A stretch of DNA of 64,000 nt from Cyanophora paradoxa CCMP329 (lineage: Eukaryota; Plantae; Glaucophyta). Shown here one piece after another: positions 1-64,000 of this stretch; positions within the stretch are counted from its first letter, which is position 1, and each line of letters starts with the position of its first letter. The notes beneath the pieces were generated by a model. That model was not told the origin of the DNA. It made no database searches and saw nothing but the letters and a program-made list of their open reading frames with translations. The stretch spans positions 34,622-98,621 of the forward strand of contig QPMI01000537.1 of assembly GCA_004431415.1 (NCBI GenBank), in the 5' to 3' direction. The translations under genes were made by a program, and so were the position numbers.

Positions 1-287
1 GTAGTCCGCCATTGCGGTAAAGCCATTGCGGTCCGGCTCCAGGGCTGCAGATGTTGTACCCCTGAGCCCTCGGAGGTTGTCACTGTGGCGTCGGCAGAGG
101 GGCCGCTGGTCGGTGCAGCTGGCTGCCGCCGCCACCCAACTCTCGTGCAGCCCAAAATAAAGTTTTTCCCTGGCCTTCCGGGCAGGTGCAGCTGCAGCTC
201 TGTACGTGCAGGGGGCTTCGCGTGCATGCGCTGAGTGCAAAGGGGCTTCGGCGGTTTCTCGGCATCGTCGCCACGCGCATCCTGCGC

Positions 288-3200
288 GTCCCCTCGCCTC
301 CTCGACTCCCCGCAGAGGCGCCGCGCGGCCTCCTGCGGCGGGGCGCGCAGCGGGCGCGCGGGGGGCGCGGGCGGGGCTGCACGGCTCGCTCGGCGGCGGT
401 GGAGGGCGTCGGCGGCGCCCCGGCGTCGTCCCGTCGCCTCCTCGGCTCCCCGCGGCGGCGCCGCGCGGCCTCCTGCGTCGGGGCGCGCGCGGGCTCGGGG
501 GGGCGCGGGCGGGGCTGCACGGGCTCGCTCGGCGGCGGTGGAGGGCGTCGGCGGCGCCCGGCGTCGTCCCGTCGCCTCCTCGGCTCCCCGCGGCGGCGCC
601 GCGCGGCCTCCTGCGTCGGGGCGCGCGGCGGGCTCGGGGGGCGCGGGCGGGGCTGCACGGGCTCGCTCGGCGGCGGTGGAGGGCGTCGGCGGCGCCCCGG
701 CGTCGTCCCTCGCCTCCTCGGCTCCCCGCGGCGGCGCCGCGCGGCCTCCTGCGGCGGGGCGCGCGGCGGGCTCGGGGGGGCGCGGGCGGGGCTGCACGGG
801 CTCGCTCGGCGGCGGTGGAGGGCGTCGGCGGCGCCCCGGCGTCGTCCCGTCGCCTCCTCGGCTCCCCGCGGCGGCGCCGCGCGGCTCCTGCGTCGGGGCG
901 CGCGGCGGGCTCGGGGGGGCGCGGGCGGGGCTGCACGGGCTCGCTCGGCGGCGGTGGAGGGCGTCGGCGGCGCCCCGGCGTCGTCCCGTCGCCTCCTCGG
1001 CCCCCGCGGCGGCGCCGCGCGGCCTCCTGCGGCGGGGCGCGCGGCGGGCTCGGGGGGGGCGCGGGCGAGGCTGCACGGGCTCGCTCGGCGGCGGTGGAGG
1101 GCGTCGGCGGCGCCCCGGCTTCGTCCCCTCGCCTCCTCGGCTCCCCCGGCGGCGCCGCGCGGCCTCCTGCGGCGGGGCGCGCGGCGGGCTCGAGGGGGCG
1201 CGGGCGGGGCTGCACGGGCTCGCTCGGCGGCGGTGGAGGGCGTTGGCGGCGCCCCGGCTTCGTCCCGTCGCCTCCTCGGCTCCCCGCGGCGGCGCCGCGC
1301 GGCCTCCTGCGTCGGGGCACGCGGCGGGCTCGGGGGGGCGCGGGCGGGGCTGCACGGGCTCGCTCGGCGGCGGTGGAGGGCGTCGGCGGCGCCCGGCGTC
1401 GTCCCGTCGCCTCCTCGGCTCCCCGCGGCGGCGCCGCGCGGCCTCCTGCGTCGGGGCGCGCGGCGGGCTCGGGGGGGCGCGGGCGGGGCTGCACGGGCTC
1501 GCTCGGCGGCGGTGGAGGGCGTCGGCGGCGCCCCGGCGTCGTCCCGTCGCCTCCTCGGCTCCCCGCGGCGGCGCCGCGCGGCCTCCTGCGTCGGGGCGCG
1601 CGGCGGGCTCGGGGGGGCGCGGGCGGGGCTGCACGGGCTCGCTCGGCGGCGGTGGAGGGCGTCGGCGGCGCCCCGGCGTCGTCCCCTCGCCTCCTCGGCT
1701 CCCGCGGCGGCGCCGCGCGGCCTCCTGCGGCGGGGCGCGCGGCGGGCTCGGGGGGGCGCGGGCGGGGCTGCACGGGCTCGCTCGGCGGCGGTGGAGGGCG
1801 TCGGCGGCGCCCCGGCGTCGTCCCGTCGCCTCCTCGGCTCCCCGCGGCGGCGCCGCGCGGCCTCCTGCGTCGGGGCGCGCGGCGGGCTCGGGGGGGCGCG
1901 GGCGGGGCTGCACGGGCTCGCTCGGCGGCGGTGGAGGGCGTCGGCGGCGCCCCGGCGTCGTCCCGTCGCCTCCTCGGCCCCCGCGGCGGCGCCGCGCGGC
2001 CTCCTGCGGCGGGGCGCGCGGCGGGCTCGGGGGGGCGCGGGCGAGGCTGCACGGGCTCGCTCGGCGGCGGTGGAGGGCGTCGGCGGCGCCCCGGCTTCGT
2101 CCCCTCGCCTCCTCGGCTCCCCCGGCGGCGCCGCGCGGCCTCCTGCGGCGGGGCGCGCGGCGGGCTCGAGGGGGCGCGGGCGGGGCTGCACGGGCTCGCT
2201 CGGCGGCGGTGGAGGGCGTTGGCGGCGCCCCGGCTTCGTCCCGTCGCCTCCTCGGCTCCCCGCGGCGGCGCCGCGCGGCCTCCTGCGGCGGGGCGCGCGG
2301 CGGGCTCGGGAGGGCGCGGGCGGGGCTGCACGGGCTCGCTCGGCGGCGGTGGAGGGCGTCGGCGGCGCCCCGGCGTCGTCCCTCGCCTCCTCGGCCCCCG
2401 CGGCGGCGCCGCGCGGCCTCCTGCGTCGGGGCGCGCGGCGGGCTCGGGGGGGCGCGGGCGGGGCTGCACGGGCTCGCTCGGCGGCGGTGGAGGGCGTCGG
2501 CGGCGCCCCGGCGTCGTCCCGTCGCCTCCTCGGCCCCCGCGGCGGCGCCGCGCGGCCTCCTGCGACGGGGCGCGCGGCGGGCTCGGGGGGGCGTGGGCGG
2601 GGCTGCACGGGCTCGCTCGGCGGCGGTGGAGGGCGTCGGCGGCGCCCCGGCGTCGTCCCGTCGCCTCCTCGGCCCCCGCGGCGGCGCCGCGCGGCCTCCT
2701 GCGGCGGGGCGCGCGGCGGGCTCGGGGAGGGCGCAGGCGGGGCTGCACGGGCTCGCTCGGCGGCGGTGGAGGGCGTCGGCGGCGCCCCGGCGTCGTCCCC
2801 TCGCCTCCTCGACTCCCGCGGCGGCGCCGCGCGGCCTCCTGCGGCGGGGCGCGCGGCGGGCTCGGGGGGGCGCGGGCGGGGCTGCACGGGCTCGCTCGGC
2901 GGCGGTGGAGGGCGTCGGCGGCGCCCCGGCGTCGTCCCGTCGCCTCCTCGGCTCCCCGCGGCGGCGCCGCGCGGCCTCCTGCGTCGGGGCGCGCGCCGGG
3001 CTCGGGGGGGCGCGGGCGGGGCTGCACGGGCTCGCTCGGCGGCGGTGGAGGGCGTCGGCGGCGCCCCGGCGTCGTCCCGTCGCCTCCTCGGCTCCCCGCG
3101 GCGGCGCCGCGCGGCCTCCTGCGTCGGGGCACGCGGCGGGCTCGGGGGGGCGCGGGCGGGGCTGCACGGGCTCGCTCGGCGGCGGTGGAGGGCGTCGGCG

Positions 3201-3625
3201 GCGCCCCGGCGTCGTCCCCTCGACTCCTCGGCTCCCCGCGGCGGCGCCGCGCGGCCTCCTGCGGCGGGGCGCGCGGCGGGCTCGGGGAGGGCGCGGGCGG
3301 GGCTGCACGGGCTCGCTCGGCGGCGGTGGAGGGCGTTGGCGGCGCCCCGGCGTCGTCCCTCGACTCCTCGGCTCCCGCGGCGGCGCCGCGCGGCCTCCTG
3401 CGGCGGGGCGCGCGGCGGGTTCGGGGAGGGCGCGGGCGGGGCTGCACGGGCTCGCTCGGCGGCGGTGGAGGGCGTTGGCGGCGCCCCGGCGTCGTCCCGT
3501 CGCCTCCTCGGCTCCCCGCGGCGGCGCCGCGTGGCCTCCTGCGTCGGGGCGCGCGGCGGGCTCGGGGGGGGCGCGGGCGGGGCTGCACGGGCTCGCTCGG
3601 CGGCGGTGGAGGGCGTTGGCGGCGC
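288..3625. repeat. GC-rich tandem array, ~139-bp unit, ~24 copies
   Basis: Unit GGGGCTGCACGGGCTCGCTCGGCGGCGGTGGAGGGCGTCGGCGGCGCCCCGGCGTCGTCCCGTCGCCTCCTCGG... recurs at ~511, 649, 788 etc. with only SNP and homopolymer variation; no unique spacers. Confidence 0.95.
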
Positions 3626-3660
3626 ACGGGGCAGGAAAAGATGCGCCCCCCGCGCCCGCG

Positions 3661-5382
3661 ATGGCGGCGCTCTCGGCGGTGACCGACACCCACGAGCTCT
3701 GCCTGTTCGAGGGGCCCTACGGCCCCGCGCGCCTCGCGGTCCTCCGCACGGACGCGGGCCCCGGCGTCTGCGTGGCCGAGCTGGCCCGCCTCGTCGGCTT
3801 CGCCGGCGACAACGCGCGGTTCGCTGCGGAGTACGGGGTCCCCGTCCGGCCGCTCGCCGACTGGAACGCCGTGCTCCTCCTCGAATGCCTCGGGGCCGTC
3901 GCCCGCGGCTTCTGCAACGCCCAGGAGCGCCCGCCGCACGTCCTCGCGCTCCGCTACGTCGAGGAGGTGGTGAGCGGCGCGTGGGAGCGCTCGGACGACG
4001 CGCGCATGCACCGGGCGGCGGCGAGCCTCTTCGCGGGCCTCGAGCGGCGGCGGCAGGCCCGCCTCGAGCGGCTCGAGATGGGCGTCCTCTGGGCCGCGGG
4101 CGCGCGGTTCCTCGCCGTGCGCGCGCGCCGCGTCGAGACGCCGGAGCTCCAGTGGTGGGTGCCCCTCGCGAGCGTCGCCCAGGCCGTCTACGGCGACTCG
4201 CGCTCCACGAACTGCGTCCGGATGGAGATCATGAGGCGCTGCCCCGACCTCGCGGTGGGCGGGCCGCACCGCTTCGAGGCGAGCACACGGACGGTGGGGC
4301 GGGAGCGGCTCGCCCTCCTCACCCGCACCCTCGTCTACTACGGCGGTCTCGGCGCCGACATCGCCGCCAACGGCTCGGCGCGCCGCTGGGCCTTCCTCTC
4401 GACACTCGGCGTCGAGAGGCTGCTCGCGGGGCTGCCGGACCGCGACGGGGCGCGCGCCGCCGCCGAGTTCAAGCGCGCCCGCCTCCTTTTCGAGGGGGCC
4501 GACCCCGCGTCGCTCGAGGGGGCCCCCTCGCTCCCGCTCGCCCCGCCCCGCCGCATCTGCCTCTTCGGGCGCAAGTCCTGGCTCACGGTGAGCGACGGGA
4601 GGCCCGCGCGCGCGCGCGAGGCGGCGGGCGCTCACCTGAGCGGCGCGCGCGCAGGACACGGAGATCGCGAACGTGATGACGCTCCAGCTGCTTCGGGCCG
4701 GCGCGGGGCGCCGGGTGGTGGCGCTGTACCCCATGCACGTCGAGATCTTCGGCTCCGTCCTCCGCCGCTACGCGCGGCTCGACGAAGCGAAGCGCGAGCG
4801 CCGACCTCTCGGGGCCGCCGAGCGGGGCGCCTGCGTCCTGTGCCCCCTGAGCCTCGGAAACTTGCGGCGCGGGGCGGAGCGTACCCCGGGATGGTCCGCG
4901 GGGGGCCACTGGTGCCTCCTCGCCGTCGACGGGGCCTCGAAGCTCGTCCGCTGGTTCGACTCGCTCGGCGGCGCGCCGGAGACGGGCCTGGAGCGCGCGG
5001 CCAAGGCCGCCTTCCCGCGGGGGGCCCCTTTGTCAGCGAGACGCGGGGCCGCCTCCAGGTCGGGGACGGGTACCAGTGCGGGCCGTGGACGCTCTGGTTC
5101 GCCGAGGCGCTCACGATGGAGGTGCTGACTTCGTTCCCGTGGTCGGACGAGATCGACAGCGGCTCCCTGGCCTACGTGCGCGCGGGTGAGCCGGTGTCGG
5201 CGGCGATCGCGGCGGAGAACGGGCGGTTCATCACGGAGAAGCGCGAGGCGTACCGCTCGCTGCTCGAGGGCGGCGTCGTGGACCAGGCCGTGGCGCTCTT
5301 CGACGAGGATTCGCTGCCGGACGCCGAGCGCGTCGTCCTCCCGCCCACCGGCGAGAGGGCGGCCCGAAAGGGCAGCAAGCCC

Positions 5383-5416
<34 letters not shown>

Positions 5417-6345
5417 GTCCGCCACCCTCGCCGTCCTCGTCCTCGGCGACCTCGTCGGTCGAGGGGGGAGGCGTCGGTCGTCAACGACGTCGGCACCGTC
5501 GCCCGCCTGCTGGGGTACGTCAATCAGCGCGAGCGGGGGATCAGGCCGCTCGACATGGGGCTGCTCACCCGCGCCGACTTTGTCAAGATCTACCTCCGCT
5601 TCCTCCGCTACCTCCGCGAGGAGCGCCGCCTCGCGCCGGGGACCCTCGCCGGGTACACGCAGAGCGTCATGCAGGCGTGCGCCTTTGTCCATGCCCGCAC
5701 GGGCGGCGAGGCGGCGGGGGCCGAGGGGCCGCACGCGAGGCCCCTCCGAACCTGAAGACGCAGCTCGAACGCGAGAAGAAGCAGCGCCGGGGGTGGAAGG
5801 GGCGGGGACCGAACTGGATCTCGCTCGAGACGGTGCTGAAGGCGCGGTCCGACGCCCTCGCGGCGCACGAGGCGGCGCCGCTCCCCATCGACAAGGCCAA
5901 GGCCCTCCGGGAAGCGATCCTGATCGGGTTCTTGAGCATCACGCCGGCGCGGGTCGGCGTCGTGAGGCGCCTGCGCATCGGTCAGACGCTGCGGCGCGAC
6001 GGCGGGGCCTGGGCGATCTCGCTCACCGAGATGCGGCACGAGACGGGGGAGCTGGTGTCGAAGACGGCCAAATCGCACGGCGCCATCGTCTTGCCGGTGG
6101 CGGGGCCGCTGCAGGGGCCGCTCGAGGCGTACGTCTCCAAGTACCGGCGCCTCCTCCTCCCCGAGGGCGGCGCCGACGAGGGCTGGCTCTTCGCCTCCTC
6201 CTCCGGCGGCTGCCTCTCCGAGTCCGGGTGGGCCGTCTTCTGCCGCAAGGTCGGCGCCCCGCCGCGCGCACGGGGCCCCGCGGCCGGGCTCACGCGTTCG
6301 GACCATGATCAGGTGATGGTCAAGTACACGGGGGTCCCCGCTGCC
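3661..6345 (+). mobile_element. Multi-domain gene: Bro-N-like repeats + Ulp1/SENP (C48) cysteine protease + tyrosine recombinase; 3'-truncated; Crypton/virus-like element
   Basis: Bro-N-like motifs (CVAELARLVGF; WWVPLASVAQAVY; AFLSTLGVERLL...AAEFKR). After the GT-AG intron at 4588-4654: WLTDTEIAN, GHWCLLAVD, WFDSLG, QVGDGYQCG (C48 His/Asp/Gln/Cys motifs). Integrase N-terminal motif FLRYLREERRLAPGTLAGY; catalytic-domain motifs ITPARVGVVRRL and SKTAKSHG, then WLF. Second intron 6250-6312. Frame shifts near 5020, 5465 and 5740; HxxR and catalytic Tyr not found. Confidence 0.75.
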
Positions 6346-7165
6346 GGGCGCGCGCGAGGCGCCCGAAAGTGCTGTACTACGTCCGGAAAGAGCGTTGGTC
6401 ATGCTAGCCGGTCGGCGGACGTGACAGATGCGCCGCTGGTCTGAGGCTCGGTGGCTGACGATTCTGTCAGAACCAGCTGCCCGGTTGCGCAGGTTAAGAG
6501 AGTGAGTAGCAGGTCAATGTTTACCAAGAGCGTTCAAGCCGCCGCGCGCTGGTTCCGCTGGGACCTCGCGCTGAAGCTGCCTATAGCTAGGAAACTTGGC
6601 TAGCTATAGCTAGTTATTTTGCTTTTTTGTCTTTATGCCCCCTGGGCAGCCCCCGCAGTGCTGGTGTCTAGAGACTGTGGCCGGTAATTCACCAAAAAAA
6701 AATATAGCTAGCGCTCCCTGGCAAAAGGGACTTGAACTTTTCTGTACCCCCCAAAATGGAAAGTCGCGTCATTTCGAGTCTCAGAGAGTCTTGAAGCCTT
6801 GAAGCCCTATAGCTAGGCCTGTGTGAAGCCCTGTGGTTGCACATTGATAACACTGGCATACTAGCCGCGGACAACGCAGGCTAGAAGCGGCGGTGCTACC
6901 TACGGGGGCGAGAAGCCGCGGACGACGCAGGCAGGGCCCTCTGAAGGGGGGCGTGCACTCCCCCTGGGGTTCCTACAAACTACGAGCCTCGGAGGCCCTG
7001 AGGGGGACTCCGGGACGAGGGGGGGAGCTCGAGGCCTGCCGCGGCGGGGCCCGCAGGCGAAGACGGAGGAGCTAGGCCTAGGGAGGAAGCCGGGGCGCCG
7101 GCCGCCGCCGGGGCATGCGCAGCTGCAGCCGGCGCCGGATCGGAGAGCGGGGCGGGGCTCCCGGC

Positions 7166-7860
7166 GGGGTCAAGCCCTTGGCCGGCGCCGGCGCCGGGCT
7201 TGCGGCAATCGCATGCCTGAGGGGGGGGTACCCTTCCGCATGCCCTTAACAAAAGCTTAGCTAGCGCTTACTAAGTTAAGCTTAAGCTTGGCGCTGTATA
7301 TGTACATGTACATGTACTACGGTAGCGAACCCACCCTTTAATTTCCAGCCTTTGCCGCCTTTTCACTGGGCCAGACCCACGGATCATCGGATGCTCTTGC
7401 AAAATTGCCGCCTTTCCAGACCCACGACGGAAGCTTTCTCGCCTTGATGACCCACTGCTCCTGTGGCACTGCGGCATGCATATGGGGCGGAACTCCGCCG
7501 GCGCCGCCGCTGCTGCTGACGTGTCGACGTCGACGTCGACGTCGCCCTCATGATCATCGCCTTCGAATTCGCTGGGCGGAGATCTAGAGCTCCGAGGCTC
7601 GAAGAGCTCGCTGCAGCTGCAGGCTGCCGTTGAAACGAGATGTTGCCGTCGGCCCCCTTGCCGATCAGCGTCTGCACGCTCTTGCTCTTGGGCGGCATGC
7701 CGCTGGCCTTAAGATTGCGAACGCAGGCTTCGGCCCCCCTCCCCCCCCCCCCCCCCCCCCCCCCCCCGCCAGGGCTTGAGCCGGCTTGAGCCGGCCAAAA
7801 GCCGGGCAAGGGCTTGACCCCCCAGCCCGGCTCAAGCCCTTGGCTCAAGGGCTTGACCGC
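7166..7860. repeat. Cluster of inverted/direct GGGCTTGA / TCAAGCCC motifs, probable DNA-transposon remnant
   Basis: GGGGTCAAGCCCTTG (7166-7180) is the reverse complement of 7807-7821; AGGGCTTGAGCCGG (~7771) is inverted to CCGGCTCAAGCCCT (~7827). Confidence 0.4.
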
Positions 7861-7988
7861 AAGCCGCAGGCCTAGTAGCCACCATGGCCAAGCGAGGTCT
7901 AGGGCTAGGAATTCGAAGTAGCTCTCAAAATGGTATACGTATACCCATCTTAGTTCTTCAATGACGTATACCCGTCCACGGCTTCAAG

Positions 7989-10860
7989 TCCACAATTTAA
8001 GCGAACAGCGCAGGCCCAGATTCGAGCGCAGGCCCGTCCCGAAGCACATCTTCACGGCGACGCGGATCCACCGCATCGGATTTGCGGAGCTCATCGGGGA
8101 CGCGCTGAAGTCCTTCCCAATCATCGCCCGCGGCGTGTTTGCGGATGACCGCTCGCCGCCGCTGTTCGAGGTCACGAACGCGCGGCTCCTCGGCCCGGTG
8201 GGAGACGCCCGCCGCGCCAAAGTGCTCTCCGTGGCGGCGAACCGCAGGGACCTGCGCCTGTGCGTGGATGGATATGCAGAGCAGTTTTTGCGCCCTCTCT
8301 GATTCAGATGCGCAGCTACGTGTTGTACACGGACGGCTGGCTCGAGGCGTACGACGCGGCGCTCCTGCGGCGGGTCTGGGGCGTGCAGGCGTTCGCCTTG
8401 AAGGGCCAGCAGCTCCCGCGGCACCGGTGCGAGCAGGCCGGCACCGAGCTAGCGTCGGTTAGGTAAGGCCCCTGCAGCGTGGTGGAGGCGGACGAGGCGA
8501 CGGGCCTCATCATCGTCAACACATGCTTCATGGACGAGCATGTGCGTTGGGAGGAGAGCTTCGGTCAGCTCCTCTGAGCTCACCCTTCTCTCAGATCCGC
8601 TTCTACGAGCCTGTGGCGGGCCGCATGGCGTACCGCATCGAGCCGAAGCTGACGCTGCCGGCGCCGCCCTCGGCGACGACGACGCCGCCGAGCACGGGCC
8701 GGGCGCGCCCCACTGAGGCCAAGGCGAACCGCTACGCGTCGGCGATCCAGCGGATGTTCCGCAAGCACCTGGCGCGAAGTGGGAGGAGCGCATGCGCTGC
8801 CTCGTCAGCGGCGGCGGCGGCGCGGCTGGGGCCGACGAGGGCCCGGATGGCGGCCTCGTGGACTCGACGGTGCGCGTGTGGGACGTCGAGGGGGAGCTGC
8901 GGAAGCCGCTGGCGGTGGGGGAGCAGCGCACGACGCCGCGCTGCAAGGCGGCGCGGGTGCTGCAGGGCCACACGCGGGCCGTCACGGGCGTCGCGTACCT
9001 GCCGCGCTCGGCCCTCGTCGTCTCGGCGTCGCTGGACCGCTCCATCCGCTTCTGGGACCCGATGGCCCGCCCCCACGCCCTCACCATCCCCGAAGCCCCG
9101 CCGTGCGCGCCCCCTGAGGGCTTCTTCCTTCTCGCGCTGATCCCATCTCAGGCACGTCCGCGTCTGGCCGGGCTACTATGAGCCACTGAAGATGGAGTGG
9201 ACCAACAGCAACCAGGTCCGCCTCCGTTGTCTCTGCCGCGCCGCCCCCGCCAAACGCTCCTCCCCACAGCCCTTCAGCGAGTGCCTGAAGCTCACCACGG
9301 CCCACGTCGCCCACGTGCGCGCCTCCCCTCCTCTACACCCGCGCCTCTAACCCCCCGCAGCGGCTGGAGGCGGTGGCGTGCCCGCTGACGGCGAGCGGGG
9401 AGGACCCGTCGGCGGTCTTCGAGGTGCTGCTGGCGTCGACGCGGGACCCCGTGCTGGGCGCCAAGAAGAGCGCCGTCTGCGCGTGGATCGTCTCCGGCAA
9501 CGAGGTCACCGTCGAGGCGCACCGCTTCGACGACCCCGCCAAGCAGGAGGTCCTCGACGAGTGCGAGGAGTTCGCCCTCCGCGACTGGCACCGCCTCCTC
9601 GTCCGCTACTCGGGCGTCGCCACGCGGGCGCTGCAGGACGCCGGCGAGGCCGACCTGCGTCGCGAGGCCCGCCGCCAGCTGCTGGACAGCGCCTTCCGCA
9701 GCGCGTGGCTCGACCGCGGCGGGCCGCACGCGGCGCTCCGGCCTGACGCCCTCCAGCGGATCTTCTCGCTGGCGCAGGAGAAGGCCGCGGGGCTCTACCG
9801 CCGCTCGGCGCAGCCGCACCTCTCGGCGGACGAGGCCTACCGCCTGCTGGTCGACCACGGGCACTTCACGGGCCGCAACCTCGCGACGCCCAGCGCCTTC
9901 TGCCGCTTCCTCCACCCGCTCCTCGCCCCCGAGAGCCGCACCGCGGCGGCCGCCGCCGCGGAGATCGCCGCCAAGCAGGGCCGGCCCTCCGCGGGCGCCC
10001 CCAGGAGCTTCAAGACCTCCCTCATCCCCGCCTCCTGTGCGTTTTCAACTCTCTCTCGTCTGCTCCGCGGCTCACCCTCGCGCAGCGGAGGTGGCGGGGG
10101 CGACGAAGACCTCGCTGGAGGCGGCCGTGCACTCCCTCGGCATGCCGCAGCCGCGTGCTGGACGACCTCGACGCGGAGGCCGCCGCCTCACCGGACGGCC
10201 GCGTCAACCCGGACACCTTTGCCCGCGCTGATGCTCCCTTTATGCTCTGTTCTTTCTACTTCTCGCTTAAGTGTCCGCAGTCGGGGCGATGGGCGAGCTG
10301 CTGACGGGCGCGGCGCCCGCCGGCGACGACGGTCTCGGCCCGGGCGAGCGTGAGCAGGCCCGCGTCCTCCGCGCCGTCTTCGAGGGGTACAATCTATTCT
10401 TAGAGATGAGATACGTACCCCCTGACGGCCCGCAGGCGGATGCTGGACCGGCCAGGCAGGTCAGGTGCCTAGCCCCCGACCTGCCTGGCCGGACCTATCC
10501 GAGTAAATTTTTTTTCTGGTGGTCAGGTGCCTGCGGCAGCGCAGCCCCGGGGCCTCGGCGGCGCCCCTCTCCCTCCTCGCTGGCTCGACCCGCAGGCGGC
10601 GGGCCCCCATTGCCTCGACAGACTGGCGCCGCCGCCTCGACGGACTGGGGCTGGGGCCTCGCCCCCCGCGGCTACCCCGACCCGCACCTGCTCGTGCACC
10701 CGCGGCCGTGGCGGCGCGTGGGGCGGGTGCTTCCCGCCGTGGACGAGGCGCGGCGGGGCTGGCTGCCCCCCGAGATGGACGACGCCGCCGCCTACATGCT
10801 CGACTGGCTCCTCACTCGAGCTCTCTACGACGACTTCTGCGACGGGTCTACGGCCTCCAG
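7989..10860 (+). CDS. WD40-repeat protein with IQ motif (multi-exon, 5' part apparently missing, boundaries approximate)
   Basis: VDSTVRVWDV and LQGHTRAVTGVAYLPRSALVVSASLDRSIRFWDP (WD40); SAIQRMFRKHLAR (IQ-like); possible EF-hand-like DLDAEA...DGRVN; GT-AG introns. Confidence 0.7.
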
Positions 10861-11285
10861 ACATCAACTTTGTCCTTTTCTCATAAGAGTTTAGGTTGCA
10901 GGACATGTCGTCGCCGTTTGCGCCCTTCATGGAGCCGATCGTACACATCGTGAGGCCTCCCCCCCCCTCCCAAAAAAATTTGCTCGGATAGGTCCGGCCA
11001 GCCAGGGAGGGGGTTTCCCCCCTCCCCGCGCGCCGCTGTTTCCAGCGGCTCGGCCGGACCGGTCTCCCCCCCCCTCCCCTCCTCGCGCAGTCCTCCCCGC
11101 GCGCCTCACCCTCTGCTGTGAGAATTCGAAGGTGCCCTCAGCTTCTTTCGAGGTTCAGCTTTCGTGACTTCACCAGGTCCTCTGGCGCCGGCAGCCCCCT
11201 CCCCGATCTGCGCATGTCAGGCTGTTATAGACTGCTGTTATTGTACAAGTCAAAAACTACACTACATCCATATCCCTATTCCTGG

Positions 11286-12210
11286 TCATCTCGAGTCTCG
11301 CGTCGCTTCTGGCGGCGTCCGAAGACGAGTGACCAGGGGATCACGAAGAGACCGAGGGCTTTCTGGAGGACTACCAGCAAAAATCTGAGAGGAATCGCAA
11401 CGAAGGCTAGGGAGCTGGTCAGCTATGGCAACAGATAGAACGCGCTCTGTGAGGGCTACAAAAGGCTCGAAGCCGAATATGCGAGAGAATGCGTGAAGCC
11501 ACTCAGCTCGAAACCCCCATTCGCTACTTTCTAGTGGCCACCGTTTGAAGAATACACTTTGAGGCTTGTTGCTCGCGGCCTGAAACACGTGGCCGAACGC
11601 GTCCAGGATAAGAGACACAACGCCCAGTATTGCAATCATGCTCCTGGACCGTCGCTGTCCGGATGGATGCGGTAAGACAGCTCGACTAAGAGACGAGTGA
11701 TCGGAAGAAGACGCGCCTGCACGACGTGGAAAAGGGGCGCACCGGCACCAAGTACAGTGAGTATCACACCACATGCAGAGGGACAAGACAGTCGCGCACC
11801 ATCGTCTTCTTCACGCCCTTCTTCTCGGCCGTTTCGACGAGGGACATCACCCCATTCACATCACCGGATTGAACGAGCCGCATCACCTCCTCCGCCTTCG
11901 CACCGATCAGAAACGACGCTAGACGGGCGATGGGCGAAGAGCTTACCTGAGAACTTGTGTCCTCCTCTTTACCGCGACCGCTGCTAGTGCCGCCCGAATC
12001 CGGGCGACCGCCGCGGCCGCCAGTGCCGCCAGTGTTCGCCGCCAGGGCGACCGGCAGCGAAGAGCGTGCAGGAGCGAGTCCGCGGGACGGAGCCGCAAGG
12101 AATATGCGCATGCGATCGCCTGGTGCTCCGAGGAAATTCGAAGAAGCGAAGGAATGGGTGCGGAACAGCGCTATATAGCTAGCTGCAGCTGCAGGACGTC
12201 GACTAGCCAT
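11286..12210 (-). CDS. Hypothetical protein, possibly with an N-terminal targeting peptide; exon structure uncertain
   Basis: ATG at 12210, Ser/Ala/Arg-rich N-terminus, GTAAG donor near 11947, protein-like downstream segments (MIAILGVVSLILDAFGHVF...). Confidence 0.3.
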
Positions 12211-12280
12211 GGTCAATCTGGTCTGGTCTGGACCGTCTGGTACCGGTCGATCTGGTTCGAGCGCATGTCTTCCCCCCCCC

Positions 12281-13022
12281 CGTTGCATTATGAACCACGT
12301 ATAAAGCAGGTCAACACTGGTTTCGCGGTCACATTCCATTCCGTGCAGCATCGCAAGGTGCGTTGGCGTCTTCCCGTCGTCTTCCCCCTCATCGTGGTCC
12401 GCATGCTCAGCGAATGCACGCGTCACAGGTCACCAGAATCAGCGGCGGGCCGCCTCCGCGCGGCCTGGCGAGGCTTCGGGCACATCCATCGTGCTCGAGC
12501 AAATGCCCAGTTCGTTCTGCGCCCTGGTCCTTCATGAAGTCCTGCACCTGACCCCGGAATGCAACCACGCAGGCGCTTCTCCGCCTCGGGATCTGCGCTT
12601 CACCGCGCAGGGGGCTCGTCAAAGCTGCCACCGGTCCTCGTGAGCACGCGCGCGCTCGTTTTGCCCGCGCGTCGTTCCGAAGTTCCTTGACATGTTCTCG
12701 TCGCTCGCAGCGGGCCGCCTCCGCCGCTTTCGAGTGCGCCCTCGCGCGCCTCGCGCCGAGCCCCCCTTCCTCACCTTCGCGTCGCGGCAGGCTCGTCTTC
12801 CCAACGAGGCAGAGGGCACACCGGGTTCGCGGCGCGCCGCGCCCGGGCGCCCACTCCGCGATGGTCCTCTGATGCATCGTTGCGCCCTTCGGCGCGCAGG
12901 CGCTCGCCTTTGGTGGGAGGCTCGTCGATCGAGTGCGCCCCCGTTCCCTTTGAAACCAAGGCTTTTTCGATATATCGATCTGACCCCCTTTTTCGCCCTC
13001 CGGCGCAGGCTGACTCCATGTC

Positions 13023-13058
<36 letters not shown>

Positions 13059-13562
13059 AGGGTCCGTAGGGGCTCCCGCCCAAGACGCGCCCCAGGTGCG
13101 CACCGCGCGCACAGGTGCCCTGGAGCGTCGATCTGCTCGGCGGCTGATCGTCCTCCGCCCGCGCAGGCGCTCCTCTGGGTGGGAGGCTCGTCGATCGAGT
13201 GCGCCCCCGTTCGCTTTGATTTGGATATCGAGACCGTTCGATTTCGATCTGACCCCTTTTCGCGCCCCCCCGCAGGCTGACTCCATGTCGGGCCCCCCTC
13301 AGGGCCTGTAGGGGCTCCCGCCACCGCCCCGAGACGACCCCCGCCGCCACAAGACGCGATGCAGCACCACGCCGCGCATACGGGCACCTGTAGCTATTTA
13401 GCTAGCCAGAGTGTCCGCGGGGAGGCGCATTACTCTCCTTAGGGGGCCACGCAGGGCCCGGCCGGCCGGTTCGCTGGTGGGCTGGGCCCGCGGCCGCGGC
13501 GGCCGCAGTGTACATTCCCACACTTGTAGCCCGGACCTGCGTTTTAGTACGTGTCCAAATGC
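12281..13562 (-). mobile_element. Dispersed non-coding repeat element, copy A (inverted relative to 41516-42445)
   Basis: Near-identical reverse complement of 41516-42445 apart from an extra ~310-bp segment (~12550-12860); internal sub-repeat; ankyrin-like fragment DDGKTPTHLA. Confidence 0.75.
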
Positions 13563-14333
13563 TAAGAGTCATCGTTAAAAAGAAACAACGGATGCGGCGT
13601 ATAAAGTCGCACTTCGGAGCCGATGAGAAGGAAGAACGGCTTATTGTGCACGTGAGAGCCTGGAGCGGCGTCTTCCCCGTTCCGCCAGATGGACGGCCCG
13701 CGATTAGCTGCGTTCTGGAAGAATTGCAACGATTGCACAGGCTGCCGCACCGATGCTCTCGAAGGACATTCGACGTCGCGATGGTAGCGGCGGGCACGGC
13801 AACAAATTAAAGGCTGGCATACTGACGGCGACCCTCGCTCGTACTTGCAGGGTCCAAAACGCTGCCTGGGTTGCTGGGCGCGCGAAGTCTCGCTGTGGCA
13901 AGCGGGCTGAGCTCGAGCAAGGCGCGCGCTGCGTTGCATGATCTGAGCTGCGCCGACTGTACCCTGGGGAACAAGCAACTGCCTACGTACCCGCAAAAGT
14001 TCGGCGCAGCCGTTAATTTCCTACCCAACCGATCGCGACAGCTTCAAGCCGCGCAAAGTTTTGACTTCGACAGCGCAGCTGCGCGCGCGCGCGGGCGGTG
14101 CGACGCGCGATATCGCGATACACTGCGGAAGGCGCCGGCAGCGCATTCGCCACTGCACCGTGTTCATGTCGCAAAATTGCGAAGTGGGTCTGGGGGTACA
14201 GCACTCCGCGCGTGCGCATGCGGCGGCAGTTACTAAGTTACTCGAACCATGATCCGCTCCTGCAGTACTAGTGCGCTTCTGTGCTGCGCAACAGAAACGG
14301 CACCCGCGCACATCGATATCAGCCCGCGACGAG

Positions 14334-15010
14334 ATGCCGGTCGGCCTTTCCGAGATCTGCGAGGCCTAGGGCGTCGCGGTGGCCGGGGCGGGCCTGTTTG
14401 CTGGGACGGCTGTCTCGATTAACATGAGTGATCTAAACTTCCTCCGACATGGTCATGACGGCTCGCACGCAGACGCTCGACGCGCCGACCGCCCTGCGCC
14501 TCTGGCGCACCGAGTTCTGGCTCTACGCCAAGACCCAGCTCGGCTTGGTCCCTCTCCGGTTCGAATTCGGAACTCATACCCGCGGCCGGGCCGCTCGTCC
14601 GCTCGTCCAGCCTCTCTGACTCTGAGCAGGCGACAAGCGGATGCTCGCCGCGGGCGTCGGCATGGGGGCCCTCACGCCGTGGACCCTGGGCGTGATGAGG
14701 CCGACGACCATCAAGTGAGCGCTCAGCTGAGCCGAAGACGGGCGCCGCACTCACCTGAGCTGCCGCTCGCCCCGTCCCATCGCGCAGGCCGCTGCTGGAC
14801 ACGCCGAACCTGTCTGAGGCCGAGACCCGCCGCCTGATGGCCCTCTGGAACCGGCAGCACGCGGCCCGCACCGCAACCTCGCTGCTGGTCCGCCCGCCCG
14901 CCGGCGCCCCGGGCCCGGCTTCCCGCCTTCGCGCCCCGCGGCCGATACCGATTGGCGTCCGGCAGGCGCTCGGATTCGCGATCTCGGCGATACAGAGGCG
15001 CCAGGCCTAG
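14334..15010 (+). pseudogene. DUF1772 / anthrone-oxygenase-like membrane protein (disrupted as assembled)
   Basis: GAGLFAGTAVSINM...ALRLWRTEF...GALTPWTLGVMRPT...RRLMALWNRQHAARTATSLL-ALGFA matches the DUF1772 pattern; in-frame TAG at 14367 and a 25-nt frameshifting insert at 14427-14451. Confidence 0.6.
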
Positions 15011-15518
15011 GCGCGCGCGTCCGATATGATGACCTCTCAGCGCGCGATCAAGCGTCCCGGGCTCAGTCTACAGAGACTTTGGCCCAGTGGCTCGCTTGTT
15101 GGATCCCCACATTGTGATTGCGAATAGATTCATCAATTGACCTCCGCCGGGTCTGCACGGCGCAGTGCCGCGGCTCGGGGCAGGGACTCAGGGATTCACA
15201 GGGAACTCGTGTGGAATCGACTCGGCGAAGGCTTGAAACCACGGGCGCCGGCGTATGAGCAATGAATTGGAGAGATTTCATGTTTTTTGATACACCTCAT
15301 TTCTGACATGATGGGGCATATGCAATCAGTTTTAAAGCTAGCCTGATCATCTCTAGGTTCCTGTCTAAACTGTAACTTAGTAAGGACGCATACGACACGA
15401 AACTGGGGAGCGAAAGAGAAAGCGGGAAAGCGAAGACCATAAGCTACAAGTACAGCTAGCGGAGACGGAGAAAGAGGAGAGTCCGGGACCGGCCGTAGCT
15501 CGGCGGATCAAATCCCGC

Positions 15519-16264
15519 TTAGGCGTCGAGCTGGCTGCTGGAAAGCAACTCGTGGCGCGGGCTGGGGCCGTAGCCGGGGATGAAGCCTGAGGGAGACAAG
15601 TGAGAACGGGTTCCATCTGTGCGCGCGGCCTCCAGGGGCAACGGCGCACCGTCGTAGTTCTTGGCGTTCTGCCACGGCAGGCGGACCTGCGGCTCGCCGC
15701 GGAGAGCGGCCTGGTGGCCCTTGTGCGTCCACGCGATGTCGTTGGACTGCGTGAGCTGGATGCTGACCTTGTAGCCGAGCAGGCCCATGGCCGCGCCCAT
15801 GACTGCGCAGGAAGGTCGTATTAGATGCAGAGAACACGCGCGGGAGCGTCGAAGCGGCGGGGAGGGTCTGCTGGCGGCGGGCCGGGACGGTGCGCATGCG
15901 GGATCGCTAATAATGGGGAGCGCGCAGCCGGCCCGAACGTCGGGGAGCGCGCGGGGCGTGCCCGGCGCTGCAATTTAAATGCGCATCGATTGGGGAGGCC
16001 GCCCGGAAGCGCAATGATGCGGAAGTGCCCGGGACGGGTGGGCGACGCGGCGGGCGGGCGGCGGGTCCGGCCGGTGCGGGCGCGGCACGGGAGGCGCACC
16101 GGCGAACAGCGGGTACGCCGCGGCGTCCGAAAGCCAGATGTTCTTCGCGGCGGTGGCTGCGCGCAGCGGGTCAGTTCCGCCCAACCCGCAGCGTTTCGCG
16201 CCCGCCGACAGCGCCGTTCCGGGCGGGCGAGGCCCGGGGCAGCTGGGCGCTCACCCTTCGACAT
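15519..16264 (-). CDS. B12D / NDUFA4-like small mitochondrial membrane protein
   Basis: Spliced reading MSK...NIWLSDAAAYPLFA-VMGAAMGLLGYKVSIQLTQSNDIAW...; YPLF followed by a single TM helix is typical of B12D/NDUFA4. Confidence 0.55.
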
Positions 16265-16578
16265 GTTTGATGCGGCTGCTGCTGTAAAACTTTTAGGGCG
16301 CGTGAACGAACTGTGAGGGCTTGGAGGAACCTGGCAGAACTGGTGGCCAGAGAAAAAAGATGTAATACTAGCGAATAACAGCCTTGGTGTTGCGAACTAG
16401 CACGGGGGGCGAACAGCACGACGAGCGTACCCCCTCCGCGAACGACAGTCAGGTCCCGCGAGCTCGAGGTGCTCGGCGCGTAACAGCATCGAGCCGTGCT
16501 CGAGAAAGGCGGTGTGCACCCCTGCGCGGCGGCAGGGCGACTAGCCCGTGCGGCTGCGCTCCCTCGCGCTCTTCTAGC

Positions 16579-19500
16579 ATGGAATCGACGTCGGGCGCGC
16601 CCCAGGAGAGCGCGGCTCCCGCTCCCGTGGAACCGGCGGAGACGGCTCCGCCTTGTCAGCCCCGATTTACAACGCCATGGCCAGCGCCGCGGCCGGTTGC
16701 CAGTACGAGCAGCGGGGGCTTCGAGCCGCCCAGCGGGGGCTCCGAGCCGCCCACGGCGGATTCGGCGGCCCTGAGCGCGGCGGAACCCGCTGCCCAGGAG
16801 CCGGCGCCCAGTGGCCCCGATCCATTTGACAGCCTCCCCGAGGACCTCCTATGCCGCATCCTCCATGCAATCGGGCCGCTCGCCTGCGTGAACACTCGTG
16901 TCCATCACGTGTCCCGCCGCTGGAGGTTCGCCGGGGACGTCGAGGGCCCTCGGCGCATGGAGCGCGCGAACGCTCACGCGCACCGCAGAGAAGCCTTCAG
17001 GTCGACGCACTGGGAGCTGCTGGACTTTACGCCGCAGGTTTACGCCTCCCGCAGGCCGCGCGCTTCGCGCCACCTGACCGCGCCGCGCGGCGCAGGGCCT
17101 CGCGGACGCTCGCGTCCCCGGGAGCGGTCTGAAGGCCATCCGCCGCATCAACCGCCTGGGGCCCTCCGGCTTCCATCTGGGTGCCGTTCAGAAGGTGCGT
17201 CAGCCGCCCGGCCGCCCGCCCAGGCCGCCGCCGCAGCGGGCCGAGCGTGCCTCCGCCAGATCAAATTCTACATCCGCAACAAGGCGGACGCGCTCACTTC
17301 GCTGGCCCTCGCCCGCGCGCTCCCGGAGGGCGGCGCAATGCGCTACGCCGAAATAGCATTCGGGACGTTGCCGGCGGGCCGCACGCGACCCCGCGTCAAG
17401 GCGGCGGAGCTCATGACGGCTCTCCTGCGGCTTGACCTGGAGTCGCTCGAGGTGGCCTGCGAGCCGCCGGGGCGCCCGCTGCTCAACTGGTTCGAATCCG
17501 ACGCCGCCGTTTCCTCGGCGCTCGGCGGGCTCGGCCGCCCTGCCCGCCTCCGGATCCTCGACGCGCCGCGCCTCCCCCTGCCCGAGGCGCGCATCGCGGA
17601 GCTGAGGGCGGCGGCGCCGCGCCTCGTCCGCCTCACGGCCGTCCTCCTTCACGTGCCGAGCGGGCTCCCGGCCCTCGCCGCGGCGCCCCTCGAGGAGCTG
17701 AGGATCCGGTACCCCTGCGACGACTCGGACGACGAGGGGGAGCAGGCGCCCGTCGAGTCGCTGCGGCCGCTCTCGGGCGGGCCCCTCGCCGCCTCCCTCC
17801 GGCGCCTCCGGTTCGACGGCTCGGAGCTGAACCCGCCCGCGTACCCGGACCTCTCCTCCGCCCTCTTCCCCCGCCTCGAGGTCCTGGAGTTCGCGGTACC
17901 CCCCCTCCCTCCCACCCCACCCCCGCCTCTACTCCCCCCTGATCCCGCTCAGGTGAGCGAGGAGGCGCTTCGGGACCGCGTGGTGGGGCGCCTGGCGGGC
18001 CTGGCGACGCTGCGGGAGCTCCGGCTGGCCTTCAGCGAGCCCGTCCTCTCCTCGGCCGACGGCGAGGAGGACGACGACGAGGCGCGCGACTTTTAACTCT
18101 ACTTTCCTGACTAACTAACTTCCTAACCTTCCTAACTTTTAACTCCAACTCTATATAACTTATAGCTAGCTTCCTAACTAGGACGACGACGAGGCGCGCG
18201 GGCCCCTATAGCTAGGCTAGGCTGACAAGCCGGAGCCAGGCTAGCTAAGCTGGCTAGCTGGCTAGCTAGCTAGCCCCGCTTCCTACATCCTAGCGCCCCT
18301 ATCTTCTTCTTCTGTCTCCCGCCCTCTTCTTCTAACTTCTTCGTACGTGCCGGGGCGCAGGAGGACGAGGAGGGGTTCACGGCGCTCACGGGCCGCTTCC
18401 TGCGCGACGTCGCCGCCCTCTGCGAGAAGGTCCGTTAGGGTCGCCGCTTCGGTTAGGAAGGGGGCGTTGGGCGTTGGGGCGTTGGGCGTTAGTAGCGAGG
18501 AGCCGCCGCTGGGCCACCCCCGCCGCCGCCGCCGCCTCCCTTCACAACGCCCCTCACTTAGTTGTTTGCTTGGTTAGAAGGGACCCGCGGAGGGGCCCCG
18601 CCCGCCCGCGGGGCGCCGCTCGCCCCTCTCCCGGCCTCGCTCTGACGCGCCGCCCGCCCTACCTGCGAGCAGCTTCCGACCCTCCGTGACGTCCGCCTCC
18701 GCCTCGCCACCCGCGACTGGTGCTGTGCGCCCGCTCTCGCCTCTCTTCCTCGTCTTCCGCTGGGCTCTATCTATCCATCTGTCTCACTCGCCCCAGACAC
18801 GCCGGTGCCGTCGGGCGGGATCGAGGCGCTGGCGTCGGGGCGGGCGGCGGAGTGCGTGAAGGGCCTGCGGCTGCACCTGACGCGGGCACACACGCTGGAG
18901 GCCCTCGGGAAGCTAACGGCACTCGAGGAGCTCGAGCTCTCCGTCGAGGTGCGTGGGCGCGCTTCTACTGCATCGAATCTAGAGTGAACTAGGATGGGTT
19001 CAGTTCGGTATAGTTAGCAACTAACCCCAAACGTGCTCTAATCTGGACGAACCTAGACCCCAGCCAGTTAGTTCAGTGACCAGTTGCTTTAGTTAGTTAG
19101 TTGGCTCAGCTGACGCAGCTCTGACGCGCCGCGCCGCCCCCTCAGCCGGAGGACGAGGAGGACGTGACGCTGGGGCGCTACGAGTGCCCCTTCTGCCAGG
19201 GGCGCCACCGCACCGAGAACAGCGCCGTCCTCCACCTCGTCCAGCACGCCAGGGCGCGCCCTCTTGCCCGCCCGCCCCGCCCCGCCCTCGTCTTAAGGCT
19301 AACGTAGACGATAAGCGGCCCGCCCCGAGCGGCCGGCGCTCAATCACTAGATATTATAGGAGCCAAACCATAGACTACTACTGTCGGGAGCGGCGCTCAT
19401 GGCCCTCGTCTTGGCGTCCGGAACTTGATGACTAAGATCGTACCGTAACACTATAAACCCTAAACCATTTTCCTTGGCAAAAGAAGCTTACGGCTCTCGC

Positions 19501-20547
19501 GGGGGCGCAGGACAAGGAGCGGACGTGGCCGGAGGTGGGCGAGGCGATCGAGTCGGCCGAGCAGCGCGCCGAGGCCGGCGTGCCGGCCCCGGGGCCCCTC
19601 TCCAGCGCCCTCTCCGCCCTCGGCGCCCTCCCGCGCCTCTCCCGCCTCTCCCTGAACCTGAACGGCAACTCTGGCCTGGCGGCGGCCGCCGTGGAGGCCG
19701 TCCGCGCCCTCCGCCGCGCCGCCGGCGCCGGCGGCGGGTCCCTTACGGAGTTCCGCGTGGGCGCCTCGTACGGGTTCCCGGCCGACGCGCTCGCGGAGCT
19801 CGTGGCGGCGGCCGGCCCGGCGCTCCGCGCGCTCGACTGCACGCGCCCCGTCTCGGGGCCGCCCGTGCCCCTCCTGGACGCCCTCGCCGCCTCGGGCGCC
19901 CTGGCCGCCACCGTCCGGTACCGCGTCCGGCGGACGGCCGCGAGGCGGCGCTGCAGGCGGCGGCGCGGCTGCGGGCGGCGCGCCCGCACGCCGAGCTGCA
20001 CCTGGGCGCGCGCTACGAGGACGGCGGGCAGGAGGAGGACGGCCTCAGCTCCTCGGGCTCGTCGCGGACCGCCTCGGAGAACGACGAGGACGACGACCTG
20101 CACTCTGGCGAGGAGGACGAGGACGATGAGGACGAGGAGGACGAGGAGGAGGAGGAGGACGAGGAGGAGGAAGACCTTGATGACGAGGAGGAGGAGGACG
20201 AGGATGAGGAGGAGGAGGAGGAGGCGGATGGGGAGGAGTTGGTTGCAGCGCTTTTTGTGGGGGCGGAGGCGGCGGCGGCGGCGGCGGCGGGGGCGGCGGC
20301 GGCCGCCGCCGCCGCTACAATCGAGGCGGCGGCGCCGCCGGCGCCGTCGGCGGCGGTGGGGGCGCCCGCCGGCGCGCCGGCGACTCCGGCCCGGCCTCCC
20401 GCCCCTGTCCTGTCCCCGACAGCCTTGGAAGACGAGAAGGAGGACGAGGACGAGGAGGAGGACGAGGAGGCGTTCACGGACGCCTGGCCGTGGCCCGACG
20501 AGAGCGGCAGCAGCGACCAGGACAGCGACGCCTCCAGCACCGCCTGA
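16579..20547 (+). CDS. F-box / leucine-rich-repeat protein with acidic C-terminal tail
   Basis: FDSLPEDLLCRILHAI...VSRRWR (F-box); LRR-like LRRLRF, LEVLEF, LRELRL, LEELEL, LSRLSL; poly-E/D tail at 20080-20230. Confidence 0.75.
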
Positions 20548-20852
20548 GGCCCAGGCTAGGCTAGGCTGGGCTAGGTCAGGCTTGGCTAGGCTTGGCTAGG
20601 CGCCTTCCATTAGTACTAGTGCTGTGATCCTAGTAGGCAAGACCCCTTCTTTCTTTTTGAAACAAAGCAGCCTTCGATTCCTTGAAAGACAAATGCGCCG
20701 CGGTGGACTGTTTTACGCGATCAAATTAAATCAAAGCAAGGCGACTAGCTAGCTAGCTGGCTACGGCTCTGCGCTTTAAAGACTGGGGCGGGCGAACGCG
20801 CGCGGGCGGGTATATAAAAATCGTACGCGTGCCCGAGGGCACGAGGAGGAAT

Positions 20853-23438
20853 TTAGTCGACGTCGCCTCGGGACGGGCCGGCGGCACCGGTGCCGCTGCC
20901 GGCGCCGGCGTTGGAGTCGCGGGAGGGCAGGAGCGCCTCGTTGCGGAGAAGGACATAGCGAACGAAGGCGTTGGTGCGGGGGGAGAGGCCCGGCACGTAG
21001 AACGCGCGCGCGAGGCCCGGCGAGCGCGCCGCGTGTAAGAACGGAGCCGCAAAGGCGACGCGCCAGGGGCCGCCCGCCCGCCGCCAGTCGTCCCCGTCGC
21101 TCGGGAGCTCCAGGTCCACGATGAAGTGGCAGGACGAGGGGGGTACGTAGCGCGCCGGGTCCTCGGCGTTGCGGTCATTGAAGTGGCGCGCGACGTCCGC
21201 CGCGGTGCCGTTGGGCCAGGGCTCGTAGGCGCGCGGCAGCTGGCCCTTGAAGCCCGAGCGGAGGAACTCCAGGGAGGCCCCCGGGGGGAGGAAGAACGAG
21301 GAGGGGAACCGGTACCACTCCTTGCCCACGCACACCCGCACTGCGCGTGTCGAGAGGGGGGCACGCGTGAACGGGAGTTCGAGCATTCTGCTAGGCTACG
21401 CAAAAAGGCGCACGGGGTCCCTGGGGGGCGGCGGGGACCTCCTGCTCCGAAAGGTGCCGGTACACCGCCATCGGGGCCCTGTACCCCGGCTCAGAAAGGA
21501 TGGGGGAGAGAAGCGCCGGAAAGTCTCTTAAGAGGAGGGGGGTACCGGTAGTTTATGATGGTGCCGGAGGTGCGGGCGATGCCGAGGATGAAGATGCAGG
21601 CGAGGAGCAGGGCCACGAGGAGGCGGACGGCCACGACCCGCCAGCCGCCCGGCGCCTTGAGCCGCGGCGGCGCCGCCCGCCGCGCCGCCACGCGCGCCGC
21701 CACGGCCGCCGCCCCGCCCGCCGCCGCCACCGGCTCGGGCTCCGCCGAGGGGATCCTGCCGGGCGCGCGCGCCTCAGGAGCGATCCCAGGGCGGAAAAGG
21801 GCGCGGCGGGGAGCCGAACCCGAAAAGACACGAAAGGAAGGCGTGCAGCAGGGACGTGGAGAACGCCGCCGCGAAGCAGATGACGGGGTACACGGGGAAG
21901 ATGAACCGCTCCTCTGCGAACGAAGTGTTGGGGGGGGGGGGGCAGCGCAGGGGGGGAGGGAGGGATGGGTACCCTTGTGGGGCTTTGAGCTCATGAACAA
22001 GACCCAGATGTAGAGGGGTAGAAGGTAGAAGCAGGCCTGCACGAACCCAGGCCGGTCCCGCTTCCACGAGCACGAAGCGATGAGGAGCTGTGCCCCGCCC
22101 GGGCGTCGTCAAAACGGAGCCCGGGGGGGGGGGGGGCGGAGCGGGGTACCGGGAGGGAGAGGCCGGCGAGGCCGGCGGCCAAGTTGAAGTTGAGGAACAG
22201 GTTGCGGATGTAGAAGTTCCACGGTTCGACTCCGTAGAGTTCCGAGCCGCCCGTGTTCCCGAACACATTGTACCGGACGATGTTCCAGGTCGGCATGGTC
22301 CAGTACCCGTACGCCCAGCGATCCGCGAGCGCCATCGGAACCACCAGCATGGCTCCGGAGAAGAGGGACCAGTTCGCAAGCTCCACGAGGCCGGCCCTGC
22401 GGGCCACGTCCAGAGCCAGGGGTACACCCACGAGCGCGCTGAAGGGCCATCCGACGAGCGCCCCCGCGGCCACGCAGAAAACGGCGAGGGGGTACGCCCT
22501 GTGCATCCAGGCGCCCCACGCCGCAGCGAAGCAGTACATCGCGAACGAGGACGGCAGGAGCGCTGCCGGGCTCCCCGGTGAGCGTGGGGAAGGGGGGGAG
22601 GAGGAGATGGGGGGTACGCTACCCGTGGAGGCCGCGAACATGCCGGGGGAGGAGGTGAGGAGGACGAGGAGGTAGTTGGCCGTGCGGTTCCCGAAGCGGA
22701 TCTTGGCGCCCAGGTACAGGAGCGACTCGCAGAAGGCGCTCCATAGCCCCAGGGCGCACCGCACGTACTGGAACACAGCGACCTGTGGGCGCCGCCGCGG
22801 GTCGGGTCAGTCTGACGGGGGCGGGAGCGGCGGAGGCGGCTGAGCCCGCGCGGCGAGCGCGCGCGCGCGTGCGTGCGGACTTTGTTGTCTAGGCCGACGA
22901 AGACTCCGGCGATGCGGCCGAGGAGCCAGTGCAGCCCGACGTAGAAGTAGGTCCGGAGCGCGTAGTTCGGGCTGCGGCGGGCGCCCGTCGGCGGCCGCCG
23001 CCGCGCGTCGCGCGGCGGGCGGCGAGCAGCGCGCGCACCTGTACTCCCAGGTCTGCAGGCCCGTGCCGTAGAGCAGGTAGTGCGCCGGTTCCCAGTAGTT
23101 GAACGTCTCGTCGCAGTCCGCGATGGTGTTCACGATCGCAGACCAGAGCCGGACGGCGCAAAGAATGTAGAAGGCCACCTTGAACGGCGGGGCCCAAGCC
23201 GAGGGCGCCGCCCGACGCCCAGCGAAGGTGCTGCGGAACATTTGGCGGGACCTTCGGATCCGACGCGGCGGGAGGCGAACCTTGCGAGGCTTTCGAGATT
23301 CCAGCTGTCCTCGCGGGAAGAGGACGGCCGCGCGCTCTTGCGTGCGGGAAGGGGGCTCGTGTCGCCGTCATCGGATGTAGCCGGGGCTGCATCCGCGGCC
23401 GAGATCCGCGGCGTGGCTTCTGCACGACGCCGGGACAT
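20853..23438 (-). CDS. ALG9: Alpha-1,2-mannosyltransferase (GT22), multi-exon
   Basis: IADCDETFNYWEPAHYLLYGTGLQTWEYSPNYALR, GWPFSA, SELYGVEPWNFYIRNLFLNFN, KPHKEERFIFPVYP, VCVGKEWYRFPSSFFLP, F(K)GQLP: hallmark ALG9 motifs. Confidence 0.95.
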
Positions 23439-23699
23439 CCGGGTGCTGCGGCGTGGCTGCTCCACTTCGGCGAATGGTTCGCTCTACTTCGGCCCTAGAA
23501 CACAGGCGCCCGCGGCGGCTGTTCGTTCGCGCGACCACACCGCCAGGTGCAAGTAGTAGTAGCTACCGGCTGCTGGCCAGGTGCTGTGGCAGACTGGTGG
23601 CTCTGCCCCTCGTCGAACCGGGTCGGTCGTGGGCTCGAACCCGTCGGGGTGCATTTGCCTTCCACGCCTGGAGCCTCGCACGCCCGGGCAGCAGCGACC
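23439..23699. promoter_or_regulatory. Short divergent (bidirectional) promoter region between ALG9 and the RRM gene
   Basis: Head-to-head ATGs ~260 bp apart. Confidence 0.5.
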
Positions 23700-24473
23700 A
23701 TGGCGAAGCGCTCTCTGTACATCGGTGCGCGCCCTGGCGTCGCTGCACGAGCGCCGGCTCAGCCTCCCCGTCCGCAGGTGGCATCTCAGACGAGGCGACA
23801 CAGGAGCAAATCGCGGCGCTCTTCGCGCCTTTCGGCGAGATCATGCACCTAGAGATGCCCCTGGACAGCGCAACGGGTGCCCTCCGTGACCGGAAAGGCT
23901 CCCCCGCCGCGAGGCTGACGGCCATCGGCAGGGCGGCACAAAGCCTTCGCGTTCCTGGAGTACGAGGACCACGAGGATGCCGAGGAGGCCATCTTCAACA
24001 TGAACCATTCCGAAGTGCGCGGCCGAGCCGCGTCCAGAGCCATCGCCCCTCAGTGCGGGCCGCTGACGCCCGCTCCCGCCCCCAGTTCATGGGGAAGCAG
24101 CTGAAGGTGAACTACTCGAGGCCGCGGCAAGCAACGGGCAGCAGCGCACGAGCAAGTGCGTCTGGCGGCCCGCCGGACGGCGCCGGGCCTCGCCGCTCAC
24201 TCGCCGCGCCTCCACAGTATGGGACGACGAGGACTGGATCCACAAGCGGCTCGCGCAGGACGCCGAGAAGGTTCGCTCGCCGAACCGAACGAGCCGCGCC
24301 CGCCCCAGCGCCGCCCGCCACCGCCGCCGCCGCCGACGCGGACGCGCCCGCCGTCGCAGGTCGAGGAGAAGATGGACGAGGCCGAGGTGCTGCTGAAGGG
24401 CCCTGCGCGGCCCGAGGACCTTGTTCCCAAGGGCCCCTCCGCCGCCGCCGCCGCAATCGCGGCCAAGTACTAG
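23700..24473 (+). CDS. Cyclophilin-E (Cyp33/PPIE)-type RRM protein lacking the PPIase domain
   Basis: Spliced MAKRSLYIGGISDE...FAPFGEI...PLD...HKAFAFLEYE...AIFNMNHSEFMGKQLKVNYSRP...WDDEDW resembles the Cyp33 RRM plus the following W-x-D-x-D-W motif; 5 short GT-AG introns. Confidence 0.8.
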
Positions 24474-24846
24474 CTAGCCCCGGCCCGGCGCCGGCGGCAC
24501 AGCGGCGCGCTCGTCCCGTGCTTAGCGGCTTAGTCGATAGCTAGCTCGTAGGTAGGCTCTGCAATGCATAGGGACCAGGCATCGTCTCGCGGACTTCGAT
24601 CCTTCTAAATCTCGTTCAGCTCAGCATCGCGGGCGAGGACACAAGTGCGCCTATGCGTTGGCCTAGAAACGACAGAAAGCGATATCTACGACTGCAGGCA
24701 CATTGCTGTTGCGCAGCTGCGCAGCCGGCGCCTGGCTGGCATGCGCAGGCTTAGGGGGTTTCGACTCCCCGAATCAACGCGCTGGGACGCAAGATTCGAA
24801 CGGAACCAGATGGGGACACGCCCGAGGGGCCCCTCCTCGCGAGATC

Positions 24847-27800
24847 TCACTGCGTGAAGAACGCCGACCCAATGCAGTCGAACCCTGCCGAGGGAGGGAG
24901 GAAGGAAGAGAGGGAAGGGAGTCAGCGGGCCCGGAGACGGGAGGGGCGAGGGGGGGAAGTATTGGGGGGGGGGTACCGGAGACGACGTCGAGGTCCTCGG
25001 CGAGGGCGGGCCGGGCGACGACCGTGTGCCCCACCGCCTCGTTGAGCGCCAGCGCCCCGGGCTTCTGTGGTATGAGAGGGGCTTCAGTGTGAGAGGGGCG
25101 GCTTCATTATAAACGTATGAGAGTAGGAGCAGAAGCCCTAGCCTCTGGCCCTGTGGCCCTCGAGCGGGCGAGGCTTCAGGGCGGGCGGGAAGGGCGGAGG
25201 AGTGTGGATGGAGGAGCGGGGGCGGGGGCGCGCGGCGTCTAGCCTAGGGGGGGTACGGACCGCGTGCTGGGTGGCGCCAGGTACCGGCGACGGGTTCGGA
25301 ACGCTCGGCGTGCCCGCCAGCGTCGCACAGTGCACAGAGAGCTTCAGGATCACGTCCGCCTGCGCTCGGACTCAGGTGAGTCTGAGGCTTCTGAGACTCA
25401 GGTGATCTGAGCGGCCGGGGCGGGGCGCGCCGATCGGACGGCGCCGTCGCGAAGTAAGTGCGAGGGCACCACGGGGCTCTGCATCCGCTCCTCCAGCACG
25501 TACGCCTGCGCCGAAAGGAGGGTGAGAGGGGATGAAGCCGCGCCGGGGTACGGGGCGGGAGGGGGGTACGGAGAGCTCGGAGGGGTTGCGGGCGACGGTC
25601 GCGAGGCGCTCGAGGAGCCGCGGGCCCGTCAGCCGCTCCGTCGCTGCCGCGCCGCGCCGCGCCGTCAGAAGAAGAAGAAGGGGCGAGGGGTACAGTTTAG
25701 CGCACCGGGGCCGGCCACGGGTACCAGCATGAACTTGTCTGCAGCGCCGGCGCCGGCGCCGGCCCGGCCGGTTAGATAGCTATAGGCAGGAGCGGAAGGG
25801 GCTGGGCGCCGGGCCGGGCCGGGCCGCACGGGGGTTCTTGCGGGCCCTCCCGAGAACGTTCGCCAGCGCCTCGCGCTCCGCCGCCCCCGCGTTCGGCTGT
25901 CGTGCGACAGGAAATTAAGACAAGGGGAAGGGGGGGGAGGGGCTTCAAGGGGGGTACGTACCGGGAGGGAGAGGCCGTAACGACCCATGAGGACGGCGCG
26001 GATTCGCTGCGCCTGCGCCGCGTCCTCCGTGAACCTGCAAACAAAAGCTCAGAAAAAAGGGGGGAAAGAGGGGCGGGGGGGTAGGGGCGGAAAGAACCGC
26101 TCGAGGAGCTGCGGGGTATTGAAGAGGACCCCGAGGACCCTCCGTGACATCACGAGCTGGTGCCCCAGCGGCGGGCACTGCGGCGCGCGCGCGAGACAGC
26201 TAAGAGAGACGAAGGCAGGGTGGGGGGGGGAAGGGGGGGGAAGCGGGGGGGGGGGGGTACGGTACCTTGATGGCCGAAGAGCGCTCGATAAGGGTCCGCG
26301 TGTCCCAGTCGCGCTTACTCGCGTAGTCCTTTTTCGTTCGCGGGGGGCGGGTCAGAAGGGGGGGGCAGGGGGGAGGTGGAGGGGGGGGAGGGGGGGTCGC
26401 ACCCTTGGGTTGTACCCCGCCCGCATGAGCACGACGCCCACCGTCTGGCCCTCGCTGCCGCACGGATTCATCAGAGGGGTACAGAGCGGAAAAGGAGGGA
26501 GGGGTACGGGACGAACACGCGGAGGGCGCGGGTGGCGGGGTCGATGGAGGCGTGTATGTCCTGCATTGCGCGCCGCAGCACCCGGATGCGGTACTGCGGG
26601 GGGGTACGCCGTTCGTTCGGAAGGAGGGGAGGGCGAGGAAGGGGGAGCACAGTATTCACCTGCTCCCAGAGGAGGTGCTCGATCCAGCGCTCCTCGCTCG
26701 CGTCCCACTCCTCGGGCAGCGACGATCCGGGCCCGCCCGCGCCCGCCGCGGGCGGCGGGGACGGCTGCTGCGACGGCTCCGCGGGACCGTCCCGGGGCGT
26801 GTCCCCGGCAGGCGCGCTCCGGATGGCGGGGCGGTCCGCGGGCCCGCCGCGGCCTGGCCCTGCCCCTGCCCGGCGCGCGGGGAGGCACCGATGGTGGCGC
26901 CCTTGTCCGCGGGGGCGGGCGGCCGCCGCGCCGTCGGGGCCGGCGGGCTCGACGAGTTGGGTACCACCTGCCGCCCCGTCTTACAACGAAAGGAAAGGAA
27001 GGAAAGGAAAGAGAAAGGGGAAAACGGACCATGAGGACGACGCTCTGGGGCTCCCAGCGCGCCGCCGACTTGCCGCCCCCGGCCTTGCCCTTCGACAGCT
27101 GCGGCGAAAGCTAAGAAAGGCAGAAGAAGAAGAAGAAGAGAAGGAGGAGGGGCGGGCCTTCTGCTGGTAGGGGGAGGACCCGGCGCCGCGCTCGCGCTCG
27201 GCGGGCCCCTCCTGCTTCGCGAAGCTCGGCTCGTGCGACTTCAGCAGCCCTGCGCGCGAGGGGCGCGGGGTCGGGTTGGGCAGACGGCGCAGGGGGCGAA
27301 GGCGGGGCGGGGCCGACGCCGGGGCGGGGATGATTAGAGGAACGGTCTCTAGTAGGAGCGGTCCCTCAAAGGAGGAACGAGGAACCGTCTCTCAGAGGAA
27401 CGGGCGGGGGCGGGGGCGGGGCGGGGCGGAGGACGCGGGAGGCCGGCGCCAAGGCTAGAGACTCTTCCCAACAACAAGCGGGCGACGCCAAGGCTAGGGA
27501 TTCGCAGAGGAGCGGGCGGGGGCGGGGGCGGGGCGGGGGCGGCAGCCGCGGACCGGCGTCGTCCTCGAAGGCGTGGAGGGCGCGGGCGACGGCGGCGGGG
27601 AGGTTCACGAGGACGTCGTTCCCCGGCAGCACCACGTTGCTGAACATCTGCGGGGGAGGGGGGCGAGGCGAGGCTCGTTGAGACCAGGTGGGCGGGCGGC
27701 GCGGAGGAGCGGCGGAGCGGCGGAGCCGGGCAAGCTTGAGTTGGGTTAGGATTAGGCCGGCGGACCCTCCGGGGGCGAGGCGCGAGGTGGGTTCGTTAGG

Positions 27801-30800
27801 GGATGGGCGAGCGGAGGAGCAGCCGAGCGGGGTGGGCTTGTTGGGTCCTCCCCTCCACTTCTCCCCCCCCCCCCCCCCCCCCTCCCCCTCCCCTCCCGCG
27901 GCTCGCCTGGGGGTAGGCGCGGAGGGCGAGGTAGGCGTGGAGGCGGGCGACGAGGCCGCCGAGCACCCCCGAGGTCGACGTCGCCTCCCACGGGCTCTGC
28001 GAACGAAGTTGGAGGGGGCGGGGGCGAATCGGATGAAGGCCAGAAGCCAGCATGATAGATGGATAGATAGCTTAAGATACAGATAGAAAGATAGCTTTAG
28101 ATATGGGGCGGATAGATAGATAGATAGATAGAGAAGAAAGATATGTTGAGATAGATAAAGCAGTTAGATATCTTAAGATACAGAGAAATAGCTGAGGGCA
28201 CCTGCTGGACGAGCTTGAGCTCGGGGGCGCCGCCCCCCGCCTCGAGCATGAAGTCGTGGCGGAGGACGGCGAGCGCCAGCGGCTGCGGCGACTCCCGCTC
28301 GTACGCCACCCGGTACACCTGCGTCCGGGGGCCGAGCGGGCTCAGGTGAGGATGAGCGCGGCGCTGGTGTGGCGGAGGGCGGGGCTTGGGGGAACTAGGC
28401 TGAGAGAGGCTGAGGGCCGCTAGAGATCACTCTAGGGATCACTCAAGGTCTTAAAAGTTCCTTAAGGTCTTAAGGGAGGGCGGGGCGGGGCCGGGGGGCG
28501 GGGCGCCTTGAGGAGCTGGGCGAGGAACTCGTCGCTGCGGGCCTCCCTGCGCGGTGGAGGGTCAGCGGGTGGGCTGGAATCTGGCGCGCCCCCCCCCCCC
28601 CCCCCCCCCGCCCAGACTCTAGGACCCGTCCTCGACTCTAGAATCCTGCCCTCCCCGACTCTAGGGGGGCGGGCCCGGGGGCGCACGGCTCGATGGCGCT
28701 GAGGACGAAGCCGAAGTCGGAGGCGGCGCGGTGCACCGCCGCGCTCAGGTCCGCCCCCGCCTCCATCGCCTGCGGGGGGAGAGGGGGGGCCCGGTTCAGA
28801 GAAGAAAGGTGGAGGAAAGGGAGGAAAGGTTGGAGAGGAGGCGGAGGGGAGGCGGAGGGGGCGGGGCTGGGCCTGGGCGAAGGAGGGGCGGGGGCTAATC
28901 TATCTAATCTAATCTAATCTCTAATCTAATCTCTAATCTAATCTCTAATTGGGGCGGGGGCGGGGCGGGGGAAGGCAAGCCGAGCCAAGCCAAGCTAATC
29001 TAATCTAATCTCTAATCTAATCTAATCTCTAATCTAATCTAATCTCTAATCTAATCTAATCTCTAATCTAATCTAATCTCTAATCTAATCTCTGATTGGG
29101 GCGGGGGCGGGGGGGCGGGGCGGGGGGGCGGACCTGGGCGAAGGAGGGGCGGGGGAAGGGCGAGGGGTGCAGCACCAGCGGCACGTGCCGCGGCGAGCTG
29201 CGCGCGCGGGGGTTGGCCGTCGGTCAGCGCACGAACGAACGAACGAACGCGAAGAAGCTCTGGCGGGCGGGGTCCTAATCTAATCTCCTATATCAAGCCA
29301 AGCTAATCTAATCTAATCCGATCTAATCTCGCCTGGAGAATGTGAGGAGGCCGTGGTGGAGGGCCCAGGAGCGGGCGACGTCGGCCAGGATGCCCAGCTG
29401 CGCCCCCCGCAGCGTCGAGCCCTGCGGCGGAGGGGGAGGAGAGGGAGGAGGTCAGAGGAGGAGGGGGGAGGGAGGGCGGTGAAGGGGGGGGGGGGGGGGG
29501 GGGAGGGGGGGGGAGGTCTTCTATCCATCTATCTAGAAGTTCTATCGAAAGTTGTCTATCTATCCGTGGTGGATCTTTCTTGAGGATCCTTCCTTTTAGA
29601 ATCTTAGGTCTCGTTGACGGCGACCTAGGTCTTAGTCTAGGTCCCAGGGTTTTCCCTTGTTCCAAGCTTCCTTCCCTGCTTTCTTTCATTCTCCCTTCCA
29701 AGCGCACCATGTTGACGGCCACCTCGAAGAGGGGCTGGATGGCGGGCAGGGCGCCCTTCTTGCCGCCCGAGGGGGCAGGGAGGGCCCCCAGGCGCGCCAG
29801 CGTCCGCTCCCCGGCCGGGCTCCCGTTCATCTGAAGGAAACGACGCGTGAGAAAACGGTTCTAAAGAGGTTCTGTAAAGATTTCTTTCTTCTGGGGGGTA
29901 CGAGTGCGTGCCTGGACGGCGTCGAGGTTGTTGAGGGCGCAGAAGGAGGCGACGATCTTCTCCTCGTACCGCCCCGCCTCCGCGATCATCTGAGCGGGGG
30001 GGGGGGGGGACACGTCAAGGGGGGGGGGGGGGGGTGAAGGAGGGAGGAGGGGCGATTAGAACTACTAAGGGCGATTGGAGGGCGGAGATCCGTTTTATTC
30101 GAGTGAGAGATTTATCATAGGCGATCAGATCTACTACAGATCTTTTAGAACGTTTCTCTTATATCTCCTAGGGGCGCTGTGAACGTTGGGCCACCTGCTC
30201 GCGGTCGCGGCGGAGCTCCTCGTGGCGCTGGGCGGCGGCGTGGCGCTCGGCCGCCAGCAGGCCCTCCAGCGCCGTGATCTTCTCTGCGCCCGCCTCAGCT
30301 TCAGACTCGGAACTGGGCCGGCCTCGCCCTCGCCCCCGCCCGGCCGCGGTCACGGCCGCAGAACTAGGCCTAAGAACGCTAAGAGCGTCGCCCCTCAGCC
30401 TGGCCTCAGAACTAGGCCGGACGGATCGGAGGAACAGCGTCGGGGCGGCGGGGCGGGGCGGACCACGCTCCCGCTTGATGGCGGCCTCGGACTCGGCGCG
30501 GAGGCCGGCGATGAGGCGCCCCATCTCCCGCCGCATCGCCAGCTCCGCCGCCGCGTGGTTCGACTGCGCCGCGGCGCGCGTAAGTTCTCTGACAAAAGCT
30601 TGAAGCGGGCAGGATCGCGGGCGGGGCGGGGCGGGGCGGGGCGGGGCGGGGCGGGGCGGGGCGGACCGCGAGGGAGGCCTTCTCGATGCGGGCGCTGTCG
30701 GCCTCCGCCTGCAGCCGGGCCACCTCCTCCCTGGAGGAGAGGAGGAATTAGACGAAAAGCAAGGAAGGAAGGGCGAGTGGGGGGCCGCTGCCCCGGCCCG

Positions 30801-33800
30801 CGGCACGCACCTGAGGCCCGCCGCCGAGGTCTCGTTCGTCTCCGCCGCCTCCCGCATCGCGGCGAGCTGCGCCCCCTTCTCCTCCAGCTCCGCCGCCGCC
30901 GCCGCCAGCTTCTCCGTCTGAGCTTGGCTCAGCGCGAAGCTTAGGGGAACGGTCAGCTCGGCTGGGGCGAACGGTCTCCTTGAGGGCGGCGGCCGCCGCC
31001 GCGATCTTGGCGTCGCGCTCCGCCACCGCCGCGCCGAGGCGCGCCGCCTGTGCCTGCGGGCCGGAATCGTTAGAGAAAGGAAGGAAGGAAGGCGGGGGAC
31101 CTAGCGGCGGTTCTCTTACCCGATCTACTAACTAACTAACTAATCTCTGCTCTACTAACGTAAAACTAATCTCTCGCACCTGGAGTCCGCTCTCCTTTTC
31201 GGAGGAGCGCGCCTCGAGCTCGCCGATGCGCCCCGCGAGGCGCTCCCGCTCCGCCTCCGCCTCGGCGAGCTTCCGCGCCGTCTCCTTCTCCTGCGCTCGC
31301 CAAGCCGCTGAGCGGAAGGGAGGGAGGTAGCGGGGCGAAAGAAAGAGCGGGGCAGAGAACTAAAGGGAAAGCGGCCTAGAGAGAGTGCTCGAGCTCAGAT
31401 TTGATCTGAGAGTGCTCGAGCTCAGATTTGATGATCTGATTTGATCTGATACGCCTTTAGAGGGGAGAAAGCGGCCTAGAGGGAGCCCCAGAGCTCAGCC
31501 CAGATCGGATCGGGTCTGACCTTCTCGTCGAGGGCGCGGAGGCGCCGGGCGAGCTCCGCCGCGTCCCCGCCCGCCTTGCCCGCCCGCTCCTCCGCCGCCG
31601 CCTGCGCGTGCGTGCGCCGCGCCCGTTCGGTCGAGAACGAGGCGGGTAGGGTACGGGTCCCAGGTCTAAGTGGCTCCTCTCCTAAGCGCCGTGCCTCTGT
31701 GCGCCTTTCCCACGCCGTTCTTATTCTTGTTGCTTCCCCCGTCCCCGGCGCACCAGGGCGGCCTGCGCCTCCTTCGCGTCGGCCTCCCACTTGCGCGCCG
31801 CCTCCTCCGCCGCCTCCGCGCGCGCCCGCTGCGCCCCGCCCTCGCCCTCGGCCCCCGCCAGCTCCCGCCGCGCCGCCGCCAGCCCCGCCTCGGCCTCGGC
31901 GAGCTTCGCCGAGGTCGCCTTCAGGTCGCCCCGGGACGCCTCGAGCTCCTTCTGAGCCGCCGAGAGCTGACCCGCGAGCTGCGAGGGCAAGTTAGCCAGA
32001 CATACTTCATTATTTTGGACAGCGTTTTGTAGGGGCGCGGCGCACCTCCTCGGCTCGCTTCTGGGATGCGTCGCCGCCCTCCCGCAGGGCGGCCAGGTCC
32101 GCCCGGGCCGCCTCGAGCCCCGCCCCGAGGGCCGCCAGCTCGCCCCGGGCCCCCTCCAGCTCCCCCTCGCGCTCCGACAGGCGGCCCTCCAGCTCGGCGG
32201 CCCGCGCCCGCGCCGCCTCCAGCTCGCTTCGGAGCTGCTGGCCCTCCCCTTGAGCCTCCGCCGAGAGCGAAGCGACGGACTGCGATAGCGACGCGGCAAG
32301 CGCCGCGGCCGCCGCAGCGAAGGCCGCGAGGGCGTCCGCCTCGGCCGCCTCGCTCCGCAGAATGGCCGAAAGCTTGGGCCGCACGCCCTCCGCCACTGTG
32401 GCGTCCCCGCCCTTTGCCAGCGCCTGCCGTGGGGAGGGGGGGTACGGCGTGAGACGGAGGAGGGGAAGAAGCTGAAGGGGGGTACGCGCCACGTTCTCGG
32501 CGAGTTCCTTGCGGACGGCCGCCTGCGCCTCGCGCTCGCGCGCGGCCGCGGCCGCCGCCTCCGCCGCCCGCCCGCGCGCCGCGGCGGCCGCCTCGCCGTC
32601 GCTGGGCCCCTCGGCGAGGGCCGGGAGCGCGGCGCGCGCCTCCGGGGGCCGCGCCGCGAGCCAGTCCTCCAGCGCCCCCAGGTACTCCGCCGCCTGCGAT
32701 GCCCAGGCTCAGACTCAGATCAGATCAGATCGGATCGAATCGACTCAGATCAAATCAGGGCACCTCCCTGCGTGCGGCGGCGAGCTGCGCGTCGAGCTCG
32801 GCGGCGCGCCCCTCGGCGGCGCCCCCGCCCGCCTCCAGCGACGCCACGCGCCCCTTGAGCGCCTCGCACTCGGATCTGAGCGCCTCCCGCTCGCCCAGGA
32901 GCCGGTCCCGCTCGGCCCCGACCTCTTTAAGGAGCTCCCCTTCGGTCCTGAGGCGGTCCCGCTCCGCGCCGGCCTCCGCCGCCGCCGCCTCGAGCCCCGC
33001 CGCGCGCTCCTATGAAGCGAGAAGAGAGGCGATCAAATTCAAATTCGAATTTGATCGGATCAAATTCAGATTTGATCCGGGGGACCTGGAGGGCGGCTTC
33101 GCGGGCCCTGGCGGCCTCCTCCCCCGCGTGCGCGTCGGCGAGGCGCTTCCTCAGGTCCGCGATCTCCTCGTCCCTCTGCGGCAGGCGCGGCGGCTCAGAG
33201 GGCGGGGAGGGGCGGGGCCGGGCCCGAGGATCTAGGCTTGAGCGTAGAAGATATATATCGGGTCTGAAATCGTCTGTCTGCGGGCGCGGCGCGGGCCGGA
33301 GCCGCCCGCCTCCGGGCGAGGCGGGGTGGGTTTGCGGTGTACCCCGCACGCACCTCCTTCAGGCTGTACTCGCTCGCCGCGAACTTCTCCTGGATCTCTG
33401 CGAATGGGGGGTACGCGAACGGATCCGTGAGGGGGGTACGGCGGTTTCGACGTAGACGGAGGGGGGTGCGGCACCCTGGAGCTCCTTGGTCAGGGACGCC
33501 TGCTCCTCCTTCAGCTTCTCCGCCTCCTTGACGGCCGCGTGCATCCCCGCCATCTGCGCCGGGCTCGGACCCGTCCCCCGGCGCGGCTCTTCCCCCCCCC
33601 CCCTGCAACCCGGGGGTACGGGAGTGCGCACGAAGGACTCGTTGGCCTGGATGTCGGCCAGGTCTGCCTCCACGTCGATGTCCCCGTCGTTTTTCAGGTG
33701 GAAGGCCTGTACCCCCCGGATCAAATTCTCGGATCAAATCCGGGATCGAATTCCGAGATCAAATTCGGACCTGGAGGCGGGCGATCTCGGCCTCGATGCT

Positions 33801-34189
33801 TTTAGAGAGCTCCGCTTCCTTTCGCACGCTCCGCTTCTGAAGCTCCTTCTGCAGCTGTGCGGCGGCGGCGGCGGGGGGCGTCGATCAGGGGGGTACGCCG
33901 AGCGGGCGGCACGAGCTGGCTGGCCGGAGAGGGGTACCTGGTTGATGAGCTCCTGGGCGGCCCGGTCCCGCGCCCGCTTCTTCTTGATCTGGTCGTAGCT
34001 GCGGGGGCGGGCGGGTTCGAATCCGTTCCGGTTCGAATCCGTCGGGGAGGGCACCGCTCGCGCGTCTCGACGATGACCCACTCGAGGCCTTCGCGGATGG
34101 CGGGGTCGTCCGCCCCGCCCGCCGGCGTCAGCCCCCGGATCGTGATCTGCCGAAGGAGGGCGGTGCCGTCAGATAGATAGATAGCTAGG

Positions 34190-34236
<47 letters not shown>

Positions 34237-36059
34237 TTAGATAGGTAGGTAGGTAGATAGATAGGTAGATAGGGAGATAGGTAGATAGGTAGAAAGCCCT
34301 CTCTCGCGCACCACGCGGTAGTGGAGGCCCGGGATGTCGGAGAGGTGCAGCTCCCGCTCCAGCTCCTCCGCTGCCCCCGCCCCGAGCCCGAGAACGACCC
34401 TAAGAAGAGGGCGCCGGGCGGGGGGGGGGAGGGGGGGGAGGGGGGGGAGTGGGGGGGGAGGGGGGGGGGGGGGGGGCTCTAGCCCAGCGCGGCTCTAGCT
34501 TGGCGGGGCGGGCGGTCCTAAGGGCCTAGAAGAAGGCGCGGGGCGGGGCCCGCGGCCCTAAGAAGAAGACGCCGGCCGGGGCCGGGGGCGAGGCGCGCCG
34601 CGCCCCCTCTAGCCAGCGCAGCCCAGCGCGGCTCTAGCTTGCTAGCTTGGCCTGGCCTGGTGCTAAGGGCGGGGCGGACCGGTGGGCGGGCTCTAGCCCG
34701 GCGCGGCTCTAGCTTTCTAGCCTGGCCTGGTCCTAAGGGCCGGGCGGACCGGAGGCGGCGCCGGGGAGGTCCTGCTTGGTCCCGAAGACGAGGAAGGGCT
34801 TCGTTCGCATCAGCGCCTCCCCCGCCATCTGAGGCCGAGGCGCTCAGATGAGGCCGAGGCGCTCAGACGCGGCGCTCAGAAGTGGCCGGGCGGGTCGCGT
34901 TTCTAGCGGGGTTTCTAGCGGGGCGGGGCGGGAGGGGGGCGCTGGGGCGGGCCTTGTGCTAGGGGAGCGCTGGGGGCGCTTATATGAGTCTAAAGCCTAG
35001 GCTAGGCTATGGGGCGGGCGCGGGGGCGGGGCGGGCCTTGTGGAGGGTGCGGCGGCACTTGTCGAGGTTCTCCGCGTCCGCCGCGTCCACCACGAAGATG
35101 CAGCAGAAGAGCTGGGGGGGTCAGGGGGGGGGTAGAGGGCCGGCTGGGAGCGAGGGGCGCGGGGGGGGGGGGGCGGCGGCCGCGGCCGGGCCGTCGGGAA
35201 GAAAAGAGCTGGCGCGGGCTAGGATTGGGTGGGGCGAGGGGGAGCGGTGGCCCTCGGCCAGGTCGTCGGGGGGAGGGGGGTACGCGGCGCACGTCGATGA
35301 GATACCTGCGGGCGGGGTAAGCGGGGCGGGGCGGGGCGGGACAGGGCGGGAGAGGCGGCGGGGGCCGCTATGCTCGGCTGGGCGGGGCGGGTCGGCGGCG
35401 GCGGCGGCGGCGGCGCGCCGCTAGGAGGCCGCGCTGCTCTGCTCTGCTCTGCTCTGCTTGGCGGGGCGCGGGGCGCTGCTCACTTGGACCAGACCTCTGG
35501 GTCGATACGGTACGAGTGGCCCAGCTCGAACTTGCCCGTCGTGAAGCTCACCTGCCGCCGCGCCGGGCCGGGCCACAGTCAGCGACGTTTTAGGTGGCGC
35601 CTAAGCGGCGGCGTCCTTCGTCTATCCGCTGCGCTCGCGCCCGCGCGGCGCTGAGCTCTCCCTCCGGCGCCCCAGCGGCCTGCCCCGCCGACTCCGGCCG
35701 TCCTCTAGCCGCGAGCGGGGCGCGCGCTGACCTTCTCGCCCCCGCACTCGACGAGCTCCGGGCGCGCTGCGGCGTGACGCGACGCGCCTCAGCGCGCCGG
35801 GCACGCGGGTGGGCGGGCGCTGCGATGGGGCGGCGGCGGCGGCGCGCCTTTGAGGATCTCGCCAACGGCTCGCCGCAGCGGGTCCATCAGCGTCTTCTTA
35901 CCCGCGCCGATGTGCCCCGTGAGGCCGATCTGCGCGCGGAGGTTCGCCGCGGCCGATGCGGGTCCGAGCTACCGCGAACGTGCAAGCTTCAGGGCGCACC
36001 GGCATCATGGCGCCGCTTGGGCCCTTGGGCTTCGACGACGGTGCAGCGGGAGCCGCCAT
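24847..36059 (-). CDS. Predicted fusion: ARL13-like Arf GTPase + long coiled coil + glutathione-synthetase-like (ATP-grasp) domain
   Basis: GTPase exons: IGLTGHIGAGKKT (G1), FELGHS (degenerate G3), CIFVVDAADAENLDKC, KPFLVFGTKQDLPGA (G4), DPAIREGLEWVI followed by coiled coil. GSS-like exons: DVARSWALHHGL, HVPLVLHPSPFPRPSF, LAVLRHDFML, MRAGYNP-KDY...WDTRTLIERSSAIKCP...HQLV, AYVLEERM, GFDCIGSAFF-stop at 24847. Confidence 0.65.
28896..29095. repeat. (CTAAT/CTAATCT)n microsatellite in intron
   Basis: Direct reading of tandem CTAAT units. Confidence 0.9.
34171..34292. repeat. (TAGA/TAGG)n microsatellite in intron
   Basis: Direct reading. Confidence 0.9.
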
Positions 36060-36799
36060 CGTTCGAGCGCGGTCCGGAGGGCTGCCTGCGTGTCGATCTT
36101 CGCCTAGTCTACGTCAGAGACGATTGCGCTACTCGTGCTGAGCCGGCTGGGCGCTACGAGGCGCGCGCCGAAACCCAGACCAGGCTCGGGCGCAAGCTCG
36201 GACGACGCACGCCTGCCACTCTCCGAGTCGTCCGCAACACGCCTCGCTGGCCTACCTCGCCGGGCGCGCTGAGCCCGATTCGGCCGTGACGAAGCACAGC
36301 GTACCCCCGTACACAAGCCAAACTTCGGTCCCAGCCGAGCGCGGCCATTACAGAAGCGCCGATAGGTGCGTGCGAGAGTTCTATGCGCTTCTTGCGCACA
36401 AGCCGCTCACTGCCGGTTGTTGCAGCCGCAATTCTCTCCGCAGCCCGACGCCGCAACGGTCGCCGCAACGATCGCTGACTGCTTCTAAGGCTTGTCTTGT
36501 ATTCCTCCATTGCGAGCGATCCGCCGCCGCCGCCGCGAACGAGCTCTTGCAATTGTTTCGCGAGGCGCGCGCCGGCGCGCGGAAAATGCGTCATCATCGC
36601 CGACGGCGAGGTAAAGCAGCTCAAGCCGAAGGAGGCGCCCAATCAGCACACGTAGCGTCGTTGCGCGGCTTGTGGTCGTACGGCATACCGAGCTCGCTGG
36701 TACGTGAAGTTAAAGCCGCGCGCCTGCAGCTGCGGCGCTAGTCGTGCAGCTCGCGCAGCTTTAGCAAGCCCGTCCGCGACTGATCGCACCTTGCGCATG

Positions 36800-39700
36800 T
36801 GCAGGGCGTCTGGCTCCTGAGGAACCGCCTCAAGTGCAAGCTCTCCGCGGCCAATACCGGTCGCGGTCTGCGGCGCGGAACCCGCCGAAGCGCGACCGCG
36901 GCCGCGGCCACGGCCGGCGCCGGCCCTGCAGCATCCCCCTTTCCCGTGTCGGTCGCAGCTCCGGCCGCGGCGCCGGCCACGGCGCCCGTCGCGGCAGCCA
37001 ACGCTGTGTCCGTCAAGACTCCGCCCCATATCGGGATCGGCTCCTTTTCGTGCACGTGCACGCCCGCTAGCGTGTGCAGCGCGTGCACGGATCTCGTCTC
37101 TACCTTGCACGAGTACCTCGGCCGCCTGCCCTCCAAGCTGCGCGACTACGCTGCAGACATGCAGGTTCGGCGCCCTCGCCCTCTCGCATCTTCCCGCTCC
37201 TCACTGCCCGGCGCAGGAGTACCTAAACACGCTCGAGCAGACCGTCGGGCCGAAGCACGCCCTGACCGCCGCCTGCTCGCTCCGCCTCGCCCTCGCCCGC
37301 GTCGATCTCCGGGAAATGGACGAGGCTGCCAGGCTCTACGAGGTACTTGTACGTGCCCTGGCCTGGATCGCTCGATCTTACGATCGCGGCGCCCCGCAGC
37401 GGGCGCGGGCGCTCTACGCCGAGGACGGGAGGCTGCGGGCGGCGAGCAGCCCCGGCGCCCTCGCCGAGCACGGCGAAGTCCTGGGCGGCGTCCACCACGC
37501 CAGGGGCGACCTTCCCTCCGCCAAGAGGGCCTACCTCGTTCGCCCCTTTGAAATCGGCTAGCCCAAGTTGGCATGGCCTCTTCTCTCTCACACACACACG
37601 TGCAGTGGGCCCTTTCGTGCCGCGAGGAGCGCCTGCGGCCGCCGCTCGTGCCGACGCCCGAGAGCTTGATCTACATGGCCAAGACGGAGTACCACCTCGG
37701 CGTCTGCGTTTTCCTCATGGGCGACAACGACGCCTCGGAGTCTTACTTCAAGATACTCCATAAATATTGATCATGACAAGCTTCCGCTGACTGCCCCCGC
37801 AGTCCGGCTACGCGCACGAGCGGGAGGCGGGGGGCGGGGCGGGGATCGCGCGGCGCTGCTGCGACCTGCCGGTCCACGCCTACCTCACCCTACTCGGGAG
37901 GGGGCACTCCGCCGCCGGCCGCCTGGACCGCCTCCACGACGTCATGCGGGTCCGTTATCGTACGACGCGGCCCGGCCCTGCCCTGGAGCTTAGCTTAAGC
38001 CCAGCCTAGATTAGAATCTTAGCTTAAGCTAAGCTTAGCTAAAGATAAAGCCTCGGCCGGTGCGGGCGTACGACGCGGCCGGGCCGGGGGCGGCGCCCGT
38101 GCTTAAGCTAAGCTTAAGCTTGCGCCGCCTCGGCCGACCCGGCCGGCCTGGCTTCGGCTGGGGCGGCGCCCGCGCTTCAGCCTTAGCTTCAGCCGCCTCG
38201 GCCGACCCGGCCGGCCTGGCTAAGCTTAAGCTCGAGTCGCCTCGCAGATGGCTGCGGCGATCGCGGAGCGCGGGCTGTGCCGCGCCTGCGTCGCGCGCGG
38301 CGACCTCGCCGGAGTCGCCAAGGCGTTCTCAAGCATCTGCTGCAAGCGCGGCGACTTCGCCAGCGCAGAGGCGTTCTTAGAGGTGGGCGGGCGATCCCGG
38401 CCCTCGCCTTGTGCTTGATAAGGACACCGAACGCGTGCCAGGCACGCGTGCCGGGGTTGCCCGGCAGGGCAGAGTCCTCCTCCTTAGACTATCTGCCCGC
38501 CGTCCTAGGCATAGCTATATAGCCTTCTGCCTGCGCGGCCTTAGACGTCGACGTCGCTGACGCCCTCTGCTCTACAGCGCCTCGTGGCGGAGACCGAACG
38601 GCTCCTGGGCGCCGAGCACCGCCGCCTCGGCTCGGCCCTCGTGCTCCTCGCCCGCTGCAAGCTGGACGCCGGCGAGCCGCCGGAGACCATCTACCCCCTC
38701 GCCCGCGTGCGCCCGGACCCGTCCCGTCCGGCCGACGCGCGCTGTACCCCTGCCGCTCGCTCACCTGAGCCGTACCGCAGCGCGGGTGGGGGGTTCTCAG
38801 GGCGACCCTGGGCGCAACCAGCCCTAGCCCCGAGGTCGAGGGGGCGATCATCCTGCTAGGGGAGCTGCTGAGCAGGGCGCCGCACTTGGACGCCGACAAG
38901 AGCGTCGATATCGTCCAGGTGCGTCCCGTTTTCGAATCCGCCCGGCCCGAACTGATGCATTAGTCTTAAGGCGTACGTGCCCGCAGCGCGTTCTGGACTG
39001 GGCATCGGCGAACGACCGCATGCCGGCGGTGAACATTGTGCTTCGGATACCACGGCACATCGCGGTCTCTCACTCAGGCCCGCCTTGCACCTCCCCGGCT
39101 GTGCATTTACCACGTAAAACCGGCAGGAGCGGGCACTCCCCAAGGAAACCCTCAGGGCGCGAATGGACAGCAGACTGGAGACGCGCAGGCGGGAGAAGGA
39201 AGAGCGGCAGCGGGCGGAGGAGGAGCGCGAGCGGGCGCGGCGGGAGGCCGAGCGCGCCGAGCGCGCCGCCCGCGACGCCGCCGACCGCGTGCGCCGTCTG
39301 AGCCGTCTGAGCCGTCTGAGCCGTCTGAGCTCGCCTTCGAATTCTGAGCTGCGCGGGGGCAGGAGGCGGCAAAGAGGCGTATGGGGGGCTCGCAGTGGGC
39401 CCCCGCTAAGAAGCTCCTTACGCGCCTTGACGCGCTTCTCAAGGTTAGTAAGCCTCTTTCCCCCCCTCCCGCCTCCTCCCCTCCTCCCCTACCCCCTCCC
39501 CCCCTCCCTTCGAATTCCGTCACACACACACACACACACACGCCCTCCCCGCCTCGAAATTAGAAAGCGCACCCCCTCCCCGGCCCTTACCCCAGCCGTC
39601 CACCCCTCCCCCCCCTCTCTCCCCCCTGCCTCCAAGAGTGCTGCCCCCCCCCCCCCCCCCCCCCCCCTCCCCCCCAATGCCTCTAAGAGGGGCGCGCAGC

Positions 39701-41017
39701 GATCGCCGGGCGACTTCGAGGGTCGCCTGCTCCGCATCCGTGCGCGAGCGAGCGAGCCGAGCCGAGCCGGTCCTCGGCTCTGATTTGATCTCGCTGACGG
39801 GCGGGCGGGCGGACCCGGGGGGGCGCAGAGTGCATGGCAGGGGCGGGCCAGCTCGAGGAGGCGGGGCGGGAGGCGGAGCGGGCCGAGCGGGCGCTCGCCG
39901 GCGCCGGCGCCAGCGCGGACGCCCTCCAGAGGTGCGCATGCGCGGTCCGGTCGCCCTCCCTCCAAGGCTCGACGGGCGCGCCCTGAGCCGCAGCGGCAGG
40001 GTTCAGGATCAGCGGCGCGTCATCGCGGGCGAGCTGCTGCAGCGCGAGGAGGCGAAGAAGCGGGAGGAGGCGCAGAGGCGGGAGGAAATGGCGGCGAAGA
40101 GGAAGGAGGAGGAAGAGGAGGCGCTGCGCGCGAAGGAACAGCGGCGCGCGCAGGAGCGGCGGCAGCTGCAGCGGAAGGAGCAGAAGCGAGAAGAGGCGCG
40201 CCCGCAGGCGGAGGGAGCCGAGCGGCAGCGTGCGGCGGAGCAGCTGCAGCAGCGGAGGCGCGAGGAAGAGCGGCGGGCCGCGCAGGCAGCTGCAGCCGCG
40301 GCAGCGCCAGCGGAGACCTCAAGCCCGCCGCCTTCCGAGGCCGGCCCCAGCTCGGGCCGTTGGTCGGAGGCTGCGGCTGCGGCTGCCGCCTGCCGCTTCT
40401 TCGCGAGGGGCCTCTGCCGCAACGGCGACCGCTGCCGGTGCGGGAGGTTGGGCGGGCCGGGGCTTCGAATTCCCCGCGCGCCCCTAGCCTCTCGCGCGGT
40501 CGTCCCGCCCCTCTGTCGACTGTTTGTTTGGCAGGTACCGGCACGAGGCGAGGGCGGACGCCGGGGCGGGGGCGGGCGACCTCGAGCCTGGGCCCGCGCC
40601 GGCGCCTTTCGCGGCCCCCGAGGGGCAGATCCAGGGCCCGCGGGCGAGCCCGGGCCCGAGTGCGCCATCTGCCTCGGGCCCCTGTCTGCCGGCCCGCCCG
40701 CCGCCGCCCTCCCCTGCCGCCGTGCGCCCCGCACCCAAAGCGTCTCTTGCTTCTCTAATTATAATGCCTAAGATTTACCTTGCGCTTGCATCTCCGCAGA
40801 CCGCTTCCACGGCCCCTGCATCGAGGCGTGGAGAAGGGCGATCGCGAGCTCGGGCGGGGCCGCCGCCGGCCGCCGCCCCTGCCCCTTCCGCTGCCCCTCC
40901 CGGCGCGCCCCACTCGGCCCTACCTGCCCCCGGCCTCTTCTCCACTCGAGCCTCTTCCCAGTAATTTATTCGCCTTTCAGGCGTTTAGCTTGCAATTGCT
41001 GCACGACAGCCGATTAG
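36800..41017 (+). CDS. TPR-repeat protein with coiled coil, CCCH zinc finger and C-terminal RING-H2 (putative E3 ligase); start uncertain (may extend to ~36290)
   Basis: TPR-like LGGVHHARGDLPSAKRAY, YHLGVCVFLMGDNDASESYF, RLLGAEHRRLGSALVLLA; CRFFARGLCRNGDRCRYRH (CCCH); CAICL...LPC-HRFHGPCIEAW...CPFRC (RING-H2). Confidence 0.75.
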
Positions 41018-41515
41018 CTGACGTCTTATCGTCTGCTCTGACCTATAGCTATATATATCAAGGGGGGTCGACTGCTTTTCCCCGCAGCGCTGGCAAACGC
41101 ACAAGCACACTGCGACCGCATGTAAAGCGCAGGCTGCGCAGCCCGCCGAGCGATCGACTCGGCGACCTGCTGCCGGCGCCGCTACGGCATGCGCAGCCGC
41201 GCGCTAGATATGCAGCTGCGGGCCTAGGCGCGAACGGTACCGACAGCTTGCATGTGATCATGACCAGGACAGTCGGATATCTAGATCTTATAAATCAACC
41301 GCGCGACCCTGAGAAGAGGGCGCCGCGCGGGGGAGGGGGCGCGGCCCAGCGCGGCTCTAGCTTGCTAGCTTGGTCCTAAGAAACCTGGTCTTGCAGCCCC
41401 AGAACGACCCTAAGAAGAGGGCGCCGGGCGGGGGCGAGGCGCGATGCTCTAGCTTGGCCGGCCCGGGCGGGGGTGGGGGTGGGGCGGGGGGCGCCGCGCA
41501 GGCCGTGAACAGTTC

Positions 41516-42519
41516 GCATTTGGACACGTACTCAAAACGCAGGTCCGGGCTACAAGTGTGGGAATGTACACTGCGGCCGCCGCGGCCGCGGGCCCAGCCC
41601 ACCAGCGAACTGGCCGGCCGGGCCCTGCGTGGCCCCCTAAGGAGAGTAATGCGCCTCCCCGCGGACACTCTGGCTAGCTAAATAGCTACATGTGCCCGCA
41701 TGCGCGGCGTGGTGCTGCATCGCGTCTTGTGGCGGCGGGGGTCGTCTAGGGCGGTGGCGGGAGCCCCTACAGGCCCATGGAGGGAACCCGACATGAGGTC
41801 AGCCTGCGGTGGGCGCGAAGAGGGGTCAGATCGTAATCCAAAATCAAAACAAACGGGCCGCACTCGATCGACGAGCCTCCCACCCAGAGGAGCGCCTGCG
41901 CGGGCGGAGGACGATCAGCCGCCGAGCAGGCCGACGCTCCAGGGCACCTGCGCGCGCGGTGCGCACCTGGGGCGCGTCTTGGACGGGAGCCCCTACAGGC
42001 CCTGTGGGGGGCCCGACATGGAGTCAGCCTGCGCCGGAGGGCGAAAAAGGGGGTCAGATCGATATATCGAAAAAGCCTTTGTTTTCAAAGGGAACGGGGC
42101 GCACTCGATCGACGTGCCTCCCGCCAAAGGCGAACGCCTGCGCGCCGAAGGGCGCAACGATGCATCAGAGGACCATCGCGGCAGGACTTCATGAAGGACC
42201 AGGGCGCAGAACGAACTGGGCATTTGCTCGAGCACGATGGATGTGCCCGAAGCCTCGCCAGGCCGCGCGGAGGCGGCCCGCCGCTGATTCTGGTGACCTG
42301 TAACGCGTGCATTCGCTGAGCATGCGGACCACGATGAGGGGGAAGACGACGGGAAGACGCCAACGCACCTTGCAATGCTGCACGGAATGGAATGTGACCG
42401 CGAAACCAGTGTTGACCTGCTATATACGTGGTTCATAATGCAACGTTTCAGCTTTCGACTTTCGAGCATGAAAGGCGAGGGAAAAAGTGGTTTTCGAGGG
42501 GAAAACGTAAGGAGGTCGG
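41516..42519 (+). mobile_element. Dispersed repeat element, copy B, flanked by an 11-bp direct repeat GTGAACAGTTC (candidate TSD)
   Basis: Matches the reverse complement of 12281-13562; GTGAACAGTTC at 41505-41515 and 42520-42530. Confidence 0.6.
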
Positions 42520-42722
42520 GTGAACAGTTCCGCTTCGAATTTAAATTTAAATCATTGAGTCTTGTTGAAATCATTGAATTGCATTCCACTCCTAGAGATC
42601 TCCTCTCCTCTAGATCTCCTCTCGCTGCACGCGCGCGCATGCGCAGCTTCAGCTGCAGGCGCCCCCGCGAATATGGTGCGCCGTCTATCTGCATCACCGA
42701 TGCGGACCGCTGATGCCTGCAT

Positions 42723-43003
42723 TGTCGCATCCGACATTATAGCGGATGCTCATTTATATGTGAGCCGCTAGGGCTCTAGATCACGTCAGCCTTCGAGCTG
42801 CTGGACCGACGGCGCCTAGGCTAGTTAGAGCGCCGCGGTCACTTGTATTTGTGTCGGGGTACGCCGTATCTGGACGGGTACACCCAGTGAGTTGGATCTT
42901 AGCGACTACAGCAGCGACACTCGCCATTCCCCGCCCTGCCGAGCTTGCACTCCGCACGGGCTTCCCGCGCGCACGATTAGACACACTAATCTCGCACGCG
43001 ACA
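42723..43003 (+). repeat. 5' LTR (281 bp)
   Basis: TG...CA, direct repeat of 47670-47949. Confidence 0.95.
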
Positions 43004-43028
43004 GGCGCCATTCTGCCGGAATCGAACC
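43004..43028 (+). other. Primer-binding site, complementary to a tRNA 3' end through the T-loop
   Basis: GGCGCCATTCTGCCGGAATCGAACC; reverse complement GGTTCGATTCCGGCAGAATGGCGCC is T-loop + stems + G + CC. Confidence 0.7.
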
Positions 43029-43478
43029 TTCAAGGGTCGCTGGACTTCCAGGCTCTGCCCGCGCCGCGCGCCTCGCCGCGCCGCCTCGCATAAGCTTAAA
43101 GAGATCTGGGACGAGCTTTCCGGCGACCGCCACTTGTGGCGTGCTACGCTGCACACTTCGGCCGCGTCGCCTCTGGGCGGGCTGATTGTGCTTCGGAAGT
43201 GACTCTAGTGTCCCTCGCGGGCTTCGGTGCATCCCCAGACCGAAGCGCACGCACGAGCTCTCGCGAGAGTCTCAATCATTGTCTGTGTCCCTTCGCCGGT
43301 TGCACGCTTCGCGTCGCACACTGTGCCCCGGAGTCTGCCAGCGGCAGTTCTCTGAGTGTCCCTGAGTCGGTTCTCGCACGCCACGAGAAGACCGTGTCCC
43401 GGATCTGCAGTGCGCTGCAGATCAAATCTTGTGCCCTGGCATTCTGTTCTCGTGGCTATACGCTGCAAAGAGAGCAAT

Positions 43479-45050
43479 ATGTCGAACACTTCTGAACTGA
43501 TCAGTTCTGAAGTCCGAAGCCGGCTGTCTGCCCTCGCGCACATCGAGCCCGCCCAGGGCTATGCTGCTGTGCATGTGCAGCAACTCGCTGCTGGCTCCGC
43601 CGCGGCGGATGATGATCCCGTGCGGATCGCATTCCTGCCTGCAAATCCGCGCCTCGCCGATGGCGACCGGTTCCGGAAGGACGTGCGGAACTTCCAGTCG
43701 TCCCTGCCGACGAAGTACTTGTTTGGCCCGGATTCTGCCGGTAGCCAGGAGTACTCAAAGTCAGAGGCGCTAGCCGGAGTGATTGTCGGGCGTATCCGCC
43801 CCGGAGCTCTCCGCGCTGAGATTGAGCGCAAGCGCGACCTCTATGAGGCCTCTGTCACTGCCCTCGAGCATGACCGTGCCAGGCTCGCTCGTCTCGAAGC
43901 TGTCCCGGCAGACCTGCGGTCCGCCGAGGATGATGCTGCTATCCTCACGCTGCAGCAGAGCTGTGTGCGTGATCAGGCCTCAATCGTGGCCGTGCGCGAC
44001 TCGTACTTGCGTGCCCCCGGGCTGCTTGACACGATCACTGCGTGGATTCATGAGACCCGCCCGCACGCGGCCCGCCGGGCTCTCACTGAGCCGTACACGG
44101 GCGAGGACCCCCGCTCGTGGCATGACTGGTTCTTGCCCCTCGTACGGCACACGCTGCCGCCGGGCCAGCAGTTTGCTGCGTACTACGCGGACTGCCTGCG
44201 CACCGCGCTCGAGGCCCGCTCGACGAGCGAGGACCCTGAATATCAGAACCTCGATGTTCGGATGGCCGGGTTCGCCCAGGCGAACGAGCGCACGCTGCGC
44301 GAGTTCCTCACGGCGCTGCGGCAGCGCCTCCTCGCCAATAACGGCGCTATCTCGCCGCTCGAGCTTGACAGTATTTTCGTCGAGCAGTGCAAGCGCCACG
44401 GCTGCCGCGCCGTGTTCCCGCCTGCGCTGGCAGCTGCCGATCGCGAGCTGCCCGAGGCAAAACGGACCCGTATCCTGCAGGCACAGTTTGCCGAGGATGA
44501 GTCCTCGTCCGCCGGCACCCCTGCCGCTGCACGAGCCTCGAGCTCCCCTGGCCCTGCTGAGCCTCGGGATGCAAATTCCAGGGCTCAGCCCTCGATTTCT
44601 GCACGTGGGTCCTCTTGGGCCGTGCAGTCCCGCTCGCCTGCCGCTGTTGCGGAGGTGCTGCGGCGCATGTCTGAGCTCGGGTACCCGGAGTACCCCCCCT
44701 CAGACTGCTACGGGTGCTCGGATGACCCCAGCGTCCCCGTTGAGGCGCGACGTCATTGGGCAAATGTGTGCCCCAAGCGCACCCCGTTCGCCCCAGTACG
44801 CCCCTGGGTCCGCCGCGGCCAGTACTATCGGCAAAAGCGATCCCAAGAGGATGCTGCCGACGAGCAAGAGTACTGGTCCGACGAGAGAAAACAGGACCCA
44901 GACGAAGTCTGCGGTCGCTGCGGCGAGGCAGGGCACCACCACAGTGCCTGCCCCGACCCCCCCACACGGGCTGCTCGCTCGAGCTCTGCGCTTCCCGCGC
45001 CCTCGAGCTCAGCGGCTCCACCCGCGCGCCCTGCGGCGGAGCGTGAGTGA
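43479..45050 (+). CDS. gag: Gag-like protein with zinc knuckles
   Basis: Intronless ORF inside the LTR element; CGRCGEAGHHHSAC (CX2CX4HX4C) and an atypical CYGC-x12-H-x4-C. Confidence 0.85.
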   Translation: MSNTSELISSEVRSRLSALAHIEPAQGYAAVHVQQLAAGSAAADDDPVRIAFLPANPRLADGDRFRKDVRNFQSSLPTKYLFGPDSAGSQEYSKSEALAGVIVGRIRPGALRAEIERKRDLYEASVTALEHDRARLARLEAVPADLRSAEDDAAILTLQQSCVRDQASIVAVRDSYLRAPGLLDTITAWIHETRPHAARRALTEPYTGEDPRSWHDWFLPLVRHTLPPGQQFAAYYADCLRTALEARSTSEDPEYQNLDVRMAGFAQANERTLREFLTALRQRLLANNGAISPLELDSIFVEQCKRHGCRAVFPPALAAADRELPEAKRTRILQAQFAEDESSSAGTPAAARASSSPGPAEPRDANSRAQPSISARGSSWAVQSRSPAAVAEVLRRMSELGYPEYPPSDCYGCSDDPSVPVEARRHWANVCPKRTPFAPVRPWVRRGQYYRQKRSQEDAADEQEYWSDERKQDPDEVCGRCGEAGHHHSACPDPPTRAARSSSALPAPSSSAAPPARPAAERE

Positions 45051-47657
45051 GCAAGTGCACCAGCTGCACTAGGGTCTGGCTGGCTTGGGCAGCCGCCAGA
45101 AAAGCCCTGCTCGTAACCGCGATCCGATTTTTCGCGGAGCCTGGGCCTCCCCTGCGAGAGCCCCATGTGTCGCTGTAATAAGCGGCCCATATACCTGCCT
45201 CTGAGCAGGGTGTATATTTGTACATTTGTACATAATTTCAGACGTCGGGGACGACGTCTTCCGAGAGGAGGAGTGAGCACGGGCATGCTGCACGAGCAGT
45301 GCAAGCGCTGCCGCTCGCCCTCCCGCCCCGAGGCTTGCTTGGATCTGTGGCCGCTGGCCAAGATCAAATAGCACTCGCGAAAGAAGAGCCCCAATCGCGT
45401 GCTGTCGAGCACCCTGAGCGGCCACGGGTGCCCCTCTTTCCGAGAGGAGGAGCACCCCTTTCGCCGAAGCCTGCGAAGAGGCGCCACGGCCGGTGCCGCA
45501 ATTGCGAGCCCTCCTGCTTGCCTCGATTTAGATCCATGGCCGGTGGCCGAGATCTGATCTCAAACCCCAACCGGGTACCAGTCTTTCCGAGAGGAGGAGT
45601 CCCTCCAAGACTCTCTCGTCGAAAGCCTGCGATTTCGCGCGGCGCACTGCAGTTGCTGAGCCTTGCGGTCAGAGCTTCAAAGGCTTGAGCCTGATCATGA
45701 GCCGAGCCGCCAAGCTGCAGCTGCAGCTGGCCCTCGCGGGAGGCTTTGAGCTCGAGCCCCCACACTCGAGCGAGCAAGCGGCCTTAGCAGAGATGAGGCG
45801 TGATCCACAGAGCCTTGAGCTCGGGATGCACTCTCAAGAGAAGCTCGATGCCTGAGGCACGATGCCCAGCCGGCGAGCGCCTGACGGCGTGCCGTGAGCT
45901 CGACAGGCGGCCCGTGAGCCCCTGCAAAAATTGTGAGCCTCCGAGCTCCAATGAAGGGCGAGCTTGAGCACAAGGTGCCCTCGAGAGCTCGAGCCCTGAA
46001 ATAAAGTCCCGGCACGCCCCGAGGCGGCCAGGCAATAGCAGGCTCTGCCATGAGCTTTGCAGTTCTTTGAACTCAAGTCCTGGTGACGCCCGCCAAGTTG
46101 GCGCCCAGGCCGCGCGAGTCTGTTCCGGGATCATCGGATCCGGACTGAACGTTAGCGGGGCGAGGGGCCCAGTGCCCAGCCCAAAGACCTGGTGAACTGC
46201 CCGACGAGTTGGCATCCAGGCGGCACACTGCGGCTGCACTGCGGCAGGCCGAGTGGTGCGACGGGCTGCGAGCCCTGCTCACAAGCTAAGAGCTTCGAGA
46301 CCCGGCGGCCAGCCTGTTGAGGCGGCGCCAGAAGGACACCCATGATTGCCAGTTGTGAGTCCGTCTCGCATGTGGCCGGTCCGGCCCCAGGGCGGTCGTG
46401 ACGGCGGGTGGTCCTGGCCAGGAGCGGCTTGAGAAAGCCGGCTCCCAGCCGCGTCCGGCCCCACACGAGGGCGAGGACAAGAAGCGGCGATACCTGCCTC
46501 CGAGCAGAGTGAGCGCAAGAGGCCACCCGTGAGGGGCTAGCGCTGGGCTGAGACGGGCCTCCGAGCCCCGCGAAACATCGCGAAAGTCCCGGGCAGAAAG
46601 GGTGAGCCACGGGCGGCCGGGGCCTTGAGCACAGCTCGGCACGGCGACAGGGCAAGCGTCCCTCAGTAAGTCCCGAGCGGAAGGATGAGCCGCGGGCGGC
46701 CGTTAGCCTTGAGCACAGCTCGGCGCGGTGACAGGGCGAGAGACCCTTGCAAAGACCTAGCCGAGCCCTAGGACGCGCCTTGCGTCTGCAGAAGGGTCGG
46801 TGGGCGGCTGTGACGCCGGGTTCTGCCCGGGTACAGCGACAGGGGATGACAAATTCCCCCTCCGTGTAAGACCTGGCGTGGTACCAGGGCGCGCCTTGCG
46901 CCGGCAGGGGTACACGCAGGCGGTCGTGACGCCGGGTTCCTGCCCCGGGTACGACGACGGGGAAGCAAAAATACCCCCAGCAGGGCTCCGCACCAGGGAC
47001 GCTTGGTGGCGGATCGCCTGAGAGGGCCACGTCCCCTTTTAATAGATGTGCACCCGCGGGTCGGGCAGGGTACCTCCCGTCGCGCAATGGCGTGGAAGGG
47101 CACCTTGTGGGCGCGTCTAGCCTCGCCCTGGAGATTCTAGCTCCACCGCCGTCGGGGATTCCCGATCCGACGCCGTGATAATGCAGTGAAGGCACGGTGT
47201 TTGCCTGAGCAGCGGCGCTAGTCGAGCTGCTTAGCCCTAAGTTTTGGGACGGGCATTTCGCTGTGGGCTGCTGAGCGCTGTCGCGAGCGCTGCGCCCCGC
47301 GTTGCTGTTGCAGCGTGTGCTTTCGCAGCTAACGTGCTGCACAATCGCGATGAGGGCAGGGCTCCCTCGGCTTCCGTCCCCTTCCGCTCGCCTCGTGCGG
47401 GTTACCTGGGCCGCCGGCCCGAAGTTGGACCTCGCCCCCTGGGCACTACACGCTGGAGTCGTGCCGCGCCGGCACTTGCCGGGCATCAGTCTTTTCTATT
47501 CCCGGCAGTCGACGCCGGGCATGGACATGTACATAGCCGGACTTGGTGTCTTTTCTATTCCGGCAGTTGCCGGACACGGACGGACGTTGAGCCTTTTTCG
47601 ATTCCGGCAGTAGCCGGTCGATATGTATTTATTTAGACCCGCGCGGACGCGGGATCC

Positions 47658-47668
47658 GAGAGGAGGAG
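47658..47668 (+). other. Polypurine tract
   Basis: GAGAGGAGGAG one base upstream of the 3' LTR. Confidence 0.85.
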
Positions 47669-47669
47669 T

Positions 47670-47949
47670 TGTCGCATCCGACATTATAGCGGATGCTCAT
47701 TTATATGTGAGCCGCTAGGGCTCTAGATCACGTCAGCCTTCGAGCTGCTGGACCGACGGCGCCTAGGCTAGTTAGAGCGCCGCGGTCACTTGTATTTGTG
47801 TCGGGGTACGCCGTATCTGGACGGGTACACCCAGTGAGTTGGATCTTAGCGACTACAGCAGCGACACTCGCCATTCCCCGCCCTGCCGAGCTTGCACTCC
47901 GCACGGGCTTCCGCGCGCACGATTAGACACACTAATCTCGCACGCGACA
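47670..47949 (+). repeat. 3' LTR (280 bp)
   Basis: TG...CA, followed by TSD TGCAT. Confidence 0.95.
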
Positions 47950-48057
47950 TGCATGCGAAAATCCGATTTTCGCAGCCGGAGACACGATCGAGGGCCAAGC
48001 GCCGCGGCTTCAGTGGCCCCAACGCCGCGGCGTCAGTGGCCCAACGCCGAAGCGGAA

Positions 48058-49518
48058 ATGCGGGCGTCGAGGCAAAGCAGAAGGTGCGCGTCGATCGCCT
48101 CGAGCTTCTGCAATCGCAGATATCGATATCGATCGCGAGCGCTTTTTTGCAGCGAGTTCGCTCTCGCTGGAAACGCTGCGGACGACGTTCTCTGGCAAGT
48201 GCTCGAGCACCTCGGAGCAGCGGACGCCTTCGACTCGCTGGCGGGCGCGCGCGAGCCGCCGCCTGCGGGACCTCGTCCGTGCCACGGCACTTGGAGCTCG
48301 CTTTCGCTGCCGTGGCCCTACTTCCGCAGCACCTCGGGCAATTGCGGCACGAGGAGGAAAAGAAGTGGCCGATCGTCAGCCCGCGGCGAATTCTGGAGGC
48401 CTGGGCGGCGCGGGTGGAGAAGGGCCTCGTGAAGGTGCGCTCGAGCTCGCACGTGCGTCGGACGCGAAAAGCTTCGGCGTTCCATGGCCATGACTTCACT
48501 GCAGGCGCGGTCCTTTCAGGTGGACACGACGATCGATGGGGAAGACGTGGACCCGGACCTCTACGGAGACGACTTATACATTGACATTGAGGAGAAGTAC
48601 GGGACGGATCTGGACGTGATGTGCGACGTCGACTCGCCACACCCGAACAAGTACAACAATTACGGCAGCTCCGAGTTCTGGGGCCGGGCTGTCCCTTCCT
48701 CCGCTTCCTTCGCCACATGGGCCCCGAGCTGCAGAGCATCTCCATCACCCACGGCGGCGTGCGCCCATTGATTACGACTGTCTGCGCGAATTTTTGAATC
48801 GATCGCGATTTCGCTTAAGCCTGTTTCGTGAATCAGATCTCGCCTCCGTACGGTCTCTCTCCGGTCCTGAATGCCAGCTGGGGCCCGACTACGACTACAG
48901 GATGCTCTGGGAGGCGGAGGAAAAGGCAAGCTGCGAGCTCCTTAAAATTAGGCCTTTTCTTGACCGAAAACGGTACCGGTGCAGGCTCTGATGGGCAGGC
49001 TAGCGCTGTACGTGGCCGCGCTCCTGGCGCAGCTCGCGCCTCTCGGCTCCACCCTTCAGAGCTTCTCGATCCGCCTCTGCGGGGAGCCGCTCGCGCCGGT
49101 GCGGATGCGCATGCGATACCGTAGAAGTTCTCGAGACCTTTCGCTGTTTTCCCTGGCTGAGCTGGGCCGGGGCGCGACGCATGCAGTCAAAAGCTATCCC
49201 ATTCGAGGGAGTTCGTGTGCTTTGTTCGCGAAATTGCGCACTCGAGCTCGTTGTCACATTTCGCGCAGTCTAGTCCTGCAGGGGTCACTGGCGCGAGCTG
49301 AAGCCGGCCCTCGCCCTTTCTCCGCCCTCCGCCGCCTCCACATCTACGCCGTACACCTCCTCGAAGCCGAGGAGCTGCGCACCGTCGGCGCCGCGCTGCC
49401 GGCCCTCCGCGAGCTCGGCACCTGGTGCAAAGGGGACGAGAAGAGGGGCGCAGTCGACCCCGCGGCGCGCCTCTCCCCCCTTCAGGAGCTCATCCCGAGC
49501 CTTGAAGCGGTGCCTTGA
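48058..49518 (+). CDS. F-box-like / LRR-like protein (multi-exon, possibly degenerate)
   Basis: ADDVLWQVLEHLG (F-box-like); LQSFSI, FSALRRLHI, LPALRELG (LRR-like). Confidence 0.5.
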
Positions 49519-50000
49519 GCTTTTCGAATTACGGACTAGATTATCATCTCCCATCAGCGAGATCAAAGAATACGGGGACATATACTAGACTCGCGCCCAG
49601 TGATATCGATACGCCCCGGCCCCTTTAGTTTTACAGACTGTGACCCCGTCGACGTCGTGTCGCGATCATGAGCCGCTGCACGGCCTCCAATTGCCAAATT
49701 ACAATTGCAAGCTGCCTCGTGCATTCGCCCCCCTGTGGCGAGCCGCCCTAGGCCTTTCGCCGCGCTTTGCGGCCTCCTAGCTATATATAGGCCTCGGCCT
49801 GCCCCTTCTCCGGATCCCCTCCTTCCGTTTCCCCATTAATCACAGCAAGGTCGTTAATTCCTTGCTCCCCTCTCTCCGCATATGATTGCGGGGCGGGCGG
49901 CCGCGGGGCGGGTGGGGGAGGGCGGGCGGGGTAATGTATGCGGGGCGGGCGGGGCGGGCGGGGGCGGGGGCCCGAGGCCGCGGCCGGCGGCGCGCCCCCG

Positions 50001-50160
50001 ACCTAATTGCGATCTAACTGAGTCGTCGACCTATTGCAATTAGATCGCAATCAGGTCCTTGCAATTGGATCGCAATTAGGTCCTTATGCCCATTTTATTG
50101 TCGGAATTTAGTCGGGGGCGATCCAATATATTAAGTCTCAGTTAGGTCGTAATTAGATCA
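50001..50160. repeat. Inverted/direct repeats of TTGCAATT(A/G)GATCGCAAT motif
   Basis: CCTAATTGCGATC at ~50002 is inverted relative to GATCGCAATTAGG at ~50068; further copies nearby. Confidence 0.55.
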
Positions 50161-50937
50161 GTTGACGTTCGGACCCCTTTTTACTAGTGATCATGAGAAG
50201 GAGCCGTCGGGGCGGGGGAGCAGCGCCGAGACGGTTTCCGCGTCCTGCTTCGAATTCTATGTCAAATTTTGTCAAATTTGTCAAATGCGCCCGCAGCAGG
50301 CGTAGAACAATTAGAACCTTTCCTTGGCCCGCAGACCCTGCGGCCAGCTTTCAGAGGAGTCCGCTCTTTCTCTCTTTTATTTCTTTCCACGGACCGCTGC
50401 CTTTCTTTCACTTTCTTAGCAAACGTCTCATACCTTTTTTCGGGCTGGCCCTAGCCCGGTGCACCAGATTGTTTAGCACAGTCGGCTGCTAGCGGGGCTG
50501 CGCCCCCTCCTTGAACAACTACAGCTAGTTCTCTTGTATGGGCCCAGCCCCACTGCTTTCACGAAGGCTTTTTTGAGATTTTTGCCTTCGGCCCTGCACT
50601 TAGACTAGAGATTAGATAGGCCTAAGCCTGGATGTGGGGGGGGGGGGGGGGGGGGGGGAGGGGGCGGGGAGGGGGGCGGCGGGCTAGGAAGAGGGTGCCG
50701 CATAGGTAAGGACGCGCCGCTCAGACCCTCGGCGGCGACGGGAGCGGGAGGAGGTAAAACAAATTTAAATCACAGGCATTCACGTTCAGCTACAGACTGC
50801 AAGCGCATGCGCAGCTGCACTGTCTCCTGCACAGTGCTGCACTGCGGCAGTACAAATTTCCTACAATTACTACTAGTATATATATAGGCTACTTGGCTTA
50901 GTAGGCTGCACATATCGTTGCAGGATTACTACGTATA

Positions 50938-51345
50938 CCGTACGTGTAACACTTAAGTAATTAATGCGGGCACTTTAGTATTTTTTTTGAAGACTACGGA
51001 AGGGCAAACCCCCGTATAGGTACTACGGTAGTAAAATTAAAATCGACAAAGCAATCACAAATCAAAGATAGTCGTAGGCAATCGCGATCGCAAGACGTAT
51101 ATACGCATAAGAACTAGGGATCACGACGAGGGACAATGCGGTCCCAAATTAATGCGTTTTCGCTGTCAAACGCATTAATTTGGGACCGCATTAATATCGA
51201 AACGCTAGAAAGTGCTGTATGTACCCCTTACAGCAGCCAAAGGCTTAAGCTTCAAAACGCATTAATTCGGTGCACATTATTATCAATACAGGGTCCGGGT
51301 CCAAAACGCATTTATTACTGGCGCATTAATTAAGTGTTACAACGG
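50938..51345. mobile_element. MITE-like element, Tc1/mariner-pogo type (TA flanks, imperfect TIRs)
   Basis: TA|CCGTACGTGTAACACTTAA...TTAAGTGTTACAACGG|TA; internal CGCATTAATT motifs; AT-rich. Confidence 0.65.
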
Positions 51346-51550
51346 TAGTATACTAGTAGCCTAGTGCTAGTATTGGTAGTATGTACTAGCGCAGAAACAA
51401 ATCCGACCGTCGGACCGATGATATCGATCGTGTCTTTTGGCACTTCGGGATCACGGCGGGATCGGATATCGAATCATATTAACGATACCGTAATACACAA
51501 TATATTATGTCATGCAAATTTATGTCGTTTAAACCCGAGCCTTCAGACTC

Positions 51551-54500
51551 TTTCTACATGCATCATTGAGTTGTCCTTCTAACCCAGGGCATTGCGCAGA
51601 GCCGGCTCTGCCTTCGCGTACGCGTGCGCCTCGGGCGCGTCGCCGTGACGCGACGACGGTAATGGTGGCCACTCCGCCCCGGACGCCCCGTGCGCCACGC
51701 CGCGCTCGCGCCATCCCTTCCCCCGCGCCGGGCCCGCGGCGCTCTCTGAGGCGGCGGGACAGGCCGCGGGCGGCTGTGGTGAGCGGCGGCTGTGGTGAGC
51801 AGGCAGGCCCTCGCGGCCTCCGCCAGCAGCTCATCGCCGCCTCCGCCTCGGGCGTCGGCGTGTGCGCGCCGGCCCCCGCCCCGGCCTCCCGCCCCCGGCG
51901 CTTGCTGAGAAACAAGCCGCAGGCCGGCGGGGCGCGGGGCGCTGCGGCTCATGGAGGTGGCGGCGCTCGTCCTCGCCGCCGCCCTCAAGGCCGGCAACGA
52001 GCGCCTGTGCGCCGGCCGCCCGCGCCCCGCCCCCGCCCCCCCCGCCGCCTCGCCCTGAGGGGCGCGGGGTGCCCAGCAGCCTGACGATGGCGGCGGACAA
52101 GTACGCGAGGCTCTTCGCGCACGCCGACGCCCCCGCGGCCCTCGCCCTGCAGCTCCTCCACCGCCACCGCGTCGACTCCCCGCTCCTCGCCGCCCAGCCC
52201 ACCCCGCCCGCTTCTCCCTCGTCGCCCTCCTCGGCCTGCCCGCCCCGCCCGCTCGTCCCTCGCGGGGCCTGACGGGGCGGGGCGGGGACAGATCCCGGGG
52301 CGGCCTCCTTCACGTCCCTCTTCCGGGCGCACGCGGCCGGCGCCTGAGACCGCGCCATCGCCATGCAGGCGCCCGGACCCCTCCCGCCCCGCCCCCCGCC
52401 CCGCCCGCCGCGCCCTCTGACGGAGCCGCAGGGCGCGCCCCCGCCGCCCCTCCCTGCCCTCGTACACATCCCCGAACTCCTCTCTTCCCTCGTCTCCAGT
52501 GCGCCGTACCCCTCCCGAACCCGGCGCGGCGCCTCGTACCCGCCCCGACGCCGGCGCCGCTCCGGCAGACGCGCCGCTGGTGGCCGGCTCGGCGACCTCT
52601 TCCACGAGCTCCCCAGCCGCGCCAGCGAGCTCCCCAGCCACGCCAGCAGGCCCGTACCCCCCCCCCAACTGGACTCGGCGTACCCCCTCAACCCCGGGCG
52701 CGCAGGGCGATGTACAGGGCGCTGCTGGAGGTGCTGGGGGGCCCGGTACCCCCAGGACGTCGGTCAGGCCTGCCTGGCCGCCGCCGTCGTCCTCCCCGAG
52801 CCCCCATGGGCGCCCCCGCCGGCGCGCCGCTGGCGCGCTGCAGCGCCGCCGGCTGGCGCCGCCGGCTGGCGCCGCCGGGCTGCACGGGCGCCGCCACGGG
52901 CCCGAGGGCGCATCCCAGCGAACACGCTGCTCAACTGTCCGTGCGAGCTTTCTTCGCCCCGCCCTCCCCCCCTCCCCCCCCTAGCTTGCTTCGTCCGCCG
53001 TTTTTTGGAGCGGATCCAACGCTGCCGTTTTTTCGCCCCCCCCCCCCCCCCCCCTCTGCCGTTTTTTGGAGCGGAACCAACGCTGACGCTGGCCGTGCAG
53101 CACGCATCCGCCGGCAAAGAGCTCTACTGTGCGTCGCCCCGGCCCTCCACTGAATGAAATGACTGACTGAATTCGACTGGCGGTGCAGTGGGTTAGACGT
53201 TGCTCTAGCTGCAGCAACGGCGGCCGGGGAGGCTGATCGCGGTGCCGTCCCTGCCCCGCCCACCCGAGCATGCGCAGCGGCTTCTGACGGTGCCGCGCCT
53301 CTTGGGCCAGGAAGCTGGCGGAAGCCCGGAGCCAGTGACCATCGCTGTTCCAGCCTGGCTAGCGGATCACACGTACGCCCGTACCCCTTCCGCGGCATCA
53401 ATATATAACCCTCCCCGCTCATTCTCTCCGCACTACAGGCAGGAAGCAGCGAAGCAGAGAGCAGCGCGCGCCCGAGTTCTTCAGCAGCGACGTCGACCGG
53501 CCGAGAGGAAGTCAATTTGATCCGTCATATAGGGGCAGGAAAGCATGTAGAAAGCGTTTCAGGAAGCATTTTTAGATCAGTGTAGATGCGCTATAATGTC
53601 TGAGCAGCGTTTGGTAGTCGGCAACCCGAGAAATTCGGTCTGCCAGCTGCCATACAAGGTGGTTGGGAATGTATGGCAGTTGGCAAGCGAGGGGTACGGG
53701 GAAATCCGTGCAAATCGGGCGAGAATTGTGTTAATTTACGACAAAATTAAAACATAAAATAGACCGAATTACCTAATTAGAAAAAAATTGCGCTATTTTA
53801 TCGAAATTTCGGCTCCCACCCCCCGATCAAAATCCCCACCGTGTGGCACCAAATTAAAATATTGAGCACGAAATTGGCCACTTCCTAGCGCGAGCTCTAG
53901 GTCGCCGGGCCGGCGCTCCTCGCCCAGGGCGCGTACAGACTCCGCGCATGTTCCAACGCCTTCATAGACATATATATAAGATAGAGCACCCCTGTGAAAC
54001 TTCAGAATCCGGGTTCTCAATAGTAGGCGGGCCTTAGCGCGAAATTGCCTAGGGGCGGCATCGAACCCGGGTTGTTCCATTCCAACAGAATTCTTGAAGT
54101 TCGGGTACCTTAGCGGGACTTAACAATAGGTAGCTAGCGACTCCGTGACGGGCCGGAGGTTCCTAGCGATCTTAGCTGGGTTTATGAGAAGGCTCTATTT
54201 CTACATGCATCATTGAAGTTGTCCTTCTAACCCAGGGCATGCGCAGAGCCGGCTCTGCCTTCGCGTACGCGTGCGCCCTCGGGCGCGTCGCCGTGACGCG
54301 ACGACGGTAATGGTGGCCACTCCGCCCCGGACGCCCCGTGCGCCACGCCGCGCTCGCGCCATCCCTTCCCCCGCGCCGGGCCCCGGGCTCCTCTGAGGCG
54401 GCGGCGGCTGTGGTGAGCGGGCGGCTGTGGTGAGCAGGCAGGCCCTCGCGGCCTCCGCCCAGCAGCTCATCGCCGCCTCCGCCTCGGGCGTCGGCGTGTG

Positions 54501-57440
54501 CGCGCCGGCCCCCGCCCCGGCCTCCCGCCCCCCGGCGCTTGCTGAGAAACAAGCCGCAGGCCGGCGGGGCGCGGGGCGCTGCGGCTCATGGAGGTGGCGG
54601 CGCTCGTCCTCGCCGCCGCCCTCAAGGCCGGCAACGAGCGCCTGTGCGCCGGCCGCCCCGCCCCCGCCCCCGCCCCCGCCCCCGCCGCCTCGCCCTGAGG
54701 GGCGGTGCCCAGCAGCCTGACGATGGCGGCGGACAAGTACGCGAGGCTTTCGCGCACGCGACGCCCCCGCGGCCCTCGCCCTGCAGCTCCTCCACCGCCA
54801 CCGCGTCGACTCCCCGCTCCTCGCCGCCCCACCGCCCACCCCGCCGCTTCTCCTCGTCGCCCTCGCCTCGGCCCCGCCCGCCCGCGTCCTCGCGGGGCCT
54901 GACGGGGCGGGCGGGGACAGATCCCGGGCGGCCTCCTTCACGTCCTCTTCCGGGCGCACGCGGCCGGCGCCTGAGACCGCGCCATCGCCATGCAGGCGCC
55001 CGGACCCCTCCCGCCCCGCCCCCGCCCCGCCCCGCGCGCCCTCTGACGGAGCCGCAGGGCGCGCCCCCGCCGCCCCTCCCTGCCCTCGTACACATCCCGA
55101 ACTCCTCTCTTCCAGTACCCCTCCCGAACCCGGCGCGGCGCCTCGTACCCCGCCCCGACGCCGGCGCCGCTCCGGCAGACGCGCCGCTGGTGGCCGGCTC
55201 GGCGACCTCTTCCACGAGCTCCCCAGCCGCGCCAGCGAGCTCCCCAGCCACGCCAGCAGGCCCGTACCCCCCCCCCCCAACTGGACTCGGCGTACCCCCC
55301 TCAACCCCGGGCGCGCAGGGCGATGTACAGGGCGCTGCTGGAGGTGCTGGGGGGCCCGGTACCCCCCAGGACGTCGGTCAGGCCTGCCTGGCCGCCGCCG
55401 TCGTCCTCCCCGAGCCCCCCATGGGCGCCCCCGCCGGCGCGCCGCTGGCGCGCTGCAGCGCCGCCGCTGGCGCGCCGGCTGGCGCCGCCGGGCTGCACGG
55501 GCGCCGCCACGGGCCCGAGGGCGCATCCCAGCGAACACGCTGCTCAACTGTCCGTGCGAGCTTTCTTCGCCCCGCCCCCCCCCCCCCCCCCCCCTAGCTT
55601 GCTTCGTCCCGCGTTTTTTGGAGCGGATCCAACGCTGCCGTTTTTTTCGCCCCCCCCCCCCCCCCTCTGCCGTTTTTGGAGCGGAACCAACGCTGACGCT
55701 GGCCGTGCAGCACGCATCCGCCGGCAAAGAGCTCTACTGTGCGTCGCCCCGGCCCTCCACTGAATGAAATGACTGACTGAATTCGACTGGCGGTGCAGTG
55801 GGTTAGACGTTGCTCTAGCTGCAGCAACGGCGGCCGGGAGGCTGATCGGGTGCCGTCCCTGCCCGCCCACCGAGCATGCGCCAGCGGCTTCTGACGGTGC
55901 GCGCCAAAGCTGGCGGAAGCCCGGAGCCAGTGACCATCGCTGTTCCAGCCTGGCTAGCGGATCACACACGTACGATCAAATATACCCCTCCCCGCTTCCG
56001 CGCATCAGCTCAGGAAGCAAGCGAAGCAGAGAGCAGCGCGCGCCCGAGTTCTTCAGCAGCGACGTCGACCGGCCGAGAGGAAGTCAATTTGATCCGTCAT
56101 ATAGGGGCAGGAAAGCATGTAGAAAGCGTTTCAGGAAGCATTTTTAGATCAGTGTAGATGCGCTATAATGTCTGAGCAGCGTTTGGTAGTCGGCAACCCG
56201 AGAAATTCGGTCTGCCAGCTGCCATACAAACCCAACACAGGTGGTTGGGAATGTATGGCAGTTGGCAAGCGAGGGGTACGGGGAAATCCGTGCAAATCGG
56301 GCGAGAATTGTGTTAATTTACGACAAAATTAAAACATAAAATAGACCGAATTACCTAATTTTGGGGGGGAGAAACACGAAAATTGCGCTATTTTATCGAA
56401 ATTTCGGCTCCCACCCCCCGATCAAAATCCCCACCGTGTGGCACCAAATTAAAATATTGAGCACGAAATTGGCCACTTCCTAGCGCGAGCTCTAGGTCGC
56501 CGGGCCGGCGCTCCTCGCCCAGGGCGCGTACAGACTCCGCGCATGTTCCAACGCCTTCATAGACATATATATAAGATAGAGCACCCCTGTGAAACTTCAG
56601 AATCCGGGTTCTCAATAGTAGGCGGGCCTTAGCGCGAAATTGCCTAGGGGCGGCATCGAAATTGTTCCATTCCAACAGAATTCTTGAAGTTCGGGTACCT
56701 TAGCGGGACTTAACAATAGGTAGCTAGCGACTCCGTGACGGGCCGGAGGTTCCTAGCGATCTTAGCTGGGTTTATGAGAAGGCTCTATTTCTACATGCAT
56801 CATTGAAGTTGTCCTAACCCAGGGCAAGAGCCGGCTTGCTGCTCGCGTACGCGCGTCGCCGTGACGCGACGACGGTAATGGTGGCCACTCCGCCCCGGAC
56901 GCCCCGTGCGCCACGCCGCGCTCGCGCCATCCCTTCCCCCGCGCCCCGCGGCGCTCCTCTGAGGCGGCGGGACAGGCCGCGGGCGGCTGTGGTGAGCGGG
57001 CGGCTGTGGTGAGCAGGCAGGCCCTCGCGGCCTCCGCCCAGCAGCTCATCGCCGCCTCCGCCTCGGGCGTCGGCGTGTGCGCGCCGGCCCCCGCCCCTCC
57101 CGCCCCCCGGCGCTTGCTGAGAAACAAGCCGCAGGCCGGCGGGGGCGCGGGGCGCTGCGGCTCATGGAGGTGGCGGCGCTCGTCCTCGCGCGCCGCCCTC
57201 AAGGCCGGCAACGAGCGCCTGTGCGCCGGCCGCCCCGCCCCCGCCCCGCCCGCCCCCGCCGCCTCGCCCTGAGGGCGCGGGGTGCCCAGCAGCCTGACGA
57301 TGGCGGCGGACAAGTACGCGAGGCTCGCGCACGACCGCGGCCCTCGCCCTGCAAGCCACCACGCGTCGACTCCCCGCCCACCCCGCCCGCTTCTCCCTCG
57401 TCGCCCTCCTCGGCCTGCCCCGCCCCGCCCGCTCGTCCCT
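51551..57440 (+). repeat. Tandem triplication of a ~2.6-kb unit (starts 51551, ~54198, partial ~56788) carrying an intron-containing gene fragment
   Basis: TTTCTACATGCATCATTGA start and the following sequence recur; copies differ by many small indels. Confidence 0.9.
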
Positions 57441-58448
57441 TGTGGAGGGTGCGGCGGCACTTGTCGAGGTTCTCCGCGTCCGCCGCGTCCACCACGAAGA
57501 TGCAGCAGAAGAGCTGGGGGGGTCAGGGGGGGGTAGAGGTGGGAGCGAGGGGGCGCGGGGGGGGGGGGGGGCGGCGGCCCGCGGCCGGGCCGTCGGGAAG
57601 AAAAGAGCTGGCGCGGGCTAGGGATTGGGTGGGGCGAGGGGGAGCGGTGGCCCTCGGCCAGGTCGTCGGGGGAGGGGGGGTACGCGGCGCACGTCGATGA
57701 GATACCTGCGGGCGGGGGTAAGCGGGGCGGGGCGGGGCGGGACAGGGCGGGAGAGGCGGCGGGGGCCGCTATGCTCGGCTGGGCGGGGCGGGTCGGCGGC
57801 GGCGGCGGCGGCGGCGCGCCGCTAGGAGGCCGCGCTGCTCTGCTCTGCTCTGCTCTGCTTGGCGGGGCGGGGCGCTGCTCAGACCTCTGGGTCGATACGG
57901 TACGAGTGGCCCAGCTCGAACTTGCCCGTCGTGAAGCTCACCTGCCGCCGCGCCGGGCCGGGCCACAGTCAGCGACGTTTTAGGTGGCGCCTAAGCGGCG
58001 GCGTCCTTCGTCTATCCGCTGCGCTCGCGCCCGCGCGGCGCTGAGCTCTCCCTCCGGCGCCCCAGCGGCCTGCCCCGCCGACTCCGGCCGTCCTCTAGCC
58101 GCGAGCGGGGCGCGCGCTGACCTTCTCGCCCCCGCACTCGACGAGCTCCGGGCGCGCTGCGGCGTGACGCGACGCGCCTCAGCGCGCCGGGCACGCGGGT
58201 GGGGGGCGCTGCGATGGGGCGGCGGCGGCGGCGCGCCTTTGAGGATCTCGCCAACGGCTCGCCGCAGCGGGTCCATCAGCGTCTTCTTACCCGCGCCGAT
58301 GTGCCCCGTGAGGCCGATCTGCGCGCGGAGGTTCGCCGCGGCCGATGCGGGTCCGAGCTACCGCGAACGTGCAAGCTTCAGGGCGCACCGGCATCATGGC
58401 GCCGCTTGGGCCCTTGGGCTTCGACGACGGTGCAGCGGGAGCCGCCAT
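57438..58448 (-). pseudogene. Truncated duplicate of ARL13-like GTPase 5' exons
   Basis: G1 through CIFVVDAAD...LHK exons duplicated, then joined to unrelated sequence at ~57438. Confidence 0.6.
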
Positions 58449-59190
58449 CGTTCGAGCGCGGTCCGGAGGGCTGCCTGCGTGTCGATCTTCGCCTAGTCTA
58501 CGTCAGAGACGATTGCGCTACTCGTGCTGAGCCCGGCTGGGCGCTACGAGGCGCGCGCCGAAACCCAGACCAGGCTCGGGCGCAAGCTCGGACGACGCAC
58601 GCCTGCCACTCTCCGAGTCGTCCGCAACACGCCTCGCTGGCCTACCTCGCCGGGCGCGCTGAGCCCGATTCGGCCGTGACGAAGCACAGCGTACCCCCGT
58701 ACACAAGCCAAACTTCGGTCCCAGCCGAGCGCGGCCATTACAGAAGCGCCGATAGGTGCGTGCGAGAGTTCTATGCGCTTCTTGCGCACAAGCCGCTCAC
58801 TGCCGGTTGTTGCAGCCGCAATTCTCTCCGCAGCCCGACGCCGCAACGGTCGCCGCAACGATCGCTGACTGCTTCTAAGGCTTGTCTTGTATTCCCTCCA
58901 TTGCGAGCGATCCGCCGCCGCCGCCGCGAACGAGCTCTTGCAATTGTTTCGCGAGGCGCGCGCCGGCGCGCGGAAAATGCGTCATCATCGCCGACGGCGA
59001 GGTAAAGCAGCTCAAGCCGAAGGAGGCGCCCAATCAGCACACGTAGCGTCGTTGCGCGGCTTGTGGTCGTACGGCATACCGAGCTCGCTGGTACGTGAAG
59101 TTAAAGCCGCGCGCCTGCAGCTGCGGCGCTAGTCGTGCAGCTCGCGCAGCTTTAGCAAGCCCGTCCGCGACTGATCGCACCTTGCGCATG

Positions 59191-62100
59191 TGCAGGGCGT
59201 CTGGCTCCTGAGGAACCGCCTCAAGTGCAAGCTCTCCGCGGCCAATACCGGTCGCGGTCTGCGGCGCGGAACCCGCCGAAGCGCGACCGCGGCCGCGGCC
59301 ACGGCCGGCGCCGGCCCTGCAGCATCCCCCTTTCCCGTGTCGGTCGCAGCTCCGGCCGCGGCGCCGGCCACGGCGCCCGTCGCGGCAGCCAACGCTGTGT
59401 CCGTCAAGACTCCGCCCCATATCGGGATCGGCTCCTTTTCGTGCACGTGCACGCCCGCTAGCGTGTGCAGCGCGTGCACGGATCTCGTCTCTACCTTGCA
59501 CGAGTACCTCGGCCGCCTGCCCTCCAAGCTGCGCGACTACGCTGCAGACATGCAGGTTCGGCGCCCTCGCCCTCTCGCATCTTCCCGCTCCTCACTGCCC
59601 GGCGCAGGAGTACCTAAACACGCTCGAGCAGACCGTCGGGCCGAAGCACGCCCTGACCGCCGCCTGCTCGCTCCGCCTCGCCCTCGCCCGCGTCGATCTC
59701 CGGGAAATGGACGAGGCTGCCAGGCTCTACGAGGTACTTGTACGTGCCCTGGCCTGGATCGCTCGATCTTACGATCGCGGCGCCCCGCAGCGGGCGCGGG
59801 CGCTCTACGCCGAGGACGGGAGGCTGCGGGCGGCGAGCAGCCCCGGCGCCCTCGCCGAGCACGGCGAAGTCCTGGGCGGCGTCCACCACGCCAGGGGCGA
59901 CCTTCCCTCCGCCAAGAGGGCCTACCTCGTTCGCCCCTTTGAAATCGGCTAGCCCAAGTTGGCATGGCCTCTTCTCTCTCACACACACACGTGCAGTGGG
60001 TGTGCCGCGAGGAGCGCCTGCGGCCGCCGCTCGTGCCGACGCCCGAGAGCTTGATCTACATGGCCAAGACGGAGTACCACCTCGGCGTCTGCGTTTTCCT
60101 CATGGGCGACAACGACGCCTCGGAGTCTTACTTCAAGATACTCCATAAATATTGATCATGACAAGCTTCCGCTGACTGCCCCCGCAGTCCGGCTACGCGC
60201 ACGAGCGGGAGGCGGGGGGCGGGGCGGGGATCGCGCGGCGCTGCTGCGACCTGCCGGTCCACGCCTACCTCACCCTACTCGGGAGGGGGCACTCCGCCGC
60301 CGGCCGCCTGGACCGCCTCCACGACGTCATGCGGGTCCGTTATCGTACGACGCGGCCCTGCCCTGGAGCTTAGCTTAAGCCCAGCCTAGATTAGAATCTT
60401 AGCTTAAGCTAAGCTTAGCTAAAGATAAAGCCTCGGCCGGTGCGGGCGTACGACGCGGCCGGGCCGGGGGCGGCGCCCGTGCTTAAGCTAAGCTTAAGCT
60501 TGCGCCGCCTCGGCCGACCCGGCCGGCCTGGCTTCGGCTGGGGCGGCGCCCGCGCTTCAGCCTTAGCTTCAGCCGCCTCGGCCGACCCGGCCGGCCTGGC
60601 TAAGCTTAAGCTCGAGTCGCCTCGCAGATGGCTGCGGCGCGGGCGCGGGGGCGGCGCCTGCGTCGCGCGCGGCGACCTCGCCGGAGTCGCCAAGGCGTTC
60701 TCAAGCATCTGCTGCAAGCGCGGCGACTTCGCCAGCGCAGAGGCGTTCTTAGAGGTGGGCGGGATCCCGGCCCTCGCCTTGTGCTTGATAAGGACACCGA
60801 ACGCGTGCCAGGCACGCGTGCCGGGGTTGCAGGGCAGAGTCCTCCTCCTTAGACTATCTGCCCGCCGTCCTAGGCATAGCTATATAGCCTTCTGCCTGCG
60901 CGGCCTTAGACGTCGACGTCGCTGACGCCCTCTGCTCTACAGCGCCTCGTGGCGGAGACCGAACGGCTCCTGGGCGCCGAGCACCGCCGCCTCGGCTCGG
61001 CCCTCGTGCTCCTCGCCCGCTGCAAGCTGGACGCCGGCGAGCCGCCGGAGACCATCTACCCCCTCGCCCGCGTGCGCCCGGACCCGTCCCGTCCGGCCGA
61101 CGCGCGCTGTACCCCTGCCGCTCGCTCACCTGAGCCGTACCGCAGCGCGGGTGGGGGGTTCTCAGGGCGACCCTGGGCGCAACCAGCCCTAGCCCCGAGG
61201 TCGAGGGGGCGATCATCCTGCTAGGGGAGCTGCTGAGCAGGGCGCCGCACTTGGACGCCGACAAGAGCGTCGATATCGTCCAGGTGCGTCCCGTTTTCGA
61301 ATCCGCCCGGCCCGAACTGATGCATTAGTCTTAAGGCGTACGTGCCCGCAGCGCGTTCTGGACTGGGCATCGGCGAACGACCGCATGCCGGCGGTGAACA
61401 TTGTGCTTCGGATACCACGGCACATCGCGGTCTCTCACTCAGGCCCGCCTTGCACCTCCCCGGCTGTGCATTTACCACGTAAAACCGGCAGGAGCGGGCA
61501 CTCCCCAAGGAAACCCTCAGGGCGCGAATGGACAGCAGACTGGAGACGCGCAGGCGGGAGAAGGAAGAGCGGCAGCGGGCGGAGGAGGAGCGCGAGCGGG
61601 CGCGGCGGGAGGCCGAGCGCGCCGAGCGCGCCGCCCGCGACGCCGCCGACCGCGTGCGCCGTCTGAGCCGTCTGAGCCGTCTGAGCCGTCTGAGCTCGCC
61701 TTCGAATTCTGAGCTGCGCGGGGGGCAGGAGGCGGCAAAGAGGCGTATGGGGGGCTCGCAGTGGGCCCCCGCTAAGAAGCTCCTTACGCGCCTTGACGCG
61801 CTTCTCAAGGTTAGTAAGCCTCTTTCCCCCCCCCCGCCTCCTCCCCTCCTCCCCTACCCCCTCCCCCCCTCCCTTCGAATTCCGTCACACACACACACAC
61901 ACACGCCCTCCCCGCCTCGAAATTAGAAAGCGCACCCCTCCCCGGCCCTTACCCCAGCCGTCCACCCTCCCCCCCCCTCTCTCCCCCCTGCCTCCAAGAG
62001 TGCTGCCCCCCCCCCCCTCCTCCCCCCCTCCCCCCAATGCCTCTAAGAGGGGCGCGCAGCGATCGCCGGGCGACTTCGAGGGTCGCCTGCTCCGCATCCG

Positions 62101-63379
62101 TGCGCGAGCGAGCGAGCCGAGCCGAGCCGGTCCTCGGCTCTGATTTGATCTCGCTGACGGGCGGGCGGGCGGACCCGGGGGGCGCAGAGTGCATGGCAGG
62201 GGCGGGCCAGCTCGAGGAGGCGGGGCGGGAGGCGGAGCGGGCCGAGCGGGCGCTCGCCGGCGCCGGCGCCAGCGCGGACGCCCTCCAGAGGTGCGCATGC
62301 GCGGTCCGGTCGCCCTCCCTCCAAGGCTCGACGGGCGCGCCCTGAGCCGCAGCGGCAGGGTTCAGGATCAGCGGCGCGTCATCGCGGGCGAGCTGCTGCA
62401 GCGCGAGGAGGCGAAGAAGCGGGAGGAGGCGCAGAGGCGGGAGGAAATGGCGGCGAAGAGGAAGGAGGAGGAAGAGGAGGCGCTGCGCGCGAAGGAACAG
62501 CGGCGCGCGCAGGAGCGGCGGCAGCTGCAGCGGAAGGAGCAGAAGCGAGAAGAGGCGCGCCCGCAGGCGGAGGGAGCCGAGCGGCAGCGTGCGGCGGAGC
62601 AGCTGCAGCAGCGGAGGCGCGAGGAAGAGCGGCGGGCCGCGCAGGCAGCTGCAGCCGCGGCAGCGCCAGCGGAGACCTCAAGCCCGCCGCCTTCCGAGGC
62701 CGGCCCCAGCTCGGGCCGTTGGTCGGAGGCTGCGGCTGCGGCTGCCGCCTGCCGCTTCTTCGCGAGGGGCCTCTGCCGCAACGGCGACCGCTGCCGGTGC
62801 GGGAGGTTGGGCGGGCCGGGGCTTCGAATTCCCCCGCGCGCCCCTAGCCTCTCGCGCGGTCGTCCCGCCCCTCTGTCGACTGTTTGTTTGGCAGGTACCG
62901 GCACGAGGCGAGGGCGGACGCCGGGGCGGGGGCGGGCGACCTCGAGCCTGGGCCCGCGCCGGCGCCTTTCGCGGCCCCCGAGGGGGCAGATCCAGGGCCC
63001 GCGGGCGAGCCCGGGCCCGAGTGCGCCATCTGCCTCGGGCCCCTGTCTGCCGGCCCGCCCGCCGCCGCCCTCCCCTGCCGCCGTGCGCCCCGCACCCAAA
63101 GCGTCTCTTGCTTCTCTAATTATAATGCCTAAGATTTACCTTGCGCTTGCATCTCCGCAGACCGCTTCCACGGCCCCTGCATCGAGGCGTGGAGAAGGGC
63201 GATCGCGAGCTCGGGCGGGGCCGCCGCCGGCCGCCGCCCCTGCCCCTTCCGCTGCCCCCTCCCGGCGCGCCCCACTCGGCCCTACCTGCCCCCGGCCTCT
63301 TCTCCACTCGAGCCTCTTCCCAGTAATTTATTCGCCTTTCAGGCGTTTAGCTTGCAATTGCTGCACGACAGCCGATTAG
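59191..63379 (+). CDS. Duplicate copy of TPR-CCCH-RING gene (with small indels)
   Basis: Same exons and motifs as 36800-41017. Confidence 0.65.
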
Positions 63380-64000
63380 CTGACGTCTTATCGTCTGCTC
63401 TGACCTATAGCTATATATATCAAGGGGGGTCGACTGCTTTTCCCCGCAGCGCTGGCAAACGCACAAGCACACTGCGACCGCATGTAAAGCGCAGGCTGCG
63501 CAGCCCGCCGAGCGATCGACTCGGCGACCTGCTGCCGGCGCCTACGGCATGCGCAGCCGCGCGCTAGATATGCAGCTGCGGGCCTAGGCGCGAACGGTAC
63601 CGACAGCTTGCATGTGATCATGACCAGGACAGTCGGATATCTAGATCTTATAAATCAACCGCGCGACCCTGAGAAGAGGGCGCCGCGCGGGGAGGGGGCG
63701 CGGCCCAGCGCGGCTCTAGCTTGCTAGCTTGGTCCTAAGAAACCTGGTCTTGCAGCCCAGAACGACCCTAAGAAGAGGGCGCCGGGCGGGGGCGAGGCGC
63801 GATGCTCTAGCTTGGCCGGCCCGGGCGGGGGTGGGGGTGGGGCGGGGGGCGCCGCGCAGGCCGTGAACAGTTCGCATTTGGACACGTACTCAAAACGCAG
63901 GTCCGGGCTACAAGTGTGGGAATGTACACTGCGGCCGCCGCGCGGGCCCAGCCACCAGCGAACTGGCCGGCCGCCCTGCGTGGCCCCTAAGGAGAGTAAT

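Follow-up and report, generated by a model that had tools for sequence, protein, structure and literature searches.

What kind of gene joins a likely ubiquitin/SUMO-type protease to a tyrosine recombinase in a glaucophyte alga, and does it belong to a mobile element? The question is raised by positions 3661 to 6345 of a 64,000-nt stretch of Cyanophora paradoxa CCMP329 DNA (the window), in which an initial annotation had described a single spliced reading frame linking two Bro-N-like segments, a C48 protease and a recombinase.

Layout and decay of the window copy

The gene model of the window copy is P0003 (EP00741 Cyanophora paradoxa tig00021043_g17614). Together with a tandem array in front of it, the gene was resolved into the following features.

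287..3625, no strand: tandem array, 24 x ~139 bp (TRF 23.9 copies, 96%; 24 units counted)
3661..4587, + strand: exon 1, N-terminal module and protease start (WLT); 70% identical to P0001 residues 2-305
~3667-4071, + strand: segment N1, first segment of the N-terminal module, exon 1
~4072-4554, + strand: segment N2, second segment of the N-terminal module, exon 1
4588..4654, + strand: intron 1, 67 nt, GT..AG, phase 0, between WLT and D
4655..5364, + strand: CE-clan (C48-like) cysteine protease and the conserved helices after it; frameshift at ~5021-5025
5365..5476, + strand: low-complexity linker and deletion junction; ~75 codons lost
5477..6249, + strand: tyrosine recombinase, rest of the core-binding domain and first half of the catalytic domain; frameshift at ~5744-5748
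6250..6312, + strand: intron 2, 63 nt, GT..AG, phase 0
6313..6339, + strand: last exon stub VMVKYTGVP; the gene ends before KxxR, His and Tyr

The two GT-AG introns proposed at the outset are supported by the paralogue proteins, which are colinear and uninterrupted across both phase 0 positions (between WL-x and D, and between FVRR and VM). No splice joint was seen in RNA-labelled contigs, which gives no evidence either way on splicing or expression; one of these contigs matches 5787-6251 and carries 18 further unaligned letters.

Of the three small frameshifts in the original description, two are real. They are shifts of 1-2 nt near 5023 and near 5746, located by tblastn with P0001 as reference; on translation, the pieces of the gene fall in two frames. 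The middle one turned out to be a deletion of ~75 codons: residues 542-653 of P0001 stand opposite 112 nt of window only (tblastn), and the deletion takes away the initial helices of the core-binding domain of the recombinase. Other copies part from the window sequence at 5478, a loose contig end. Two DNA-labelled runs from separate studies, one of which may be the assembly's own sample, provide contigs that cover 4306-5085, 5457-6039 and 6042-6640 with 0 gaps and extend ~20 nt past the deletion junction, next to a masked repeat. Since gapless contigs of this kind span both small frameshifts and the 3′ junction, assembly error is unlikely, and as an origin of the frameshifts it was rejected. 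The 3′ truncation junction is bridged by the contig spanning 6042-6640. Family similarity ends at ~6339, so that KxxR, His and Tyr are all lost, and the sequence past this point is found elsewhere in the genome; in two RNA-labelled runs, 6343-6373 is preceded by other sequence than here. The exon pieces have a GC3 of 0.94-1.0. With no catalytic Tyr, two frameshifts, an internal deletion and a lost 3′ end, 3661-6339 is a dead, frameshifted, 3′-truncated copy of a dispersed gene family. Judged by its reading frame, an active recombinase cannot come from this copy.

The 139-bp array ends 35 nt upstream of the ATG and is possibly part of the element. No lox-like palindrome was found in 1-560 or 3480-3700, and three one-mismatch palindromes lie in 6250-8000, beyond the truncation. 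Pfam assigned only host-type domains to the 94 window ORFs (WD40, Alg9-like mannosyltransferase and a weak CCCH finger) and returned no capsid, packaging ATPase or polymerase/replicase, a search that would miss divergent capsids, short exons and anything upstream of the window. Joints indicating a circle were absent from the contigs of the sequencing runs, and element ends, target sites or empty sites came to light for no Cyanophora copy. Other repeats share the window. An A/T-edged element of ~90 bp at 6611-6702, with a summed depth of >60,000 and many different flanks, is likely a high-copy repeat. A 6.6-kb direct duplication (35036-41650 and 57438-64000; 98.7% identity) is preceded by tandem copies within 51548-57440, and an inverted dispersed repeat pair (12281-13565 and 41513-42445) is 89-99% identical in parts.

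The gene family in Cyanophora and its domains

With the window recombinase as query, 2 proteins were found among 3087 candidates. Searching 1.84 billion representatives with a profile yielded 216 matches at E<=0.001. The matches listed, the best 150 of 216, are mostly recombinases. Among them are at least 11 labelled Cyanophora paradoxa gene models on 10 contigs and the further family-like proteins P0009, P0011, P0024, P0032 and P0041; the non-Cyanophora ones that were looked up come from metagenome assemblies. The Cyanophora models are ~37-78% identical to P0001 (best local alignment), many of them partial, most copies being fragmentary or merged with unrelated gene models. Four proteins (P0001, P0002, P0004 and P0152) keep the His/Asp/Cys motifs of the protease as well as the recombinase set; P0002 is shorter and has gaps. 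P0001, P0004 and P0152 (~1300 aa) display the order N1-N2-protease-linker-recombinase, followed by a conserved C-terminal region with a CxxC..H..C motif. The search revealed no shorter relatives of the P0001 recombinase, and by Pfam none of the family proteins has a reverse transcriptase domain. Where two paralogues are near-identical, as some are, they may be alleles on separate contigs. A variant contig had, in either DNA-labelled run, ~7-8x the depth of the contigs of the window copy, a hint of a recent multi-copy subfamily, depth not being copy number.

All residues expected of a complete C48 motif set were located in the window: WLT and D, split by intron 1, GHW (His 4907), FDS (Asp 4958), Q (5056) and CG (Cys 5077). 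The Pfam C48 match of the window (E 0.031) lies under the cut-off, as do those of the paralogues. The best solved match of the P0001 protease is the CE-clan enzyme ChlaDub2, a deubiquitinase/deneddylase (E 5e-5), and the family protease has a His-Asp-Cys triad with an oxyanion Gln in the order H..D..Q..C. The domain is therefore likely a CE-clan, C48-like protease of the ubiquitin/SUMO type, as far as its motifs and profile matches indicate. Likeness to ChlaDub2 does not fix whether such an enzyme would act on SUMO, NEDD8 or ubiquitin.

The recombinase motifs named in the initial annotation were recovered as well. The phage-integrase N-terminal motif corresponds to a SAM-like match with E 0.0013, though under the Pfam cut-off, and the catalytic Arg and Lys lie at 5950 and 6061, the only catalytic residues kept by the window copy. 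In the intact paralogues the set R-K-(K/Q/R)xxR-H-Y is complete. Counted over the family proteins aligned at each site, Arg is conserved in 124/124, Lys in 102/108, the second Arg in 65/68, His in 56/56 and Tyr in 51/53. The His of HxxR is kept in only 4/67; K is the usual replacement, and Q or R also occur. AlphaFold modelling of P0001 residues 1-996 from two sequences reached a pLDDT of only 29.5. The relative P0018, predicted from 72 sequences, reached 86.5. In this model the C-terminal part superimposes on Cre (Z 13.0, rmsd 5.0, 277 aligned; Foldseek E 6e-7), with Ndc10 (Z 7.4) and QRICH1 (Z 6.0) ranked below Cre and Xer. The predicted structure of P0018 thus is a Cre/Xer fold with core-binding and catalytic domains.

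The N-terminal module was not what had been proposed. Neither Pfam (PF02498) nor PHROG matched Bro-N in the window or the family proteins, and a single E. coli Bro-N sequence and a single P1 KilA-N sequence, the only ones compared, went unmatched by the family profiles; the Bro-N label was dropped. KilA-N, APSES and Bro-N are related folds. Residues 5-140 of the P0018 model resemble Dachshund (Z 8.8, rmsd 3.0, 95 aligned), a Ski-like domain (Z 7.5) and Mbp1 (Z 6.6), where values of Z <8 may reflect a common arrangement; the model supports a KilA-N/APSES/Dachshund-like fold for the N-terminal domain of this relative. Of the two segments in Cyanophora, N2 alone is weakly linked to the P0018-type domain (hhalign score 24.1, E 0.0016, 103 columns, probability only 16%), with control scores of at most 15.0 in 40 shuffles and 17.3 for the reversed sequence. 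The score of N1 against the same domain, 12.5, falls within the shuffles, and N2 did not align to the N-terminus of the 59-protein clade described below. A duplication giving rise to N1 and N2 found no support in the profile comparison. Among the relatives, 40 of 50 tested N-termini fall in one cluster, which includes P0018.

Relatives outside Cyanophora and the origin of the recombinase

A metagenomic clade of 59 proteins with at least 50% identity to the query P0015 exhibits the same domain order as the Cyanophora proteins plus a chromodomain (Chromo in 36/36 aligned members). Alignment probabilities are 99.4% for its protease against that of Cyanophora and 84% for its N-terminus against the P0018-type domain. 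All nine tested motifs are kept in 36 of the 59. The proposed fusion of N-terminal module, protease and recombinase in one protein is thus borne out by the intact paralogues as well as by this distant clade. Tudor, PHD and BAH domains were matched by Pfam in other family members.

Phylogenetic trees were calculated from 86 sequences (envelope >=300 aa, >200 bits) and from a subset of 47; in both, deep nodes are weak and the sequences include no Crypton. The Cyanophora recombinases group with a clade devoid of the protease and not with P0015 (47-sequence tree, SH-aLRT 100), which implies that the C48 domain is ancestral and was lost, or was exchanged. In a sister clade, 9 of 86 recombinase sequences bear, in place of the upstream protease, a motif after the recombinase that looks OTU-like; Pfam OTU had no match among the 82 ORFs of related loci.

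These loci derive from one metagenome scan, which returned 70 loci (numbered with L) with a family recombinase, the contigs of the P0015 clade not being among them. Convergent recombinase pairs are present at L010, L018, L019 and L035, accompanied by inverted repeats at L010 and L035 and, by cross-comparison, at L018 and L019. The repeat pair of L035 measures 123 bp. At L010 (2394-21144) a perfect inverted repeat of 5067 bp, which could be partly an assembly artefact, encloses a Tigger-like DDE gene together with a convergent pair of recombinase genes; its inner edges hold both start codons, and it includes part of a primase/helicase-like ORF with a weak primase match. L032 (2282-20847) combines the recombinase with a telomere resolvase (E 6e-15), SF2 helicase, HNH, RING and DnaJ, a 264-bp inverted repeat and tandem repeats of 170-180 bp; it resembles a linear plasmid or virus-like element, and no capsid was detected in it. 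Short tandem repeats upstream of the recombinase were observed in some relatives, e.g. L010, L013, L027 and L032. ORFs adjacent to the recombinase at L064 (7037-9068) and L032 (5134-5730) look SET-domain-like by eye and have no Pfam match. A motif of ~12 bp is common to L007 (1586-1638), L025 (2185-2222) and L001 (773-862 and 3896-3985), where it forms palindromes between divergent recombinase genes or lies within 90-bp direct repeats flanking the L001 gene. These shared motifs are candidate recombination sites.

The closest prokaryotic relatives found are integrases of cyanobacterial plasmids, e.g. Nostoc WP_179076821.1 and Anabaena WP_015338129.1. A distant clade of the matches (P0127 and others) led to 15 plasmid records, all cyanobacterial, at <=38% identity. 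A 77-sequence family profile built without this bridging clade scored 80-140 bits on 7 of 8 cyanobacterial plasmid integrases and 40 on the remaining one, compared with 15 for XerC, 12 for XerD, 3 for lambda Int and 1 for Cre. A profile of Cyanophora proteins only gave 13-52 bits on the cyanobacterial integrases versus 6 or less on the controls. Direct tblastn from P0001 or P0034 on the plasmids produced no match, and in the 47-sequence tree the Cyanophora clade is not nested among the plasmid integrases. P0124, P0127, P0135 and P0142, proteins with N-terminal extensions, do nest with Nostoc plasmid integrases (SH-aLRT 96); going by these extensions, they are possibly organelle-targeted algal proteins. 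GTDB scans, limited by the patterns used, returned no relative.

Affiliation, competing explanations and implications

Taken together, the data point to a dispersed Cyanophora gene that encodes a predicted DNA-binding module, a CE-clan protease and a complete recombinase, probably the transposase of a Crypton-type element with a recombinase lineage of its own, of which the window holds a broken copy; we put the probability of this reading at about 0.65. The one-protein architecture, the conserved catalytic residues, the dispersed and partly decayed copies and the predicted Cre-like fold of a relative form its grounds, and by sequence the family likely represents a Crypton-type DNA transposon of a new lineage. 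The family proteins agree with a broad definition of Cryptons, i.e. multi-copy eukaryotic elements with a recombinase as sole catalyst, no reverse transcriptase and introns allowed. Three narrower definitions found no support in Pfam. CryptonF is defined by a GCR1_C/Ndc10-like recombinase, CryptonA by a DUF3504-type recombinase and Starships by a DUF3435 captain, and no match to NDC10_II, GCR1_C, DUF3504 or DUF3435 was obtained in 72 family proteins (E<=0.05 or looser) or 36 members of the P0015 clade. CryptonS is marked by a recombinase clade of its own, a conserved C-terminus and TATGG termini. Cryptons have terminal direct repeats of 4-6 bp and no TIRs, whereas some of the relatives reported here carry long inverted repeats. 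An active CryptonF has been described in Chlamydomonas (PMC9977147).

The initial annotation had not recognised the three-way fusion as a known architecture. Novelty seems to lie in the lineage of the recombinase and in the domain order within one ORF; the pairing of recombinase and C48 peptidase is already described for oomycete Cryptons, namely CryptonF-2_PS and some CryptonS with an Ulp1-related peptidase (Kojima and Jurka 2011, PMC3212892; see also PMC13465315). Like these eukaryotic elements, the Cyanophora family combines a tyrosine recombinase with a C48-like peptidase and has no reverse transcriptase domain. The Cyanophora protease is located upstream in the same protein, after the N-terminal module, while the C48 of CryptonS is by description an additional protein (PMC3212892). 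Among titles and abstract starts, with Repbase, subscription journals and supplements outside the scope, nothing was found on such an architecture, order or lineage.

The annotation had also left open a Crypton-like or a virus-derived element. Crypton-like is the best reading, and nothing in the window or in five scans of viral contigs spoke for a viral origin. An unlikely reading, though the best placed of the alternatives, makes the gene an integrase or resolvase within a larger element of viral or plasmid kind (polinton-like virus, giant-virus insertion or inverted-repeat linear element), of which the Cyanophora copies would be dispersed leftovers. It is favoured by the gene content and inverted repeat of L032, by the convergent recombinase pairs with inverted repeats, by the long single ORFs of the P0015 clade on contigs of up to 297 kb, and by the giant-virus insertions and polinton-like viruses reported in Cyanophora (PMC12344493, PMC12220804). 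Polinton-like viruses with a tyrosine recombinase are likewise integrating elements of protists (PMC12220804), and viral recombinases are treated there and in bioRxiv 10.64898/2026.10.13.758929. In contrast to such viruses, the window copy has spliceosomal-type introns and no capsid, packaging ATPase or replicase detected nearby. Pfam found no capsid, packaging ATPase or polymerase in the 82 ORFs of related loci either, genes that it can miss; other relatives adjoin host-type genes (TIG, Clp protease, histone fold), and the five IMG/VR scans, which were pattern-based and weak, contained no relative.

It is improbable that the intact paralogues have been domesticated as host genes for a factor of chromatin or recombination, beside which the window copy would be an ordinary pseudogene. 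Both catalytic sets are kept between subfamilies that are only ~40-50% identical, paralogue-type variants occur in RNA-labelled runs (the RNA label being a guess), and domestication of Crypton recombinases is on record (PMC3212892). However, the domesticated recombinases described there lost their catalytic residues, which the Cyanophora family keeps, and the prevalence of fragmented or misfused copies speaks against a host function. Still slightly less probable is membership in a catalogued Crypton group, be it C48-bearing CryptonF or CryptonS or a family present in Repbase only: the shared C48 peptidase is outweighed by the missing Crypton-type domain matches, the ranking of Cre and Xer above Ndc10 and QRICH1 and the 80-140 bits of the family profile on cyanobacterial plasmid integrases.

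For the Crypton-type element, a mechanism can be proposed by analogy. Following the Crypton model, the element would be cut out as a circle by the recombinase and inserted through site-specific recombination, and the N-terminal module would bind DNA at the element ends or at its own promoter. The protease might free chromatin or repair proteins of SUMO, NEDD8 or ubiquitin and thereby relieve silencing. Of the two roles initially considered for it, this removal of ubiquitin-like modifiers is the probable one, and self-processing of the polyprotein is rather unlikely. Anti-silencing is favoured since in relatives the protease is absent or an OTU-like domain sits elsewhere in the protein, and since the protease travels with chromatin readers. 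A parallel exists in Ginger1, where Ulp1 and OTU are used interchangeably with the transposase (PMC2836005). Ginger1 and Mutator likewise have a protease for ubiquitin-like modifiers fused to the transposase (PMC2836005); unlike these DDE transposases with TIRs, the Cyanophora catalyst is a tyrosine recombinase. Cyanophora methylates repeats and silent genes (PMC12344493).

On a wider scale, and with somewhat less than even odds, the proteins may represent an undescribed superfamily of eukaryotic tyrosine-recombinase elements, related to cyanobacterial plasmid integrases and present in several protist lineages. One protein would unite a DNA-binding module of KilA-N/Dachshund fold, the recombinase and swappable anti-silencing modules (C48 or OTU; chromo, Tudor, PHD). 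Its simplest elements would be transposons of a single gene, and its largest would have inverted repeats and either two recombinases or a telomere resolvase.

The window copy is a fossil that points to the family. Eukaryotic transposons with tyrosine recombinases are few and poorly understood. If our reading is true, a separate lineage with a traceable prokaryotic relative would be available as undamaged copies in an alga that can be cultured and whose methylome is published, and would be a source of new Cre-like enzymes. With its built-in protease of the de-SUMO/de-ubiquitin type, it could be tested directly whether proteases carried by transposons counteract silencing.

What the first reader, a model, noticed from the sequence alone, without database searches (positions are those of the whole stretch)
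43004..43028. LTR-element PBS has selenocysteine-tRNA (13-bp, 9/4) geometry
Seen: the reverse complement reads GG-TTCGATT-CCGG-CAGAATGGC-G-CC, i.e. 13 nt between the T-loop and a G discriminator. Known: canonical tRNAs have 12 (5+7), while eukaryotic tRNA-Sec has 13 (4+9) with G73. The match is unusually long (25 nt, through the T-loop) and lacks the T that would pair with the terminal A. Inference: the element may be primed by tRNA-Sec, a primer I do not recognise for LTR retrotransposons.
Basis: partly seen in the sequence, partly recalled or inferred. Interest (0 to 1): 0.75.

Follow-up and report, generated by a model that had tools for sequence, protein, structure and literature searches.

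The report
Algal retrotransposon possibly primed by selenocysteine-tRNA
A jumping gene in a single-celled alga carries an unusually long tRNA landing site whose spacing fits the rare selenocysteine tRNA, so it may start copying itself with a primer not reported for such elements, but an ordinary tRNA pairing with one unpaired base is nearly as likely.

Summary
43004-43028 is the primer-binding site (PBS) of an intact Gag-only LTR element (42723-47949; LTRs differ by one indel, 5-bp TSD, PPT). The host is Cyanophora paradoxa by protein labels. Its complement is a tRNA 3' end with 13 nt between T-loop and G73. Public contigs from four runs show no substitution or indel there, and two subfamilies share it, so it is no sequencing error. 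The host has Sec machinery and glaucophytes keep tRNA-Sec. U55, C61, C66 and G73 fit tRNA-Sec. Against it, G64 and A67 occur in 0 of 140 eukaryotic tRNA-Sec seed sequences, yeast Ty elements inherit their PBS (so a bulge can be fixed), and natural 7/5 tRNAs differ from this end by one extra base plus one change. The host tRNA genes could not be fetched, so the decisive match is untested. New here: the element's 3' UTR holds a perfect 14-nt complement of the distal PBS half (47597-47610; 1 of 1000 shuffles), plus two degenerate copies, like Ty1 CYC5/CYC3 cyclization. tRNA-Sec primer about 0.45, bulged canonical tRNA about 0.35.

The parts
42718..42722 (+). left target-site duplication TGCAT
42723..43003 (+). 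5' LTR, 281 bp, TG...CA
   Evidence: differs from the 3' LTR by one indel
43004..43028 (+). primer-binding site, 25 nt complementary to a tRNA 3' end from C75 through the T-loop to G52; 13 nt between T-loop and G73; no T for A76
43013..43026 (+). distal half of the PBS, complementary also to the element's 3' UTR (CYC5-like, inferred)
43029..43038 (+). 10 nt shared by both subfamilies before they diverge; does not continue the tRNA T-stem
43479..45050 (+). Gag-like ORF, 523 aa, with CX2CX4HX4C knuckle at residues 478-491 of the near-identical P0001; no Pfam hit itself
45051..47465 (+). internal region with no pol domain; three further PPT-like GAGAGGAGGAG copies at 45263, 45442, 45589
47494..47508 (+). 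degenerate anti-PBS motif 1 (one mismatch, one extra C), 5' arm of a small hairpin
47553..47566 (+). degenerate anti-PBS motif 2 (one mismatch), 5' arm of a small hairpin
47597..47610 (+). perfect 14-nt complement of 43013-43026 (CYC3-like, inferred), 47 nt before the PPT
   Evidence: 1 of 1000 shuffles reach 14; predicted duplex
47658..47668 (+). polypurine tract, one T before the 3' LTR
47670..47949 (+). 3' LTR, 280 bp, TG...CA
47950..47954 (+). right target-site duplication TGCAT

Best explanation
The 25-nt site is the primer-binding site of an intact, Gag-only LTR retrotransposon, most likely read by the host alga's selenocysteine tRNA, and its distal half is predicted to pair also with the element's own 3' end. 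Shown: LTRs, TSD, PPT, Gag-like ORF, no pol, family-wide PBS, perfect 14-nt 3' complement. Inferred: a partner element supplies RT and integrase; the RNA circularises through 43013-43026 : 47597-47610 as Ty1 does through CYC5/CYC3; the free proximal 9 nt act as a toehold for the tRNA acceptor end, which can then invade to a 25-bp duplex; synthesis must start from C75 (a CC-ended or trimmed tRNA), because both LTRs end in CA and A76 has no partner. The model predicts a host tRNA-Sec gene beginning GCCATTCTG (or with G-U pairs) and with a CCGG/CCGG T-stem.
For: 13-nt geometry and G73 define tRNA-Sec; U55, C61, C66, the three invariant eukaryotic positions inside the match, all fit; 11 of the 13 stem positions carry letters seen in the seed alignment, and UGGC ends occur there; the complement of A67/C66 gives the conserved U6-G7, so A67 would pair with U6 (inference). 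Host has SecS and eEFSec; glaucophytes retain tRNA-Sec. No indel in 4 of 4 runs, two subfamilies share 35 nt while LTR and leader vary; a neutral bulge would be expected to revert in some copies (inference). 13-nt ends of this type are rare among non-Sec tRNAs: 5 viral matches (3 tRNA-like) against at least 124 with 12 nt; 31 matches in 185,579 prokaryote genomes, 1 scored as tRNA.
Against: G64 in 0 of 140 and A67 in 0 of 140 seed rows (C64 136, U67 138, by eye; the seed appears animal-heavy). Ty1 and Ty3 inherit their PBS, so invariance does not prove an exact tRNA copy. None of the 13-nt control matches was a tRNA-Sec. Canonical 7/5 phage tRNAs L169/L170 differ from this end by one extra base and one change. 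The extra base can be placed at 43011/43012, the border of the part paired with the 3' UTR. Rfam gives no tRNA-Sec hit on the short stretch. No precedent was found in print, so the prior is low. SBP2 was not found in this species.
Confidence: 0.45

Rival explanations
1. The primer is an ordinary 7/5 host tRNA with G73 (Lys, Arg, Asp or similar); the PBS carries one extra, inherited base that bulges out. The tRNA would pair mainly with the proximal 8-9 nt while the distal half is kept for 5'-3' cyclization.
For: PBS is inherited in Ty1/Ty3. Canonical tRNAs ending GGTTCGATTCCGGCAGACGGCG-CCA exist (L169, L170). G64 and A67 are then unremarkable. The extra base can sit at the border of the 14-nt cyclization site. 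G73 with a GGC end is shared by Asp, Arg and Trp tRNAs in the viral 12-nt set. Such primers are common in LTR elements (recalled).
Against: A bulge 8-9 nt from the primer end kept without exception in two diverged subfamilies is harder to explain than a paired base. The match runs perfectly on both sides of the supposed bulge, through the T-loop and two bases beyond the 3' UTR match.
Confidence: 0.35
2. The primer is a non-Sec tRNA or tRNA-like RNA with a true 13-nt branch (bulged acceptor stem), encoded by the host or by the autonomous partner element.
For: 2 of 5 viral 13-nt matches are CUA tRNAs with an extra base at the T-stem/acceptor junction. Bacterial tRNAs with a bulged 8/4 fold are described (PMC5389517 abstract). 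It would explain exact invariance and the two non-Sec letters together.
Against: Such tRNAs are rare. The window's element holds no tRNA gene.
Confidence: 0.12
3. The site is a relic of tRNA priming, and the element now primes from its own RNA: the 3' UTR motif at 47597-47610 pairs with the PBS and is cut to give the primer end.
For: Perfect 14-nt complement, with further predicted pairs GGC:GCC at 43004-43006; predicted pairing near 1 in a two-window cofold; the missing T removes the need to explain A76.
Against: The proximal 9 nt fit a tRNA acceptor end and CC, and the last two bases of the match fit tRNA G52/G53, neither matching the 3' motif. A primer must end beside the LTR edge, where pairing with the 3' motif is only 3 bp. 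Ty1 shows that such a site serves cyclization beside a tRNA primer.
Confidence: 0.08

Closest known systems
Ty1 (S. cerevisiae) PBS with CYC5/CYC3 cyclization (PMC4974528, passages read)
   Same: A site next to the PBS that is complementary both to the primer tRNA and to a sequence at the 3' end of the element's RNA.
   Different: Ty1 is autonomous and uses tRNA-iMet with a 10-nt PBS, and CYC5 matches the D arm. Here the doubly used site is the T-arm part of one continuous 25-nt match, and the 3' site comes in three copies just before the PPT.
Eukaryotic tRNA-Sec, 9/4 fold (PMC5330540, passages and supplement file 1 parts 4-6 read)
   Same: 13 nt between T-loop and discriminator, G73, U55, C61, C66, GGC end.
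   Different: G at 64 and A at 67, seen in 0 of 140 seed rows each; anticodon and variable arm cannot be seen from a PBS.
Non-autonomous Gag-only LTR elements (TR-GAG type; name recalled, no call)
   Same: LTRs, PBS, PPT, 5-bp TSD and a single Gag-like ORF with zinc knuckle; no pol.
   Different: The Gag has no Pfam capsid hit and no relatives outside 9 clusters in 1.84 billion proteins; all named relatives come from one alga.
tRNA-Lys/Arg/Asp-primed gypsy elements with TGGCG-type PBS (recalled, no call)
   Same: PBS opens with GGCGCC, the complement of a G73 tRNA with a GGC acceptor end.
   Different: Those are about 18 nt, include the T for A76 and have 12-nt spacing.

Membership tests
LTR retrotransposon | direct LTRs with TG...CA ends | tested here: met
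   281 and 280 bp, one indel
LTR retrotransposon | 4-6 bp target-site duplication | tested here: met
   TGCAT on both sides
LTR retrotransposon | PBS after the 5' LTR and PPT before the 3' LTR | tested here: met
LTR retrotransposon | gag gene | tested here: inconclusive
   CX2CX4HX4C motif present; relatives hit zf-CCHC; no Pfam hit for this protein; low-confidence model gave no capsid match
autonomous LTR retrotransposon | pol (protease, RT, RNase H, integrase) | tested here: not met
   no Pfam domain in 11 frames; longer relatives align only to the Gag part
Ty3/gypsy versus Ty1/copia | order of RT and integrase in the partner | tested here: inconclusive
   5 longer relatives hold no RT or integrase domain; P0031 ends with an FDTGA protease-like motif
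eukaryotic tRNA-Sec 3' end | 13 nt between T-loop and discriminator | tested here: met
eukaryotic tRNA-Sec 3' end | G73 and invariant U55, C61, C66 | tested here: met
   against the sequence
eukaryotic tRNA-Sec 3' end | near-invariant C64 and U67 | tested here: not met
   G64 0 of 140, A67 0 of 140 (by eye); not among the strictly invariant positions
eukaryotic tRNA-Sec 3' end | identity with the host's own tRNA-Sec gene (UCA anticodon, long variable arm) | not testable with these tools
Ty1-type CYC5/CYC3 cyclization | perfect complement between PBS-near site and 3' end | tested here: met
   14 nt, 1 of 1000 shuffles
Ty1-type CYC5/CYC3 cyclization | conservation or covariation across copies; need for the pairing in reverse transcription | not tested

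The most novel reading that the evidence does not exclude
A young LTR retrotransposon family of a glaucophyte alga primes reverse transcription with a CC-ended selenocysteine tRNA, through a 25-nt PBS whose T-arm half doubles as an RNA cyclization site; its mobility would then depend on the host's single, selenium-linked tRNA-Sec, and the PBS reveals a tRNA-Sec with two letters not seen in the eukaryotic seed set.
Probability: 0.4. Interest if true: 0.72.

Novelty: new variant of a known kind. Interest (0 to 1): 0.5.

Why it matters
If true, it adds the 21st-amino-acid tRNA to the primers used by LTR elements; five literature searches found no such case (CC-licensed PMC and bioRxiv only). tRNA-Sec is usually single-copy, so the element would compete with selenoprotein synthesis and could not live in lineages that lost Sec, such as land plants. 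The claim can be settled in minutes by anyone with the host genome. Even if the primer is ordinary, the PBS half that pairs with three 3' UTR motifs is a Ty1-like cyclization signal in a distant lineage.

Tried and rejected
Assembly-error indel: rejected. Recovering the host tRNA gene by laying contigs on 52 bases: nothing shorter than about 29 matching bases was laid, so the 23-nt gene match could not show. Exact 23-mer: 0 viral hits; 1 metagenome hit, L001, with no tRNA call, lying in what reads as protein-coding DNA, taken as chance. Rfam on the element and on the PBS: no tRNA-Sec hit; too short to be informative. Host tRNA sequences were sought in supplements of PMC5330540, PMC6627142, PMC13578239, PMC7678280 (one picture PDF not searched) and PMC13437025, and in main texts: not found; bioRxiv supplements and the PlantRNA database were out of reach and may hold them. 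A GTC-CAGC-GAC stretch (complement of 43036-43045) resembles the tip of the Sec variable arm, but it is 2 nt off register, is not kept in the second subfamily and forms the element's own hairpin: not used. CGCCATTC in the LTR (42922) as a second PBS: 8 nt, chance level. Gag relatives in viral contigs: none of 103 candidates. Gag model pLDDT 57, only coiled-coil matches. Atlas search not answered. No RNA holder was listed on record. PMC10415148 gave nothing on positions 64/67. Earlier scan findings: none for this genome or sequence.

Full report
The element. The site lies in an intact LTR element at 42723-47949. The LTRs are 281 and 280 bp, start TG, end CA and differ by one indel; TGCAT flanks both ends; a purine tract at 47658-47668 precedes the 3' LTR. 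One long ORF (43479-45050, 523 aa) carries a CX2CX4HX4C knuckle. None of 11 frames of the element and its flank hits a pol domain. The protein is 98% identical to P0001, whose cluster of 9 and two related clusters of 5 and 3 are all labelled Cyanophora paradoxa. A profile search of 1.84 billion proteins gave 9 hits, so the family is narrow. Five longer relatives exist; they align only to the Gag part and hold no RT or integrase domain, so the superfamily is open. The element is a young, non-autonomous copy (inference from LTR identity and missing pol).

The observation. 43004-43028 follows the LTR end directly, and its complement is GG-TTCGATT-CCGGCAGAATGGC-G-CC. A general tRNA-3'-end pattern occurs once in the window, here. 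Public contigs show no other letter and no indel over 43004-43055 in 4 of 4 runs; a 58-nt contig covers 43004-43038 without difference at depths 1225, 1148 and 3332 in three runs, and in two runs the graph then splits into two branches of similar depth (651/672 and 1673/1814). The LTR and leader are variable in the same kind of data. So the 13-nt spacing and the missing T are properties of the family. Contigs drop rare variants, and depth is no copy number.

For tRNA-Sec. The Secmarker paper (PMC5330540; passages) gives 13 bp for the acceptor plus T stems of tRNA-Sec against 12 for others, G73, and six invariant eukaryotic positions, of which U55, C61 and C66 fall inside the match; all fit. 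The host has SecS and eEFSec homologues (PMC6627142 supplement passages), though SBP2 was not found, and glaucophytes keep tRNA-Sec (PMC3531208 and PMC13578239, passages). As a control for how often other tRNAs show this spacing, the pattern GGTTCGATTCC-N8-GGCGCCA gave 5 viral matches against at least 124 for N7 (scan stopped at its limit); 102 of those 124 were called tRNAs, mostly Asp, Arg and Trp. Of the 5, two are CUA tRNAs with an extra base, one is a weak interrupted tRNA, none is Sec. In prokaryote genomes it gave 31 matches, 0 called by ARAGORN and 1 scored as tRNA by Rfam. These are prokaryotic and viral proxies only.

Against tRNA-Sec. In the 140-row eukaryotic seed alignment (supplement file 1, parts 4-6, counted by eye) position 64 is C in 136 (A 2, U 2, G 0) and position 67 is U in 138 (C 2, A 0). 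The PBS complement has G64 and A67. Both could still pair (C50-G64, U6-A67; inference), and the seed appears animal-heavy, but two unseen letters count against. A review (PMC7472051, passage) states that Ty1 and Ty3 inherit their PBS, unlike retroviruses, so an extra base could be fixed in a family. Two phage tRNAs with canonical 7/5 geometry end GGTTCGATTCCGGCAGACGGCG-CCA (L169, L170), one extra base and one change away. A looser 13-nt pattern gave 6 viral matches, none a tRNA.

The longest complement of the PBS inside the element is 14 nt, at 47597-47610, 47 nt before the PPT; 1 of 1000 dinucleotide shuffles of the internal region reaches 14. Two degenerate copies lie at 47553-47566 and 47494-47508; they are probably duplicates and not independent. 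Each is the 5' arm of a small hairpin, and the region folds better than 199 of 200 shuffles (z -2.9). A cofold of two 90-nt windows puts the 14-bp duplex at pair probabilities of 0.96-1.0 for 13 pairs and 0.6 for the last, without tRNA. Ty1 has the same logic: CYC5 lies downstream of the PBS, is complementary to the tRNA and pairs with CYC3 at the 3' end (PMC4974528, passages). This gives the distal PBS half a second job, and the supposed extra base can be placed at its border (43011/43012), which helps the bulge rival.

Mechanism. Shown: anatomy, family-wide PBS, 3' complement. Inferred: helper-supplied RT and integrase; cyclization; a 9-nt toehold for the tRNA acceptor end, then invasion to 25 bp (duplex -52.8 against about -36 kcal/mol for the 3' pairing, ignoring the tRNA's own fold); priming from C75, since both LTRs end in CA and the TSD is exact. 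How a CC-ended primer arises is unexplained. The match also runs 7 nt past A58, where plus-strand copying normally stops (established knowledge), so its length is likely selected for annealing or cyclization.

Weighing. The Sec reading needs a rare primer and two unusual letters; the canonical reading needs a fixed insertion in the primer's first ten bases, kept in two subfamilies. Rough odds by judgement: Sec 0.45, bulged canonical 0.35, other 13-nt RNA 0.12, self-priming 0.08. The host tRNA genes would decide, but no genome is held, a 23-nt match is too short to be laid, and the motif was in none of the supplements searched.

Literature. Searches for selenocysteine tRNA or tRNA-Sec with primer binding site and retrotransposon or LTR gave 0 papers, 2 general tRNA reviews (listing only), 38 papers of which the 25 listed are unrelated by title, and 30 listed of 338 with no mention of selenocysteine. 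The genome paper of the species gives LTR elements 1.77% of the genome and no PBS analysis in the passages seen (PMC6704402). Also seen: PMC7678280, PMC7539508, PMC2790888, PMC10415148 (passages, nothing bearing), PMC5389517 (abstract), PMC13437025 (supplement search only). Repeat databases and subscription journals were not searched.

Verdict. Observation confirmed; interpretation plausible but unproven, about even with an ordinary primer. New variant of a known kind; interest 0.5.

Noticed in passing
window 243-3629: Tandem array of about 25 copies of a 139-140 bp unit, 85% GC; satellite-like.
   Followed up: no
window 35036-41650 and 57438-64000: 6.6 kb direct repeat, 98.7% identical, holding a CCCH zinc-finger frame; segmental duplication or large mobile element. 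Its first copy ends about 1 kb before the LTR element.
   Followed up: no
window 12281-13565 and 41513-42445: Inverted copies of an about 1 kb repeat just left of the element; the flank at 42650-42722 also has high contig depth, so the element may sit in another repeat.
   Followed up: no
window 45263, 45442, 45589: Three extra copies of the PPT core GAGAGGAGGAG, each after CTT(T)CC, just behind the Gag stop; possible central PPTs or protein-binding repeats.
   Followed up: no
window 21777-23367 (-): Alg9-like mannosyltransferase (PF03901) split over three frames; introns or assembly indels.
   Followed up: no
window 21617-21689 (-): ARAGORN tRNA-Leu(aag) call is GC-rich sequence without a T-loop; likely false.
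   Followed up: yes
window 10473-11013: 42-nt terminal inverted repeats around 457 nt; MITE-like.
   Followed up: no
window 51548-57440: Two to three diverged tandem copies of a 2.6-3.3 kb unit, 89-93% identical.
   Followed up: no
L159:117-146: A bacterial stretch ending CCGG-TTCGATT-CCGG-CTCCCTGGC-G-CCA, a 9/4-like tRNA end with no ARAGORN or Rfam call; possibly an att-site remnant.
   Followed up: partly
L002:71-146 and L003:71-146: Phage CUA-anticodon tRNAs with an extra base between T-stem and acceptor stem; amber-suppressor-like.
   Followed up: partly
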